A stretch of DNA of 64,000 nucleotides from Phyllobates terribilis (lineage: Eukaryota): assembly GCF_046119375.1 (NCBI RefSeq), contig NW_027362762.1:706304001-706368000 (forward strand), read 5' to 3'. Of the stretch, positions 1-64,000 are shown in pieces. The position numbers and the translations under genes are program-made. A model generated the notes under the pieces. That model worked only from the letters and a program-made list of their open reading frames with translations, did no database searches and had not been told where the DNA came from. The stretch's first letter is position 1, and every line of letters starts with the position of its first letter.

Positions 1-1276
1 GATGGGTCAGTTACTATATCATCCACCACCTTGTCTTTCACTTCTGCACCCTGTTCCTCCTCCTGACTTTCTGGCAATTGTCTCATCACCATCCACCTCT
101 TGTTACAGTTATTGCACTTTCCCACCGTTGCCTTTGTGTGACTGACTGTGGCTGCTCAAATATTTGGACATCACTACACACGTTCTCCTCTTGACTCGCT
201 TGAAGCTGGCCGGGCGAGAGGCCCAAATCTACAAATGGAAAAGTGGACAGCTCTTCGGAGTGTCTAATTGTTTGATCAGTTTTCTCTGGGCAGTCTGCAT
301 GGTGGGAGGAAGGAGGACCAGGGTGAGGAATAGGCAGTCCAGACTCTCGGCTACTGAGACTTGACCGTGTGGAAGACAGGGTGGTGGTAGCAAAGTGACT
401 GGAAGCATTATGTGCTATCCAACAAACTTTTGACACTGCTCTGGGCTGAATAGAGGTGTAATGCGGTCCTCTGGTAATTGGGACAGGAAGATCGAGTGAC
501 AAGATGTGGGTGTTTGCTGTGGCACAATTTCAGCTTGCCCACAGCCACATCCTCAGTCTCTGCATACACCATCACGTCCACTTCCCCATCCCTTGTCACG
601 CACCTTGCCATTTTAAATGCAGGACAATAATTTCCACATTCACGAGAAATGGCTGATTTGGAACGCAGTTATGTGATACATCTGATGGAGAACCACGGTT
701 TTAAATAGCAGGCCTGTAATTTACTAATATTATTCTACACAGAGACCTAGTGTGAATAGCTTGACCATCACACTGTAACGAAATGGAATTCAGAAATGGC
801 TGATTTTGGAACACTGTTATAGGTGAGCTGTTTGACAGAGAACCACGGTTTTAAATAGCAGGCCTGATAATACCATTCTTCACAGACATCTAGTGGGAAT
901 AGCTTGACTGACACACTGCAACAGAATGGAAAAGGAGGCCAATATTTTCCACGTTCAGTTCAAATTTCTGGATTTTTATATGGAACAGATCTGGCTGTAT
1001 TCTGCGGTACTAACAAGCAAATGGAGCAGAAAAAATATGTACTCTAGATTGCTTTTTAAGCAATTAACCAGGATTAAGATAAAACAAAATTGCCATGGCC
1101 CCTGATATCTGGGGCTATATCTACAAATATCTGTAATTATTATAGCCGCTACAGACAGGACGTTCAATGGACCCTCTTGCGCCATATGCACTACAGTCTG
1201 CTACATACACTGCTTGACTGCCTAACTTATATGCAGCTGGATTAGTCCTCAGAAGGACTTAGTTCAGATGGATATA
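1..1276 (-). mobile_element. hAT (ZBED-like) element remnant: degenerate transposase N-terminus (1-~615) plus 5' subterminal repeats
   Basis: Minus-strand peptide WIAHNASSHFATTTLSSTRSS parallels the N-terminal segments of the hAT copies at 9940-10323 (QRISSAPLSGLSSTST) and 62412-62813 (QWMANAASSGLSS). A ~150-bp direct repeat occurs at ~644 and ~790. The tagtcctcagaaggact motif resembles the hAT subterminal motif at ~11492. Confidence 0.6.
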
Positions 1277-1278
1277 TA

Positions 1279-2249
1279 CAGTACAGACCAAAAGTTTGGA
1301 CACACCTTCTCATTTAAAGATTCTTCTGTATTTTCATGACTTTGAAAATTGCACTTTCACACTGAAGGCATCAAAACTATGAATTAACACATGTGGAATT
1401 ATATACTTAACAAAAAAGTGTGAAACAACTGAAAATATGTCTTATATTCTAGGTTCTTCAAAGTAGCCACCTTTTGCTTTGATGACTGCTTTGCACACTC
1501 TTGGCATTCTCTTGATGAGCTTCAAGAGGCAGTCACCGGAAATGGTCTTCTAACAATCTTGAAGGAGTTCCCAGAGATGCTTAGCACGTGTTGGCCCTTT
1601 TGCCTTCACTCTGCGGTCCAGCTCACCCCAAACCATCTCGATTGGGTTCAGGTCTGCTGACTGTGGAGGCCAGGTCATCTGGCGTAGCACCCCATCACTC
1701 TCTTTCTTGGACAAATAGCCCTTACACAGCCTGGAGGTGTGTTTGGGGTCATTGTCCTGTTGAAAAATAAATGATGGTCCAACTAAATGCAAACCGGATG
1801 GAATAGCATGCCACTGCAAGATGCTGTGGTAGCCATGCTGGTTCAGTATGCCTTCAATTTTGAATAAATCACCAACAGTGTCACCAGCAAAGCACACCCA
1901 CACCATCACACCTCCTCCATGCATCACGGTGGGAACCAGGCATGCAGAGTCCATCCGTTCACCTTTTCTGCGTCACACAAAGACAGGGTGGTTGGAACCA
2001 AAGATCTCAAATTTGGACTTATCAGAGCAAAGCACTGATTTCCACTGGTCTAATGTCCATTCCTTGTGTTCTTTAGCCCAAAGAAGTCTCTTTTGCTTGT
2101 TGCCTGTCCTTAGCAGGTGTTTCCTAACAGCTATTTTACCATGAAGACCTGTTGCACAAAGTCTCCTCTTAACAGCTGTTGAAGAGATGTGTCTGCTGCT
2201 AGAACTCTGTGTGGCATTGACCTGGTCTCTAATCTGAGCTGCTGTTAAC
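1279..2249 (-). mobile_element. Tc1/mariner element, 3' half (DD34E transposase C-terminus), interrupted by the hAT at 2250; resumes at 12180-12216
   Basis: TA + TIR cagtacagaccaaaagtttggacacacc at 1279. ORF 1550-1954 contains QQDNDPKH and ADLNPIEMVW. Same family as 27522-29158. Confidence 0.95.
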
Positions 2250-2740
2250 TAGTGTTGAGCCACCCCCGTAGTGTTCGAGTTCGGTTCGGTTCGTCGAACA
2301 CCCGTGTGTTCGCCGAACTGTTCGTCGAACACCTTCGAACACCGTTAAAACCAATGGCAGGCAAACAAAAACACATAGAAACACATAGAAAACACCTTCA
2401 AAGGTGTCCAAAAGCTGACAAACTGCTCAGAAGACATAACTAACACATGGAAAAGTGACAAGTACATATAGTCATGCGAAAATAAAAGAGGTGGAGGAGT
2501 AAAAGGAGGGGGAGACACAGATATAGGCATGTCATGCCTTTCTAAAATCCAAAAAGTGAGAAGCCGACACGGCCAGTCCGCTCCTGCCCGTGCCACCTCC
2601 GTGTCGCCGGGTTTGTGCCAGAGCCGCGGTGAACCCTGACGGCCAGCCCCCCTCTCCCAATACTGGTGCCTGTCCGCTGGTGGGTCGAGCGAGCCCCCCT
2701 GTGGTGGAGGCAGCTCTAAGCTTTTTAATTTAAATTGTCT

Positions 2741-3008
2741 CTCTAATTTGAATGAATACACTTTAAATCCATTTACAAGGATCTATTGGAGGGCAAGTCT
2801 CATGCCAGCAGCCGCGTAATTCCAGCTCCAGTAGCGTCCACTAAAGCTGCTGCAGTTAAAAAGCTTTTATAAGGATCGAGCTCGGCTGTCCACCGCAAGG
2901 CATCCTACTGCCAGTCCCAGCCCCTATGCCTTGGGGTGCCTCCTGATGCTCTTCACTAAGTATCCCATGGTCCCGAAGCATTTCCTTTGAAAAAATTAAG
3001 TGTCTAAA
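2741..3008 (+). pseudogene. Degenerate 18S rRNA fragment (conserved helix-18 region into V4) inside the hAT
   Basis: ggatctattggagggcaagtctcatgccagcagccgcgtaattccagctccagtagcg...gcagttaaaaagct...cccgaagcatttcctttgaaaaaatt matches the universal 18S segment GGAGGGCAAGTCTGGTGCCAGCAGCCGCGGTAATTCCAGCTCC, with many substitutions. Confidence 0.92.
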
Positions 3009-3119
3009 CTACAGGTGGTGTAGCTTGCTTAACAGCCGGGATAATCCGCTGACTAGCAGACACTGCTACTAGGCACAAAGTATTTCCTGGGCTAGATGCA
3101 GTTAAAAATTTGTAATTAG

Positions 3120-4914
3120 ATACTCTCGTTGGATGCTGAGAAAGCATTCCATAGAGTCTCCTGGCACGCCATATATTATTCTCTTAAAAAGCTTGGGGTA
3201 GGGGTCTAGGGAACCCTTTTATAGCCAAAATCACGGGCCTGTATCGCAATATGTCACCTAGGCTGAAGATAAATGGAACTGTAGCACCCTGAGGGCTCGG
3301 TTGCTACAGAGGTATTGCACCTCACCCAGAGGTGTGATATCTCACTCTCAGGTAAGGATGGAGTGTGGATCAGGACCCGACACCTGCATGCATTACACCA
3401 CATTGCCATGGGGCAGGGCGACCAATATGCCTCTGAGATGGGCACGACAGTCCCTGTCCCTGGCTGGAGTGGGGGGAGGGAACACTGAGGAAGGGGAACC
3501 CTGTAGTGCAGGAGCAGGGAGGAAGCAGTTCCTGGGTGCATTGAGAAGGGAGTATAAAAGGTGGGCACCATCTTAGTTCAGTGCAGAGAAGTCTGAGCAG
3601 AAGTGGCAGGGAGCAGGGGCTCTGCATGAGCTCTGCTCCGGAGGCGGGCCTAGTAACAGAGGCCCAGGCCTGGAAGAGGAGCGGAGAAGGCTCCTGGAAC
3701 GAGGAATGAAGGGATCCCAGGGGTGCGGACGGGCGAGTCGCCACCGCACGCCCGAATCCACCTGCGTGGAGGGGTCATGCCAAAGGGGGAGATCGGTCCC
3801 CGAAACTAGTGGAGGCAGGAAACGACCCTCAGTTAGAAACCGGAGGCTGTGACATTTTATGTGGCGCAGCCCCTCGCTACACCCGCTAGGAAGGCACCAC
3901 ATAGGGTCAGGGAAACTGGCGCCAAGTTTACCAAGAGGAGGCCCGAGGCAGCCGGACAGAAGGGTTGGTAAGAAAGGCCAGACAAAGGACACACAAATGG
4001 GGTCCTGTGAAGCGCTCCAAAGTTATCTGGGAGTTGTCTGAGCCCCTCACCTGGTGAGCACAGTACGACGTGGGCAGCCGTTACCTGCAGACGTGGTCTG
4101 GATAATAAGAACTGTGAGTAAAGGCCCTGGACTGCATCACTGACTCCGTGTCGTTACTGCTGCTGCCCTGCACCATCACCCCCATCCTCCGCATACACTG
4201 CCCTGAGGCTATACTCCTCCCGTGGGGAGTTATGCTACGCTCTGCTGCACCCACAACACCAGCCTCAGCGGTCTGCCCTGCAGCGGCGGTTCACTCTGAC
4301 CGCAATCCACGGGTGGCGTAGTCGGACATTTAAACATCAAAACCACATAAATAGTTCCGCCACTGGTTTGACCACCCTGAGCCACGGAACCGGGTCGCCA
4401 CCACGAAGACTACAACCACCAGCATCCACCAAAAAGGTGTCCCAAGGCCCAGGGGGTGCATCAGAACATTTTCATCACCTTTCACAATCACCAATGGGAC
4501 AAGGCAGGGATGTCCTCTGTCCCCTCTCTTATACATCCTAGTGACGGAGCACCTGCTCTCATCAATTCGCCATAACCCCAATATTAGGTGGATTGAGGTG
4601 GGAGGCACCGAGTACAAGTGCTCTCTATTTGCTGATGATGTCCTAGTATATATCACTCAATCACATATATCCATCCATGCTGTTATGGCTGAAATAGATC
4701 ACTTTGTTACATGGTCAAATTTTAAAATCAATGCAGCGAAGTCTGAGGCCCTCGATGTCTCCCTCCCCAAATCCATATAGGATTCCATCCAGTCCAACTT
4801 TCCCTTTGCCTGGCCCTCACAGGGTATCAAATACTTAGGAATTCCTATTCATAGAGACCTCTCCCATCTATGTTATCTTAATTTTGGGCCCTTTATTGAA
4901 CAACTCCATACAGA
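3120..4914 (+). mobile_element. L1-clade LINE ORF2 (RT) internal fragment, split by a solo LTR
   Basis: LSLDAEKAFHRVSW (3120-3279) continues after the LTR as NGTRQGCPLSPLL...SLFADDVLVY...IKYLGI (4464-4914). Confidence 0.92.
3280..4463. mobile_element. Solo LTR (~1.18 kb)
   Basis: TGTAGCACC...GGTGCATCA termini; 4-bp TSD gaac (3276-3279 / 4464-4467); excision rejoins the L1 reading (INGTFSSPF). Same family as 51261-52476. Confidence 0.88.
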
Positions 4915-4972
4915 CCACGGTTGGCAAGTTAGAACTTGTGAACCACTGGTGTTTTGTGGAAAAGCACATGTA

Positions 4973-6335
4973 CACTGCGTTCCAAATTATTATGCAAAAA
5001 GTGTTTAGGAGTGATAAGGGAAGAATTTGTTTGTTTGTCAGTTAAACTCATTGATGGTGATGTGTGTCAGGGCTCTTTATATCACTGTAAGCAATTGCAG
5101 ACACCTGTGCTAATTAGTTTGGCAGGTGTGTCCAATGAAAGGCAAGACTACTTAAGAAGGCTGTCTCACATTATTAAGCAGCCTACATTTTCTGCCAAAA
5201 TGGGAAAGAAAAAGGATGTGTCGGCTGCTGAGAAGCAACAAATTGTGGAGTGTTTAGGTCAAGGCATGACTACAATCAACATTGTGCGATGATCAGGATG
5301 AAGTGTCTTGGCAATCAAGCAGTATGTAGCTGATTCACAGTACACACGTGTGCGTGCTGATAAGGGCAAATTGAGGACTCTTTCCTACAGGCAATTACGT
5401 CAGGTTGAAAGAGCAGCGGCAAAAAAGCCTTGTCATAGCAGCAGACAAGTTTTTGAAGCTGCTTGTGCCTCCAACGTCCCCCGAACAACAAGATGCAGGG
5501 TCCTTCAGAGGTTTGCAGCTGTGCATACGCCATCCTGTTGACCTCCTCTATCCACTTCACACAAGCAGAAATGGCTCCAGTGGGCCAAACATTACATGAA
5601 GACTGATTTCAAAACTGTTTTGTTCACGGATGAGTGCCGTGCAGCGCTCGATGGTCCAGATGGATGGAGTGGAGGATGGCTGGTTGATGGACACCCCACG
5701 CAAACACGGCTACAGCGCCAACAAGGAGGCGGTGGAGTAATGTTTTGGGCTGGAATCATGGGGAGAGAGATTGTCGGCCACTTTAGGATCCCTGAAGGCG
5801 CTAAAGATGAACTCCATAATGTATGTGGATTTTCTCAAACAGCACTTCCTGCCATGGTTCAAGAAGAAGAACCGTGTATTTCACAGCAAGATCATTTTTC
5901 TGCATGATAATGCACCATCTCATGCTGCACATAAAACATCTGCATCTCTGGCTGATATGGGCATAAAAGGGGACAAACTTATGGTGTGACCCCATGCTCC
6001 CCTGACCTGTACCCCATTCAGAACCTTTGGAGCATCATTAAAAGGAGTGTCTATGATGGCGGGAGGCAGTTCACATCTAAGCAACAGCTCTGGGAGGGTA
6101 TTCTGTCCTCATGCAAAACAATTGAAGCAGAAACCATCCAAAACCTGACAAATTCAATGGACGAGAGAGTTCAGAAGCTCCTTTCGAACAAGGGGTCCTA
6201 TGTGAAAATGTAACATCACCTAGAATAAAGTTTTGAGTTGAAAACTGTTTGATTTCAGTTTCTAACAACCTGCTAATGCTTATAATTTCAAAAATGACCA
6301 TTTTTTTGGTCTTTATTAAAATGAAAAGGTTGATC
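4973..6335 (+). mobile_element. Tc1-like element, right TIR lost
   Basis: TA + cactgcgttccaaattattatgcaaa start. Broken transposase pieces MGKKKDVSAAEKQQIV, LFTDEC, FLHDNAPSH, PDLYPIQNLW. Confidence 0.88.
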
Positions 6336-6671
6336 GAAAAGTTTGGGGGATCTCAGAGTGTGGCAACCCAGTAGTCATGATTACTTCGAATTCTGACAAT
6401 ATGAGGGTCATGCTGCAGGTAGTGCAGCAAGAAGGCACTTATGTGTCTTGCGCATCTCGGAGCCCCAAAATTATTTTCCGGGCTAGATGCAGCTAAAAAT
6501 TATTATTAATTTTAAATCTGGTCAAGCTTTACTATAGATGGCCTAATAGGATCAGTGCTGCACACTGCTACAAAGCCCAAATTATTTTCCAGCCAAGATA
6601 CAGATAAACATGATTAGTAATTTGAAAGCTTAAAACGGTTGGTAGGGTGATTTTAACCAATCATCAAGCTT

Positions 6672-9600
6672 TTACTCTCCCCAGGATGACACAGGGGTAG
6701 AAAAGTCGTTTCGGATCCATGATTTGTTCATCTTTATGAACGGGAGTCCGTCTACATCATCAGTGGAGAGCCGCGTGCGCTTATCTGTCAGCACACCACC
6801 AGCAGCGCTGAACACACGTTCAGACAGAACGCTGGCTGCGGGGCATGACAAGATCTCCAAGGCGTAAGTGGCTAGCTCCGGCCATTTATCCAGATTGGAA
6901 GCCCAAAAAGAGCAAGGGTCCAGTGACACAGTCGTGGCTTCAATGTTTACTTGGAGATACTCCTGTACCATCGTCTCTAGCCGTTGACTATGTGTCAGAC
7001 TTCTTGTCTCCTGTGGCCTTGCAAAGGATGGGCTAAAAAAGTGGTGAAATGATTCCGCAAAATTGATGTTACCAGCAGATACTGTGGTTCTGTTACGGTT
7101 TCAGTGCTGAACACTTGACGGTCCCACGGTTGGCAAGTTGGAACTGTGAGAATCACTACGTGCACCACTGGTATTTTGTGGAAAAGCACATGTAAGATTC
7201 TGCAACAGTCTCTGCTGATACTCCTGCATGCGTGCATCCCTTTCTATGGCAGGAATAATTTCTGCAAATTTACTTTTGTACCGGGGATCTAACAGTGTGG
7301 CAACCCAGTAGTCAGGATTATTTCTAATTCTCACAATTCGAGGGTCATGTTGCAGGTAGTGCAGCAAGAAGGCACTCATGTGTGTTGCGCATCCAGGAGC
7401 ACCAAGTCCCTGTTGTGTTGGTGGCGAGGTAACAATCATGCTTCCTTCCTCTGTCCTCTCCCCCCAACCTCGCACAACAGAAATGTGATCAAGGTCTCCC
7501 TCATCTGATGAGTCTTCCATCAGTTCGTCCTCCACTTCTTCCTGGGCTCCTGCACCTTCCTCACTAGTTTGGCTGCTACCATGCGCCCTGGTAAAAACAT
7601 CTCCCCCACCCTCACATGCCTGCCGCCTTGGTGCTGCCGACCGTCTGGACCTTGCAGATGTTAGCCCTTCCGCATACAACTCCTCCTCCTCTACTTCCTC
7701 CACCTCCTCTTGTGCCACCACCTGACTCCGAATTCTGTTTAACATGTGCTCCAGCATGTAAATCACCGGAATAGTCATGCTGATAATGGCATCGTCAGCA
7801 CTAAACATCTTCGTCGCCATTTCAAAACTGTGCAGAAGGGTGCATAGGTCCCTGATCTGAGACCACTCCTCCAGCGTGATTTGCCCCACCTCTGAATCTC
7901 GTTGCACAGTCGCTGCAACATGTGCAGAGTTGAATTCCACCGGGTAGGCACATCGCATTTTAGCCGGTGAAGTGGCAGGCCCAACGACTTCTGTAGAGAT
8001 GTAAGTCGCTGAGCTGCGGGATGCGAACGGCGGAAGTGAGCACACAGCGACCGTGCCCTCTGCAGAAGGCCATCTAGTCTGGGATAGTGGGCTAAAAATT
8101 GCTGGACAACCAGGTTCAACACGTGAGCCATACAAGGCACGTGTGTGACATTGCCCCGGCGAAGGGCCGCACCCAGGTTTGCAGCATTGTCGCACACGGC
8201 CTTCCCTGGTTTCAGGTCCAGTGGAGACAACCATTCATGAAATTGGTTCTCCAGAGCTGACCACAACTCCTCAGCTGTGTGACTCACATTTCCCAGACAT
8301 TTCAATGTAAAAACCGCCTGATGACGTTGAGCCCTACTGCCAGCATAGTAAGGAGGTGTGCAGGATCCCTTCTGCGCATTTAGAAAGCTTGTGGCATGAC
8401 CAGACAGGCTTTGGGTGCAGGTGGAAGACCGAGAGGAGGTTGAGGAGGCAGAAGCAGTGGAGGAACTTTGACATAGAGAGGATTGACGCACAACTCGTGG
8501 GGACGGCAAGACTTGGACAGCAGCCCCTTGTCCTGCTGTCACCATAGTTACCCAGTGCCCAGTCAGCGACATGTAACGCCCCTGTCCATGCCTACTCGTC
8601 CAAGTGTCTGTGGTGAAATGCACCCTGTCACACACAGAGTTTCTCAAAGAAGCGGTGATGTTGTGTGCGACATGCTGGTGGAGCGCAGGCACACCTTTTT
8701 TTGAGAAGTAGTGCCGACTGGGCATCTGGTACTGGGGCACTGCGACGGACATAAGGTCTCGAAAATCCTCTGTGTCCACCAGGCGGAAAGGCAGCATTTC
8801 TGTAGCCAAGAGCTTGCAGATGGTGAAATTCAACCTCTTAGCTTTCTCATGGCTAGGAGGAAATGGTCTTTTACTTGTCCACATCTGAGGGACCGAGGGC
8901 TGGCTATTGTGCTTAGACGGGGTTGATAAGGGTGTCCCCGGCAAACTGCCAGTCTGTGAGGAAGATGCAGGCGGACATGTTAGGTTGCCTTGATCCAAAG
9001 GTGGTGCTATCGATGTCGGACAGCGCTCAACACCAGCTGGTGTTACCACCTCCAAAGAAAATAATGACCTGCCAATCACGCTGGCTGTTGCGGGTAAAGA
9101 GGTGGCAGGTCTGCGCCCCAAAACAGGTGTGACTGCTGTCCCCCCAGTCACAGAGGATGAAGAGGCCGCGGATGCACAAGATATGGCAGACGGTGGTTGG
9201 CCCGGCCGGCTAGGCCGCATTGTAGCACACTGAGCTTCCCACTGCAACTTATGCTTCATGTCCATGTGCCGGTTCATGCATGATGTACTCAAACTATGTA
9301 TTTTTTGGCCTCTACTTAGCTTTTGCTGACAAATGTTACAGATAACACGAGTTGGGTCATCTTTATCGATCTGAAAAAATGCCCAGGCTATGCAAGGCTT
9401 AGCACCCATGCGACCTGAAGAGCCACCACGACTTGTGGTGAGAGGCAGAGTTGTGTTTGAGGATGCAGTTGTTGACGTGCTTCCAGTACTACGTCTCGGT
9501 CCAGGAAGGCGCAACCTGACCTCGTCGTCACTAGCATCTTCCTCCACCTCCTCTGCTGACCTCATCTCTTGGCTGACTGTGGGTTGACAGTAAGTGGGAT

Positions 9601-10323
9601 CTCCAACCTCATCATCATCACCCTGTGCGTTATCACACCCGTCGTCCTCAGAGCCAACCTGTTCCTGCCCTGACAAAAAACTAAAGTTGTCGCTCCAATC
9701 AGGTATTTGAGTCTTATCATCGTCTTCCTCATTGTCTCCACCAACAGGAGTTACAGTTTGGGAATGAGGGTCTACATTATGGTCAGAACCTTCTGCGTCT
9801 GGTCCTGGATCCGACTCATAAATATTCTGGGCATCAGTGCAGATCATTTCCTCGTCTGGATTCACAGAAGCGCTGGAGTCGACCTCTGATTCCCAGGCTA
9901 TAGTATGAGTAAACAGCTCTGCAGACTCAACCATCTGTTCTACCTCATACTCAGACGGGTAGCTGGAGATTGGGAGCTGTGAGGAAGCAAATGCGATTGG
10001 GGTGACACCTTTGAGGACTGGAGTATTTGTGATGTTGAAGTTGATGTGGAGGAGAGCCCACTTAAAGGAGCACTTGATATCCGTTGAAGCACCTGCTGTT
10101 TTTGTGCCTCATCTGGAATTTGTAGCGATTGGCGTGGCCGTAAGAAAGGGATCTTATCACATTGTCCGCTAAAAGAAGTAGACATTTTAGTTTGGCTGGA
10201 AGATGGTCTTTCTTCTGCAGATGTTACTGTTGCTTTAACACCTACCCCACGGACACAACCTTTTTTCCCCTTCCCAACACGCCTATTCCCCTTTCCACCA
10301 GCAGCAGGCCTTTTTCCACTCAT
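6672..10323 (-). pseudogene. hAT transposase (BED zinc finger + DDE core + hATC dimerisation domain), frameshifted
   Basis: BED finger WAFF...CNIC...HMDMKH; catalytic motifs FTTDTWTS, DNAANL, CMAH, CDVPTRWNST; C-terminal WPELATYALEILSCPAASVLSERVFSAAG. Split across ORFs 9940-10323, 7775-9934, 7101-8234 and 6672-6971. Confidence 0.93.
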
Positions 10324-10441
10324 TTTGGTGGTTAACTAATTCACAACACTGGAGTTGTTTGCACAAAAAAACAATGGATGGGAACCGAGCAGAGCTGAGT
10401 GGCCAAACTGTGGTATTAGGCCAAAACTATTGGCTGGGTTA

Positions 10442-11262
10442 GATGCAGAAAAAAATTATATTCGATTTGCAACCTGATGGAGGTCTGTATAGATGGATTA
10501 ATAGAACAAGTCCCACACACAGCTAGAAGCCCAATATTTTTTCAGAGGTAGATGCAGAAAAAAATATATTCAGTTTGCAACCTGATGGAGGTCTGTATAG
10601 ATGGATTAATAGAACAAGTCCCACACACAGCTAGAAGTCCAATATTTTTTCAGAGGTAGATGCAGAAAAAAATATATTCAGTTTGCAACCTGATGGAGGT
10701 CTGTATAGATGGATTAATAGAACAAGTCCCACACACAGCTAGAAGACCAATATTTTTTCAGAGGTAGATGCAGAAAAAAATATATTCAGTTTGCAACCTG
10801 ATGGAGGTCTGTATAGATGGATTAATAGAACAAGTCCCACACACAGCTAGAAGCCCAATATTTTTTCAGAGGTAGATGCAGAAAAAAATATATTCAGTTT
10901 GCAACCTGATGGAGGTCTGTATAGATGGATTAATAGAACAAGTCCCACACACAGCTAGAAGCCCAATATTTTTTCAGAGGTAGATGCAGAAAAAAATATA
11001 TTCAGTTTGCAACCTGATGGAGGTCTGTATAGATGGATTAATAGAACAAGTCCCACACACAGCTAGAAGCCCAATATTTTTTCAGAGGTAGATGCAGAAA
11101 AAAATATATTCAGTTTGCAACCTGATGGAGGTCTGTATAGATGGATTAATAGAACAAGTCCCACACACAGCTAGAAGCCCAATATTTTTTCAGAGCTAGA
11201 TGCAGAAAAAAATTATATTCAATTTGCAACCTGATGGAGGTCAGTATAGATGGACTAATAGA
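10442..11262. repeat. 108-bp tandem repeat (7 full units + partial) in the hAT 5' subterminal region
   Basis: gatgcagaaa unit starts at 10442, 10551, 10659, 10767, 10875, 10983, 11091 and 11199. Confidence 0.95.
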
Positions 11263-12216
11263 ATGATGCTATGCCCAAAAGATTTTACTTCACTAGGTGC
11301 AGTAAAAAAATTGGTATTCTATACACAGGTGGTATATCTTGCAACACAGATAGGCTACTCCACTGACTAACACACTTTGCAATAGGCCAAAAAGGATTAG
11401 CTTTGCTAGATTCAGCCAATTGCTGTGAAAAAAACTTGCACAGCACTGGCACAGACCTGCCTGGCAAAAACTGATAGGAACTGATGTAACCTAGTCCTGA
11501 AAAGGACTCCAATTACAATTAGTCTTTACTCCCACAATCTATCTATTTAAGAGCACAGACCTGCCTGATAAAAGTCGTAGGAAATGCTGTAACCTAGTCC
11601 TTAAAAGGACTGCAATCACAACTATTCCCTACTCCCAAGCTATCTGTAGATTTGTGCGAAAATTGGCTTGAAATTAACAAGGTATAGCGCACACAGCAAC
11701 AGGCGTGCAGTCTAACACGCAGCTGCAGCAGTGAGAAAATGGTGGCGACGGGGAAAATGGCTTGGTCTTATAGGGCAAGGACATGTGACATACACTGCCA
11801 ATGACACATGCCCTTGCTTGTGTGAAAAAAAGCACTTCGCTCCGTGTGTGCGCTGCTGATAGGCTGACAGATTGCACCTCCCCACTGCAAATGCGGGAAA
11901 GAGAAAAAAAAATGGAGATCTTCATTGTTCCTGCAGAGATCCATCCCCTGCCCCTCCCCCCACCCCGCTGTACACTCAAACTGCGTATTAACATTAATTT
12001 TCATCATTACTGAGAAAAAATCCAGTTATGATTTTGGTGCACGAACAGTTATCGAACATAACCTCGAACAGCCGAATTTTTCTCAAATTGTTCGTGTTCG
12101 CCGAATGGCTCGAACACCGCCCAAAACAGCTCGAATTTGAGATTGGCGAACAGTTCGAGTAGAACAACGCTCATTTCTACTGTTAACCTGCGATTTCTGA
12201 GGCTGGTGACTCGGAT

Positions 12217-12567
12217 GGGGTGAGCTGGACCGCAGAGTGAAGGCAAAAGGGCCAACAAGTGCTAAGCATCTCAGGGAACTCCTTCAAGATTGTTAGAAGA
12301 CCATTTCCGGTGACTACATCTTGAAGCTCATCAAGAGAATGCCAAGAGTGTGCAAAGCAGTCATCAAAGCAAAAGGTGGCTACTTTGAAGAAACTAGAAT
12401 ATAAGACATATTTTCAGTTGTTTCACACTTTTTTGTTAACTATATAATCCCACATGTGTTAATTCATAGTTTTGATGCCTTCAGTGTGAATGTACAATTT
12501 TCATAGTCATGAACATACAGAAAAATCTTTAAATGAGAAGGTGTGTCCAAACTTTTGGTCTGTACTG
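12217..12567 (+). mobile_element. Tc1 3' end in + orientation, fused to the - strand copy at 12216/12217
   Basis: ggggtgagctggaccgcagag... matches 28808 onward; ends with TIR ...ggtctgtactg + TA. Confidence 0.9.
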
Positions 12568-13602
12568 TATATGGATAGATAGATATATGGATAGCTAGAA
12601 ATATACAGTGTGTACGGAAAGTATTCAGACCTCTTTAACCCTCCGTCACATACAATATGCCTGACAGGCACATCTCTTTTACTTTCATTTCTCCTTCCTC
12701 ACCAGATTGTGAGGAAATCCCCTCCCTCCAGGTAGTCTCCAGGCTCTAGCAGCTCTGTGAAACCTCATACCACAGTTGGATTGCAGAGCTTCAGGAGGAC
12801 AGATATAACTGCGCTAATCTCTCAGGCTCATTGTTTTATGAATGTATAGCACAAAGTATGAGGATTTTTCATAGAAATAAGGCAGATTAAAAAAGAAAGT
12901 GTGCTGCTCAGGCATATACAGTAGTTCCCTAACACATATTCCTTCTCTTGCTTCAGATTATCTGCTGAACTGGGGAGGAAAATGTACAATTTATCAAAAA
13001 ACCTTGATGTTGAGGAAGTAACTAACATGCTGTTAGATGATGCAGACCCCACACTGAATGAGGATTTAGGAGAGGAAAGTGAGATTTACGCTCTAATTTA
13101 ATTTCTTGGAGTAATTAGACTTCACTGCGCATACAACAGAGATTTCTTATTGTCAATATATCACAGATAGCTATAAGGGGATAAACACTTCCATTTATAT
13201 CAATATTCCATTCCACTATGGTTAATAAACCTATAAATAATTATTGTATAACCTATATAGTGATAATAGTAATGATATCCTATTCATTATTGATCATAAT
13301 TAAGAGTAAAATATGACTGCAAAAAAGGTAATTAGATTTTTGGGTATATGGGCGTTTCAATCAGGGTGCATTAAAATTACTATACCATAATAACAATATT
13401 CAATAGAGTATTTAATTTGTATTATATTTGCAGGCTTCACATCAATTAATTATAAGAAGGATGTATAGGTAAATCCCTCATTTAAACCCCCCTCCCCAAG
13501 AGCGTTCAGTCTGAAAATCCATTTAGCTTCTTGCTGTAAAATTCTATCAAGATTGCCTTTTCTGGGCCCCAACTTCATCTGTCTAATTCCAATAAATTGT
13601 AA

Positions 13603-15674
13603 TTATAATGGATTCTCAGAGTGAACTATTCTCATGTTGCGAGAGAGGGGGGTATCCAGATTAGTGTTTATACTGCTCAGATGTTTAGAAATACGTCTCC
13701 TAAATTCTTGTATTGTTTTCCCTACATATATCATAGGGCAAGAGCAACATGCTATATATATGATCCCTTTGGTCTTACAATTTATATTATCCCTAATTTT
13801 ATATATCCTCTGATCAGATGGATTACTGAACTCACTAGTATTTGGTAAGTATCTGCAAAAACTGCATGTACCACAAGGCTTAGAGACTCCTGTAGTGTTG
13901 ATATTCCTAAGCGGATCTTCTTTGTTCTGGAAATGACTATGAGTGAGATATTCTCCCAAGTTCTTACCTCGTTTATATGTGATACTTGGATGTTTACTAA
14001 TCACATCTCTAATATCTGGGTCTGCTCTTAGTAATGGCCAGAATTTCCACATGATATTATAAATATCAGAGGTATGTTCATCATACATTCCTATTAGCCT
14101 AATCATTTTAGGACTGGAATTTTTTGGGGGGGGTATTAGTAACATGTCTCTATCACTCTTCTTGGCTCTATTGAAGGCTCTATAGAGGATTTTTTTAGGG
14201 TATCCTCTAGATGTAAATTTCTCAAAAAGATTTCTGCTCTCCCTAAAGAATGCTTCGTCAATGGAGCAGTTACGCCTTGCCCTCAGGTATTGGCCAACTG
14301 GAATACTGGCCTTTAAGGACGGTGGATGCCAACTTTTCCAATGAAGGAGATTATTGGTGGCCGTGGGCTTTCTATATATATCTGTAAGGAGGTTACCTTC
14401 TCTGTCTATAGAAATAGTCAAATCCAAAAAATTGATCCTGTTCAACCCTACCTCATAGGTGAAAAGCATTCCAATCTTAGTTTTGTTCAGGATGGCTACA
14501 AAATCTTCAAATATTTTGATGTCTCCTTCCCACAGAATCAATACATCGTCTATGTATCTCCCCCAGAATAAAATGTGACAAGTGAAAAAACTCAAATCTT
14601 TATTAAAAACTAAGGTGTCCTCCCACCACCCTAGAAAAAGATTTGCAAAACTTGGTGCACATGATGTACCCATGGCGGTGCCCTTTATCTGTTGATAGAA
14701 GGCACCATCAAAGGTAAAAAAGTTATGTGTTAAAGTAAATAATAAAAGTGACAGCAAAATATCATTATGTGCTTTAAAGTGCTTCAATTTAGTGGATAAA
14801 AAGTAAGATACAGCTGTGACGCCTAATTCATGAGAAATATTACTGTATAAAGCCTCTACATCGAGGCTGGTTAGTATTGTTTGTGGTGAGACTGTGACAT
14901 TACGTAGTTTTGAAACCATATCCTTAGTGTCTTTAACGTAGGAGGGGAGGGAGTGCACAAAGGGGGAGAGCATCTAATCAATGTATTGACTTATTCCTTC
15001 TGTGAGGCAGTTATTACCTGAGACTATAGGTCTCCCTGGTATTGGTCTTATTCTCTTATGCATCTTGGGTAATGCATAAAAGGTAGCCATTGTAGGGGTA
15101 GGGTTGAACAGAACCTTATATTCATCCTCAGTAATATAATCAGCGTCAAGGGCTTCCTTCAAAATTGATTGTAACTCTTGAGTAAATTTAACAGTGGGAT
15201 CCCTGAGTAACCGCTTATAAGTATCTTTGTCGTTAAGTAGATCTAGAACCATCTTCTTATAATCCACTACGTCCATAACAACAATGTTGTTCCCCTTGTC
15301 AGAGGGTTTAATAACAACATTGTTGTTTGCTTGCAATTCTTTAATTGCCTTTTCCTCCTCTCGACTCAAATTCTTATCCTTAGCAGGTCTCTTTTTAGAT
15401 AGCTTTTTTAGTTCTATCTATTAACAAAGGCATCAATGTTATGATATTGAGAGAAACTCGGAGTATTTTTACTTTTAGGTTTCAAGGAGGAAAAGGGGGG
15501 TGCAATAGATATTTGGCCAGTTTCATTATCATTTTCCAATGTCCCCAATGTTAAAATTGCTTCACTTTCATTTCTCTGATTCTTCAGAGGATCTCGATTT
15601 TTTTTTATTATATGGTATTTGTGGAGTGCAAGCTTTCTAGTGAAAAGATTCAAATCTTTTGTCCACATAAACAC
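13603..15674 (-). pseudogene. PLE reverse transcriptase-endonuclease ORF (interrupted by stops)
   Basis: Consecutive ORF segments 15414-15674, 14974-15369 and 13603-14973 carry the RT and GIY-YIG motifs. Confidence 0.9.
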
Positions 15675-17168
15675 ATCAAATTTTGGTCTGGGTGCGAAAG
15701 ATAGGCCCTTCTGAAGGAGCCAGATATGATTATGGCTTAATACACATGAAGAGACATTGAAAATTTGAAGGTTGTTTTCATGATCTCTCTTTAGACTGGC
15801 CGATTCACTCCTAAAAAAGAAGTCGAAGCGCCTGCCTGTGATGTTGTAAAGACATTTTGTGGACCCAGTGCCAATTGATTCATATTGGACTGGCCTTGTG
15901 GACGCAGTGGTGTAACACTTATATTGTTCATTATGGGAGTCTGTAATTGGGGTACATTTACATAGCTAAACATTGCTGGAATTGTTGGCTGTAAAAATTC
16001 TGTTCTTGTGACTGGTGGTGGGATGGAGGAAGATAAGGAGGATGCTGACGATGATGTATTGGACATATCTTTTTCTGAGTACGCATTTTGGCTCCTGTAA
16101 GTCCCCCATAATTTAGGGAAGGAATCCTTTCGTTGTCTATAGTTCCTCCTAAAGCCACTCTTACGTTTAGTTCCTCCAATAGACACTTGTCTATCCACTG
16201 AGCTATCAGATCCTGAATGGTCTGTTTCAGCGTGTTCAGTTATTTTTGGTCTATTAGACCTCTGGTTTGTACCTCTGGGTTTATATATTTGTCCTGTTTC
16301 AAAGTCTCCAAGATCTCTAATATATTTTCGATGTTTACACTCTTTGATTTCACTTTTCAAATTTTCAATACTTTTTTGTAGATCACTTTCTAATCTGGCA
16401 AAGTCTGGCTGTGTCGCAAATTGCTGTGCTTCCAGGATCTCTTTCTCCAATTGCTCATTAATTTTGATCAATTGCTGCCTTTCGTAATCAAGTATGTAGC
16501 TCATTAATCTCAAAGAACTTTCTGTCAGTATATTTTCCCAGCCCTTAATAAATAGGGAATCTTCTCTATGGGCATTAGGGGTCAATGAAATCCTAAGACC
16601 TCTGTAGACTATATGTTTCTGTAAGTATGTTTCTAAGCTCGCTATTTCCCAACACACTCGTACTTTTTGTCTCAGAGTTCTAGTTAGGTTCTTAAATATA
16701 GAGAAAATGTCACTCGATTTAAAGAGAGATTCAGTAGTAGAAAAGACCTGAGACGCTACTAATTTTCAATTTTCTATATCTGATTTATGTGAAAGGAAGC
16801 CTGCCATATTAAAGAACAATTCTATAGAGTTGACCATTGACTCCATATATAATTAAACTAGCCAACACTGTTCAGCCAGAGACAGCGTAGGGGCAATTTA
16901 ACTCATTAACATATTGCCTGTTGGCAAATAGAACCCCCAACTAAAGCTCTATAAAACTTAACTTTTAATAATTAAATCCTTATTATAGTAGTAATTTATA
17001 TTAAAATTCCAATATAGGCGCAGGTAGTGAGGACTATCAGGATTATTCAATTGGCATAACTGTGTATCCAATAGCCATCCTATCTATTTCCATTATCATA
17101 TGCTTGTGGCCGCGGACGACTTATTGCACTATTCCCTACCTGTCCTATTGTAAACTAAAATTATAGCC

Positions 17169-17206
17169 TCCCCGACATGTTTCGCCTAACCGGCGTCATC
17201 AGGGGA
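17169..17206 (-). ncRNA. Minimal type I hammerhead ribozyme motif of the PLE
   Basis: Minus strand reads UCCC-CUGAUGA-C-GCC-GGUUA-GGC-GAAAC-AUGUC-GGGGA: core boxes CUGAUGA and GAAA, palindromic stem III ACAUGU, GUC cleavage triplet. Confidence 0.8.
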
Positions 17207-18685
17207 TAGAGGCTAAATGACACCCAAAATGGCCGCCAGGTAGCTTTTATCACCTCTGTTTGGGCTCTAAGCCAATGTGTATTGTTGTAGCCATGTGCCA
17301 ATAGAATAGACTCCCTTATTTCCAATCATGAAGATCATATCATTATAATGTTACCTACAATTTAAATGATTGGAGGATAAAGCTGTCATTCAGGCCAGAA
17401 GGAACCACATTGGTAGAGATTGAAGCGATATATCAGCATTCTCATAATAGCCTGAATGCCTCAGTTTCAGGAACCAATCTGCACTAACTTACCTACATCC
17501 TATCCATTTGTGGAAGGTAGTGTTAAACGATTGCTGCACTTGCGTGATCAGCTGACTCAAAATAGGAGGGATTCATGTCATGGCCGTCACATGCTCCAAT
17601 CAAAACACGCCACATAAGCAAGGTCCTTTTCTTGATACGTATCATTTACTACGCCTGCACAATTTGTCCAAATCAATAGAGATGCATAACAGGACCTTTG
17701 CTTACTCCAATCAGATTAGGCCACATAGGCAAGGTCCTTTTCTTTATGCACATCAATTACTGCATCTACTCTAAGGAGTCCCCGGCCAATGGCCGGAGGA
17801 CCTCACCATATATAAGGCACCTCCTCCAAAATGGAGGTGCCTGAGCAATGTTGTTGCAAAGCCTTTCAACTCTGCTTCAGCCCTCAGGTCCCATTACCAG
17901 TTACCTGCTAGATTCCTGCTTCATACCTGCCTGTTACCTGCCTGATATCTGCTTACCTGCTTGCAATCCTGTGGTCCGACAGTCTGCCTACCAGCACCTG
18001 CCAGTCTGTCTATGGATCAGTCCGTCTGCGAACCAGGAAGTACCTGCCAGATACCTGCCTGATACCTGCCTGCCTGTCCAGAGACTCCTGCCCGCTCACC
18101 TGGGAGCGCTCACCTGCTACCTGCCAGCTAGCCTACCTGGAGGCTCAGCCGTCACTTGCCGTGACCACCTGCCTGTCCAGAGACTCCTGCCCGCTCACCT
18201 GGGAGCGCTCACCTGCTACCTGCCTGCTAGCCTACCTGGAGGCTCTGCCGTCACTTGCCGTGACCACCTGCCTGCCAGAGACTCTTGCCCGCTCACCTGC
18301 TACCTGCCTGCTTGCCTACCTGGAGGCTCTGTCGTCACTTGCCGTGACCACCTGCCTGTCCAGAGACTCCTGCCCGCTCACCTGGGAGCGCTCACCTGCT
18401 ACCTGCCTGCTAGCCTATCTAGAGACTCTTATCCTGCTGCCGTGACCATCCGCCTGTCAAGAGACTGTCCCCGTCACTTGCCGTGACCTCCTGTCCTTCT
18501 ACCCAGAGACTGTCCCCGTCACTTGCCGTGACTTCCTGTCCTTCTACCCAGAGACTGTCCCTGTCACTTGCCGTGACTACCTGCCCGCCTTCCCTGGGAG
18601 CCACCCGCTTCCTTACAAGGACTGCCCCCCTTGTATAGTTGCTCAGAGGTTCCACCTCCCAGACCCATTACAGTTTGCTCGGGCC

Positions 18686-19636
18686 ATGGAACCCGGTGGC
18701 ACCCAAGCTCCCTCGCTCTCGGACCTATGTCATGAACTTTCTCGTCAGAGGTCCCAACAGGAGTCCTTCCTGAGCCACCTGCGTAGTGTTAACTCCCGCC
18801 TGGACACACTGACTACCTCTTCGGGACCTGCTTCCAGTCGCATGACTCCTACCCCGGCAGCGTCGCTGCCCATCAATTCCATGGCATCTCTTCCCGGTCC
18901 CCGCCTCACCGCCCCGCCTCGTTTTGGCGGAGATCCCAGTCAGGCACGGGGCTTCATTAACCTGTGCACTCTGCACTTCGAACTGTTGGCACACCAGTTT
19001 TCCACCGACCGAGCCAAAGTAGCCTTCATCATGTCCCATCTCATGGGGGAGGCACTGGCTTGGCTAAATCCTCTATGGGAGAGAGGAGACCCCCTGGTTT
19101 CCAACCTGCCAGCCTTTCTCACGGCTTTCCGGAAGGTCTTCGACGAACCAGGACGGAGGACCTCATCCGCCTCATCTCTGCTACGCCTCCGCCAAGGAAG
19201 TCTCACCGTGGGCCAATATGCCATACGGTTCCGTACCCTTGCTTTGGAGCTTGCCTGGGATAACGACGCCCTGGTGTCCGTCTTCTGTGAGGGTCTGTCC
19301 GGCCGTATTAAAGATGAACTCGCCAGTCAGGACATTCCTACCACTCTCAACGACTTAATTACACTTGCCACCCGGATTGACATCCGGTTCCAGGAGCGCA
19401 CCAAAGAGGCCACCCGTGAGAGGAGGTTTCCACGCCTTGCCCCTACCTTCCAGAGACTCGTCACTTCCTCCGTTGCTCCCCCAGCGCACTCACCCGAGCC
19501 TATGCAGGTCGACCAGACCAAGATGGTCAAGACCTGTCAAGAATTACGCCGTGCCGAGGGGAGCTGCTTCTACTGTGGCAGTAAGGAGCACCGGATCCGT
19601 TCCTGCCCAGAGAGGTCGGGAAACGTCTGTGTCTAG
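18686..19636 (+). CDS. Gag of sushi-like retrotransposon (capsid + CCHC zinc knuckle), open
   Basis: 316-aa ORF with PPRFGGDPSQARGF, LRQGSLTVGQYAIRF and CFYCGSKEHRIRSC. Confidence 0.92.
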   Translation: MEPGGTQAPSLSDLCHELSRQRSQQESFLSHLRSVNSRLDTLTTSSGPASSRMTPTPAASLPINSMASLPGPRLTAPPRFGGDPSQARGFINLCTLHFELLAHQFSTDRAKVAFIMSHLMGEALAWLNPLWERGDPLVSNLPAFLTAFRKVFDEPGRRTSSASSLLRLRQGSLTVGQYAIRFRTLALELAWDNDALVSVFCEGLSGRIKDELASQDIPTTLNDLITLATRIDIRFQERTKEATRERRFPRLAPTFQRLVTSSVAPPAHSPEPMQVDQTKMVKTCQELRRAEGSCFYCGSKEHRIRSCPERSGNVCV

Positions 19637-19678
19637 GGTCGCTCAGAGAGGTCGCCCTAGACAGAAATAAACCCTCTC
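19618..19678 (+). promoter_or_regulatory. -1 ribosomal frameshift signal (G GGA AAC slippery site + predicted H-type pseudoknot)
   Basis: GGGAAAC at 19618-19624; stem 1 gtctaggg/ccctagac (19631-19638 / 19655-19662); stem 2 gagagg/cctctc (19646-19651 / 19673-19678). The pol frame is -1 to gag and open from 19618. Confidence 0.8.
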
Positions 19679-22600
19679 CATCTCTAATGCTGTCGGTCTC
19701 TATCATCTGCGGGGAGAACCGTTATTTTGAACTGGCTCAACTTGACTCTGGAGCTGCCGGAAATCTCATTTCTCAGTCCCTGGTAGAGAAATACCGCATT
19801 CCCACCCAACCTCTGGCTGTACCCTTATCTGTCGCCCCCATGGATGGGGGCCTCTTACCTCATCCCATCCCACTCATCACCGAATCCATAACTTTGCAGG
19901 TGGGAATGCTGCACTCTGAGAGCATCTTCTTTCATGTTCTGCCTGGACTCTCTCACGTCCTCTTGCTAGGCCTACCATGGCTCCAGAGACACGCACCCGT
20001 GCTTGATTGGCAGACCGGAGAAGTTCTTCGCTGGGGACAGGACTGCCATAAGACTTGTTTAGTTCCCGTTCATCCTACTCGTCCTTCTCCTACCCCCAGC
20101 CAATCTACCCGGCCTACCGGTTCCCTATTGGCCTTTTGCGGACGTCTTTAATAAAAGAGAAGCAGAGACATTACCCCCTCATAGACCATACGACTGCCCA
20201 ATTGACCTGATGCCCGGCGCTACTCCTCCCCGTGGGCGTATTTACCCTTTGTCCGCTGCTGAGACCCGGTCCATGTCTGAATATATTGAGGAGAATCTGG
20301 CCCGGGGATTTATCCAGAAATCTACCTCTCCGGCGGGAGCAGGCTTCTTCTTCGTCAAAAAGAAGGACGGCTCACTCCGTCCCTGTATAGACTATAGAGG
20401 CCTTAACCAGATGACAGTGAAGAATAAATACCCCCTTCCGCTCATTCCTGAATTATTTGACCGTCTGAGGGGAGCTAGAATCTTCACCAAGCTGGACCTC
20501 CGTGGGGCGTATAATCTGGTCCGTATCCGTCAGGGGGATGAATGGAAGACGGCATTCAACACCCGGGACGGTCACTATGAATACCTTGTAATGCCCTTCG
20601 GTCTCTGTAACGCTCCCGTCGTCTTTCAAGAGTTGGTCAATGACATCTTCTGTGACCTTCTCTACTCCTGCGTGGTGGTGTACCTGGACGACATCTTGGT
20701 CTTCTCTCCGGATCTTCTCACTCACCGGAGGGATGTTCGTCAGGTCCTGCTCAGGCAGAACCACCTCTACGCTAAATATGAGAAGTGCCTCTTTGAGCAG
20801 ACCTCGCTTCCGTTTCTGGGCTACATAATCTCTCAGACCGGCCTACAAATGGACCATGAGAAACTGTCTGCCATCCAGAAGTGGCCCCGACCAGAGGGGT
20901 TGAAGGCTATTCAGCGGTTCCTGGGCTTCGCCAACTACTACCGCCTCTTCATTCCGCACTTCTCTTCCCAGACTGCCCCTATCTCGGCGCTCACCCGTAA
21001 GGGCGCTAATCCCAGAGAATGGCCGCCCGAAGCAGAGGAGGCCTTCCTTTCCTTAAAATGAGCTTTTTCCTCCGCCCCTGTGCTGCATCGTCCGGACGGC
21101 AACAAACAATTCTTTCTAGAAGTCAACGCTTCCTCCTCCGGAGCCGGAGCTGTACTTACCCAAAAGTCGTCTTCCGGAAGAATGGTAACCTGCGGCTTCT
21201 TCTCCAAACTCTTCTCCTCATCTGAGCGCAACTATTCTATAGGAGACCGAGAATTGTTGGCCATTAAGCTGGCACTGGAGGAGTGGCATTACCTGCTCGA
21301 GGGGGCTCTTCACCCGGTAATAATTTACACGGACCACAAGAACTTGGCTTACCTCCAGAGCGCCCAGAGACTTAACCCGCGCCAAGCCCGGTGGTCCTTG
21401 TTCTTCGCCCGCTTTAATTTCATTCTACATTTTCGCCCGGCTGACAAATACATCAAAGCTGATGCCTTATCCCGATCCTTTTTGGTCTCTGATCTTGAGG
21501 AGGAGCCTAAACAGATCATCGACCCCGCCAAAGTAATGCAGGTGGCCCCCGTGAATCTAAATCGTCTTCCACCCGGTAAGACATTTCGTAACTGTTCCTG
21601 ATCGTGAGAGGGTTCTACACTGGGGACACTCGTCCAAGCTAGCTGGCCACGCTGGTCAGAAAAAGACCCTCCAGCTTATTTCCCGGCATTACTGGTGGCC
21701 TACCCTGCACAAGGACGTAATAGACTTTGTTTCAGCCTGTGAGTCCTGCGCCCGCAACAAGGTTCCGAGACATCTACCAGCCAGCCGTCTCCTTCCTCTT
21801 CCTGTACCTGCTGCCCCGTGGCAGCATATAGCTATGGACTTTATGACGGACCTCCCTGTCTCTGCCAGTTGTACGGTCATATGGGTGGTCGCTGACCGCT
21901 TTTCCAAAATGGCTCACTTTATTCCCCTGCCGGGTCTCCCGTCTGCATCAGAGTTAGCTAAAGACTTTATCCATCATGTCTTCCGTCTACACGGTCTTCC
22001 TCTCCACATCGTATCCGACCGAGGGGTTCAGTTCACCTCTCGTTTTTGGCGAGCCATGTGTAAACTGCTGGGGGTCACCTTGGACTTTTCTTCTGCATAT
22101 CACCCACAGTCCAATGGCCAAGTAGAACGGATCAACCAAATTTTAACCAGTTACCTCCGGCACTTTGTTAATGCTCACCATTCCGACTGGGTGGATCTTT
22201 TACCGTGGGCCGAATTTTCTTACAATAATCATGAGAGCGAATCTTCCTACAAATCCCCGTTTTTTGTAGTCTTCAGTCAGCATCCTCGGATCCCATTTCC
22301 CGTCTCCACCTCGGTGGACAATCCGGCTGCGGAATCTCTCGTTAACGAATTTTCCTCCGTTTGGGAAAGTACCAGATCCGCACTTCTTCAGTCATCCGAG
22401 CAGATGAAAAAAACAGGCTGACAAAAGACATCTGGATCCACCACAATTCCGTCCTGGAGATAAGGTCTGGCTCTCGTCCAAGTATGTCTGGCTCTCGTCC
22501 AAGTATGTCCGGCTCAAGATTCCTTCCTACAAGTTAGGGCCTCGGTTCATCGGCCCACTGGAAGTTATCAAACAAATCAACCCGGTGGCCTATAAATTGA

Positions 22601-22908
22601 AACTCCCGGCCAACTTGCGGATTCCTAACTCCTTCCATGTATCTCTACTCAAACCCGTGGTACTTAACTCTTTTTCCAAGTCTACAGGTACGCCTCCTGC
22701 TCCGGTTTCCGCTGAAAACGAATTTGAGGTAGAGAACATTCTGGCTACCAAAAGGGTAAGAGGAAAGTCCTTTTTTCTAGTGGATTGGAAGGGGTTTGGT
22801 CCTGAGGAGAGAACATGGGAGCCCCGGGAGAACATCCATGCCCCGCTCATCCTTGATAAATTTCTCTCTGGCCTAAAAAAGGGGGGGCCTAAAGGGGGGG
22901 TACTGTAG
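19618..22908 (+). pseudogene. Pol (protease, RT, RNase H, integrase, chromodomain), disrupted
   Basis: LDSGAAGN (PR), [10 protein letters not shown] (RT), VNASSSGAGAVL/ELLAIK (RH), MDF...SDRGVQF...GQVERIN (IN), FEVENIL...VDWKGFGPEERTWEP (chromodomain); several stops and frameshifts. Confidence 0.93.
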
Positions 22909-23957
22909 CGTCGGCGTCCCTGCCTTCTGCCAGACAGGGACGCCGTTCCCCTCACCTCTCCGTGCCCGGTGGCTTCTTCCCGCTCTGCTGGCAGCGCGCG
23001 CTGCTTCCTGGCCTCTGTGCTTAGGGCGCGCGCGCGCTCCCCCTCTCTTAAAGGGGCCGCGCGCGCCGTCCTAAGGAGTCCCCGGCCAATGGCCGGAGGA
23101 CCTCACCATATATAAGGCACCTCCTCCAAAATGGAGGTGTCCGAGCAATGTTGTTGCAAAGCCTTTCAACTCTGCTTTAGCCCTCAGGTCTGTTACCAGT
23201 TACCTGCCAGTCACCTGCCAGATTCCTGCTTGTTACCTGCCTGATATCTGCTTACCTGCTTGCAATCCTGTGGTCCGACAGTCAGCCTACCAGCACCTGC
23301 CAGTCTGTCTATGGATCAGTCCATCTGCGGACCAGGAAGTACCTGCCAGATACCTGCCTGATACCTGCCTGCCTGTCCAAAGACTCCTGCCCGCTCACCT
23401 GGGAGCGCTCAACTGCTACCTGCCTGCTAGCCTACCTGGAGGCTCCGCCGTCACTTGCCGTGACCACCTGCCTGTCCAGAGACTCTTGCCCGCTCACCTG
23501 CTACCTGCCTGCTAGCCTACCTGGAGGCTCTGCCGTCACTTGCCGTGACCACCTGCCTGTCCAGAGACTCTTGCCCGCTCAGCTGGGAGCGCTCACCTGC
23601 TACCTGCCTGCTAGCCTACCTGGAGCTCTGCCGTCACTTGCCGTGACCACCTGCCTGTCCAGAGACTCTTGCCCGCTCACCTGCTACATGCCTGCTAGCC
23701 TACCTGGAGGCTCTGCCGTCACTTGCCGTGACCATCCGCCTGTCAAGAGACTGTCCCGTCACTTGCCGTGACCTCCTGTCCTTCTACCCAGAGACTGTCC
23801 CCGTCACTTGCCGTGACCTCCTGTCCTTCTACCCAGAGACTGTCCCTGTCACTTGCCGTGACTACCTGCCCGCCTTCCCTGGGAGCCACCCGCTTCCTTA
23901 CAAGGACTGCCCCCCTTGCATAGTTGCTCAGAGGTTCCACCTCCCAGACCCGTTACA

Positions 23958-24604
23958 GTTTGCATTCCATAATGGAAAGGTTTTGGTTTCCTATGTACCA
24001 CAAGCAAAAAAAATTGTACTTCTTCTATCAACACTTCATGATGATGATGCCATCGATCCTGGGACTGAGGCACAAAAAAACCCGGAGATAATTACATTTT
24101 ATAATGCAACCAAAGGGGGTGTTGATACAGCTGATCAGATGTGCTCAACTTTCAACGTCCGCAGAAACACCAAACGCTGGCCAATGGTCATATTGTTTGC
24201 TATGTTGAATTTGGGTGGTATAAATTCACAAGTCATTTACCTTGAAAACAAGCTTGATGTTTCGTAGATGATTCTATCTGAAAAAATTGGCCCATGAACT
24301 AGTGCTTGGAGAGCTACGCAGGAGAAGTATGAAAACAATCGGTATCCCCTCTCGCCTTCAAGTTCAGCTCAAAAGATTCCGCCCAGAAGATGATAGTGAA
24401 AATTCACCACCTGCACCATCTCCCAAAAGAAGGAGATGCACCACCTGCACCACGGAAAGCGGAATCAGAAGGCTTTCTAATTATGAATGTCACAAATGTC
24501 ATAATGCAATCTGCCTCACACATGCAAAAATGATGTGTAATTCTTGCTCTTTGCTCTGCAAGTGTAATTTTTCTGGGGAAACCTCAGGATCTAATTCTAA
24601 TTGA
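23958..24604 (+). pseudogene. piggyBac transposase C-terminal part with Cys-rich domain
   Basis: VSYVPQAKKIVLLLSTLH, YNATKGGVDTADQM, RRCTTC...CHKCHNAICLTHAKMMCNSC. Confidence 0.92.
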
Positions 24605-24964
24605 ATATGTGTTTAATAGTACTTAAGGTACCTTAAAATTAAGTTTGTTTCCATAAATTTTCTTTGTAGAGTTTTTTGACAGAGTCGAACTGGGGACTAT
24701 TTGGCGGGAGTTTTGAAATGTTTGTATTTCAGAGTTATTAGTTTTATGTTAAGTAAATGGGGTTTTTTTGCACCTGATTATGTGTAGTCTCTTTTATTAC
24801 ATCCCTATGAAGGTCACTGATTACTTTTAGAGCACTGAAATTGCAAACATTAGATATTATAGGTATTTTTCTAGCCTGCGCCTGACAGTCACATTGTATG
24901 TGAACTCGTTAGAACCGATATTGTATGTGACGGAGGGTTAATATTTTCCTAATATTTTTATGAC

Positions 24965-27446
24965 ACACCCCCTTCTTTGAGGTACTGTAGGGACCGATTT
25001 ACAGATCGCCCCTTAAGTCTAACTCATGGCCCACCCTTCCTGCTGATCCGACAAGCCGTGAACCTAACTCGCCCACCACTCTGACCGACTGGGGATCCAG
25101 CTTTCCGATCACCCTGACTTATTCGGGGTACATCCTTCCCACCCCTCTGACAGGCTATGGGTACCTTCTTCTCATACTCTTGACAGACAGTGGGACACAC
25201 ATTCCTTTTACCTTGCTAGTTTGTGGGACTTACCTTCCCAGTCCTCATTGTTACCTGGGGAGCTGGACTAACTATGGGGCAGCTACAACCGGCCATGTCA
25301 CAGTCCGTTGTGACACTGGTTGGCGGCACGGGACCACTTCCATTTTGATCCCGGTGCTTCTCTCCAGCCTTTCCTGTTACCTCTGGAGCCATGCTAGTCA
25401 TAGGGCAGCTACCACCAACCATGTCCCCATCTGGCCTGACACTGGTCACCTGCACGGGACGATCTGCTTCCTGGTGCCTGTGCATGCTCCCCTTGCCCAT
25501 AGCACTTATGCTGGCTCATTTTAGGGGATCCTCAGCAGCATCACCCTGTGGGGTGAGGTGGCCGAGTTCCCCTTTACCACTACACACATTTTTATTATGC
25601 ATGACATTGACATTATTGACAGTTACATCACATGACATATCAGATCCGGGAGGGTGGTCAGGAATGTATCGGGCAATCAACCTTCCCAGATCAGTTCCCA
25701 ATAGTACATTAGTGGGGAGTTTCTCCGACACCCCCCTTCCCTTAACCCCCTCCCCGCACCCTAGTCCTGGAAAACTCGGGCCATCGGTATGGGACGGCGA
25801 ACACCCCCAAACCCTGTGACAATCAGGGTCTTCCCAGGAATGAGTTCTTCTGGTAACATGAACTCAGGGAGGATGAGGGTATGGTCTGCGCCCGTGTCCT
25901 TAAGGCCAACAGTAACGGTGTTGCCCACAGTAACCGGTTGTAAGTTCTCACGGGCCCTGCCAACCACCCCTCCCACAAGAGAATGGCTGCAGTAGGCCCT
26001 GGGGCCTCAGGTGTGGGGTTCATCTTCTTCCTCTCTGGGCAGAAAAAGCTGATGTGACCCGTTTGGTCACACATATAACACTTATGGGAGTCAAATGCAG
26101 GCTGGGTGCTGGAAGATGGGACAGAACTCGCTGAGGGCCGGCTGGCTGGAACACTAGGGGTGGCTGTTGGCGTACCCACTCTCCAGCTGGCGGCAGCTGA
26201 TCATAGGCAACTGCGATCTGGGCTGCTTTAGTGGCTTCCTTTTTCTCCCAGTCCAGCACAAACTGTGGCACTTCCACCGGGCAAAGATGAAGAAACTGGT
26301 CCTTCACCATCAGATCCTTCAGGTCCTCAAAGGTGGTGACTGACAGTCTCTGGACCCACTGCTCAAACTTGGTCCTGAGCCCATCTACCACATCGCCACA
26401 GTTGTCATGTGGTCCACACTGGAGGGCTCGGAACTTTTTCTGGTAAACCTTCAGAGTTGGCTGGTACTTTTTTATCAAGGCCTGCTTGATGGCCTTATAG
26501 TCTCCATCTTGGTCTCGAGGGAGAGAAGCAAACACTTACAGAGCTTTTCCTCTGAGCTTTGGAGTTAAATACCTGACCCAATGGTCCACAAGCAGCTGGT
26601 ACTGTCTTCAGGCTTTTTCAAATCCTCGCGGAAATATATCCAAGTCCCCATCCTTTTTCATCACAGGAAAATGCTAAGGGCAGGGTTTAAAGCTGTTGGT
26701 GTTGCCGGGCTCACTGCCCGATGAAGTTGAACTTGGCAGCTGAATTTGGGCTAACTCCTCTTGCTACTTTTGCTCAGCAGCTTCTCAGTCAGCTTGGACC
26801 TGTCGCTCAGCAGCCTTTCGGCCAGCTTGGGCTCATTGCTCAGTTTGCTCCTGGAATTTCAGGATCAGCTGCAGTCATCCATCAAGCTCATATGCAGCGA
26901 GCTGCTCCAAGGCCATCTGCAGGTGGTGGTCCACACTATCCTGGCTGTGGGTATGGCTGGCACTCACAGGTGGGACCCCTCCCGCAGCGCGATCCGGGCC
27001 TTGGCTGGCTGCCCCATCATTATTGCTCTGCTGTTGGACAGGCTCTGCAGCACCTTGCAACAGTTCAGCAATCATTTGGGCCTTGGTTTGGCCCATGGAG
27101 TCAATCTGCTCCAGTTCACAGAGGTCATGGATAGTGGCCTTTGCCTGCTGGTGATACCAGGGCTCTCCACATGTAGCCATTATTGCCAAATAAAAGATAG
27201 GACCGAAAAACAAGAGAAGAGAGGGGATGCAACTGCTACACGTACAGTAATGTCCAGATAAAAAAAAATATTAACACACTGAGTCTGGCTCCTTAAAACA
27301 GAATTCTCTCAAGAACCGTGCAAGTTTTCAGTGACAGGAATGATTGCTCAATTCAGCCACTGATGTTCTGTAATATCCCACCGCTGCCACCAATTTGTCA
27401 GGGATTCACAGGGGACGACAAGGGGAAACCACAAAATCTCCTATAG
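24965..27446 (-). mobile_element. Gypsy (Gmr1-like) retrotransposon remnant: LTR tip, PBS, SCAN-like gag, zinc knuckle, protease
   Basis: LTR end ...ctgaca at 27396; PBS; helical gag DLMVKDQFLHLCPVEV; CYMCDQTGHISFFC knuckle; DTGA protease motif; truncated before IN/RT. Confidence 0.82.
27375..27392 (-). other. Primer-binding site complementary to the tRNA-Leu(AAG/TAG) 3' end
   Basis: The + strand reads atcccaccgctgccacca, the 3' 18 nt of vertebrate tRNA-Leu(AAG) as recalled, 3 nt from the LTR end. Confidence 0.88.
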
Positions 27447-29626
27447 ATAGATAATAGTTAGATATATGGACATAAAGATATATTGATAGATAATAGATAT
27501 ATGGATAGATAGATAGATATACAGTACAGACCAAAAGTTTGGACACACCTTCTCATTTAAAGATTTTTCTGTATTTTCATGACTATCAAAATTGTACATT
27601 CACACTGAAGGCATCAAAACTATGAATTAACACATGTGGAATTATATACTTAACAAAAAAGTGTGAAACAACTGAAAATATGTCTTATATATTGTCTTAT
27701 ATTCTAGGTTCTTCAAAGTAGCCACCTTTTGCTTTGATGACTGCTTTGCACACTATTGGCATTCTCTTGATGAGCTTCAAGAGGTAGTCACCGGAAATGG
27801 TTTTCACTTCACAGGTGTGCCCTGTCAGGTTTAATAAGTGGGATTTCTTGCCTTATTAATGGGGTTGGGACCATCAGTTGTGTTGTGCAGAAGTCTGGTG
27901 GATACACAGCTGATAGTCCTACTGAATAGACTATTAGAATTTGTATTATGGCATGAAAAAAGCAGCTAAGTAAAGAAAAACGAGGGGCCATCATTACTTT
28001 AAGAAATGAAGGTCAGTCAGTGCGAAAAAATTGGGAAAACTTTGAAAGTGTCCCCAAGTGCAGTTGCAAAAACCATCAAGCGCTACAAAGAAACTGGCTC
28101 ACATGAGGACCACCCCAGGAAAGGAAGACCAAGAGTCACCTCTGCTTCTGAGGATAAGTTTATCCGAGTCACCAGCCTCAGAAATCGCAGGTTAACAGCA
28201 GCTCAGATTAGAGACCAGGTCAATGCCACATAGAGTTCTATCAGCAGACACAACTCTTCAACAACTGTTAAGAGGAGACTTTGTGTAGCAGACCTTCATG
28301 GTAAAATAGCTGCTAGGAAACCACTGCTAAGGACAGGCAACAAGCAGAAGAGACTTGTTTGGGCTAAAGAACACAAGGAATGGACATTAGACCAGTGGAA
28401 ATCTGTGCTTTGGTCTGATGAGTCCAAATTTGAGATCTTTGGTTCCAACCACCGTGTCTTTGTGCGTAGCAGAAAAGGTGAACGGATGGACTCTACATGC
28501 CTGGTTCCCACCGTGAAGCATGGAGGAGGAGGAGTGATGGTGTGGGGGTGCTTTGCTGGTGACACTGTTGGGGATTTATTCAAAATTGAAGGCATATTGA
28601 ACCAGCATGGCTGCCATAGCATCTTGCAGCGGCATGCTATTCCATCCGGTTTGCGTTTAGTTGGACCATCATTCATTTTTCAACAGGACAATGACCCCAA
28701 ACACACCTCCAGGCTGTGTAAGGGCTATTTGAAGGAGAGTGATGGGGTGCTACACCAGATGACCTGGCCTCCACAGTCAGCAGACATGAACCCAATCGAG
28801 ATGGTTTGGGGTGAGCTGGACCGCAGAGTGAAGGCAAAAGGGCCAACAAGTGCTAAGCATCTCTGGGAACTCCTTCAAGATTGTTGGAAGACCATTTTCG
28901 GTGACTACCTCTTGAAGCTCATCAAGAGAATGGCAAGAGTGTGCAAAGCAGTCATCAAAGCAAAAGGTGGCTACTTTGCAGAACCTAGAATATAAGACAT
29001 ATTTTCAGTTGTTTCACACTTTTTTGTTAAGTATATAATTCCACATGTGTTAATTCATAGTTTTGATGCCTTCAGTGTGAATGTCCAATTTTCATAGTCA
29101 TGAAAATACAGAAAAAATTTTAAATGAGAAGGTGTGTCCAAACTTTTTGTCTGTACTGTATGAATAGATATATAGATAGATAGACAATATATATATGGAT
29201 AGATAAATAGATTTATAGATAGATAATAGTTAGATATATGGATATATAGATATATCGATAGATAATAGATATATGAATAGATAGATAGATAGATAGGTTA
29301 ATAGATATATGGATAAATATATAAATAACAGACATATGGATAGATAGATAGAGAGATAGATAATAGATATATGGATAGATAGATATATGGATAGATATAT
29401 GGATAGCTAGATATACATTTGCCGGCAATACATTGACGCTCAGCGTATTGCCGGCTGCTTGAGGTCAGCAGCTGCGCAGTGAGTATTTTTCCACGCTTGC
29501 CAATGAGTTGAACTCAGTTCAAATACTCACTGCGCAGCCGCTGACCTCAAGCAGCTGGAACACACGCAAAGCACTGATTATATATATCACATATTTATAT
29601 CTGTCTGTATGTCTATCTATTATCTA
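27447..29626. repeat. Degenerate (GATA)n/(TATC)n array split by the Tc1 at 27522-29158, with a fold-back core at ~29420-29560
   Basis: gata-rich runs at 27447-27521 and 29159-29415; tatc-rich run at 29580-29626. Confidence 0.85.
27522..29158 (+). mobile_element. Full-length Tc1 element (DD34E), transposase disrupted
   Basis: Long TIRs cagtacagaccaaaagtttggac; TA both sides; ORFs 28006-28233 and 28405-28995 ([20 protein letters not shown]). Confidence 0.96.
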
Positions 29627-31178
29627 CAGTGGGTACGGAAAGTATTCAGACCCCTTTATATTTTTCTCTCTTTGTTTCATTGCAGCCATTTGGTAAATTC
29701 TAAAAAGTTAATTTTCTTCTCCTTAACCCCTTAACAACATCTGACGTACTAATACGCGTCTGTGCCCTGGGACTTAAGAGCCAGACCCGTATTAGTACGT
29801 CATCGCGCGCGCACACAGGCTGTGCGGGAGCGATCGCCGCCGGGTGTCAGCTGATTGTCACAGCTGACACCCGGTACTATGTGCAAGGAGCGGTCCTGCA
29901 CCACTCCCAGCACATTAACCCCTGCGATGCTGCAATCGAAGTCGATCGCGGTATTGCGGGGGCAAGGGGAGGTGATCGCCGATACTCACCTCCTCTTCCG
30001 GCTTCCAGCGCAGTCTGCAAAGGCTTCCCGGGTGTTGCCATGACGACCCGATGTCGTCATGACAACATCCGGGTCACCAGACAGCAGGAAGATTGTTTGG
30101 ACATGCGCAGTGCATCTCCAAACAATCTTCACACTGTGCACTGCTGACAGCCTGCATGGCATAGGGATGGTGCTCCATTCCTATGGCATGCAGGCGATCA
30201 GAGAAAAAAAAGTGAAAGTCCCAGAGTGGGACAAAGTATTAAAGTGTATAAACTGTCTGAAAGTGGAAAAAAAAAAAAAAAAAATTGCAAAAATATAAAA
30301 AAAAAATAAAAAAAATAATCCACCAAAAATAAAAATATAATGTACCCATCAATAAATATTATTATAAAAAAAACAATAAAAGTACACATATTTGGTATCG
30401 ACGCGTCCGGAAAAACCTGACCTATAAAACTGTCCCACTAGTTAACCCCTTCAGTGAACACGGTAAAAAAAAAAAAAAAAAAAAAAAAACGAAGCAAAAA
30501 ACAATGCTTTATCACCATACCGCCAAACAAAAAGTGGAATAACACGCGATCAAAAAGACGCATATAAATAAAAATGGTACCGCTGAAAACGTCATCTCGT
30601 CCTGCAATAAACAAGCCACCATACAGCTCCATCAGCCGAAAAATAAAAAAGTTATAGCTCTCAGAATAAAGCGATGCTAAAATATTTTTTTCTATAAAAT
30701 AGCTTTTATTGTGTATAAGCGCCAAAACATAGAAAAATGATACAAATGTGGTACCGCTGTAAACGTACTGACCCGAAGAATGAAGCTACCTCATCAATTT
30801 TACCACACGCGGAACAGAATAAAAAAAAAAAAACAATTCCTGAATTGTTGGTTTTTGTTTATTCTGCCTCCCAAAAATCGGAATAGAAAGCGATCAAAAA
30901 ATGTCACGTGCCTGAAAATGGCACCAATAACAACGTCAAGTCATCCCGCAAAAAACGAGCCATCACATGACTGTCTGCCAAAATCTGGAAAAATTATAGC
31001 TCTCAAAATATGGCGATGCAAAAACTAGATTTTACAAAAAATGCGTCTTTTAGTGTGTGACAGCTGTCAGTCATAAAAACCCCATATGATTCTGGCATTG
31101 CTGTAATCACACCGACCTGAAGAATAAAGTTGTCTAATCACTTATACCGCACAAGGAACGGCGTAAAAAATAAACTCT

Positions 31179-31319
31179 TGGGTTAGGATTGGGCTAGGGT
31201 TAGGGCTGCGTTTGGGGCTAGGGTTGTGCTGGGGCTAGGGTTGTGCTGGGGCTAGGGTTGTACTAGGGCTAGGGTTGTGCTAGGGTTAGGGTTGTGCTAG
31301 GGTTAGGGCTGGGGTTGGG
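31179..31319 (+). repeat. Degenerate telomere-like (TTAGGG/CTAGGG/TTGTGC) array
   Basis: ctagggttagggct...ctagggttgtgctagggttagggttgtgctagggttagggct. Confidence 0.85.
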
Positions 31320-31361
31320 ATTTTTTACAAAAGTAAGAAAAAAAGATGACGATATGGCGAC

Positions 31362-31661
31362 TAGTGTTGAGCGCAAGTGCTCGCTACTTGAGTTTGCATC
31401 GGGTGCTCTGGTATGCATTGAGTATCGTGGGTATTTGAGTGACATGCTCGAGTCTCTGTCCCATATGCTTCGCGGACAAAAAAACTTTACGGGGATTACC
31501 TGCCATGCACGAGCGATCCCCGCATGTTTTTTTTGGGTGTCTAATAACCGTGAAACATGCGGAGCAAGGACTCGAGCATGTCACTCGAGCACACGCTGTA
31601 CATGGTGCATACCTGAGTACCCGATGCAAACTCAAGTAGCGAGCACTTGCGCTCAAGAATA
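31362..31661. mobile_element. hAT-family MITE (~300 bp)
   Basis: Perfect inverted arms ttgagcgcaagtgctcgctacttgagtttgcatcggg; TAGTGTTGAGC terminus shared with the hAT at 2250; degenerate 8-bp TSD atggcgac/atgacaac. Confidence 0.85.
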
Positions 31662-31719
31662 ATGACAACTTATTCAATATGATGACCTAATGTAAACAAA
31701 TTCTGTGCCGTACCTCTGG

Positions 31720-33360
31720 GTTCAAAATGTTCACTATACACCTTAATAAAATCCTTGAGGGGTATAGTTTCCAAAATGGGGACACTTGTGGGGGAGCTCC
31801 ACTGTTTAGGCACATCACGGGCTCTCCAAACGCGACATGGTGTCCGCTAACGAATTGAATGGAAAATCGGCTCAAATTGTTAGCGGACGCCATGTTGCGT
31901 TTGGAGAGCCCCTGTGTGCCCAAACTTTGGAGCTCCCCCACAAGTGACCCCATTTTGGAAACTAGACCCCCCAAGGCACCTATCTAGATGCATAGTGAGC
32001 ACTTGGAACCCCCAGGTGCTTCACAAATTGATTCGTAAAAATGAAAAAGTGAAAAAAAAAACACTTTTTCATTTTTATGAATCAATTTGTGAAGCACCTG
32101 GGGCTCCAAGTGCTCACTATGAATCTAGATAGGTGCCTTGGGGGGTCTAGTTTCCAAAATGGGGTCACTTGTGGGGGAGCTCCAATGTTTGGGCACACAG
32201 GGACTCTCCAAATGCAACATGATATCCGCTAACAAATTGTCGGCTCAAATTGTTAGCGGACACCATGTTGCGTTTGGAGAGCCCCTGTGTGCCCAAACTT
32301 TGGAGCTCCCCCACAAGTGACCCCATTTTGGAAACTAGACCCCCCAAGGCACCTATCTAGATTCATAGTGAGCACTTGGAACCCCAGGTGCTTCACAAAT
32401 TGATTCATAAAAATGAAAAAGTGTTTTTTTTTCACTTTTTCATTTTTACGAATCAATTTGTGAATCACCTGGGGGTTCCAAGTGCTCACTATGCATTGAG
32501 ATAGGTGCCTTGGGGGGTCTAGTTTCCAAAATGGGGTCACTTGTGGGGGAGCTCTAAAGTTTGGGCACACAAGGGCTCTCCAAACGCAACATGGTGTCCG
32601 CTAACAATTTGAGCCGACATTTTGTTAGCGGATATCATGTTCCATTTGGAGAGTCCCTGTGTGCCCAAACATTGGAGCTCCCCCACAAGTGACCCCATTT
32701 TGGAAACTAGAACCCCCAAGGCACCTATCTAGATTCATAGTGAGCACTTGGAACCCCAGGTGCTTCACAAATTGATTCATAAAAATGAAAAATTGTTTTT
32801 TTTTTTTACTTTTTCATTTTTACGAATCAATTTGTGAAGCACCTGGGGGTTCCAAGTGCTCACTATGCATCTAGAAAGGTGTCTTGGCAGGTCTAGTTTC
32901 CAAAATGGGGTCACTTGTGGGGGAGCTCCAAAGTTTGGGCACAGAGGGGCTCTCCAAACGCAACGTGGTGTCCGCTAACAATTTGAGCCGATTTTCCATT
33001 CAATTTGTTAGCGGACGCCATGTTGCATTTGGAGAGTCCCTGTGTGCCCAAACATTGGAGCTCCCCCACAAGTGACCCCATTTTGGAAACTAGACCCCCC
33101 AAGGCACCTATCTAGATGCATAGTGAGCACTTGGAACCCCCAGGTGCTTCACAAATTGATTCGTAAAAATGAAAAAGTGTTTTTTTTTTCACTTTTTCAT
33201 TTTTACGAATCAATTTGTGAAGCACCTGGGGGTTCCAAGTGCTCACTATGCATCTAGAAAGGTGCCTTGGGGGGTCTAGTTTCCAAAATGGGGTCACTTG
33301 TGGGGGAGCTCCAAAGTTTGGGCACACAGGGGCTCTCCAAACACAACATGGCATCCGCTA
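31720..33360. repeat. Array of alternating inverted ~170-180 bp arms (5 forward, 4 reverse)
   Basis: Arm gggtctagtttccaaaatggggtcacttgtgggggagctcc...tccgctaac alternates with its reverse complement, separated by short spacers or poly(A/T). Confidence 0.92.
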
Positions 33361-36216
33361 ATTATTCAAGCAAATTTTACAATCAAAAAGTCAAATGGCG
33401 CTCCTTTCCTTCCGAGCCCTGCCGTGCGCCCAAACAGTGTTTTTTCCCCAAATATTGGGTATCTGCGTGCCCAGGGGAAATTGCACAACAAATTTTGGGG
33501 TCCATTTTTTCTTGTTACCCCTGTGAAAATAAAAAAAATTGGGTCTAAAGTAACATTTTTGTGAAAAAAGTTAAATGTTCATTTTTTTCTTCCACATTCA
33601 AAAAATTCCTGTGAAGCACCTGAAGGGTTAATAAAGTTCTTGAATGTGGTTTTGAGCACCTTGCGGAGTGCAGTTTTTAGAATGGTGTCACTTTTGGGTA
33701 TTTTCTGTCATAAAGACCCCCTCAAAGTGACTTCAAATGTGATGTGGTCCCTAAAAAAATGGTTTTGTAAATTTTGTTGGAAAAATGAGAAATCGCTGGT
33801 CAACTTTTAACCCTTATAGCTCCCTAACAAAAAAAAATTTTGGTTCCAAAATTGTGCTGATGTAAAGTAGACATGTGGGAAATGTTATTTATTAACTCTT
33901 TTGTGTGACATATCTCTCTGATTTCAGGGCTTAAAAATTCAAATTTTGAAAATTGCAAAATTTTCAAAATTTTCGCCAAATTTCCATTTTTTTCACAAAT
34001 AAACGCAAGTGATATCGAAGAAATTTTTCCACAATCATGAAGTACAATATGTCACGAAAAAACAATCTCAGAATCAGGGGGATCCGTTGAAGCGTTCCAG
34101 AGTAATTACCTCATAAAATGACAGTGGTCAGAATTGTAAAAATTGGCCTGGTCATTAACGTGCAAACCACCCTCGGGGCTTAAGGGGTTAAAGTACGCTC
34201 TGCACCCCATCTTGACTGAAAAAAATTCAGAAATGTAGAAATTTTTGCAAATTTATTAAAACAGAAAAACTAAAATATCACATGGTCATAAGTATTCAAA
34301 CCCTTTACTCAGTATTGAGTAGAAGCACCCTTTTGAGCTAGTACAGTCGTGAGTCTTCTTGGGAATGATTCAACAAGATTTTCACACCTGGATTTGGGGA
34401 TGCTCTGCCATTCTTCCTTGCAGATTCTCTCCAGTTCCGTCAGGTTGGATGGTTAACGTTGGTGGACAGCCATTTTCAGGTCTCTCCAGAGATGCTCAAT
34501 TGGGTTTAGGTTAGGACTCTGGCCAGTCATGAATGGTCCAAGAGTTGTTCTGAAGCCACTCCTTTGTTATTTTAGCTGTGTGCTTAGGGTCATTGTCTTG
34601 TTGGAAGGTGAACATTCGGTCAAGTCTGAGGTCCAGAGCCCTCTGGAATAGGTTTTCATCCAGGATATCTCTGTACTTGGCCGAATTCATGTTTCCTTCA
34701 ATTGCAACCAGTCGTCCTGTCACTGCAGCTGAAAAACACCCCCATAGCATGATGCTGCCACCACCATGTTTCACTGTTGGGATTGTATTGGGCAGGTGAT
34801 GAGCAGTGCCTGGTTTTCTCCAGACATACCACTTAGAATTATCACCAAAAAGTTCTATCTTCGTCTCATCAGACCAGGGAATCTTATTTATTATAGTCTG
34901 GGAGTCCTTCATGTGTTTTTGAGCAAACTCTATGCAGGCTTTCGTATGTCTTGCACTGAGGAGAGGCTTCCATCGGGCCACTCTGCCATAAAGGCCCGAC
35001 TGGTGGAGGGCTGCAGTGATAGTTCACTTTGTGGATTTTCTCCCATCTCCCTACTGCATCTCTGGAGCTCAGCCACAGGGATCTTCGGGTTCTTCTTTAC
35101 CTCTCTCACCAAGGCTCTTCTCCCACAATTTCTCAGTTTGGCTGGACAACCAGGTCTAAGAAGACTTCTGGTGGTCCTAAACTTCTTCCATTTAATGATT
35201 ATGTAGGCCACTGTGCTCTTAGGGACCTTGAGTAATGCAGAAATTCTTTTGTAACCTTGGCCAGATCTGTGCCTTGCCACAATTCTGTCTCTGAGCTCCT
35301 TGGAAAATTCTTTGAGCTCATGATTCTCATTTGGTCTGACATGCACTGTGAGCCGAAGTCGTAGTGATGCAGTCGCAGTGACCACATTAAATTTACAGCA
35401 CCATCTTACCTCAGGGTAGATGGTGATTTCATCCCATATCAGATTGCCGGAAACAGTGTTGTGCTGCCTAGGATCGGGGCTCCAAAGAGCACCGATCCTT
35501 GGCTGTTTCTAGGAGACCCGAGCCCTGGCCCTAACTCGCTATGATTGGTGCAATCGCGAACACACATCGATCGCACCGCTCATAGCGCGAATGCGCTGTG
35601 ATAGGGCAGTCACGGGGCGGTGACTGGTTTGTGACCTGCCTGTCACCGCCCCATGACCCCCTGCAGTATAATTCCAGGCCCCAGCCACCTCTGATTGGAG
35701 TAATCGATGATGACATCGATCACTCCAATCAGAGTACCTGAACAGAGGTGACAGGGCAGTCACAGGGCAGTGACCAGCTTGTGATCTGCCTGTCACCTCC
35801 CTGTGACCCCCTGTGGTGCATGCCCAGGCCACAGCCATCTCTGATTGGTGCGATCGATGTCATCGTCGATCACACCAATCAGAGTACTTGACCGGGAGGT
35901 TACCGGGTGGTGACCGGCCTGTGGCCTGGCTGTCACCACCCTATCACCCGCCTGTGACCGCCCTGCAGATCCTCACACTTGGTGAGGATTTCTACAGAGT
36001 GGTCACGTCTGATCTGCGCTGTGCTGGGCCTTGTAGTGCCACTGAATTTTCTGTGACACTACAAGACCTTTGTCCTACCTGCTTCGGTGTTTGGTCTTCT
36101 GGATCTGCTCCTCCAGTATCCTGCTGCTTCTCCGGTGTCCTGCTCCTGTCCTGCTGCGGTGTCCTGGATCCCCTGCTCCAGTCTTCTCGGGTCTTCGGTC
36201 TCCTGCTGCTGGGCTC

Positions 36217-36300
36217 CTGCTGCTGATCCTGCTGCTGATCCTGCTGCTGATCCTGCTGCTGATCCTGCTGCTGACCCTGCTCCTGAGCCTGCTCCTGATC
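36217..36300. repeat. 12-bp tandem repeat (ctgctgatcctg)n
   Basis: Directly visible; explains the low-complexity ORFs in several frames. Confidence 0.9.
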
Positions 36301-37248
36301 CTGTTTAAAAAAGAACAAAGAAGACTTTGGTAAGTCCATCTCTGTTCTCCCCTCCCCCTCCTCATTTTACCCCCCTCGCCCCTCTCTTTTTACCGCCCTC
36401 ACCATCCCCTTTTTCTGTCACCGAGCGCGTGCAGCAGCCGAGCGCTGACCAGTGACTACGTCACTGATCAACGTCCGTGCTCACTGTTTTCCAGGACTTT
36501 TTTTTGTCACTGTCCATTTTTCTCCCCCCCTCTACCACTTTGCACTATCTCCGTGCATGCATCCAGCAGATGCTGAACGTTTATCGGTGACGCAAATCAC
36601 CGATCAGTACTCGCGCTTGCTACTTTACACTTTTTTTTTCCACTAACCTCTTTTTTTTGCAGAGGGCGGTCATGCTGTCTGCCGTGCTATGCGCCGTGCT
36701 GGGCCTTGCAGTGCCACAGAAGCCTGTGACACCACAATCGCCGCTCCTGCTACAGAATACATCTGACAGAAGACATCTTACAGAAGACATCTAAAAGACG
36801 ACAACTGTAAGTAGGATTTTTTGATCCGTCCTCATCCACCCCAATCCCCCTCTCTCCCCTCTCCTCCTCCCCCCTTCCCATCTGCCTTTCTGCCACCAAG
36901 TGCTGATCATTACTTGATCAGTACTTTATCGCTCGACTTTTGTCTGTTTTTTCTTTTCGCGATTTCCGCAGCAGCTGAGCACTGATTAGTGACCACAGAT
37001 CACTGATCCACACTCGTTCTCGTAGTTTTACACTCCACCTCATTTGCACAACATCTGTGCGCACACCCAGCAGCTGCCGAGAGTTGATTGGTGACATAGT
37101 TCACTGATCCGCACTCGTGCTCGCAGTTTTCACCACCTATGGTTGTTCCTTTATTTTTCCAGAAAAAAAAAAGTTCACACCAAGCACACTGACACACACA
37201 CACTCTAAATAAAGTACTGACACCCACGCACCACATACACAACAAAAA

Positions 37249-38933
37249 ATGTCTCACTCATACCAAACTCGCTATTCAGCGGAGGAGGCATACACTTTCC
37301 TTGCCTCCGACACTGACAGCGAGGGCGAGGATCCCACATTTCTTTACTTTTCTGATTCCTTGTCTTCCTCCTCTTCTTCCTCCTCCTCAGGTGCTGCTGG
37401 ACCGCCACAAAGACGCACCAGGTTAGAAGATGAACCAACGCCCCCCATTTCTGACCCCGTATGGACCTCATCCCCTGAAAATTATGAGCCACTGATTCCT
37501 GATTTCGTGGCGGAGTCAGGAATCAAGTTTGACACCACCGGCCTCACAGAAATAGATTTTTTCAAAGTCTTTTTCTCTGAGGATTTTGTAAACCTCATGG
37601 TGGGCCAAACTAATTTGTACGCTCATCAATTTTTGGAACAAAACCCCTCTTCACCATTTTCTAACTGATCTCCTGTAGACGCAGAAGAAATGATGAAGTT
37701 TTGAGGCCTGGTCCTTCATATGGGGATCCTGAAGAAGCCAGAACTTCGGCAATACTGGAGTGTTGACGTTTTGTATAACACTCCAGTGTTCCGAATGGTC
37801 ATCACCCGGGAATATTTTGAGGCCATCCACAAGTTCTTGCATTATAACGATAATGCAAGGTGTCCTGGACGCGATGACCGCTGATCGTCTTTTCAAAGTT
37901 CGGCCGGTCATCGAGCACTTCAACAATAACTTGGCTGACGTGTATGTGCCCCAAAGGGACATCTGCGTGGATGAGTCCTTAATCCATTTTAAGGGGCGGC
38001 TTAGATTCCGGCATTACCTGCCCAGTCCAGGTACGGAATCAAGCTTTATAAACTTTGTGAAAGAACCTCAGGGTACACTCACAAGTTTAGAGTTTACGAA
38101 GGGAAGGACTCCCGGATTGAACCCCCTGAATGCCCCCCTGTCCTGGGAGTGAGTGGGAAAATTGTGTGGAATTTGGCGCACCCACTGCTGGATAAAGGTT
38201 ATCACCTCTACGTGGATAACTTTTATACAAGTATCCCGCTCTTCAAGTCCCTCTCTGCACAAACTATCACAGACTGCGGTACTGTCCACAAAAATCAGAG
38301 AGGCCTCCCAAAGACGCTACTTGGGTAGCTGCTCAGAAGGGGTGAGAGCAGAGCCCAATGTAGTGACCACCTGCTGGTGGTCAAGTACAAGGACAAGAGG
38401 GATGTCCTTCTCTTGACCACCATACATGGTGATGACAGCACCCTTAGCACTGTATGAGGTTCCACTACACTGATCATCAAACCAGACTGTGTAGTGGGGT
38501 ACAACAAGTACATGGGGGGAGTTGATCTCTCTGATCAAGTCCTCCAGCCGTACAGTGCTTTGAGAAAGGCCAAGGTATGGTATAAGAAGCTGGCCGTGCA
38601 CATCGTATAGATGGCAATGCACAATGCTTTCCTTCTGTCACAATGTGCAGGCCAGACCTCTACGTCGTACTTTCATTTCCAGGAGACAGTTATCAAAGCC
38701 CTGATATTTGGCAGCGGTAACGGAACTGAAGGACCTCGAATTGTACCAGGCCAGCATTTCCCAGGAGAGGTCCCTCAAACAGGAAAAAAGGTAAGTCACA
38801 AAAGAGGTGCCGAGTGTGTTCCAAAAGGGGAATACGCAAGGACACCACTTACCAATGCGACATCTGTCCCGACAAACCTGGCCTGTGCATGAAGGAATGC
38901 TTCAAAATGTACCATACTTCCATGCTCTACTAA
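37249..38933 (+). pseudogene. piggyBac transposase (PGBD4-like), disrupted
   Basis: MSHSYQTRYSAEEAY N-terminus; ICVDESLIHFKGRL; YHLYVDNFYTS; YNKYMGGVDLSDQ; terminal Cys-rich domain ending at TAA 38931-38933; multiple stops and frameshifts. Confidence 0.92.
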
Positions 38934-40670
38934 ATTAACCTTTGACGTATGACAACCTGACGAACACTACACAACTGACGTAGTGTTCGTCAGGTTGTCA
39001 TACTTCAGTTGTGTAGTGTTCGTCAGGTTGTCCTACACAACTGACGTATAACACTACATTCTAAAATTCACAAATCGGGTATCAGTTTCAAAAAGGGGGC
39101 ACTTATTGTGTATTTCCACTGTTTAGGCACATCAGGGGCTCTGAGAACGTGACATGACGCCCGCAGACCATTTCATCAAAGTCTGCATTCCAAAGCGTCA
39201 CTCCTTCCCTTCCAAGCGCTGACGTGCACCCAAACAGTAGTTTTCTTCAACACATGGGGTATCAACGTACTCAGGAGGAATTGGACAACAGATTTTGAGG
39301 TCCACTTTCTCCTGTTACCCTTTTTTGCGGAAAAAAAGTTTTTTTATTTTCACAAGTCAACGTTATAATTTTCTGTGAAGCACCTGGGGGTTCAAAGTGC
39401 TCACAACACATCTAGATAAATTCAATGAGGGGTCTAGTTTCCAAAATGGGCTCAATTGTGAGGGGTTTCCACTGTTTAGACACATCAGGGGTTCTGAAAA
39501 CGTGACATGAAGCCCCCAGACCATTCCATCAAAGTCTGCATTCCAAAGCGTCACTCCTTCCCTTCCGAGTCCTGCTGTGCACCCAAACAATGGCTTTCCC
39601 CCACATATGGGGGTATCAGCATACTTAGGAGAAATTGAACAACAGCTTTTGGGGTCCAATTTCTCCTGTTACCCTCGTGTAATTAAAAAAATTGCGTCTA
39701 AAAAATCATTTTGTTGGAAAAAAAAATGTTTTTTTTTCACGGCTCAACGTCATAAACTTTTGCGAAACAGTTGGAGGTTAAAAGTGCTCACCACACATAT
39801 AAATAAGTTCCTTACGGGGTCTAGTTTCCAAAATGGGGTCACTTGTGGGGGGTTTCCACTGTTTAGGCACATCAGGGGCTCTCCAAACGTGACATGGGGT
39901 CAGCTGTCAACTCCAGCGAGTTTTGCATTGAAAAGGTCAAATGGTGCTCCTTCCCTTCCGAGCCCTGACGTGCCCCCAAACAATGGCTTTCCTCCACATA
40001 TGGGGTATCAGCGTACTCAGGAGAAATTGCACAATCACTTTTGGCTCCTAATTTCTCCTGGTACCCTTGTGAAAACAAAAAAATTGGGGTCTAAAGTAAA
40101 ATTTTAATGAAAAAAAGTTAAATGTTAATTTTTTCCTTTCACGTTCAATTAATTGCTGTGAAGCACGTAAGGGGTTAATAAACTTTTTGAATGTGGTTTT
40201 GAGCACCAGTTTTTTTTCACTTATTTAAGGGCATGAAAATTCAAAGTTTGAAAATTGTGAAATTTTCAAAATTTTCACCAAATTCCCATTTTTTTCGCAA
40301 ATAAACGCAAGTTATATTGAAAAAAAATTTACCACTATCATGAAATACAATATGTCACGAAAAACAATCTCAGAATCAGGGGGATCCGTTGAAGCGTTCC
40401 AGAGTAATTACCTCATAAAGTGACAGTCGTAAGAATTGTAAAAATTGGCCTGGTCATTAACGTGCAAACCACCTTGGGGGGTAAAGGGGTTAATAAATTT
40501 GCAAAAATTTCTACATTTCTGTTTTTTTCGGTCAAGATGGGGTGCAGAGTGTACTTTAATGAGAAAAAAAAATTTACTTTTTAGAATTTACCAAATGGCT
40601 GCAATGAAACAAAGAGTGAAAAATTTAAGGATTTTTCCAAACCCCTCATTCCCCCTCCTCTATACTATTT

Positions 40671-41804
40671 GTCAAAAGAGCTATAACCAGTTGCTTCCAT
40701 GCAAATACTAGTACAAAAGGAGTGATTAACCTAATTAACAGACCTGTGATAAATATATACCAGCCTGTAATAAATTTACACCTGGGTGAGGAGGATGCAG
40801 CTTGTTAATCTTCAAACACTACTCACAATAGCCATGACATTCCCAGCTGAAAACTCTAGGCTTTTTGGCACTGACATGAAATGTTATTCCGATAACAATG
40901 GGACATATATCTTTAGCGGCAGGGTCAGCTAAGGAACAATACGCATATTTTTCCGTAGCTGCATGCCCCTCCGGTGAGCTGTGGCGCAAAAGTACCAAAA
41001 GTACCAAAATAATGAACCTCAGCTATGCCATGTGTAGTCTCTAAGGAAAGGTAAATTCATAACAAAAAATATGACATCACTCGCAAGCTTCTGTGATCAA
41101 CCAGCGATAAGTTATTGAGGAAGTTAGATATTTTGATAAAAATATGAAGGCTGGAGCCCAGCCCACGTGATGTCATCACAGGGGGTGTGTGGGCAGCTTC
41201 CCTCCTTTGACATAAAAGACCCAGCCAAAGGTGGGTCAGTACTCATGTTGGAGGTACATATTTATGTGTAGCACGGGTCACATTCGCTGAACGGTCATAG
41301 GAGCATTTCCCTCCAGTTATACTGAGTTGCCTCTGCGATCTATATAGTAAGTTCTTCTTTAACTCCATTTATTTTGAGTAACTGTATATTTTGTACTGTA
41401 AATGTCTCCTTTTGTAAAACCTTTTGTATATTTTTCATAAACACTGCCTCCTTTTTGGATTAAATGTAAAATGTAATAGTCCTGTTTCTTCTGCTCTGTA
41501 ATCGTTCCTTCCCCGAAGCATTCCAGAAAGCAGGCATCCGATCAGTTCAAATTTGGTCAGTGGTGAATGATATTAAGTGGGCTATCGTAAAGATGGCAAT
41601 GACCGTACTGGGGCGTATACACATATTCCATGCGTTGGAATCTGGAGGTGTGTATGCCATACGCTCACTGAGCGCTTGATGATACCTACGTAGTGAGTAA
41701 TCAGGATTGTGTGCTTGCAAATCCCTGCACAATCCTGACAGAGTGACAGCAGGGGTGGGATATTGTGTGATCTCCCTGGTGTCGTCCCCTGTAAATCCCT
41801 GACA
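40671..41804 (+). mobile_element. Probable solo LTR, related to the LTR tip at 27396-27446
   Basis: Ends ...gtcgtcccctgtaaatccctgaca, the reverse complement of the LTR end beside the tRNA-Leu PBS. Left boundary is uncertain. Confidence 0.6.
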
Positions 41805-41954
41805 ATCCATATATTTATTATCTATCCATATATCTATGAATCTATTTATCTATCTATCCATATATCTATTATCTGTCAATATATCTATATATCCATATAT
41901 CTAACTAATATCTATCTATATATAAATCTATCATCTATCCATATATCTATCTAT

Positions 41955-42009
<55 letters not shown>

Positions 42010-42480
42010 ACAGTATATCCATATATTTATTATCCATCTATCTATCCATATATCTATTAATCTATTTATGTATCTATCCATATATCTATTATCTATCTAT
42101 ATATCTATATATCCATATATCTATTATCTATCTATCTATTTATAAATCTATGTATCCATATATCTATCCATATATCTATTGATCTATTATCTATCAATAT
42201 ATCTATTTATCTATATACCTATCCATTTATCTGTCTATCCATATATCCATCTATTGATCTATTATCTATTTATGTATCTATCAATCTAAGAATGTATCTA
42301 TATATTCATATCTCTATTTATTATCTATCTTAAATAGATAATTAGATAGGTCAACAGATAATAAATAGAGATATGGATAGATAGATAGATAGATAATAGA
42401 TACATAGATAAATATATGGATAGCTAGATATATAGATTAATAGATAGATAATAGATAGATATACAGATAGATATAAATAC
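41805..42480. repeat. (TATC)n/(TA)n array followed by a (GATA)n array
   Basis: Directly visible; orientation switches near 42330. Confidence 0.92.
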
Positions 42481-42484
42481 GTCA

Positions 42485-44266
42485 TACATATAATCAGTGC
42501 TTTGCATTTGTACCTTACTGTTCATGTACTTTATTAATTAATGAATACATTTCTGGAAGAAAAATGGCATGGGGTCCCCAGTAACTTTATTAACCAGCAG
42601 AGGGAAAGCGGACAGCTGGGGTGGATATTTTTAGCCTAGGAAAGGGGTAATACCCATGGAGCTTCTCAGGCTACTAATATCAACCCCCAGCTGTATACAT
42701 AGCTTTTACTGGCTATTAAAATGGGGGACCCCCCCAAAAAATGACGTGGGGTTCCCCTATTTTAACAGCTAGCAAAGGCTATGCAGACAGCTGGGGGCTG
42801 ATATTAATAGCCTAGGAAGGGGCCATGAATATTGGCCCCCTCCGAGGCTAGAAACAGAAGCCCTCAGCCTCCCCAGAAATGGCGCATCCAAAGGTTGTGC
42901 CAATTCTGGCACTTAGCTTCGCTCAATCCACTGCCCTGTAGCGGTGGCAATGGGGTTATAGGGTTGGGGTTGATGTCAGCTTATAATGCCAGCTGACACC
43001 AAGCCCAGGTTAGTAATGGAGAAGTGTCTATAAGATGCCCCCATTACTAACCCCATAGTGATGGTGAAATGTAAAATAAAAACACCCACACCCAGAAAAA
43101 AATATTTTATTTGAAATAAAAGAGACACCCTTTATTGTTCTAAATTAAACCATACTTACCGTCGCGCCCATTCCAGCTGAAACTATTCTCCTGTAATAAA
43201 AATAAATAATAAACGAACCTCATCCTTACCTTTCCAACACAGTCCAAATAACGAGAGTCCCATGAAGATCCCATGAACAGAACAGCCACATTGTATGTGA
43301 CTGCTCTGTTCATTTGCGGGCAATACACTGACTCAGTGTATTGCCGACAAAGGAGGTCAGCGCATGCGCAGTGAGTATTTTCCCACGCATGCAATGAGTT
43401 GAACCGAGTTCAACTCATTGGCAAGCGTAGGAAAATACTCACTGTGCATACGCACACCTCCTTTGCTGATTTGGTTTTACAATGTGGCCGCTCTGTTAAG
43501 GGGATCTTCGTGGGACCCTCGTTATTTGGACTGCGTCAAAAAGGTAAGGATGAGGTTGATTTATTATTTTATTTTTATTATAGGTGATCGTGGGCTTCGG
43601 GAATTAGGTGTAAGGTGAGTATATGTTTTTGTTTTTTTTTATGTTTTTCAGGGGCTGCAAACATCATGGACAATGTGTAGGTGAGTATAATGTGTTTTAT
43701 TTTTATTTTACATTTTTTTAATTAATTTTAACATTTTCTTTTTACATTCAGCACGGCACAGGTGCCTGCAGATGGGAGACTACTTCTCCCATCCAGCGGC
43801 GCCTGTGCCCTCTGTTTGCTATGGCAGGAGGCGCCGGCTGATGGAGGTAGTACCATTAGCCAGCGCCTATGAAGGTAAGCTTTTTACTGCCGGGTCACTG
43901 TCACAGCTGTGGCATCATGCTGGCACCTGTCAGCATGATGTCACAGCGCATTGACCACGGTAATGCAATTACCGCCGATCAGAGTATGTGTCTCCCGCGC
44001 TGTCACGCAAGTGACAGCATGGTAAACCAGGTCACTGTTACAGCTGTGGCATCATGCCATCACCTGTCAGCATGATGTCACAGTGCTCTGACCGCAGTAA
44101 TGCAATTAGTACCGATCAGAACCTCTGTTTCCTGCGGGAAATACCCGAACCCAATCCCGAACAGTAACATGGACTTCCAGAGGAAGTCCTTGTTCAGGGT
44201 CCGTGACCGAATTGTAAGTGTTTCGGTACGGACGTCGAACTTTAGTCTTTAGGTTGACTAACACTA
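42485..44266. mobile_element. Non-autonomous hAT-like element right arm with internal palindrome
   Basis: Ends ...gactaacacta (TAGTGTT-type terminus) at 44266; imperfect palindrome ~43190-43575; shares its fold-back core with 29420-29560. Confidence 0.5.
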
Positions 44267-44399
44267 GTCATGGACAGATTCAGTAAGATGTTACATTTCA
44301 TTGCGCTACCTGCATTGCCTAACACCAAGACTTTGGCGCATATTTTCACCAGAGAAAAAGTAAAATTACATGGGATCCCAACTGATATTGTGCAATTTA

Positions 44400-46014
44400 C
44401 AGTTAGGTCCATATATATTTGGACAGAGACAACATTTTTCTAATTTTGGTTCTAGACATTACCACAATGAATTTTAAACAAAGAAATTCAAATGCAGTTG
44501 AAGTTCAGACTTTCAGCTTTCATTTGAGGGTATCCACATTAAAATTGGATGAATAGTTTAGGAGTTTCAGCTCCTTAACATGTGCCACCCTGTTTTTAAA
44601 GGGACTAAAAGTAATTGGACAATTGACTCCAAGGCTATTTCATGGACAGGTGTGGGCAATCCCATTGTTATGTCATTCTCAATTAAGCAGATAAAAGGCC
44701 TGGAGTTGATTTGAGGTGTGGTGCTTGCATTTGGAAGGTTTTGGTATGAAGTAAACATGTGGTCAAAGGAGCTGCAAAAACAGAAAAAACCCATCCGAGA
44801 AATTGCTACAATATTAGGAGTGGCAAAATCTACAGTTTGGTACATCCTGAGAAAGAAAGAAAGCACTGGTGAACTCATCAATGCAAAAAGACCTGGGCGC
44901 CCACGCAAGACAACAGTGGTGGATGATCGCAGAGTAATCTCCATGGTGAAGAGAAACCCTTTCACAACAGCCAACCAAGTGAACAACACTCTCCAGGAGG
45001 TATTCGTATCAATATCCAAATCTACCATAAAGAGAAGACTGCATGAAAGTAAATACAGAGGGTTCACTGCACGGTGCAAGCCACTCATAAGCATCAAGAA
45101 TAAAAAGGCTAGACTGGACTTTGCTTAAAAACATATAAAAAAGCCAGCACAGTTCTGGAAGAACATTCTTTGGACAGATGAAACCAAGATCAACCTCTAC
45201 CAGAATGATGGAAAGAGAAAAGTGTGGTTAAGGCGTGGTACAGCTCATGATCCAAAGCATACCACATCATCTGTAAAACACGGCGGAGGCAGTGTGATGG
45301 CTTGGGCATGCATGGCTGCCAGTGGCACTGGGTCACTAGTGTTTATTGATGATGTGACACAGGACAGAAGCAGCCGAATGAATTCTGATGTATTCAGAGC
45401 CATACTGTGTGCTCAGATCCAGCCAAATGCAGCCAAACTGATTGGTCGTCGTTTCATACTACAGATGGACAATGACCGAAATCATAAAGCCAAAGCAACC
45501 CAGGAGTTTATTAAAGCAAAGAAGTGGAATATTCTTGAATAGCCAAGTCAGTCACCTGATCTCAACCCAATTGAGCATGCATTTCACTTGTTAAAGACTA
45601 AACTTCAGACCGAAAGGTCCACAAACAAACAGCAACGGAAAACCACCGCAGTGAAGGCCTGGCAGAGCATCAAAAAGGAGGAAACACAGCGTCTCGTGAT
45701 GTCCATGAGTTCAAGACTTCAGGCAGTCATTGCCAACAAAGGGTTTTCAACCAAGTACTTGAAATGAATATTTTATTTACAATTATTTAATCTGTCCAAT
45801 TACTTTTGGTCCCTTTAAAAACAGGGTGGCACTTGTTAAGGAGCTGAAACTCCTAAACCCTTCATCCAATTTTAATGTGAATACCCTCAAATGAAAGCTG
45901 AAAGTCTGAACTTCAACTGCATCTGAATTGTTTTGTTTAAAATTCATTGTGGTAATGTCTAGAACCAAAATTAGAAAAATGTTGTCTCTGTCCAAATATA
46001 TATGGACCTAACTG
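44400..46014 (+). mobile_element. Full-length Tc1 element, transposase disrupted
   Basis: Long TIRs cagttaggtccatatatatttggacagagac; TA TSD; WTDETK, MDNDRNH and PDLNPIE motifs; stops at ~45126 and ~45540. Confidence 0.95.
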
Positions 46015-47404
46015 TATTTCCAAATTTTGGAGGAAGTTTTGCACTTGATTGGGAATACATCTGTAGTTCTCTTCAGCATTTCACCCACAGTCTAATTGGC
46101 AAACTGAATGTGTTAATCACAATCTTGAAATTTATCTTAGGTGCTTTGTGTCTGAGAATCAGGAGGATTGGATTACTTACTTACTTCTAGCTGAATTTGC
46201 GGTGAATAATCAGTGTCATGAATCTACTGGTAAGTTCCTGTTCTTCAGCCCATACGGATTTCTTCCTCAATTTAGCTCATTTAACAGAAATCTTTCTTCA
46301 GGAATACCTGAAGAAAAACAGTTTTCATCTTCTATTGCGTCTGTGTGGTAAGAGGTTCTTAACAGCTTGAGGAAGATGGGGTCCAAATGCAAGAGTGTGG
46401 TTGATCGGAGACGTGTGGTGAGTCTAGACCTGCGTATTGGTGACTTGATGTGGTTGTCCTCAAGGAACATTAAGTTGAAGGTTCCCTCTTGGAAACTGGG
46501 TCCCAGGTTCATAGGTCCTTATAAGATTGTGGCAGTCTTCAATACCATAGCATTCCGCGTTGCTTTGCTGCCCACCTTTAGTATCCATAATGTGTGTCAT
46601 CGGTCGCTACTCAAAAAATACGTTGAGTATTATACCATCACCGCTACCACCATCTCTGGTCATTGTGGATGGAAATTTGGAATTTCAAATAGCCAATATC
46701 ATTGATTCTCGCTTAGTTCGTCGGTCGCTTCAGTATCTGGTACACTGAAAGGGTTACGGTCCTGTGGAGAGGATGTGGATACCAGCATCTGACATCAATG
46801 CTGCCCGGTTGATCCAGTCTTTTTACGCAGCACACCCTGATAAACCCGGTTCTAAGTTTCCGGAGGTCCCTTGTAGAAGGGGGGTACCGTCACGGGTTTA
46901 CCGTGACAGAGAGGAGCCAGAAGACCGCAGCATCTAATTCCTCTCACTCCTGTACTCACTGGAAGCTTACCACCTTCATATTATATTGTGCAGGTTTATT
47001 TCAGCAGTGCAGGGGTTAATCTGCTCAGTTGTAAGCTCCTGGAAGCTTACCTGCTTTAAAGCACACCAGTCATAAGATCACCTAGTAGTGTGGGGTTATG
47101 TAAAATAGGAGGCAGGTCAGTGAAGGCAAAGTGAGCAGTCATAAGAGCATACAGATGAATATGTAAGCAGAGCACCAGATAGAGCCCACCCCACAGGTCG
47201 CCCCGGAGCACGAGCATATCATTATCTCCAAACTGAAAGTAAAGATTACAAAAGAACCACAGATGGATTCCATTAACCAAGGTATCATTTTAATCAATGT
47301 AATGGTGCCCACCTGACAGTGTATATAGTTTACTAAGCACAATCCTGCTGATAGGAGCTCTTTAAGGCTTAGAGATGTCCAGGGTTAGCCACTCCCTGCT
47401 CATA

Positions 47405-48998
47405 CAGTGCCTACAAGTAGTATTCAACCCCCTGCAGATTTAGCTGGTTTGATAAGATGCAAATAAGTTAGAGCCTTCAAACTGCAAACGAGAGTAGGTT
47501 TTATGAACAGAAGCATAAATCTTACAAACCAAAAAGTTATGTTGCTCAGTTGAATTTTATTAAATTTTAAACATAAAAGTGTGGGTCAATTATTATTCAA
47601 CCCCTATGTTTAATATTTTGTGGAATAACCCTTGTTTGCAATTACAGCTAATAATCGTCTTTTATAAGACCTGATCAGGCCGGCACAGGTCTGTGGAGTT
47701 ATCTTGGCCCACTCCTCCATGCAGATCTTCTCCAAGTTATCTAGGTTCTTTGGGTGTCTCATGTGGACTTTATTCTTGAGCTCCTTCCACAAGTTTTCAA
47801 TTGGGTTAAGGTCAGGAGACTGACTAGGCCACTCCAACACCTTGACTTTTTCCCTCTTGAACCAGGCCTTGGTTTTCTTGGCTGTGTGCTTTGGGTCGTT
47901 GTCTTGTTGGAAGATGAAATTACGACCCATCTTAAGATCCTTGATGGAGGAGCGGAGGTTCTTGCCCAAAATCTCCAGGTAGGCCGTGCTATCCATCATT
48001 CCATGGATGCGGACCAGATGGCCAGGCCCCTTGGCTGAGAAACAGCCCCACAGCATGATGCTGCCACCACCATGCTTGACTGTAGGGATGGTATTCTTGG
48101 GGTCGTATGCAGTGCCATCCAGTCTCCAAACGTCACGTGTGTGGTTGGCACCAAAGATCTCGATCTTGGTCTCATCAGACCATAGAACCTTGAACCAGTC
48201 TGTCTCAGAGTCCTCCAAGTGATCATGAGCAAACTGTAGACGAGCCTTGACATGACGCTTTGAAAGTAAAGGTACCTTACGGGCTCGTCTGGAACGGAGA
48301 CCATTGCGGTGGAGTACGTTACTTATGGTATTGACTGAAACCAATGTCCCCACTGCCATGAGATCTTCCCGGAGCTCCTTCCTTGTTGTTCTTGGGTTAG
48401 CCTTGACTCTTCGGACAAGCCTGGCCTAAGCACGGGAGGACACTTTCAAAGGCTGTCCAGGCCGTGGAAGGCTAACAGTAGTTCCATAAGCCTTCCACTT
48501 ATGGATGATGCTCCCAACAGTGGAGACAGGTAGGCCCAACTCCTTGGAAAGAGTTTTGTACGCCTTGCCAGCCTTGTGACCCTCCACGATCTTGTCTCTG
48601 ATGGCCTTGGAATGCTCCTTTGTCTTTCCCATGTTGACCATGTCTGAGTGCTGTTCACAAGTTTGGGGAGGGTCTTAAATAGTCAGAAAAGGCTGGCAAA
48701 AGAGATCTTTAATCCACACATGTGAAGCTCATTATTCTTGGTGCCTGAACTACTTCTTAATACTTTAGGGGGACCAAACAGAATTCTTGTGGTTTGAGGG
48801 GTTGAATAATAAATGACACTCTGAATTAACTTTTAACGTTTTAAGAAAAAAACAAAACAAAAAACAAAAACAATATTTGCTGCAGTGCATTTCCCACTTC
48901 CAGGCTGATCTACAGTACAAATGTCACAATGCCAAGTTAATTCCGCATGTGTCAACCAGCTAAATCTGCAGGGGGTTGAATACTACTTGTAGGCACTG
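47405..48998 (-). mobile_element. Full-length Tc1 element; transposase has a single premature stop
   Basis: TIR cagtgcctacaagtagtattcaacccc; TA TSD; ORFs 48426-48641 and 47610-48359 are in the same frame, separated only by TAG at 48426-48428. Confidence 0.95.
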
Positions 48999-50049
48999 TA
49001 TATATTCTGGGCTTTGGCTTGGAGTCACTGCCAGAGCTAGATTATGCTGTATGGTTCTAGGAGTGTGGTGGAGTGTTGTTGTTTGAGAAGGCGTTTGAAG
49101 GACTTAAGCTAAGACTATTGCGTGGTTTAGTTTGTGTGTAATCCTCTTCTTCTCTTGTTTTGCTTTTTTTCACCATCCTCCATTCCCCTGTATTTACCTC
49201 TGTTTGTGTGCATTTATTTGTATGATTGGTATTTTCCTTATAACAAAGGCAGTTGATCCAGCACTTCCAATAAAACGTATATTTTTATTTAGAAAAATTC
49301 ATACCTAAAAGGTATGTAGTTCCATAAAAAATCCACATAAATTAATGGAAAAGTATATCATCTGAGAAAATAGTCCCAAGGGATATGCATTCAAGATGTT
49401 AGTTGGCACGTTTCGAAGTGATACTTCTTATTCATAAGATTATTTGTATCACAGAAAATTTAGCACACCTCAGAAGGACTCTTTTCACTCTATGCACTAT
49501 ATAGTGATGTTATTGCAACCAAACAAGTCTGCCTGTTTGCTTTTAACGCACAAATGGAGCAGTATTTTTGGAGTGGAAGATTTTGAGGCTGAGAATATTT
49601 TTCAGTATTTGTATCACACAAAATTTAGCACATCTCAGATGGAGTCTTTTCACTGATTGCACTATATAGTGATGCTATTCCTATCAACCAAGTCTGGCTA
49701 TACTCTTTTAACTCACAACTTGAGCAGTGTAAATGGAGTATAATATGTATTTTCACAACAATTTGCAGGATTAAGAGCAAAAAGATTATTAGTAGCCCTC
49801 AGAAAAGCTATTAAATATGAGTTCCAGCAGCAAAAAGCATGTGTAATGAACCCTATCCTGTCCTACACTATCTCTCCACAATCTCTCCCTAACTACTTCT
49901 AACAGTAGTATTAATATTCAATAGAATGATCACATTTATTTGTTTTATCTGCAATAACAGTTCTTCTAAGAGGTATGGAATCTCTGTCTATAAGCTGGTA
50001 AAAATCTCTCCCTCGCTATGCAGCAGCAGCTCTCCCAATTATGTCTGTT

Positions 50050-50332
50050 TCCGGGGTAGACTGTGACGAGCATACGGTCCCGAGTCTTATATCCGATGAC
50101 GCTATGCAGCCAGCAAATCATTACCACTACCAACATGGCTACAGCATTACAGTGACTGTCAAGCAATCCCCGCATGTTTATTGGCTGTCTAAAAAGCGCC
50201 AAATATGCGGGGCGGGGACTCGAGCTCCCGCCCAAGCTGTAAAAAAAAAATACTCGCCGAATAATGAGCATCCCGAGCACAGTGATGCTCGGTCGAGTAA
50301 CGAGTAGTGACAAGCACACTCGCTCATCACCA
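50050..50332. mobile_element. hAT-type MITE right end
   Basis: Ends ...cactcgctcatcacca (TAGTGATGAGCG-like terminus); left end not resolved. Confidence 0.4.
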
Positions 50333-51240
50333 ATAGCTATGTAACATCTCATGACTATATATCCAATATAAATACCTTGTAGTAAATCACAACCTTTGTG
50401 TTTGCCTTAATGGAAGTTCATGTAACTCCTACAAACTGTATGTTATGCCCAGAGGCAAAGCTACAGGCTCCCCCCAAGCTGTCACCTATACATGTGTCTT
50501 GTACAAGATTGCTTGTTACATGTGAGAAATTATATCATATAGGAGCACACTATATTATTTTCATAGATTGGAATACAATGTTGAAATAAGATCTTATTTT
50601 TTGTGGTTTTGGAATATTACAAACAATATTCTTTGATTATTTCACCAGCAACCAGCCGGGGCTCGCATATTTCTGTACACCCAGTGGCGGACATATCATG
50701 AGTGCAACCTGTGCAGTCACATAGGGGCCAAGGAATTGAGGGGCCCCACTTCCACCTCCAAAGCAGCAACTAACTTCTGTCTTAGACAGAATTAATTGAC
50801 TACAAAAGGCCCATATACTGTTCTTGCGCAGGGGCCCTTTTTTGTCTGTGTCTGTCACTATGTACCAGACAAACTAGCAATCCTCACTAGGACACTAAAG
50901 GAGCGGTGAGTTGATAAAATAGCTTTCTTTTTTTATTATTGCTCACAATATGTCAGTCTGGAGAGCTAACACAGCATGACAGTATGAGGATGCTGTTATC
51001 AGCCGTGCACTTTGCTGTGCTCTCATCCTCAACATGATATTTGCAGCTGCTTATCAGTTTCATGTCTCGCTACACGCTGTCCTAGGACAGAAGTAATGAA
51101 GAAATTAAGCAAAATGGGAAAACTGCTCGCCTAAGGCTGGGCTCAGACGGATCTATGCAAAATTGTCAGTTTTTCCTCCTAGATATTTTTGTACACCCAT
51201 GTACCATCAGCATGTCTGTTTTTATCATACTTAATGTATA

Positions 51241-54071
51241 CAGTTGAAACCAGAAGTTTATGTAGCACCCTGAGGACTCGGCTGCTACAGGGGTATTACA
51301 CCTCAAGCCAGAGGTGTGGTATTCCACTCCCGGGTAAGGATGGAGTGTGGAACTGAGCTAGTAGGCTGCATGCACTACATACATCCCATTTCCGGGGGAC
51401 AGATCAACGGTACTCCCACCAGTTTATGTGCAGGTACGACAGCGTCTGTCCCTGGCTGGAGTGGGAGGGGGGTGGAACATCCCAGTAGTGTAGGGGCAGA
51501 TAGGGGGAGTAGTCTGGGTAAAGATAGGAGCTCATTGGGTGCTGGTCACCTGAGCTCACACATAGAGGGAGTATATAAGGTGGGCACCATCTTAGATCAG
51601 GGTTCAGTTCAGGCAGAGGAGAAGAGCAGAGGAGCTCAGCCAGAAGGGCTGACAGGGAGCTGTGGCTCCGGCTGGGCCCAGCTCCAGAGCAAGGCCTGCT
51701 GAGAGAGAGAGAGAGGAGTCAGAAGGACCCAGAGAGGAAACAAGAAGGAACCCCAAGATCCCAGAATAAGGACAGAAGGGTGAAGGGTTGGCGCACAAGG
51801 GTACCAGAACCCAAGCTGGCAGAGGCCAAAACGAACCTTAACCAGGAACCGGAGGTTGTGGGCAGGATCTGCCACGACCCTCACCAAATCCACTAGAAAG
51901 GCACACCGAGCATAGCGTCAGGGAGCCCAGAGGAGGCTTGACCACCAAGAGACCCGAGGGAGCCGGCCAAAAGTGGATCCCTGGTGGGAACGGCCAGAGG
52001 TAGGGAGAGTCAGAAAGGAGCTCAGGACCATGCTCCAGAATTGCCTGGGGGTTGGCCGAGTCCAGGACCTGGTGGACGCAGCACGGCTCGGGTGGTCACT
52101 CAAGGCCAGAGTGACCAAAAGAACACCAGTAAGTAAAAGCCCTGAACTGCATCTCCTGACTCTGAGTCTTCCCTTCTGCATCTTCACAACCCCCATCATC
52201 TACACCTTCTGCCTTGAGGCCATACCCCTCCCGTTGGGGGTTATACCATCACTGCTGCACATATACCACCGGCCTCAGTGGACTGCTCTGCAGCGGCGGC
52301 TTCAAAGCCGCACTCAACGGGTGGCGTAGTCGACAATCAAGTTAACATCTGTTGCCGTAGACTGCCACTTAGTTTGACACCCTGGGCACGGACCAGGTCA
52401 CCGCCACAAGGACTACTACCCCCATCGAGATCCGGCTCCGGGTATCCCCTACAGCACTGGCCCAGGGGGCGCGTCATTTACATATACTATATGAAAAGAC
52501 ACATATGCATTTTTTTCTCAATATCTGACATGAAATCAGAATTAACCTTTCCCGTTTTAAGTCAATTAGGATTAACATAATTTTTAACATTCACCAAATG
52601 CCAAAATAATGAGAGTGAGAGAAGGTTTTAAGGCATTTTTATTACTTACTGCAAAATAAAAAGTTTACATACATTTCATTAGTATTTGGTACCATTGCAC
52701 TTAAACTGAATGACTTGGGTCAAATGTTTGGGATATCCTTCCACAATCTTCTCACAATAGTGGGTCAGAATTTTGGGCCAATTCCTCCTGACAAAACTAG
52801 TGTAACTGATCCAGGTTTGTAGGTCGCCTTGCTCGCACCTGCCTTTTCAGCTTTGCCCATAAATTTTCAATAGGATTGAGATCAGGGCTTTGTGATGGCC
52901 AATTGTGTTGGTCACGTTGTTATCCTTGAGCCACTTTGTTACCATTTTGGCAGTATGCTTCGGGTCATTGTCCATTTGGAAGACCCATTTCCGCCCAAGC
53001 TTTAACTTCCTGGCTGATGTCTTGAGTTGTTGCTTCAGTATTGATACATAATTTCCTTTTCTCATGATGACATCTATTTTGTGAAGTGCACCAGTCCCTC
53101 CTGCAAGCAAAACAACCCCACAACATGCTTCCACCCCCATGTTTCACAGTTGGGATGGTGTTCTCAGGCTTCCAAGCTTCTCCCTTTTTCCTTCAAATGT
53201 AACGATGGTCATTATGCCCAAAAATTTCAATTTTAGTTTCATCAGACCACAGGACATGTCTCCAAAAATGAAGGTCTTTGTTCCTGTGGGCATTTGCAAA
53301 CATTAATCTGGCTTTTTTATGTTTCTTTTGAAGTAATGGCTTCTTCCTGGCAGAGTGGCCTTTCAGCCCATGTGGATACAGTACTTGTTTCACTGTGGAT
53401 ACTGGCACAATCTTACCTGCTTCCGCCATCATGTTCACAAGGTCTTTCACTTTTGTCCTTGGGTTGATATGCACATGTCAGACCAAAGCACATTCATCTC
53501 TGGGACACAGAACCCATCTACTTCCTGAGCGGTATGATGGCTGGACATTCCCATATTATTTGTACTTGCATATAATTGTTTGTACAGATGAACAAGGCAC
53601 CTTCAGGTATCTTGAAATTGTACCCAAGGATGAGCCAGACTTGTGCAAGTTCACAATTCTCTTCCTGATAATTTGTCCGATTTCTCTAGACTTTCCCATG
53701 ATGCTACACAAAGAAGCAGTGTGTTTCAGGTGTGCATTAAAATACATCCACATGTATGTCTCTAATTAACTCAGTTGTTGCCCAAAAAATTCAGAAGCAT
53801 CTAAACACATGACATAATCATATGGGCAGTCCAGAATTGTTTAAAGGCATAGTAATCTTAGTGCATGTAAACTGTTGACTTTGCAGTAAGTAATAAAAAT
53901 GCCTTAAAACATTCTCTCTCTCATTATTCTGGCATTTGGCAAATATTAAAAAATATGGTAATCCTAATTGACCTATAATAGGAAAGATTTATTCTGATTT
54001 CATGTCAGATATTGAGAAAAACATGCATATGTGTCTTTTATATAGTGTATGTAAAATTCTGGTTTCACCTG
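51241..54071 (-). mobile_element. Tc1 element (degenerate transposase) with a solo LTR in its left TIR
   Basis: TIR cagttgaaaccagaagttta|catatac; TA both sides; [30 protein letters not shown]. Confidence 0.93.
51261..52476. mobile_element. Solo LTR (~1.22 kb), same family as 3280-4463
   Basis: TGTAGCACC...GCGTCA; 4-bp TSD ttta (51257-51260 / 52477-52480). Confidence 0.88.
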
Positions 54072-54539
54072 TATGTATTTTGCATGCAATTTTAAATTAA
54101 ATACTCTAAATTTGGCCCTATAACAATTATACCGCCCCCTTCAGGGTCACCTGGCTCCAGAAACACCATATTAGTTTGCTATAGAGCATTTGAAAGCATT
54201 GTTTATGCTTGTGCAAAATTCCACTCCAAAAAATTGCTAATTTCTAGTACTGACCTTTTTTTTTCATTTAGTGACTGTTATGTTTGCTTTATCTTGAAAA
54301 AAATTGTAGAGGGGTAATAGTGCTGCAAGCAAGAACAGTAATTACGCACATGTAAAACAATGTAATAATGATATTGTTTTTATAATCCTTTTAAACAACA
54401 TAATCCTTTTAAATTACATTGATGACCTATCCTAAGGAAATTGTTGACCTTTCATATAGATTGGTCATGCTTATCACTGTATTGGAAAACACCCCTTTCG
54501 CACATTTTTTTTTTCTTTCAATCTATGATTATCAAGGCA

Positions 54540-54860
54540 ACATGTAACCTCATCAAGGAGCAACTTCACCAACACTGTATGCCATAGCCAACAGTCCCAC
54601 ATTAGCTAGAGACAGCTGAAGGGTATTGTGATACTATGCAGTTTCCTAACTGCCTTCATGATTTTGATGGGAAACACATAAGGGTGAAGAAGCCAAACTC
54701 AGAGTCCAGATACCACATTTATAAACATTCCTTTATGCTAGTGCTATTGATTTTGGCATACAGCCACTACTGGTTCATAGCTGTAGATATTGGGGCAAAT
54801 GGATATAGTGCTGTCATGCTGCTTTGCAGCTTTGGGGTCCTGGGTACAAATACCACCAAA
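54540..54860 (+). pseudogene. PIF/Harbinger transposase fragment
   Basis: FPNCLHDFDGKHIRVKKP...YK...FIAVDIGANG, a decayed form of the Harbinger FPNCxGAxDGKH motif. Confidence 0.8.
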
Positions 54861-54863
54861 GAC

Positions 54864-55080
54864 TAGAGATGAGAAAACATTTCAATGTTCGGTTAGGAAA
54901 TGTTCGCCGCATATTTAGACATTTGCCAAATTTATTTGTCGAACATTCGTCAAAAATTTCCAAACACCATAGGATTCAATGGGGGGACAAAAAAAAAGCA
55001 TATACAACACCTTCAAACAGGTCCAAAAGCTGCCAAAACACATCAAATTAGGGGTAGACACCAGGAAAGTGCCATCAATT
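54864..55080. mobile_element. hAT terminal fragment
   Basis: TAGAGATGAG terminus followed by gttcg/cgaac-rich sequence similar to 2250-2430. Confidence 0.65.
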
Positions 55081-55084
55081 GACC

Positions 55085-55447
55085 CAGAGTACAAGTACTA
55101 TAATTATTATTACTATTACAGCGACATTTATTCCGTGGCACTTTACATGTGAAAAGGGGTCACTGACTGGTACAAGAGGAGAGAGCACCCCACCTGCGAG
55201 GGCACACAAACAATCTACAAGGGATGAGGATACAGTAGGTCAGGGTACAGCTAGTCATGCAGTGGTATGCAGGAGCGAAGGTTACCGCAGATTGTATGCT
55301 TGTCACAAAAAGTGGGTCTTCAGCTTCCTTTTCAAGGTTTCCACGGTAGGCGACAGTCTGATGTGTTGGGGTACAGCATTGTCACAGTAGGGCAGATGCA
55401 CCGGACTAATCTTCTGAAAGTCTAAATCATGGTAAGCTTCTAGGAGC
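55085..55447 (-). mobile_element. L2/CR1-type LINE 3' end fragment
   Basis: HIRLSPTVETLKRKLKTHF terminal motif, then a tgtaaagtgccacggaataaatgtcgctgtaatagtaataataat tail. Confidence 0.75.
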
Positions 55448-55672
55448 TCTAAGGCAGCGCTAGTCATCATGTTGGGGGACACTCGCTGCACCAGGTCAAT
55501 TAAACACGCCAGCCACGTTTTTCCAGTTTTCACAATCCAGCAGTTTATTGCACTTCATAACTGCTTATCACACAGTCCATCTTAGTGGCTCTCCGGCACC
55601 GGCATGTTTAGCCCATTCCTTAGGGACCTATCATCTGTCATTGTCACTGACTTCGTCAAGTCACATTTCCGG

Positions 55673-55790
55673 GTCGTAACCTTGTCAGACCTTCCCCGCT
55701 CCCAGCGGTCAGTCGTAACCTTGTCAGACCTCCCCCACTCCCAGCGGTCAGTCGTAACCTTGTCAGACCTCCCCCCACTCCCAGCGGTCC
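55673..55790. repeat. 39-bp tandem triplication spanning the putative PPT/3' LTR junction
   Basis: gtcgtaaccttgtcagacc...cccagcggtc units start at 55673, 55712 and 55751. Confidence 0.9.
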
Positions 55791-56049
55791 ATACAGCAGT
55801 GTGACTCACACGCCCTGGTATCTAAGGTCTGGTTAGACTCCGTACTGTCCCGTGCTCTATTGGGTCATTTGTATGGGCCTCTCAAACCTGAGTTACTGGA
55901 GGTCTCACTACCTCTAAACCCACGCCCACTACTCTCAGGACATCTTGAAAGGTCCCTAACTTCAGCTGTAGCTGTTCTGTTATTTAGGGGGCCCTTCTCT
56001 GTCTGGTCTCACAATTTCTAGACGGCTGCCATCTTCTGCTGCTCAGGCG

Positions 56050-56609
56050 ATGCAGCCTTTCCATTTGCAGTCTGGCGAGATTCAACTGTTCTACCTCTCG
56101 CAGGTAGGTCACTCGGTACTCCATCAGCATGCGTATATATGCAAGATTTTCTTCCTTTCCTACAGCGGAGAATGACACCATGCCGTCTTCATCTGGTATC
56201 CAGTACTGACGATCACGTGGACTGCTTACTTTCATCACGCCAGACTTCTTTACCATCATTTGCATGGCTTGGCCATTTCTCCCAATGAGCTTTCTCACCA
56301 GAACCTGAGGCACCCGGATGACCTCTTCCCGCAGACTGTGAGCTTTTCTCATCAGCTCCAGTTGTCTAACAGCTAGTTCCGTCTTCAACCGGAGAAACCG
56401 CTGCGTGCGAATACATCGTCAGTGCATGTCACTTAGGATCGCCACCCTCTTCACTGTGACTTCGGTCGTGGACAAGACCACCAGCTGTTTAGCTTCTGAG
56501 GTCGAGTACACCTTACAGGCTCCACGGCCTTCTTAAACTCTTCATGCACGGACTCACTGGTGCATTCTTCTCTCAAATCCTCGGGTACATCTATGAGGCA
56601 CTTGTACCG
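56050..56609 (-). pseudogene. FXR1: FXR1/FMR1-family-derived segment (KH0 + KH2, KH1 absent)
   Basis: YKCLIDVPEDLREEC...HEEFKKAV, VTVKRVAILSDMH and IRVPQVLVRKLIGRNG...KSGV...EDGMVSF...EYRVTYLREVEQL match FXR1 FKCTVDVPEDLREAC / TVKRVNILSDMH / QVPRNLVGKVIGKNG...EYHIAYLKEVEQL as recalled. Paralog choice (FXR1 vs FMR1/FXR2) is tentative. Confidence 0.8.
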
Positions 56610-57182
56610 AGGGGTTTCTGTCTCACCAGTGGTCTCCAAACGATCATCTGGCTCAGGTTTCAGGGGCAACTGACTTTCAGCTTCTTCACCCTGTATGCTT
56701 CCCCTGAGCTGACTCACAGCAACAAATTCACGAACTTTCGTCTTGACCACTTCCATTTCATATTTTTCTTCTGTTAACACTCTCTTAGCTCTCCTAAGGT
56801 CCCCCTTCTCATGGTATAAGGGAGTGAGTGCAACTTGTTTGCCCTTTTCCTTCTCCAAGGAGGCCTCGTTCACTAAGTGACACTTTGCTAGGCGACCTTT
56901 GAGCTTGAAAACTTTTTCCTCTAGCTCAGCTACTCACCTTTCAGCAGCCCCTCTCTGAAGCTCTTCCTGCTTCAACTGCTCCTTTAACAGTAGAGTTCTC
57001 TCAGACCTCTCTGTCTCCAATGTACCCACTCGGCTCTCAACAGCCAGTCTCTCAAGCTTCTCTTGCTTCAAATAGGCTTGTAGTGTCTCCTTGAGCTCCT
57101 TAATCTCGGCTCTTACATCCACCGAATCATCCGAGCTCGCATTATTCAAGGAGGTATTTGCTTCACACCTCCCATCTCCAGT

Positions 57183-57905
57183 GGCCAACTCCTGGCCCTG
57201 GTCTGTGGCTTCTCCGATAGACTCCTCCATCTGTTTCCGCTCAGCTTCCATTTTGCTGATTCTTTCCTTAAGGCACGACTCTGCCCTCTGGAGATTATCA
57301 CAGAACGTCTGCAGCTCCTACACCTGAGCTTCCAGACCTAGGGTCTTTCTGCGGAGATCATCATTTTCTTCACGGGCGTCCTGCAGAGTGGTCTCAACCA
57401 CTTGGCGCATGTGCTCTGCATCCGCCTTATCATCCTCTAGTTTTTCTTTAACCCTGAGGAGATCCTCATAGTCTCTCTTAATTTGTTGCAGTTCCCGACT
57501 GCGTTCACCATATTCCTTCTTGGATTCACACAGCTCCCAGTTGAACTGTTTGCGCAGTCATTCTAGGTTTTGTTCATGCCCAGAAACTTCATCCTGCTGC
57601 CCCTCCTTCTCAAGCTTCAACTGCAAAACCTCCTCCTTGATTTTGCGGCGGTCCTCCTTAATTTCCTGGAACATTTCCTTCCATTGGTTAACTTCCTCGC
57701 TGCTTTCATCCAGTTCTCGCTGCAAGTTCCTTACAACTTGGTTTATTTTCTGCCGTTCAGACTCCAGGCTCAGCTGGTCTGACACGTTCCCCAAGTTTTC
57801 CCTTCGTTGCTGCACGTCACTCTGATACTGCTGCCTGATAGGCTCCAGCTCTTGGTCATGACTGGCTGCCTCCTCTTTCAGGGCTGTCAGATCCAGATCC
57901 TTCCG
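57183..57905 (-). pseudogene. CGN: Cingulin rod-domain-derived segment
   Basis: LTALKEEAASHDQELEPIRQQYQSDV...SLESERQKINQVVRNLQRELDESSEEVNQWKEMFQ and VVETTLQDAREENDDLRRKTLGLEAQV...LQRAESCLKERISKMEAERKQMEESIGEATDQGQEL closely match vertebrate (Xenopus) cingulin as recalled. Confidence 0.82.
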
Positions 57906-59120
57906 TCTCAGTACTGTGCCGGAGGTTGCTACTGGCAACGTCACCTCCTCTTCTGCCTCTAAAGGAGGATCCACACTTGGAACAAAGGCATAGAGCATTA
58001 TATTTTCTTTATTTTCACTTTCAGTAAAGACTATAGGATCAACCTTTTTGTGGCCCTTGCGCCGTCGACGACGAGAAGGGGACTTTCTCTCCTCGTCTAG
58101 CTCCTCCTGACTGACTCTCCTTCTACTTTCGTAGTGTCACCGTCAACTACGGGGTTTGTGTCACTCCCCATGGTGTTGAGGACTAACAGGTCACCTCCCA
58201 CCTTGACGTCAACTCCTTCTACTGGAGCTACCCCGTTATCAACGGTCAAATTGTCATTTTTAGGCGGTACCAACCCACAACCAGTAACAAATTTTGGTTT
58301 TCTAAACTCCACGCTCTTGTGAAAATCCGCCCCTTTTTAGACTCTGCCCCCTTTGGGACACCCACACCTGTAGTGGAATTTTTACAAAAAAAATCAGCAG
58401 TAATCTTAGGACTCAGTTCACAACATCTCTTACCACCTCCCCGGGCACTATGGGACAATACTTGCGCCCCCGGAGAGTTCACAGAATGGTCCACTGCCGC
58501 CATTCAATACATTGCCAACAGCTCCTGCTGCTCCTGCACCATGTCCTGTTGCTGTATTTTCTCAAATACCTGCTTCTGTGCTTTTGACAGGCACTTTAAT
58601 CGCTCAATAGCTTCAGTCTCATTTGCTGCTCCTTTCACAGCCATCCTTATCAGCTCCTGCATTTCTTCGGGACACTCCATCATGCCGAAGAGCGATTGCA
58701 CTCGGTCATCCAACCACTTCTCTATTCCGTCTGGAGATACTGCTCCATTCATAGTCATCGCGGTACACTGTTCATAATAGACACTTAACGCCGCTCTCCC
58801 TGAAAAAATTTTTGTGGCCCCGCCGAGCCACAGCAAACCAGGTTTGAGTGTGAGGACAATTTTTGTAACCCCCCGAGTTACAGGCAGATGCTTTAATTTT
58901 CGTGACCCCGCCGAGTTACAGGCAGATGGTTTAATTTTTGTGACCCCGCCGAGCCACAGCAAACCAGGTTTGAGTGCGAAGACAATTTTCGTAACCCTGC
59001 CGAGTTACAGCAAGATGCTTGTATCCACACTCATCGTCCTGTGCCGTAGCCCCTAGCAACCGGGCTGCAGTTGCCCCTAGCAACCGGGCTGCAGTTGCCC
59101 CTAGCAACCAGGCTGCAGTT

Positions 59121-59138
59121 GCCCGCATTCTCGAACCA
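59121..59138 (-). other. Primer-binding site, tRNA-Ala(AGC)-like
   Basis: The + strand reads gcccgcattctcgaacca versus the recalled tRNA-Ala 3' end GCCCGCATTCTCCACCA; directly adjacent to the LTR end. Confidence 0.75.
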
Positions 59139-59832
59139 CAAGTAAGACAGCGCTAGTCATCATGTTGGGGGACACTCGCTGCACCAGGTCAATTAAAGCA
59201 CGTTACACGTTTTTCCAGTTTTCACTATCCAGCAGTTTATTGCACTTCATAATTGCTTATCACACAGTCCATCTTAGTGGCTCTCCGGCATGTTTACACA
59301 CATAACATCTGGGTGCCTTTCAAGTGGCAGACAGGCCCACTTGGCTCCAGTTACAGCCTTCAGCAAATTCACTTATATCAATGTCCATATAACAAAGTGT
59401 TTTTACCTTTGCCGGGTCGTAGCTGCTTCAGTCCGCTTTGTTTTGCCACAGCTGTGGCTCTAAGACTTACCAAACGTGGTCTCCAGCCCTTTTGCCCTCC
59501 AAGGCTGCTGGCATCTCTCACACACAAGGATCCAGCCTTCATACCTTCCAGGCTTCAGCAGGCTCCACCAGGCCTCACCAGGCCTCACTAGGCCTCACTA
59601 GGCCTCACACTAACAGTGTCCCACACAAGGAACAAGCCTCACGCCTTTCACACCCTGTCTCAGATCTACCAGGGTTTATATATCTTCCAGTGCACACACA
59701 GGACCTGTGCTGATGTCAGTCATGTGATCAGACCTTCTGTGTGCATAGGACCTGTGCTGATGTCACAGTCATGTGACCAGTCACCTGGGGGGGAGGTACA
59801 TGGTCAGTCAAAACACACCCTGGACCATTACA

Positions 59833-59982
59833 GTAATGCCGCAAGCCGCTGCTTTACAGAGCACACAACTGAGTAGATTAACCCCTGCACTGATTAATAT
59901 GAAGGCGAAAGGCTTCTATTGACTGCAGGACTGGGAGGAATCAGACGCTGCGGTCTTCTGGCTCCTCTCTGTTACCGTGACT
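59833..59982 (-). mobile_element. 5' tip of an LTR of the family at 46888
   Basis: Reverse complement gtcacggtaacagagaggagccagaagaccgcagc...gcaggggttaatct matches 46889-47030. Confidence 0.75.
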
Positions 59983-61297
59983 CCTTGCAAGCTTCAACAC
60001 AATGTTCACAAGGTAGACAGCAGCAGTGGTCAGTCTCCTAGACAACAAGCTAACATCTGCAAATAGTTTGTATGTTCTCCCCGTGTTTGTGGGGTTTTCC
60101 CCCAGGTTCTCCGGTTACCTCCTCAGTAAAATAGCAGCCATACAGGAGTGTTCACAGTTCAAAAAATTAGGGTCTGACACCACCATTTCCATGGCCAACA
60201 GATTGGAGATGGTGGTGTTCAACCTCTTAGCTTTTTCATGTGTAGGAGGAAACAATTTTTTACATGACCACAAATGCGGGACCGAGAGCTGGCTGCATTG
60301 CTGAGAGAGGGTGGAGCACGGTGAAATGGACAAACTGCTAGACCGTTAGTGAGGTGCAGGTGCAGCTGTTACAGTGGATTGAGAAAGATGTGGTGTGCTC
60401 GGTGAAACAAACACAGCAGGCATGTCCCCTTCCATTACAGCTGACGGGCTCTCACTCAGCCTGATTGGAGCGGTTAGAGAACCAGAAGTTTTGCGATGGG
60501 AGACCTGCATGACAATAATTGACATGGTAACAGAGGAGGAGGAAGAAGCAGCAGATGCGGTTGATGGCGCGGCTGGTGGTTGTTGAGGTCCGTGATTTAT
60601 CACCGTGAGATTGCTAGAGTAACGCATGTTGATTGCGCATGTGAAGGTTCATGCATGTAGTAGTCAAATTATTGCACTTTCTCCCTCTAATGAGTTTTTA
60701 TCGCAAAGTTTGCAGATAACGTAAGCTGGCTCATCCTTTGCGGTCTCAAAAAGGCCCAGGCTAGACAACCCTAGCCACCCCTGCGAGCTGCAGACCCACG
60801 ACCGATGCTGGTCACTGCCACGGTTGTCGCTAAGAATGCAGTGCTCCTCATGCTTGCATCATTCCATGTCTGCACCATAGGACGCAACTTAACCTCCTCA
60901 TCTTTGTCCTCCTCTACCTCCTCAGATGAGCTACTCAGCTGTGTGCCTCTGGGTTCACACCAAGTTGGATGTGCAACCTCATCATCAGCCAATGTGTTAT
61001 CCCATTCATCGCCCTCAGAGTCACCCTCCTCTTCTTCTTGCACTGACAGCACAGTACAGTTGAAGGTCAGGAACCTGCTTGAACCCAACCTTTTTTTCCC
61101 CCTGTATGGAGAACAATGCCCCAAAAAATTTTAAGCGGAAATGTAGTCTGTTTTATATACCAATTTTGAGTTTATCATGTCTGTGTACCCCTGTGTGGAG
61201 TACAATATCTGCACCAAAAAAATTATTTCACTAGAGTATAACTATTGGAAAGGAGACCAAAACCTCTTCCACTACAGTGAACCCAGCACATTGAGAC

Positions 61298-61797
61298 CCA
61301 ATCAGGAGTGTTCACATTTCCCTAAATTAGGGCCTAACACCACCAAAGTGGCAGCAATTTTACTAAAGTAGAAATAGTAGAATTAGGACCGACACTTCTT
61401 ACCCTACAGCCAACCTATTAGATGGTAACCCAATCAGGAGTGTTCACATTTCCCAAAATTAGGTCCTAACACTAACGAAGTGGCATCAATTTCACTAACG
61501 TAGAAATAGTATAATTAGGATCGACACTTCTTCCCCTACAGCCAACCCAGTAGATGGAGACCCAATCAGGATTCCCCACATTTCCAAAAATTAGTGGCAG
61601 ACACCAACAAAGTGGCATCAATTTCACAACAGTAGAAATTGTACTATTAAGACCGATACCTCTTCCACTACAGCCAACCCAGTAGATGGAGACCCAATCA
61701 GGAGTGTTCACATTTCCCTAAATTAGGGCCTAACACCACCAAAGTGGCAGCAATTTCACTACAGTAGAAATAGTATAATTAGGACCGACACTTCTTA
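61298..61797. repeat. ~132-bp tandem repeat (about 4 units)
   Basis: ccaatcagga unit starts at ~61298, 61430, 61562 and 61693. Confidence 0.85.
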
Positions 61798-63080
61798 ATG
61801 GATCCCTTTCCAGGGCGGGAAGCATCTGATTTAGTTGATGGGGCAGCTGATGGTTGTTGAGGTCCGCTGGTCCGCATTTCAGACCGGTGAGACTCCCAGC
61901 GTAACCCATGTTGTTTGCGCATGTGAACGTTCATGCATGTACTCTAGTAGTCAAATTATTGCAGTTTTTCTCTCTACTGAGTTTTTTATCACAAAGTTTG
62001 CAGATAATGTGAGTTGGCTCATCCTTTGCGGTGTCAAAAAAGGCTCAGGCTAGGCAACCCTTGCCGCCCCTGCGAGCTGCAGACCCACAACCACTGCTGG
62101 CCACAGTTGTGGCTAAGGATGCAGTGTTCCTCATGCTTGCATCACTCCATGTCTGCACCGTAGGGCGAAAGGTAACCTCCTCGTCACCCTCCTCCACCTC
62201 CTCAGATGAGCTACTCGGCTGCGTGACTCTGGGTTCACACCAAGTAGGTTCTTCAACCTCATCATCCAATGTGTTATCCCATTCCTCGTCCTCAGAGTGA
62301 CCCTTCTCCTCTTGTTGCCCTGACAGCATAGTAAAGTCCGCATGAGCCTCAGGTATCTGAGTCTCATCAGGATCACCTCCCTCTCCTGTGCTTAATGTCT
62401 GGTCATGAGGGTCAGGAACCTGCTCGGACCCTACTCCGTCCTGCCCCGAATCCAACCTGAAAAAATTTTGGGCATCGGTGCAGATTCTTTCCTCTTCTTC
62501 TTGACTCTGTGAGTATTTGGAGTACACTTCTGATGCCTATGGGTATAGGAGAGGTGAACAGTTCTACAGACTCGCCCATCTGTGGTTCGCTACAGTCAGT
62601 TGGGCACTTGGACAGTTGTGACACGGGGGGAAGCAAGGGTAATTGGGGTGCTACCTCTGTGGACTGTACTGTGTGTGATGTTGAGGTGGAGGAAGCAGAG
62701 GAGAGGCCACTAGAAGCAGCGTTTGCCATCCACTGGAGCACCTGCTCTTTCTGACCCTTATCATCAAGGCATATCGCTGTGTGGCTACCAAACAAAGGGA
62801 GTGGAGTAGCCATCCACTAACAGAAGTTGTCAGTTGTCTTCGGATAGGACATGACGGTGTTGGTTCACTGGTGTTTTCACTAACATTACCACCTACCCCA
62901 TGTATACCTTGAACACCAAGCATATTCCCTCTTCCACCACGACCTCGCTTTTTCCACTTATGTTGCTCAGATACTGTGGTAGGAGCATGCTAATAGCAAA
63001 ACAAAATCAAAATTAGATTTTTTTGGGACTCTGCCTAGCAAGACAAAAAAAAAAAAATTTTTTTTACTCTGAAAATGGAC

Positions 63081-63441
63081 AAAGTTTGGACACACCATCT
63101 CATTTAAAGATTTTTCTGTATTTTCATGACTATGAAAATTGTACATTCACACTGAAGGCATCAAAACTATGAATTAACACATGTGGAATTATATACTTAA
63201 CAAAAAAGTGTGAAACAACTGAAAATATGTCTTATATTCTAGGTTCTTCAAAGTAGCCAACTTTTGCTTTGATGACTGCTTTGCACACTCTTGGCATTCT
63301 CTTGATGAGCTTCAACTATGAATTAACATGTGTTAATTCATAGTTTTGATGCCTTCAGTGTGAATGTACAATTTTCATAGTTATGAAAATACAGAAAAAT
63401 CTTTAAATGAGATGGTGTGTCCAAACTTTTGGTCTGTACTG
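63081..63441. mobile_element. Short TIR-only derivative of the Tc1 family at 1279/27522
   Basis: Left TIR (outer tip missing) joined directly to a partial right TIR ending ggtctgtactg + TA. Confidence 0.85.
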
Positions 63442-64000
63442 TATACTCGTGCATGGAGCACAATACAACCAGTGCACAAAACTGTTCTATGTCATTGGCC
63501 CTGCTCTTTCAGTCTGAATCTCAGTAATTGCACAAGAAAAAAAAATGTGCTGCAAGGTTGATTGAACAGGTACACAGCAGAGGACTTTTCTACACTATCT
63601 GACTTCCAAACAAGCATCCATTTTTCTAGATAATATCTCTCATTAAACAGTAGCACACTCAGCAGCAGCGTCTGTCAGCAGGGACATGTATAAAATGGTG
63701 CTGAGGGAATATGGCCCCTTTTTATATAGAGAGGACATGTGATTTCAGCAGCCAATTGCAGAAACCCTTGTGTTTGAACAGTGTGGATGCTTCCTGCGCT
63801 CTGATTAGTTAGTCGCGCTTTCCTGACTTAAAGTACCGCCTACGGGAAGAATAAAAAATTTATAAGCACGCCAATGATCTGACTTGTTCTGAGCTATCAT
63901 CATTTTATTAGCCTTGGAGGGGGGCAGCATCTATGGCCCCTTCCTTGGCAATTAATATTAGCTCACAGCTGTCTGTTTAGCCTTTGCTTGTTAGATTTTA

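What the first reader, a model, noticed from the sequence alone, without database searches (positions are those of the whole stretch)
55984..58758. Cingulin::FXR1 chimeric retrogene carried as the cargo of an LTR retroelement
Seen: between an LTR/PBS and a PPT/LTR lies a ~925-codon intronless reading frame with no RT, RNase H or integrase motif. It contains a ~240-aa segment matching the cingulin rod (57183-57905) and a ~185-aa segment matching the KH region of FXR1/FMR1 (56050-56609). The two lie in one frame up to a single 1-nt frameshift at ~56523. Established: cingulin (tight-junction coiled coil) and FXR1 (RNA-binding, granule-forming) are unrelated multi-exon genes, so contiguous coding sequence implies capture through mRNA. 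Inference: an LTR element captured and fused two host mRNAs into an oligomerising coiled-coil plus KH RNA-binding protein. Such a protein could bind or package element RNA, or act as a decoy against FXR/FMRP-linked RNA silencing. The in-frame fusion and the protein-level divergence from the host genes suggest the chimera evolved as a coding unit before this copy decayed. I know of no description of such an element.
Basis: partly seen in the sequence, partly recalled or inferred. Interest (0 to 1): 0.92.

Follow-up and report, generated by a model that had tools for sequence, protein, structure and literature searches.

The report
Frog LTR element carrying stolen-gene fusion
This is a dead copy of a very abundant poison-frog jumping element that has no replication genes of its own; its one long gene is stitched from spliced pieces of three host genes (cingulin, LONP1, FXR1), and its RNA-binding part was kept by selection.

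Summary
On the minus strand, 59858-55448 is one integrated LTR retroelement. It has a 4-bp target duplication (GCTC), TG..CA LTRs, a tRNA-Ala primer-binding site, and no gag, RT, RNase H or integrase.

Its single frame of about 925 codons holds:
- an N-terminal part of about 280 aa with no detectable relative;
- a cingulin rod segment (57914-57181; all best hits are cingulin, E 3e-30);
- an FXR1 segment (KH0, KH2 and a C-terminal part), with KH1 lost at a host exon boundary.

The host-derived parts run straight across host exon junctions, so they came from spliced mRNA.

This copy is dead. It has five stops, four 1-nt losses, and a deletion of about 700 bp that removed the polypurine tract and most of the 3' LTR.

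The family is highly repeated: 24,218 contigs of one DNA run lie on the element. It occurs under at least four species labels and in Phyllobates terribilis, at 85-93% nucleotide identity. dN/dS for the LONP1+FXR1 part is 0.34-0.45 in frame against 0.87-1.66 in shifted frames.

The scan had found this family before on other DNA, and another agent reached the same reading. Gene capture by LTR elements is a known process; this is a striking new variant. A Gag-like role for the protein is an inference.

The parts
59859..59862 (-). Upstream copy of the 4-bp target-site duplication (GCTC in element sense)
   Evidence: Read directly from the sequence; the same four bases follow the 3' LTR end. Two Phyllobates copies also show 4-bp duplications, GTAC and ATAT.
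59143..59858 (-). Complete 5' LTR (~715 bp). It starts TGTAAAGC, has a TATATAAA box at 59682-59675 and an AATAAA signal at 59241-59236.
   Evidence: It aligns over its full length to both LTRs of the Phyllobates copies L002 and L003. The motifs were read.
59120..59140 (-). Primer-binding site for tRNA-Ala, a variant form (TGTGGTTCGAGAATGCGGGCA)
   Evidence: A gar tRNA-Ala(AGC) gene predicts TGGTGGAGAATGCGGGCG. Copy L001 matches 17 of 18 bases two bases after its LTR end. The window keeps the core GAGAATGCGGGC.
58800..59119 (-). Untranslated leader with short tandem repeats
   Evidence: Direct repeats at 58807-58871 and 58933-58997, and others. The leader is conserved in L001-L003.
57915..58758 (-). 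N-terminal ~280 codons of the frame, of unknown origin. ATG at 58758-58756. Broken here by a stop at 58506-58504 and by 1-nt losses near 58339 and 58115.
   Evidence: It lies in one frame in copy L002. No Pfam, PDB, homologue or Atlas match was found. AlphaFold2 gives pLDDT 40.
57181..57914 (-). Cingulin rod (coiled-coil) segment with internal deletions relative to cingulin. Stops at 57560-57558 and 57320-57318.
   Evidence: 64.7% identity over 116 aa to Pseudophryne cingulin. It maps to gar cingulin aa 437-800, across at least five exon junctions. The sharp boundary at 57181 also appears in RNA-run contigs.
56814..57180 (-). Coiled-coil-like linker of unclear origin, possibly more cingulin as far as ~57036. 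Stop at 56936-56934.
   Evidence: The alignment to caecilian cingulin reaches 57036. Nothing else matched.
56685..56813 (-). 43-aa fragment of mitochondrial Lon protease LONP1 (human residues ~475-517)
   Evidence: phmmer against PDB: 16 LONP1 chains at E 7e-7 to 4e-6, 25 of 43 residues identical. It is conserved in copies L001 and L003.
56390..56640 (-). FXR1 KH0 domain. The frame is broken by a 1-nt loss at ~56524 and a stop at 56421-56419. KH1 is absent.
   Evidence: Pfam KH_9 at 31.8 bits here and 79 bits over the whole domain in copy L003. The junction falls within about 3 codons of skipping the host exon that codes aa 211-267.
56098..56349 (-). FXR1 KH2 domain with the GxxG loop kept (IGRNG)
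   Evidence: 2qnd at E 4e-15. G114, N116 and G117 are conserved in the alignment. The AlphaFold2 model has pLDDT 76.6, and Foldseek's best hits are FMRP KH domains.
55650..56097 (-). FXR1 C-terminal parts. After a 1-nt loss at ~55997 this copy stops at 55986-55984; other copies read on. Includes 39-nt tandem repeats at 55673-55789.
   Evidence: blastp to Dendrobates tinctorius FXR1 aligns aa 482-543. Pfam FXMRP1_C_core and FXR_C1 match weakly..
55448..55598 (-). Remnant of the 3' LTR (last ~150 bp, with AATAAA at 55549-55544). The polypurine tract, the end of the frame and ~565 bp of LTR are deleted at the 55608/55598 junction.
   Evidence: 95% identical to 59290-59143, with 5 substitutions and 3 indels. 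L003 keeps 134 bp plus the polypurine tract that are missing here.
55444..55447 (-). Downstream copy of the target-site duplication (GCTC)

Best explanation
Window 59858-55448 (minus strand) is a decayed member of a high-copy, non-autonomous LTR retroelement family of poison frogs.

Structure, shown directly. The element keeps the cis parts needed for retrotransposition: TG..CA LTRs with a TATA box and a poly(A) signal, and a tRNA-Ala primer-binding site. Other copies also keep a polypurine tract. Integration made a 4-bp target duplication. The element has no gag or pol, so it must be copied by the enzymes of some helper element, which was not identified here.

Cargo, shown directly. Its only gene is a chimera of about 925-1020 codons built from spliced host mRNAs: a cingulin rod segment, a 43-aa LONP1 piece, and FXR1 KH0 + KH2 + C-terminus. 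The exon that codes KH1 is skipped. An N-terminal ~280 aa has unknown origin.

Origin, inferred. The known route is template switching of reverse transcriptase between element RNA and co-packaged host mRNAs (LTR-mediated retroposition).

Selection, shown. The LONP1+FXR1 part evolved under purifying selection while the family diversified.

Function, inferred (about 35% likely). The protein pairs a coiled coil that could self-associate with two KH RNA-binding folds, much like LINE-1 ORF1p or a Gag. It may coat or chaperone the element's own RNA and help it into the helper's particles.

This copy itself is dead.
For: - Element anatomy and target duplication.
- tRNA-Ala primer-binding site.
- No RT or integrase.
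- Source genes: cingulin, LONP1, FXR1.
- Intron-free across host exon junctions. For FXR1, the junctions at aa 171/172, ~293, 330 and 359 in the Dendrobates tinctorius gene L004. For cingulin, at least five junctions of the gar gene L005.
- KH1 loss coincides with one host exon.
- Copy number. 24,218 contigs of DNA run X1 lie on 5.2 kb at 88% identity or more, 3,805 of them at 99% or more. At least five other windows of this genome carry notes of the same element, plus two notes of cingulin-fragment cargo.
- Other species. Runs under species labels B, C and D hold it. Three Phyllobates terribilis loci hold it at 85-93% nucleotide identity.
- Selection. dN/dS for LONP1+FXR1 is 0.34-0.45 in frame against 0.87-1.66 in the two shifted frames. 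Pooled over the whole frame it is 0.53 against 0.90 and 0.75.
- All five stops of the window copy are sense codons in the other copies.
- The GxxG loop is kept and two KH folds are predicted.
Against: - Selection is weak or not shown for the cingulin part (0.47-0.69 against 0.60-0.94 in shifted frames) and for the N-terminal part (0.55-0.96).
- All dN/dS pairs share one reference copy, so they are not independent.
- In the source species, only ~30% of contig depth has the base that keeps KH0 in frame at 56521, and ~20% has the one at 55994. A frameshifted subfamily therefore seems to have kept amplifying, so an intact frame in cis is not required.
- RNA-library depth over the element follows DNA depth at a flat ratio, U3 included, so transcription is not shown.
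- No helper element with matching LTRs was found.
- Self-association of the coiled coil got no verdict.
Confidence: 0.8

Rival explanations
1. Neutral passenger. The chimera is junk picked up by template switching, and it plays no part in the element's spread. Only the LTRs, primer-binding site, polypurine tract and leader matter.
For: - The frameshifts at ~56524 and ~55997 appear to be shared by most of the contig depth in the source species.
- dN/dS is close to the shifted-frame controls in the cingulin and N-terminal parts.
- Copies differ by many internal deletions.
- No specific expression is seen.
Against: - dN/dS of 0.34-0.45 in the LONP1+FXR1 part, with 95% intervals below 1 and shifted-frame controls near 1.
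- The FXR1 part is ~50% diverged in protein from a very conserved parent, yet other copies still hold frames of 340-430 codons with no stop.
- The GxxG loop and the KH folds are kept.
Confidence: 0.3
2. Host-serving or anti-host protein. The chimera acts as a decoy or dominant-negative against FXR1/FMRP-linked RNA control, or it has been domesticated by the frog.
For: It keeps the FXR1 KH0 and KH2 folds but lacks the Agenet/Tudor domains. That is the make-up expected of a competitor for RNA that cannot make FXR1's other contacts.
Against: Nothing here tests it. A domesticated gene would be one conserved locus, not hundreds of decaying copies flanked by LTRs. Expression is not shown.
Confidence: 0.07
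3. One-off processed-pseudogene fusion or an assembly artefact at this locus.
For: None beyond the decay of this copy.
Against: Thousands of matching contigs in independent runs and species. Three loci in another assembly share the same gene junctions and LTRs. The target duplication is intact.
Confidence: 0.01
4. Cargo of a DNA transposon (a Pack-type piggyBac, as another first-stage note on another window says) rather than of an LTR element.
For: Note s1-217969 only; it was not checked.
Against: At this locus, and in L001-L003, the cargo sits between LTRs with a primer-binding site and a polypurine tract, with 4-bp duplications. A piggyBac around another copy is more simply explained as a nested insertion.
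Confidence: 0.03

Closest known systems
LTR-mediated retroposition and exon shuffling (Tan et al. 2016, PMC5131818; maize Bs1, Jin & Bennetzen 1994 and Elrouby & Bureau 2010, as cited there)
   Same: Partial, intron-free copies of two or more unlinked host genes are joined inside an LTR retrotransposon that has lost coding capacity. The unit is transcribed from the LTR and can be retroposed again as a non-autonomous element.
   Different: Those cases are single or low-copy loci, and Bs1 keeps part of gag. Here no gag is recognisable and three host genes form one long frame. The family has hundreds to thousands of copies in several frog species, and part of the frame shows purifying selection. 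Microsimilarity at the switch points was not examined.
Host-gene capture by retroviruses and endogenous retroviruses (acutely transforming retroviruses; crocodilian ERVs with KIT-ligand or nectin3, PMC4299795)
   Same: A spliced host mRNA replaces viral coding sequence, the element depends on a helper, and the captured frame can stay under purifying selection.
   Different: Those carry one host gene next to remaining viral genes and have few copies. Here there is no viral gene at all, and the cargo is a multi-gene mosaic.
Non-autonomous LTR retrotransposons that keep only a Gag-type ORF (TR-GAG, BARE-2; from my own knowledge, not checked in a paper here)
   Same: LTRs, primer-binding site and polypurine tract plus one ORF without pol; mobilised in trans; can outnumber the helper.
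   Different: Their ORF is a true Gag. Here the ORF is made of host cingulin, LONP1 and FXR1 pieces.
LINE-1 ORF1p (functional analogy only; from my own knowledge)
   Same: A coiled coil followed by an RNA-binding domain, encoded by a retroelement.
   Different: No homology. ORF1p uses an RRM and a C-terminal domain and belongs to a non-LTR element. Oligomerisation and RNA binding of the frog protein are untested.

Membership tests
LTR retroelement (structural definition) | Two long terminal repeats ending TG..CA | tested here: met
   The 5' LTR at 59858-59143 starts with TG. L002's LTR pair is 96-98% identical and runs TG..CA. The window's 3' LTR is cut down to its last ~150 bp.
LTR retroelement (structural definition) | Short target-site duplication | tested here: met
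   GCTC on both sides in the window; GTAC in L003 and ATAT in L002.
LTR retroelement (structural definition) | Primer-binding site complementary to a tRNA 3' end, next to the 5' LTR | tested here: met
   17 of 18 bases match the tRNA-Ala(AGC) prediction in L001. The window has a variant with a 12-nt core.
LTR retroelement (structural definition) | Polypurine tract before the 3' LTR | tested here: not met
   Present in L003 (AGAGGGGGGGGA) and L002, but deleted in the window copy.
Autonomous LTR retrotransposon or retrovirus | gag, protease, RT, RNase H and integrase domains | tested here: not met
   No such Pfam family was found in any piece of the window copy or in the long ORFs of L003.
FXR1 / FMRP family | KH0 domain (PF17904) | tested here: met
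   31.8 bits in the window and 79 bits in L003, against a cut-off of 24.2. Foldseek matches 4qvz at rmsd 2.7 A over 77 residues.
FXR1 / FMRP family | Tandem KH1 and KH2 domains with GxxG loops | tested here: not met
   KH2 is present with its GxxG loop (2qnd at E 4e-15; Pfam KH_1 at 18.8-21.0 bits, just under the 21.5 cut-off). KH1 is absent.
FXR1 / FMRP family | N-terminal Agenet/Tudor domains | tested here: not met
   Homology starts at FXR1 aa ~110-122. There is no Agenet or Tudor hit.
Cingulin | Coiled-coil rod homologous to cingulin specifically | tested here: met
   All ten best hits that were looked up are named cingulin, at E down to 2.6e-30. No myosin or other coiled-coil protein is among them.
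Cingulin | Globular head (ZO-1 interaction) and tail | tested here: not met
   The N-terminal 200 aa of the element's frame have no similarity to cingulin heads. Only cingulin aa ~565-944 are represented.
Lon protease (LONP1) | AAA+ ATPase and protease domains | tested here: not met
   Only 43 residues match (human 475-517). No Lon or AAA Pfam family was found.
LTR-mediated chimeric retrocopy (Tan et al. 2016) | [quoted passage not shown] | tested here: met
   Three parental genes, contiguous across host exon junctions.
LTR-mediated chimeric retrocopy (Tan et al. 2016) | Microsimilarity at the switch points | not tested

The most novel reading that the evidence does not exclude
A gag-less LTR element built itself a working substitute for Gag out of host parts: a cingulin coiled coil for self-assembly and FXR1 KH domains for RNA binding. 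With it the element out-competes its helper for packaging. That would explain both the purifying selection on the KH module and the very high copy number. It would be a natural case of a retroelement capsid or chaperone function arising anew from cellular genes.
Probability: 0.25. Interest if true: 0.85.

Novelty: new variant of a known kind. Interest (0 to 1): 0.62.

Why it matters
Capture of host mRNAs by LTR elements is known mainly from single loci and from oncogenic retroviruses. This case differs in four ways: the chimera has three host sources, it replaces all element-encoded proteins, the family spread to hundreds or thousands of copies across poison-frog species, and the RNA-binding part kept its coding constraint.

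It gives a concrete system for two questions. Can a retroelement recruit host domains to do the job of Gag or ORF1p? And how do non-autonomous elements contribute to the very large, repeat-rich genomes of dendrobatid frogs?

There is also a practical point. Genome annotation currently calls these copies 'cingulin-like' genes (P0002, P0003, P0022 in Phyllobates terribilis), which is misleading.

Tried and rejected
- Origin of the N-terminal ~280 aa: nothing was found. I tried Pfam, PDB sequences (only chance or repeat artefacts), a homologue search, the ESM Atlas, and blastp against cingulins and FXR1s. AlphaFold2 without an alignment gave pLDDT 40, so no fold search was made.
- A homologue search with the LONP1/KH0 piece found nothing in its length range.
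- Coiled-coil self-association: complex prediction on two copies of the L003 coiled-coil ORF returned 'no answer' (score 0.30, mark 0.32). This is no evidence either way.
- Helper element: no other LTR or primer-binding-site match exists in the window. The Ty3/gypsy element at 17.8-22.4 kb is unrelated.
- Transcription: the RNA-labelled runs are stored only as contigs without strand, and depth over the element tracks DNA depth. No claim is made.
- Exon maps: the Xenopus FXR1 and Pseudophryne cingulin loci could not be fetched. Dendrobates FXR1 and gar cingulin were used instead.
- The bacterial-type promoter and terminator scan of the LTR is not applicable and found nothing.
- Literature: no paper joins cingulin or FXR1 with a retroelement, and the Oophaga pumilio genome paper mentions neither.
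Full report
**1. What is in the window**

All coding sense in 55984-58758 is on the minus strand. From the ATG at 58758 the frame can be followed to 55984, through five in-frame stops and several frame changes.

Pfam finds the FMRP KH0 domain above its curated cut-off: KH_9 scores 31.8 bits against 24.2. It also gives a weak KH_1 hit and a weak FXMRP1_C_core hit, and only generic coiled-coil noise elsewhere. It finds no reverse transcriptase, RNase H, integrase or gag.

Against PDB sequences, the last piece matches the FMRP KH1-KH2 crystal construct 2qnd at E 4e-15. The piece before it matches FMRP KH0 (4qvz, E 1e-4). Unexpectedly, it also matches sixteen chains of mitochondrial Lon protease LONP1, at E 7e-7 to 4e-6. 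That match covers 43 residues, 25 of them identical, equivalent to human residues 475-517. So a third host gene contributes.

**2. Is the coiled coil really cingulin?**

Yes. An exhaustive HMMER search of 1.84 billion representative proteins with the 192-aa piece gave only 32 hits. The ten best that I looked up are all annotated cingulin. They come from frog, caecilian, lungfish, shark, sturgeon, gar and bichir, and the best is Pseudophryne corroboree at E 2.6e-30. tblastn places cingulin aa ~565-944 on 57914-57180, possibly as far as 57036, with gaps. An unbroken Phyllobates copy is 64.7% identical to frog cingulin over 116 aa.

**3. Which FXR paralogue, and how much of it?**

I used the 433-aa ORF of a Phyllobates copy as query. 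All 120 best hits are FXR1, with frogs first. I then aligned it to Dendrobates tinctorius FXR1. The element holds:
- FXR1 aa ~122-210 (KH0);
- nothing for KH1;
- aa ~270-375 (KH2, with the GxxG loop kept as IGRNG);
- after a poorly alignable stretch, aa 482-543.

In the window this last part lies at ~55980-55650 in another frame, because one base is missing at ~55997. The stop at 55984 is therefore a feature of this copy or its subfamily, not the original end of the frame.

Protein identity to every vertebrate FXR1 is 46-51% (frogs 50-51%). The FXR1s themselves are highly conserved, with 78% mean column identity across the full-length alignment.

An AlphaFold2 model of the module, built with that alignment, has mean pLDDT 76.6 and shows two KH-type folds. 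Foldseek's best hits are FMRP KH1-KH2 (2qnd) and FMRP KH0 (4qvz, rmsd 2.7 A over 77 residues).

**4. Origin through mRNA**

I mapped the exons of the D. tinctorius FXR1 gene (L004, 84 kb). The element is contiguous across the host junctions at aa 171/172, ~293, 330 and 359. The KH1 loss joins aa 210, the end of one exon, to about aa 270. The next mapped exon starts at aa ~267, so the loss is within about three codons of skipping a single exon.

The cingulin part maps to gar cingulin aa 437-800, which spans at least five exon junctions of that gene (L005).

Nucleotide identity to the host FXR1 exons is 71-79%.

**5. The element around the frame**

The two 150-bp direct repeats (55450-55598 and 59143-59290) are only the ends of the LTRs. 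Three Phyllobates terribilis loci were fetched through proteins annotated 'cingulin-like'. They hold the same element at 85-93% nucleotide identity, and L003 matches window 58645-55712 over 2,941 bp at 93%. These copies show the following:
- The LTR corresponds to window 59858-59143 (~715 bp, TG..CA).
- A polypurine tract (AGAGGGGGGGGA) precedes the 3' LTR.
- There are 4-bp target duplications.

In the window the 5' LTR is complete. GCTC flanks the element on both sides. A deletion of ~700 bp has removed the end of the frame, the polypurine tract and the first ~565 bp of the 3' LTR.

A gar tRNA-Ala(AGC) gene that happened to lie in L005 predicts the primer-binding site TGGTGGAGAATGCGGGCG. Copy L001 has 17 of these 18 bases two bases after its LTR, and the window has a variant with the same core. 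The LTR carries TATATAAA (59682-59675) and AATAAA (59241-59236) in the sense orientation.

**6. Copy number and spread**

24,218 assembled contigs of one DNA run of the source species lie on 55000-60200 at 88% identity or more. Of these, 3,805 are at 99% or more and 7,551 at 95-99%. Runs under three other species labels also hold the element. At least five other windows of this genome carry first-stage notes of the same element, plus two notes of cingulin-fragment cargo, and another follow-up agent reached the same reading. I treat these notes as leads, not as independent support.

From about seven notes in ~770 windows of 64 kb, a rough lower bound is several hundred copies. This figure is my inference.

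**7. Was the frame under selection?**

I used L003's three long ORFs only as a frame guide and computed Nei-Gojobori dN/dS between L003 and the window copy, L002 and L001.

| Part of the frame | dN/dS in frame | dN/dS in the two shifted frames |
|---|---|---|
| LONP1 + FXR1 | 0.34-0.45 (bootstrap intervals below 1) | 0.87-1.66 |
| Cingulin | 0.47-0.69 | 0.60-0.94 |
| N-terminal | 0.55-0.96 | not informative |
| Pooled, whole frame | 0.53 | 0.90 and 0.75 |

So constraint is clear for the KH module and weak or unproven elsewhere.

All five stops of the window copy are sense codons in the other copies. Two of them are CGA to TGA changes.

Against a strict need for the protein: only about 30% of contig depth in the source species carries the extra base that keeps KH0 in frame at 56521, and about 20% carries the one at 55994. 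A frameshifted subfamily seems to have gone on amplifying. It may have used proteins supplied in trans.

**8. RNA**

In two RNA-labelled runs, depth over most of the element is low. It follows DNA depth at a flat ratio, U3 included, so transcription of the family is not shown.

Two blocks stand out, 57181-57497 and 57602-57782. They are 20-150 times deeper, and the matching contigs are ~90% identical. Beyond the block ends those contigs run on into unlike, coiled-coil-coding sequence. The simplest reading is that this is host cingulin mRNA. If so, it marks 57181 as a capture breakpoint. It also means the cingulin part is only ~10% diverged from its parent, against ~25% for the FXR1 part. That would mean stepwise capture or very unequal rates. 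This is inference.

**9. Mechanism**

Shown: a helper-dependent LTR element whose only frame is a mosaic of spliced host mRNAs, spread to high copy number, with coding constraint on the KH part.

Inferred:
- Origin by template switching in a helper's particle. This is the mechanism described in PMC5131818, and host-mRNA capture by endogenous retroviruses is described in PMC4299795.
- A protein that self-associates through the cingulin coiled coil and binds RNA through KH0-KH2, acting like a Gag or ORF1p for the element's own RNA. I put this at about 35%.

The main rival is a neutral passenger (about 30%).

**10. Novelty**

The kind is known: maize Bs1, LTR-mediated exon shuffling, and retroviral transduction. 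The scale, the three-gene frame with no gag, and the selection signal make it a new variant. No paper on it was found.

Noticed in passing
window 57181-57497 and 57602-57782: In RNA-labelled runs X12 and X17 these two blocks are 20-150 times deeper than the rest of the element. The matching contigs are ~90% identical and run on into unlike sequence at the block ends. This is probably host cingulin mRNA. If so, the cingulin part is much less diverged from its parent (~10%) than the FXR1 part (~25%).
   Followed up: partly
window 57130-58095 and 59002-59175: In runs X10 and X15 (other species labels, library type unknown) depth is up to ~300,000, hundreds of times that of the FXR1 part. The deep region also covers sequence upstream of the cingulin homology. 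Possible causes are a second, more abundant repeat family that shares these segments, or a capture-bait effect. Unexplained.
   Followed up: no
window 17848-22421 (+): A Ty3/gypsy element with gag (Retrotrans_gag, Ty3_capsid), RT (RVT_1, 107 bits) and integrase (rve) in a G+C-rich block. It is unrelated to the chimeric element in LTR, primer-binding site and protein.
   Followed up: partly
window 13603-14973 (-): A 456-aa ORF with weak RVT_1 and GIY-YIG hits, the domain pair typical of Penelope-like elements.
   Followed up: no
window 7775-9934 (-), 28405-28995 (+), 47610-48359 (-): A 719-aa ORF with a BED zinc finger, and two Tc1/mariner-type transposase remnants (DDE_3, HTH_Tnp_Tc3_2).
   Followed up: no
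window 60545-62337: A ~1.28-kb duplicated block (60545-61060 against 61819-62337, 79-91% identical) enclosing a 132-bp tandem array at 61225-61884.
   Followed up: no
L001 9688-19632; L003 10399-14409: The Phyllobates copies are themselves interrupted by later insertions, ~10 kb inside the frame in L001 and ~4 kb inside the 3' LTR in L003. NCBI gene models named 'cingulin-like' (437, 141 and 241 aa) are built on these element copies.
   Followed up: partly
same genome, other pieces (notes s1-224816, s1-232550): First-stage notes report another LTR element whose only gene is a cold-shock-domain protein, and an LTR element with a cingulin fragment in frame with its own ORF. If both are real, host RNA-binding cargo in gag-less LTR elements may be a recurring theme in this genome.
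   Followed up: no
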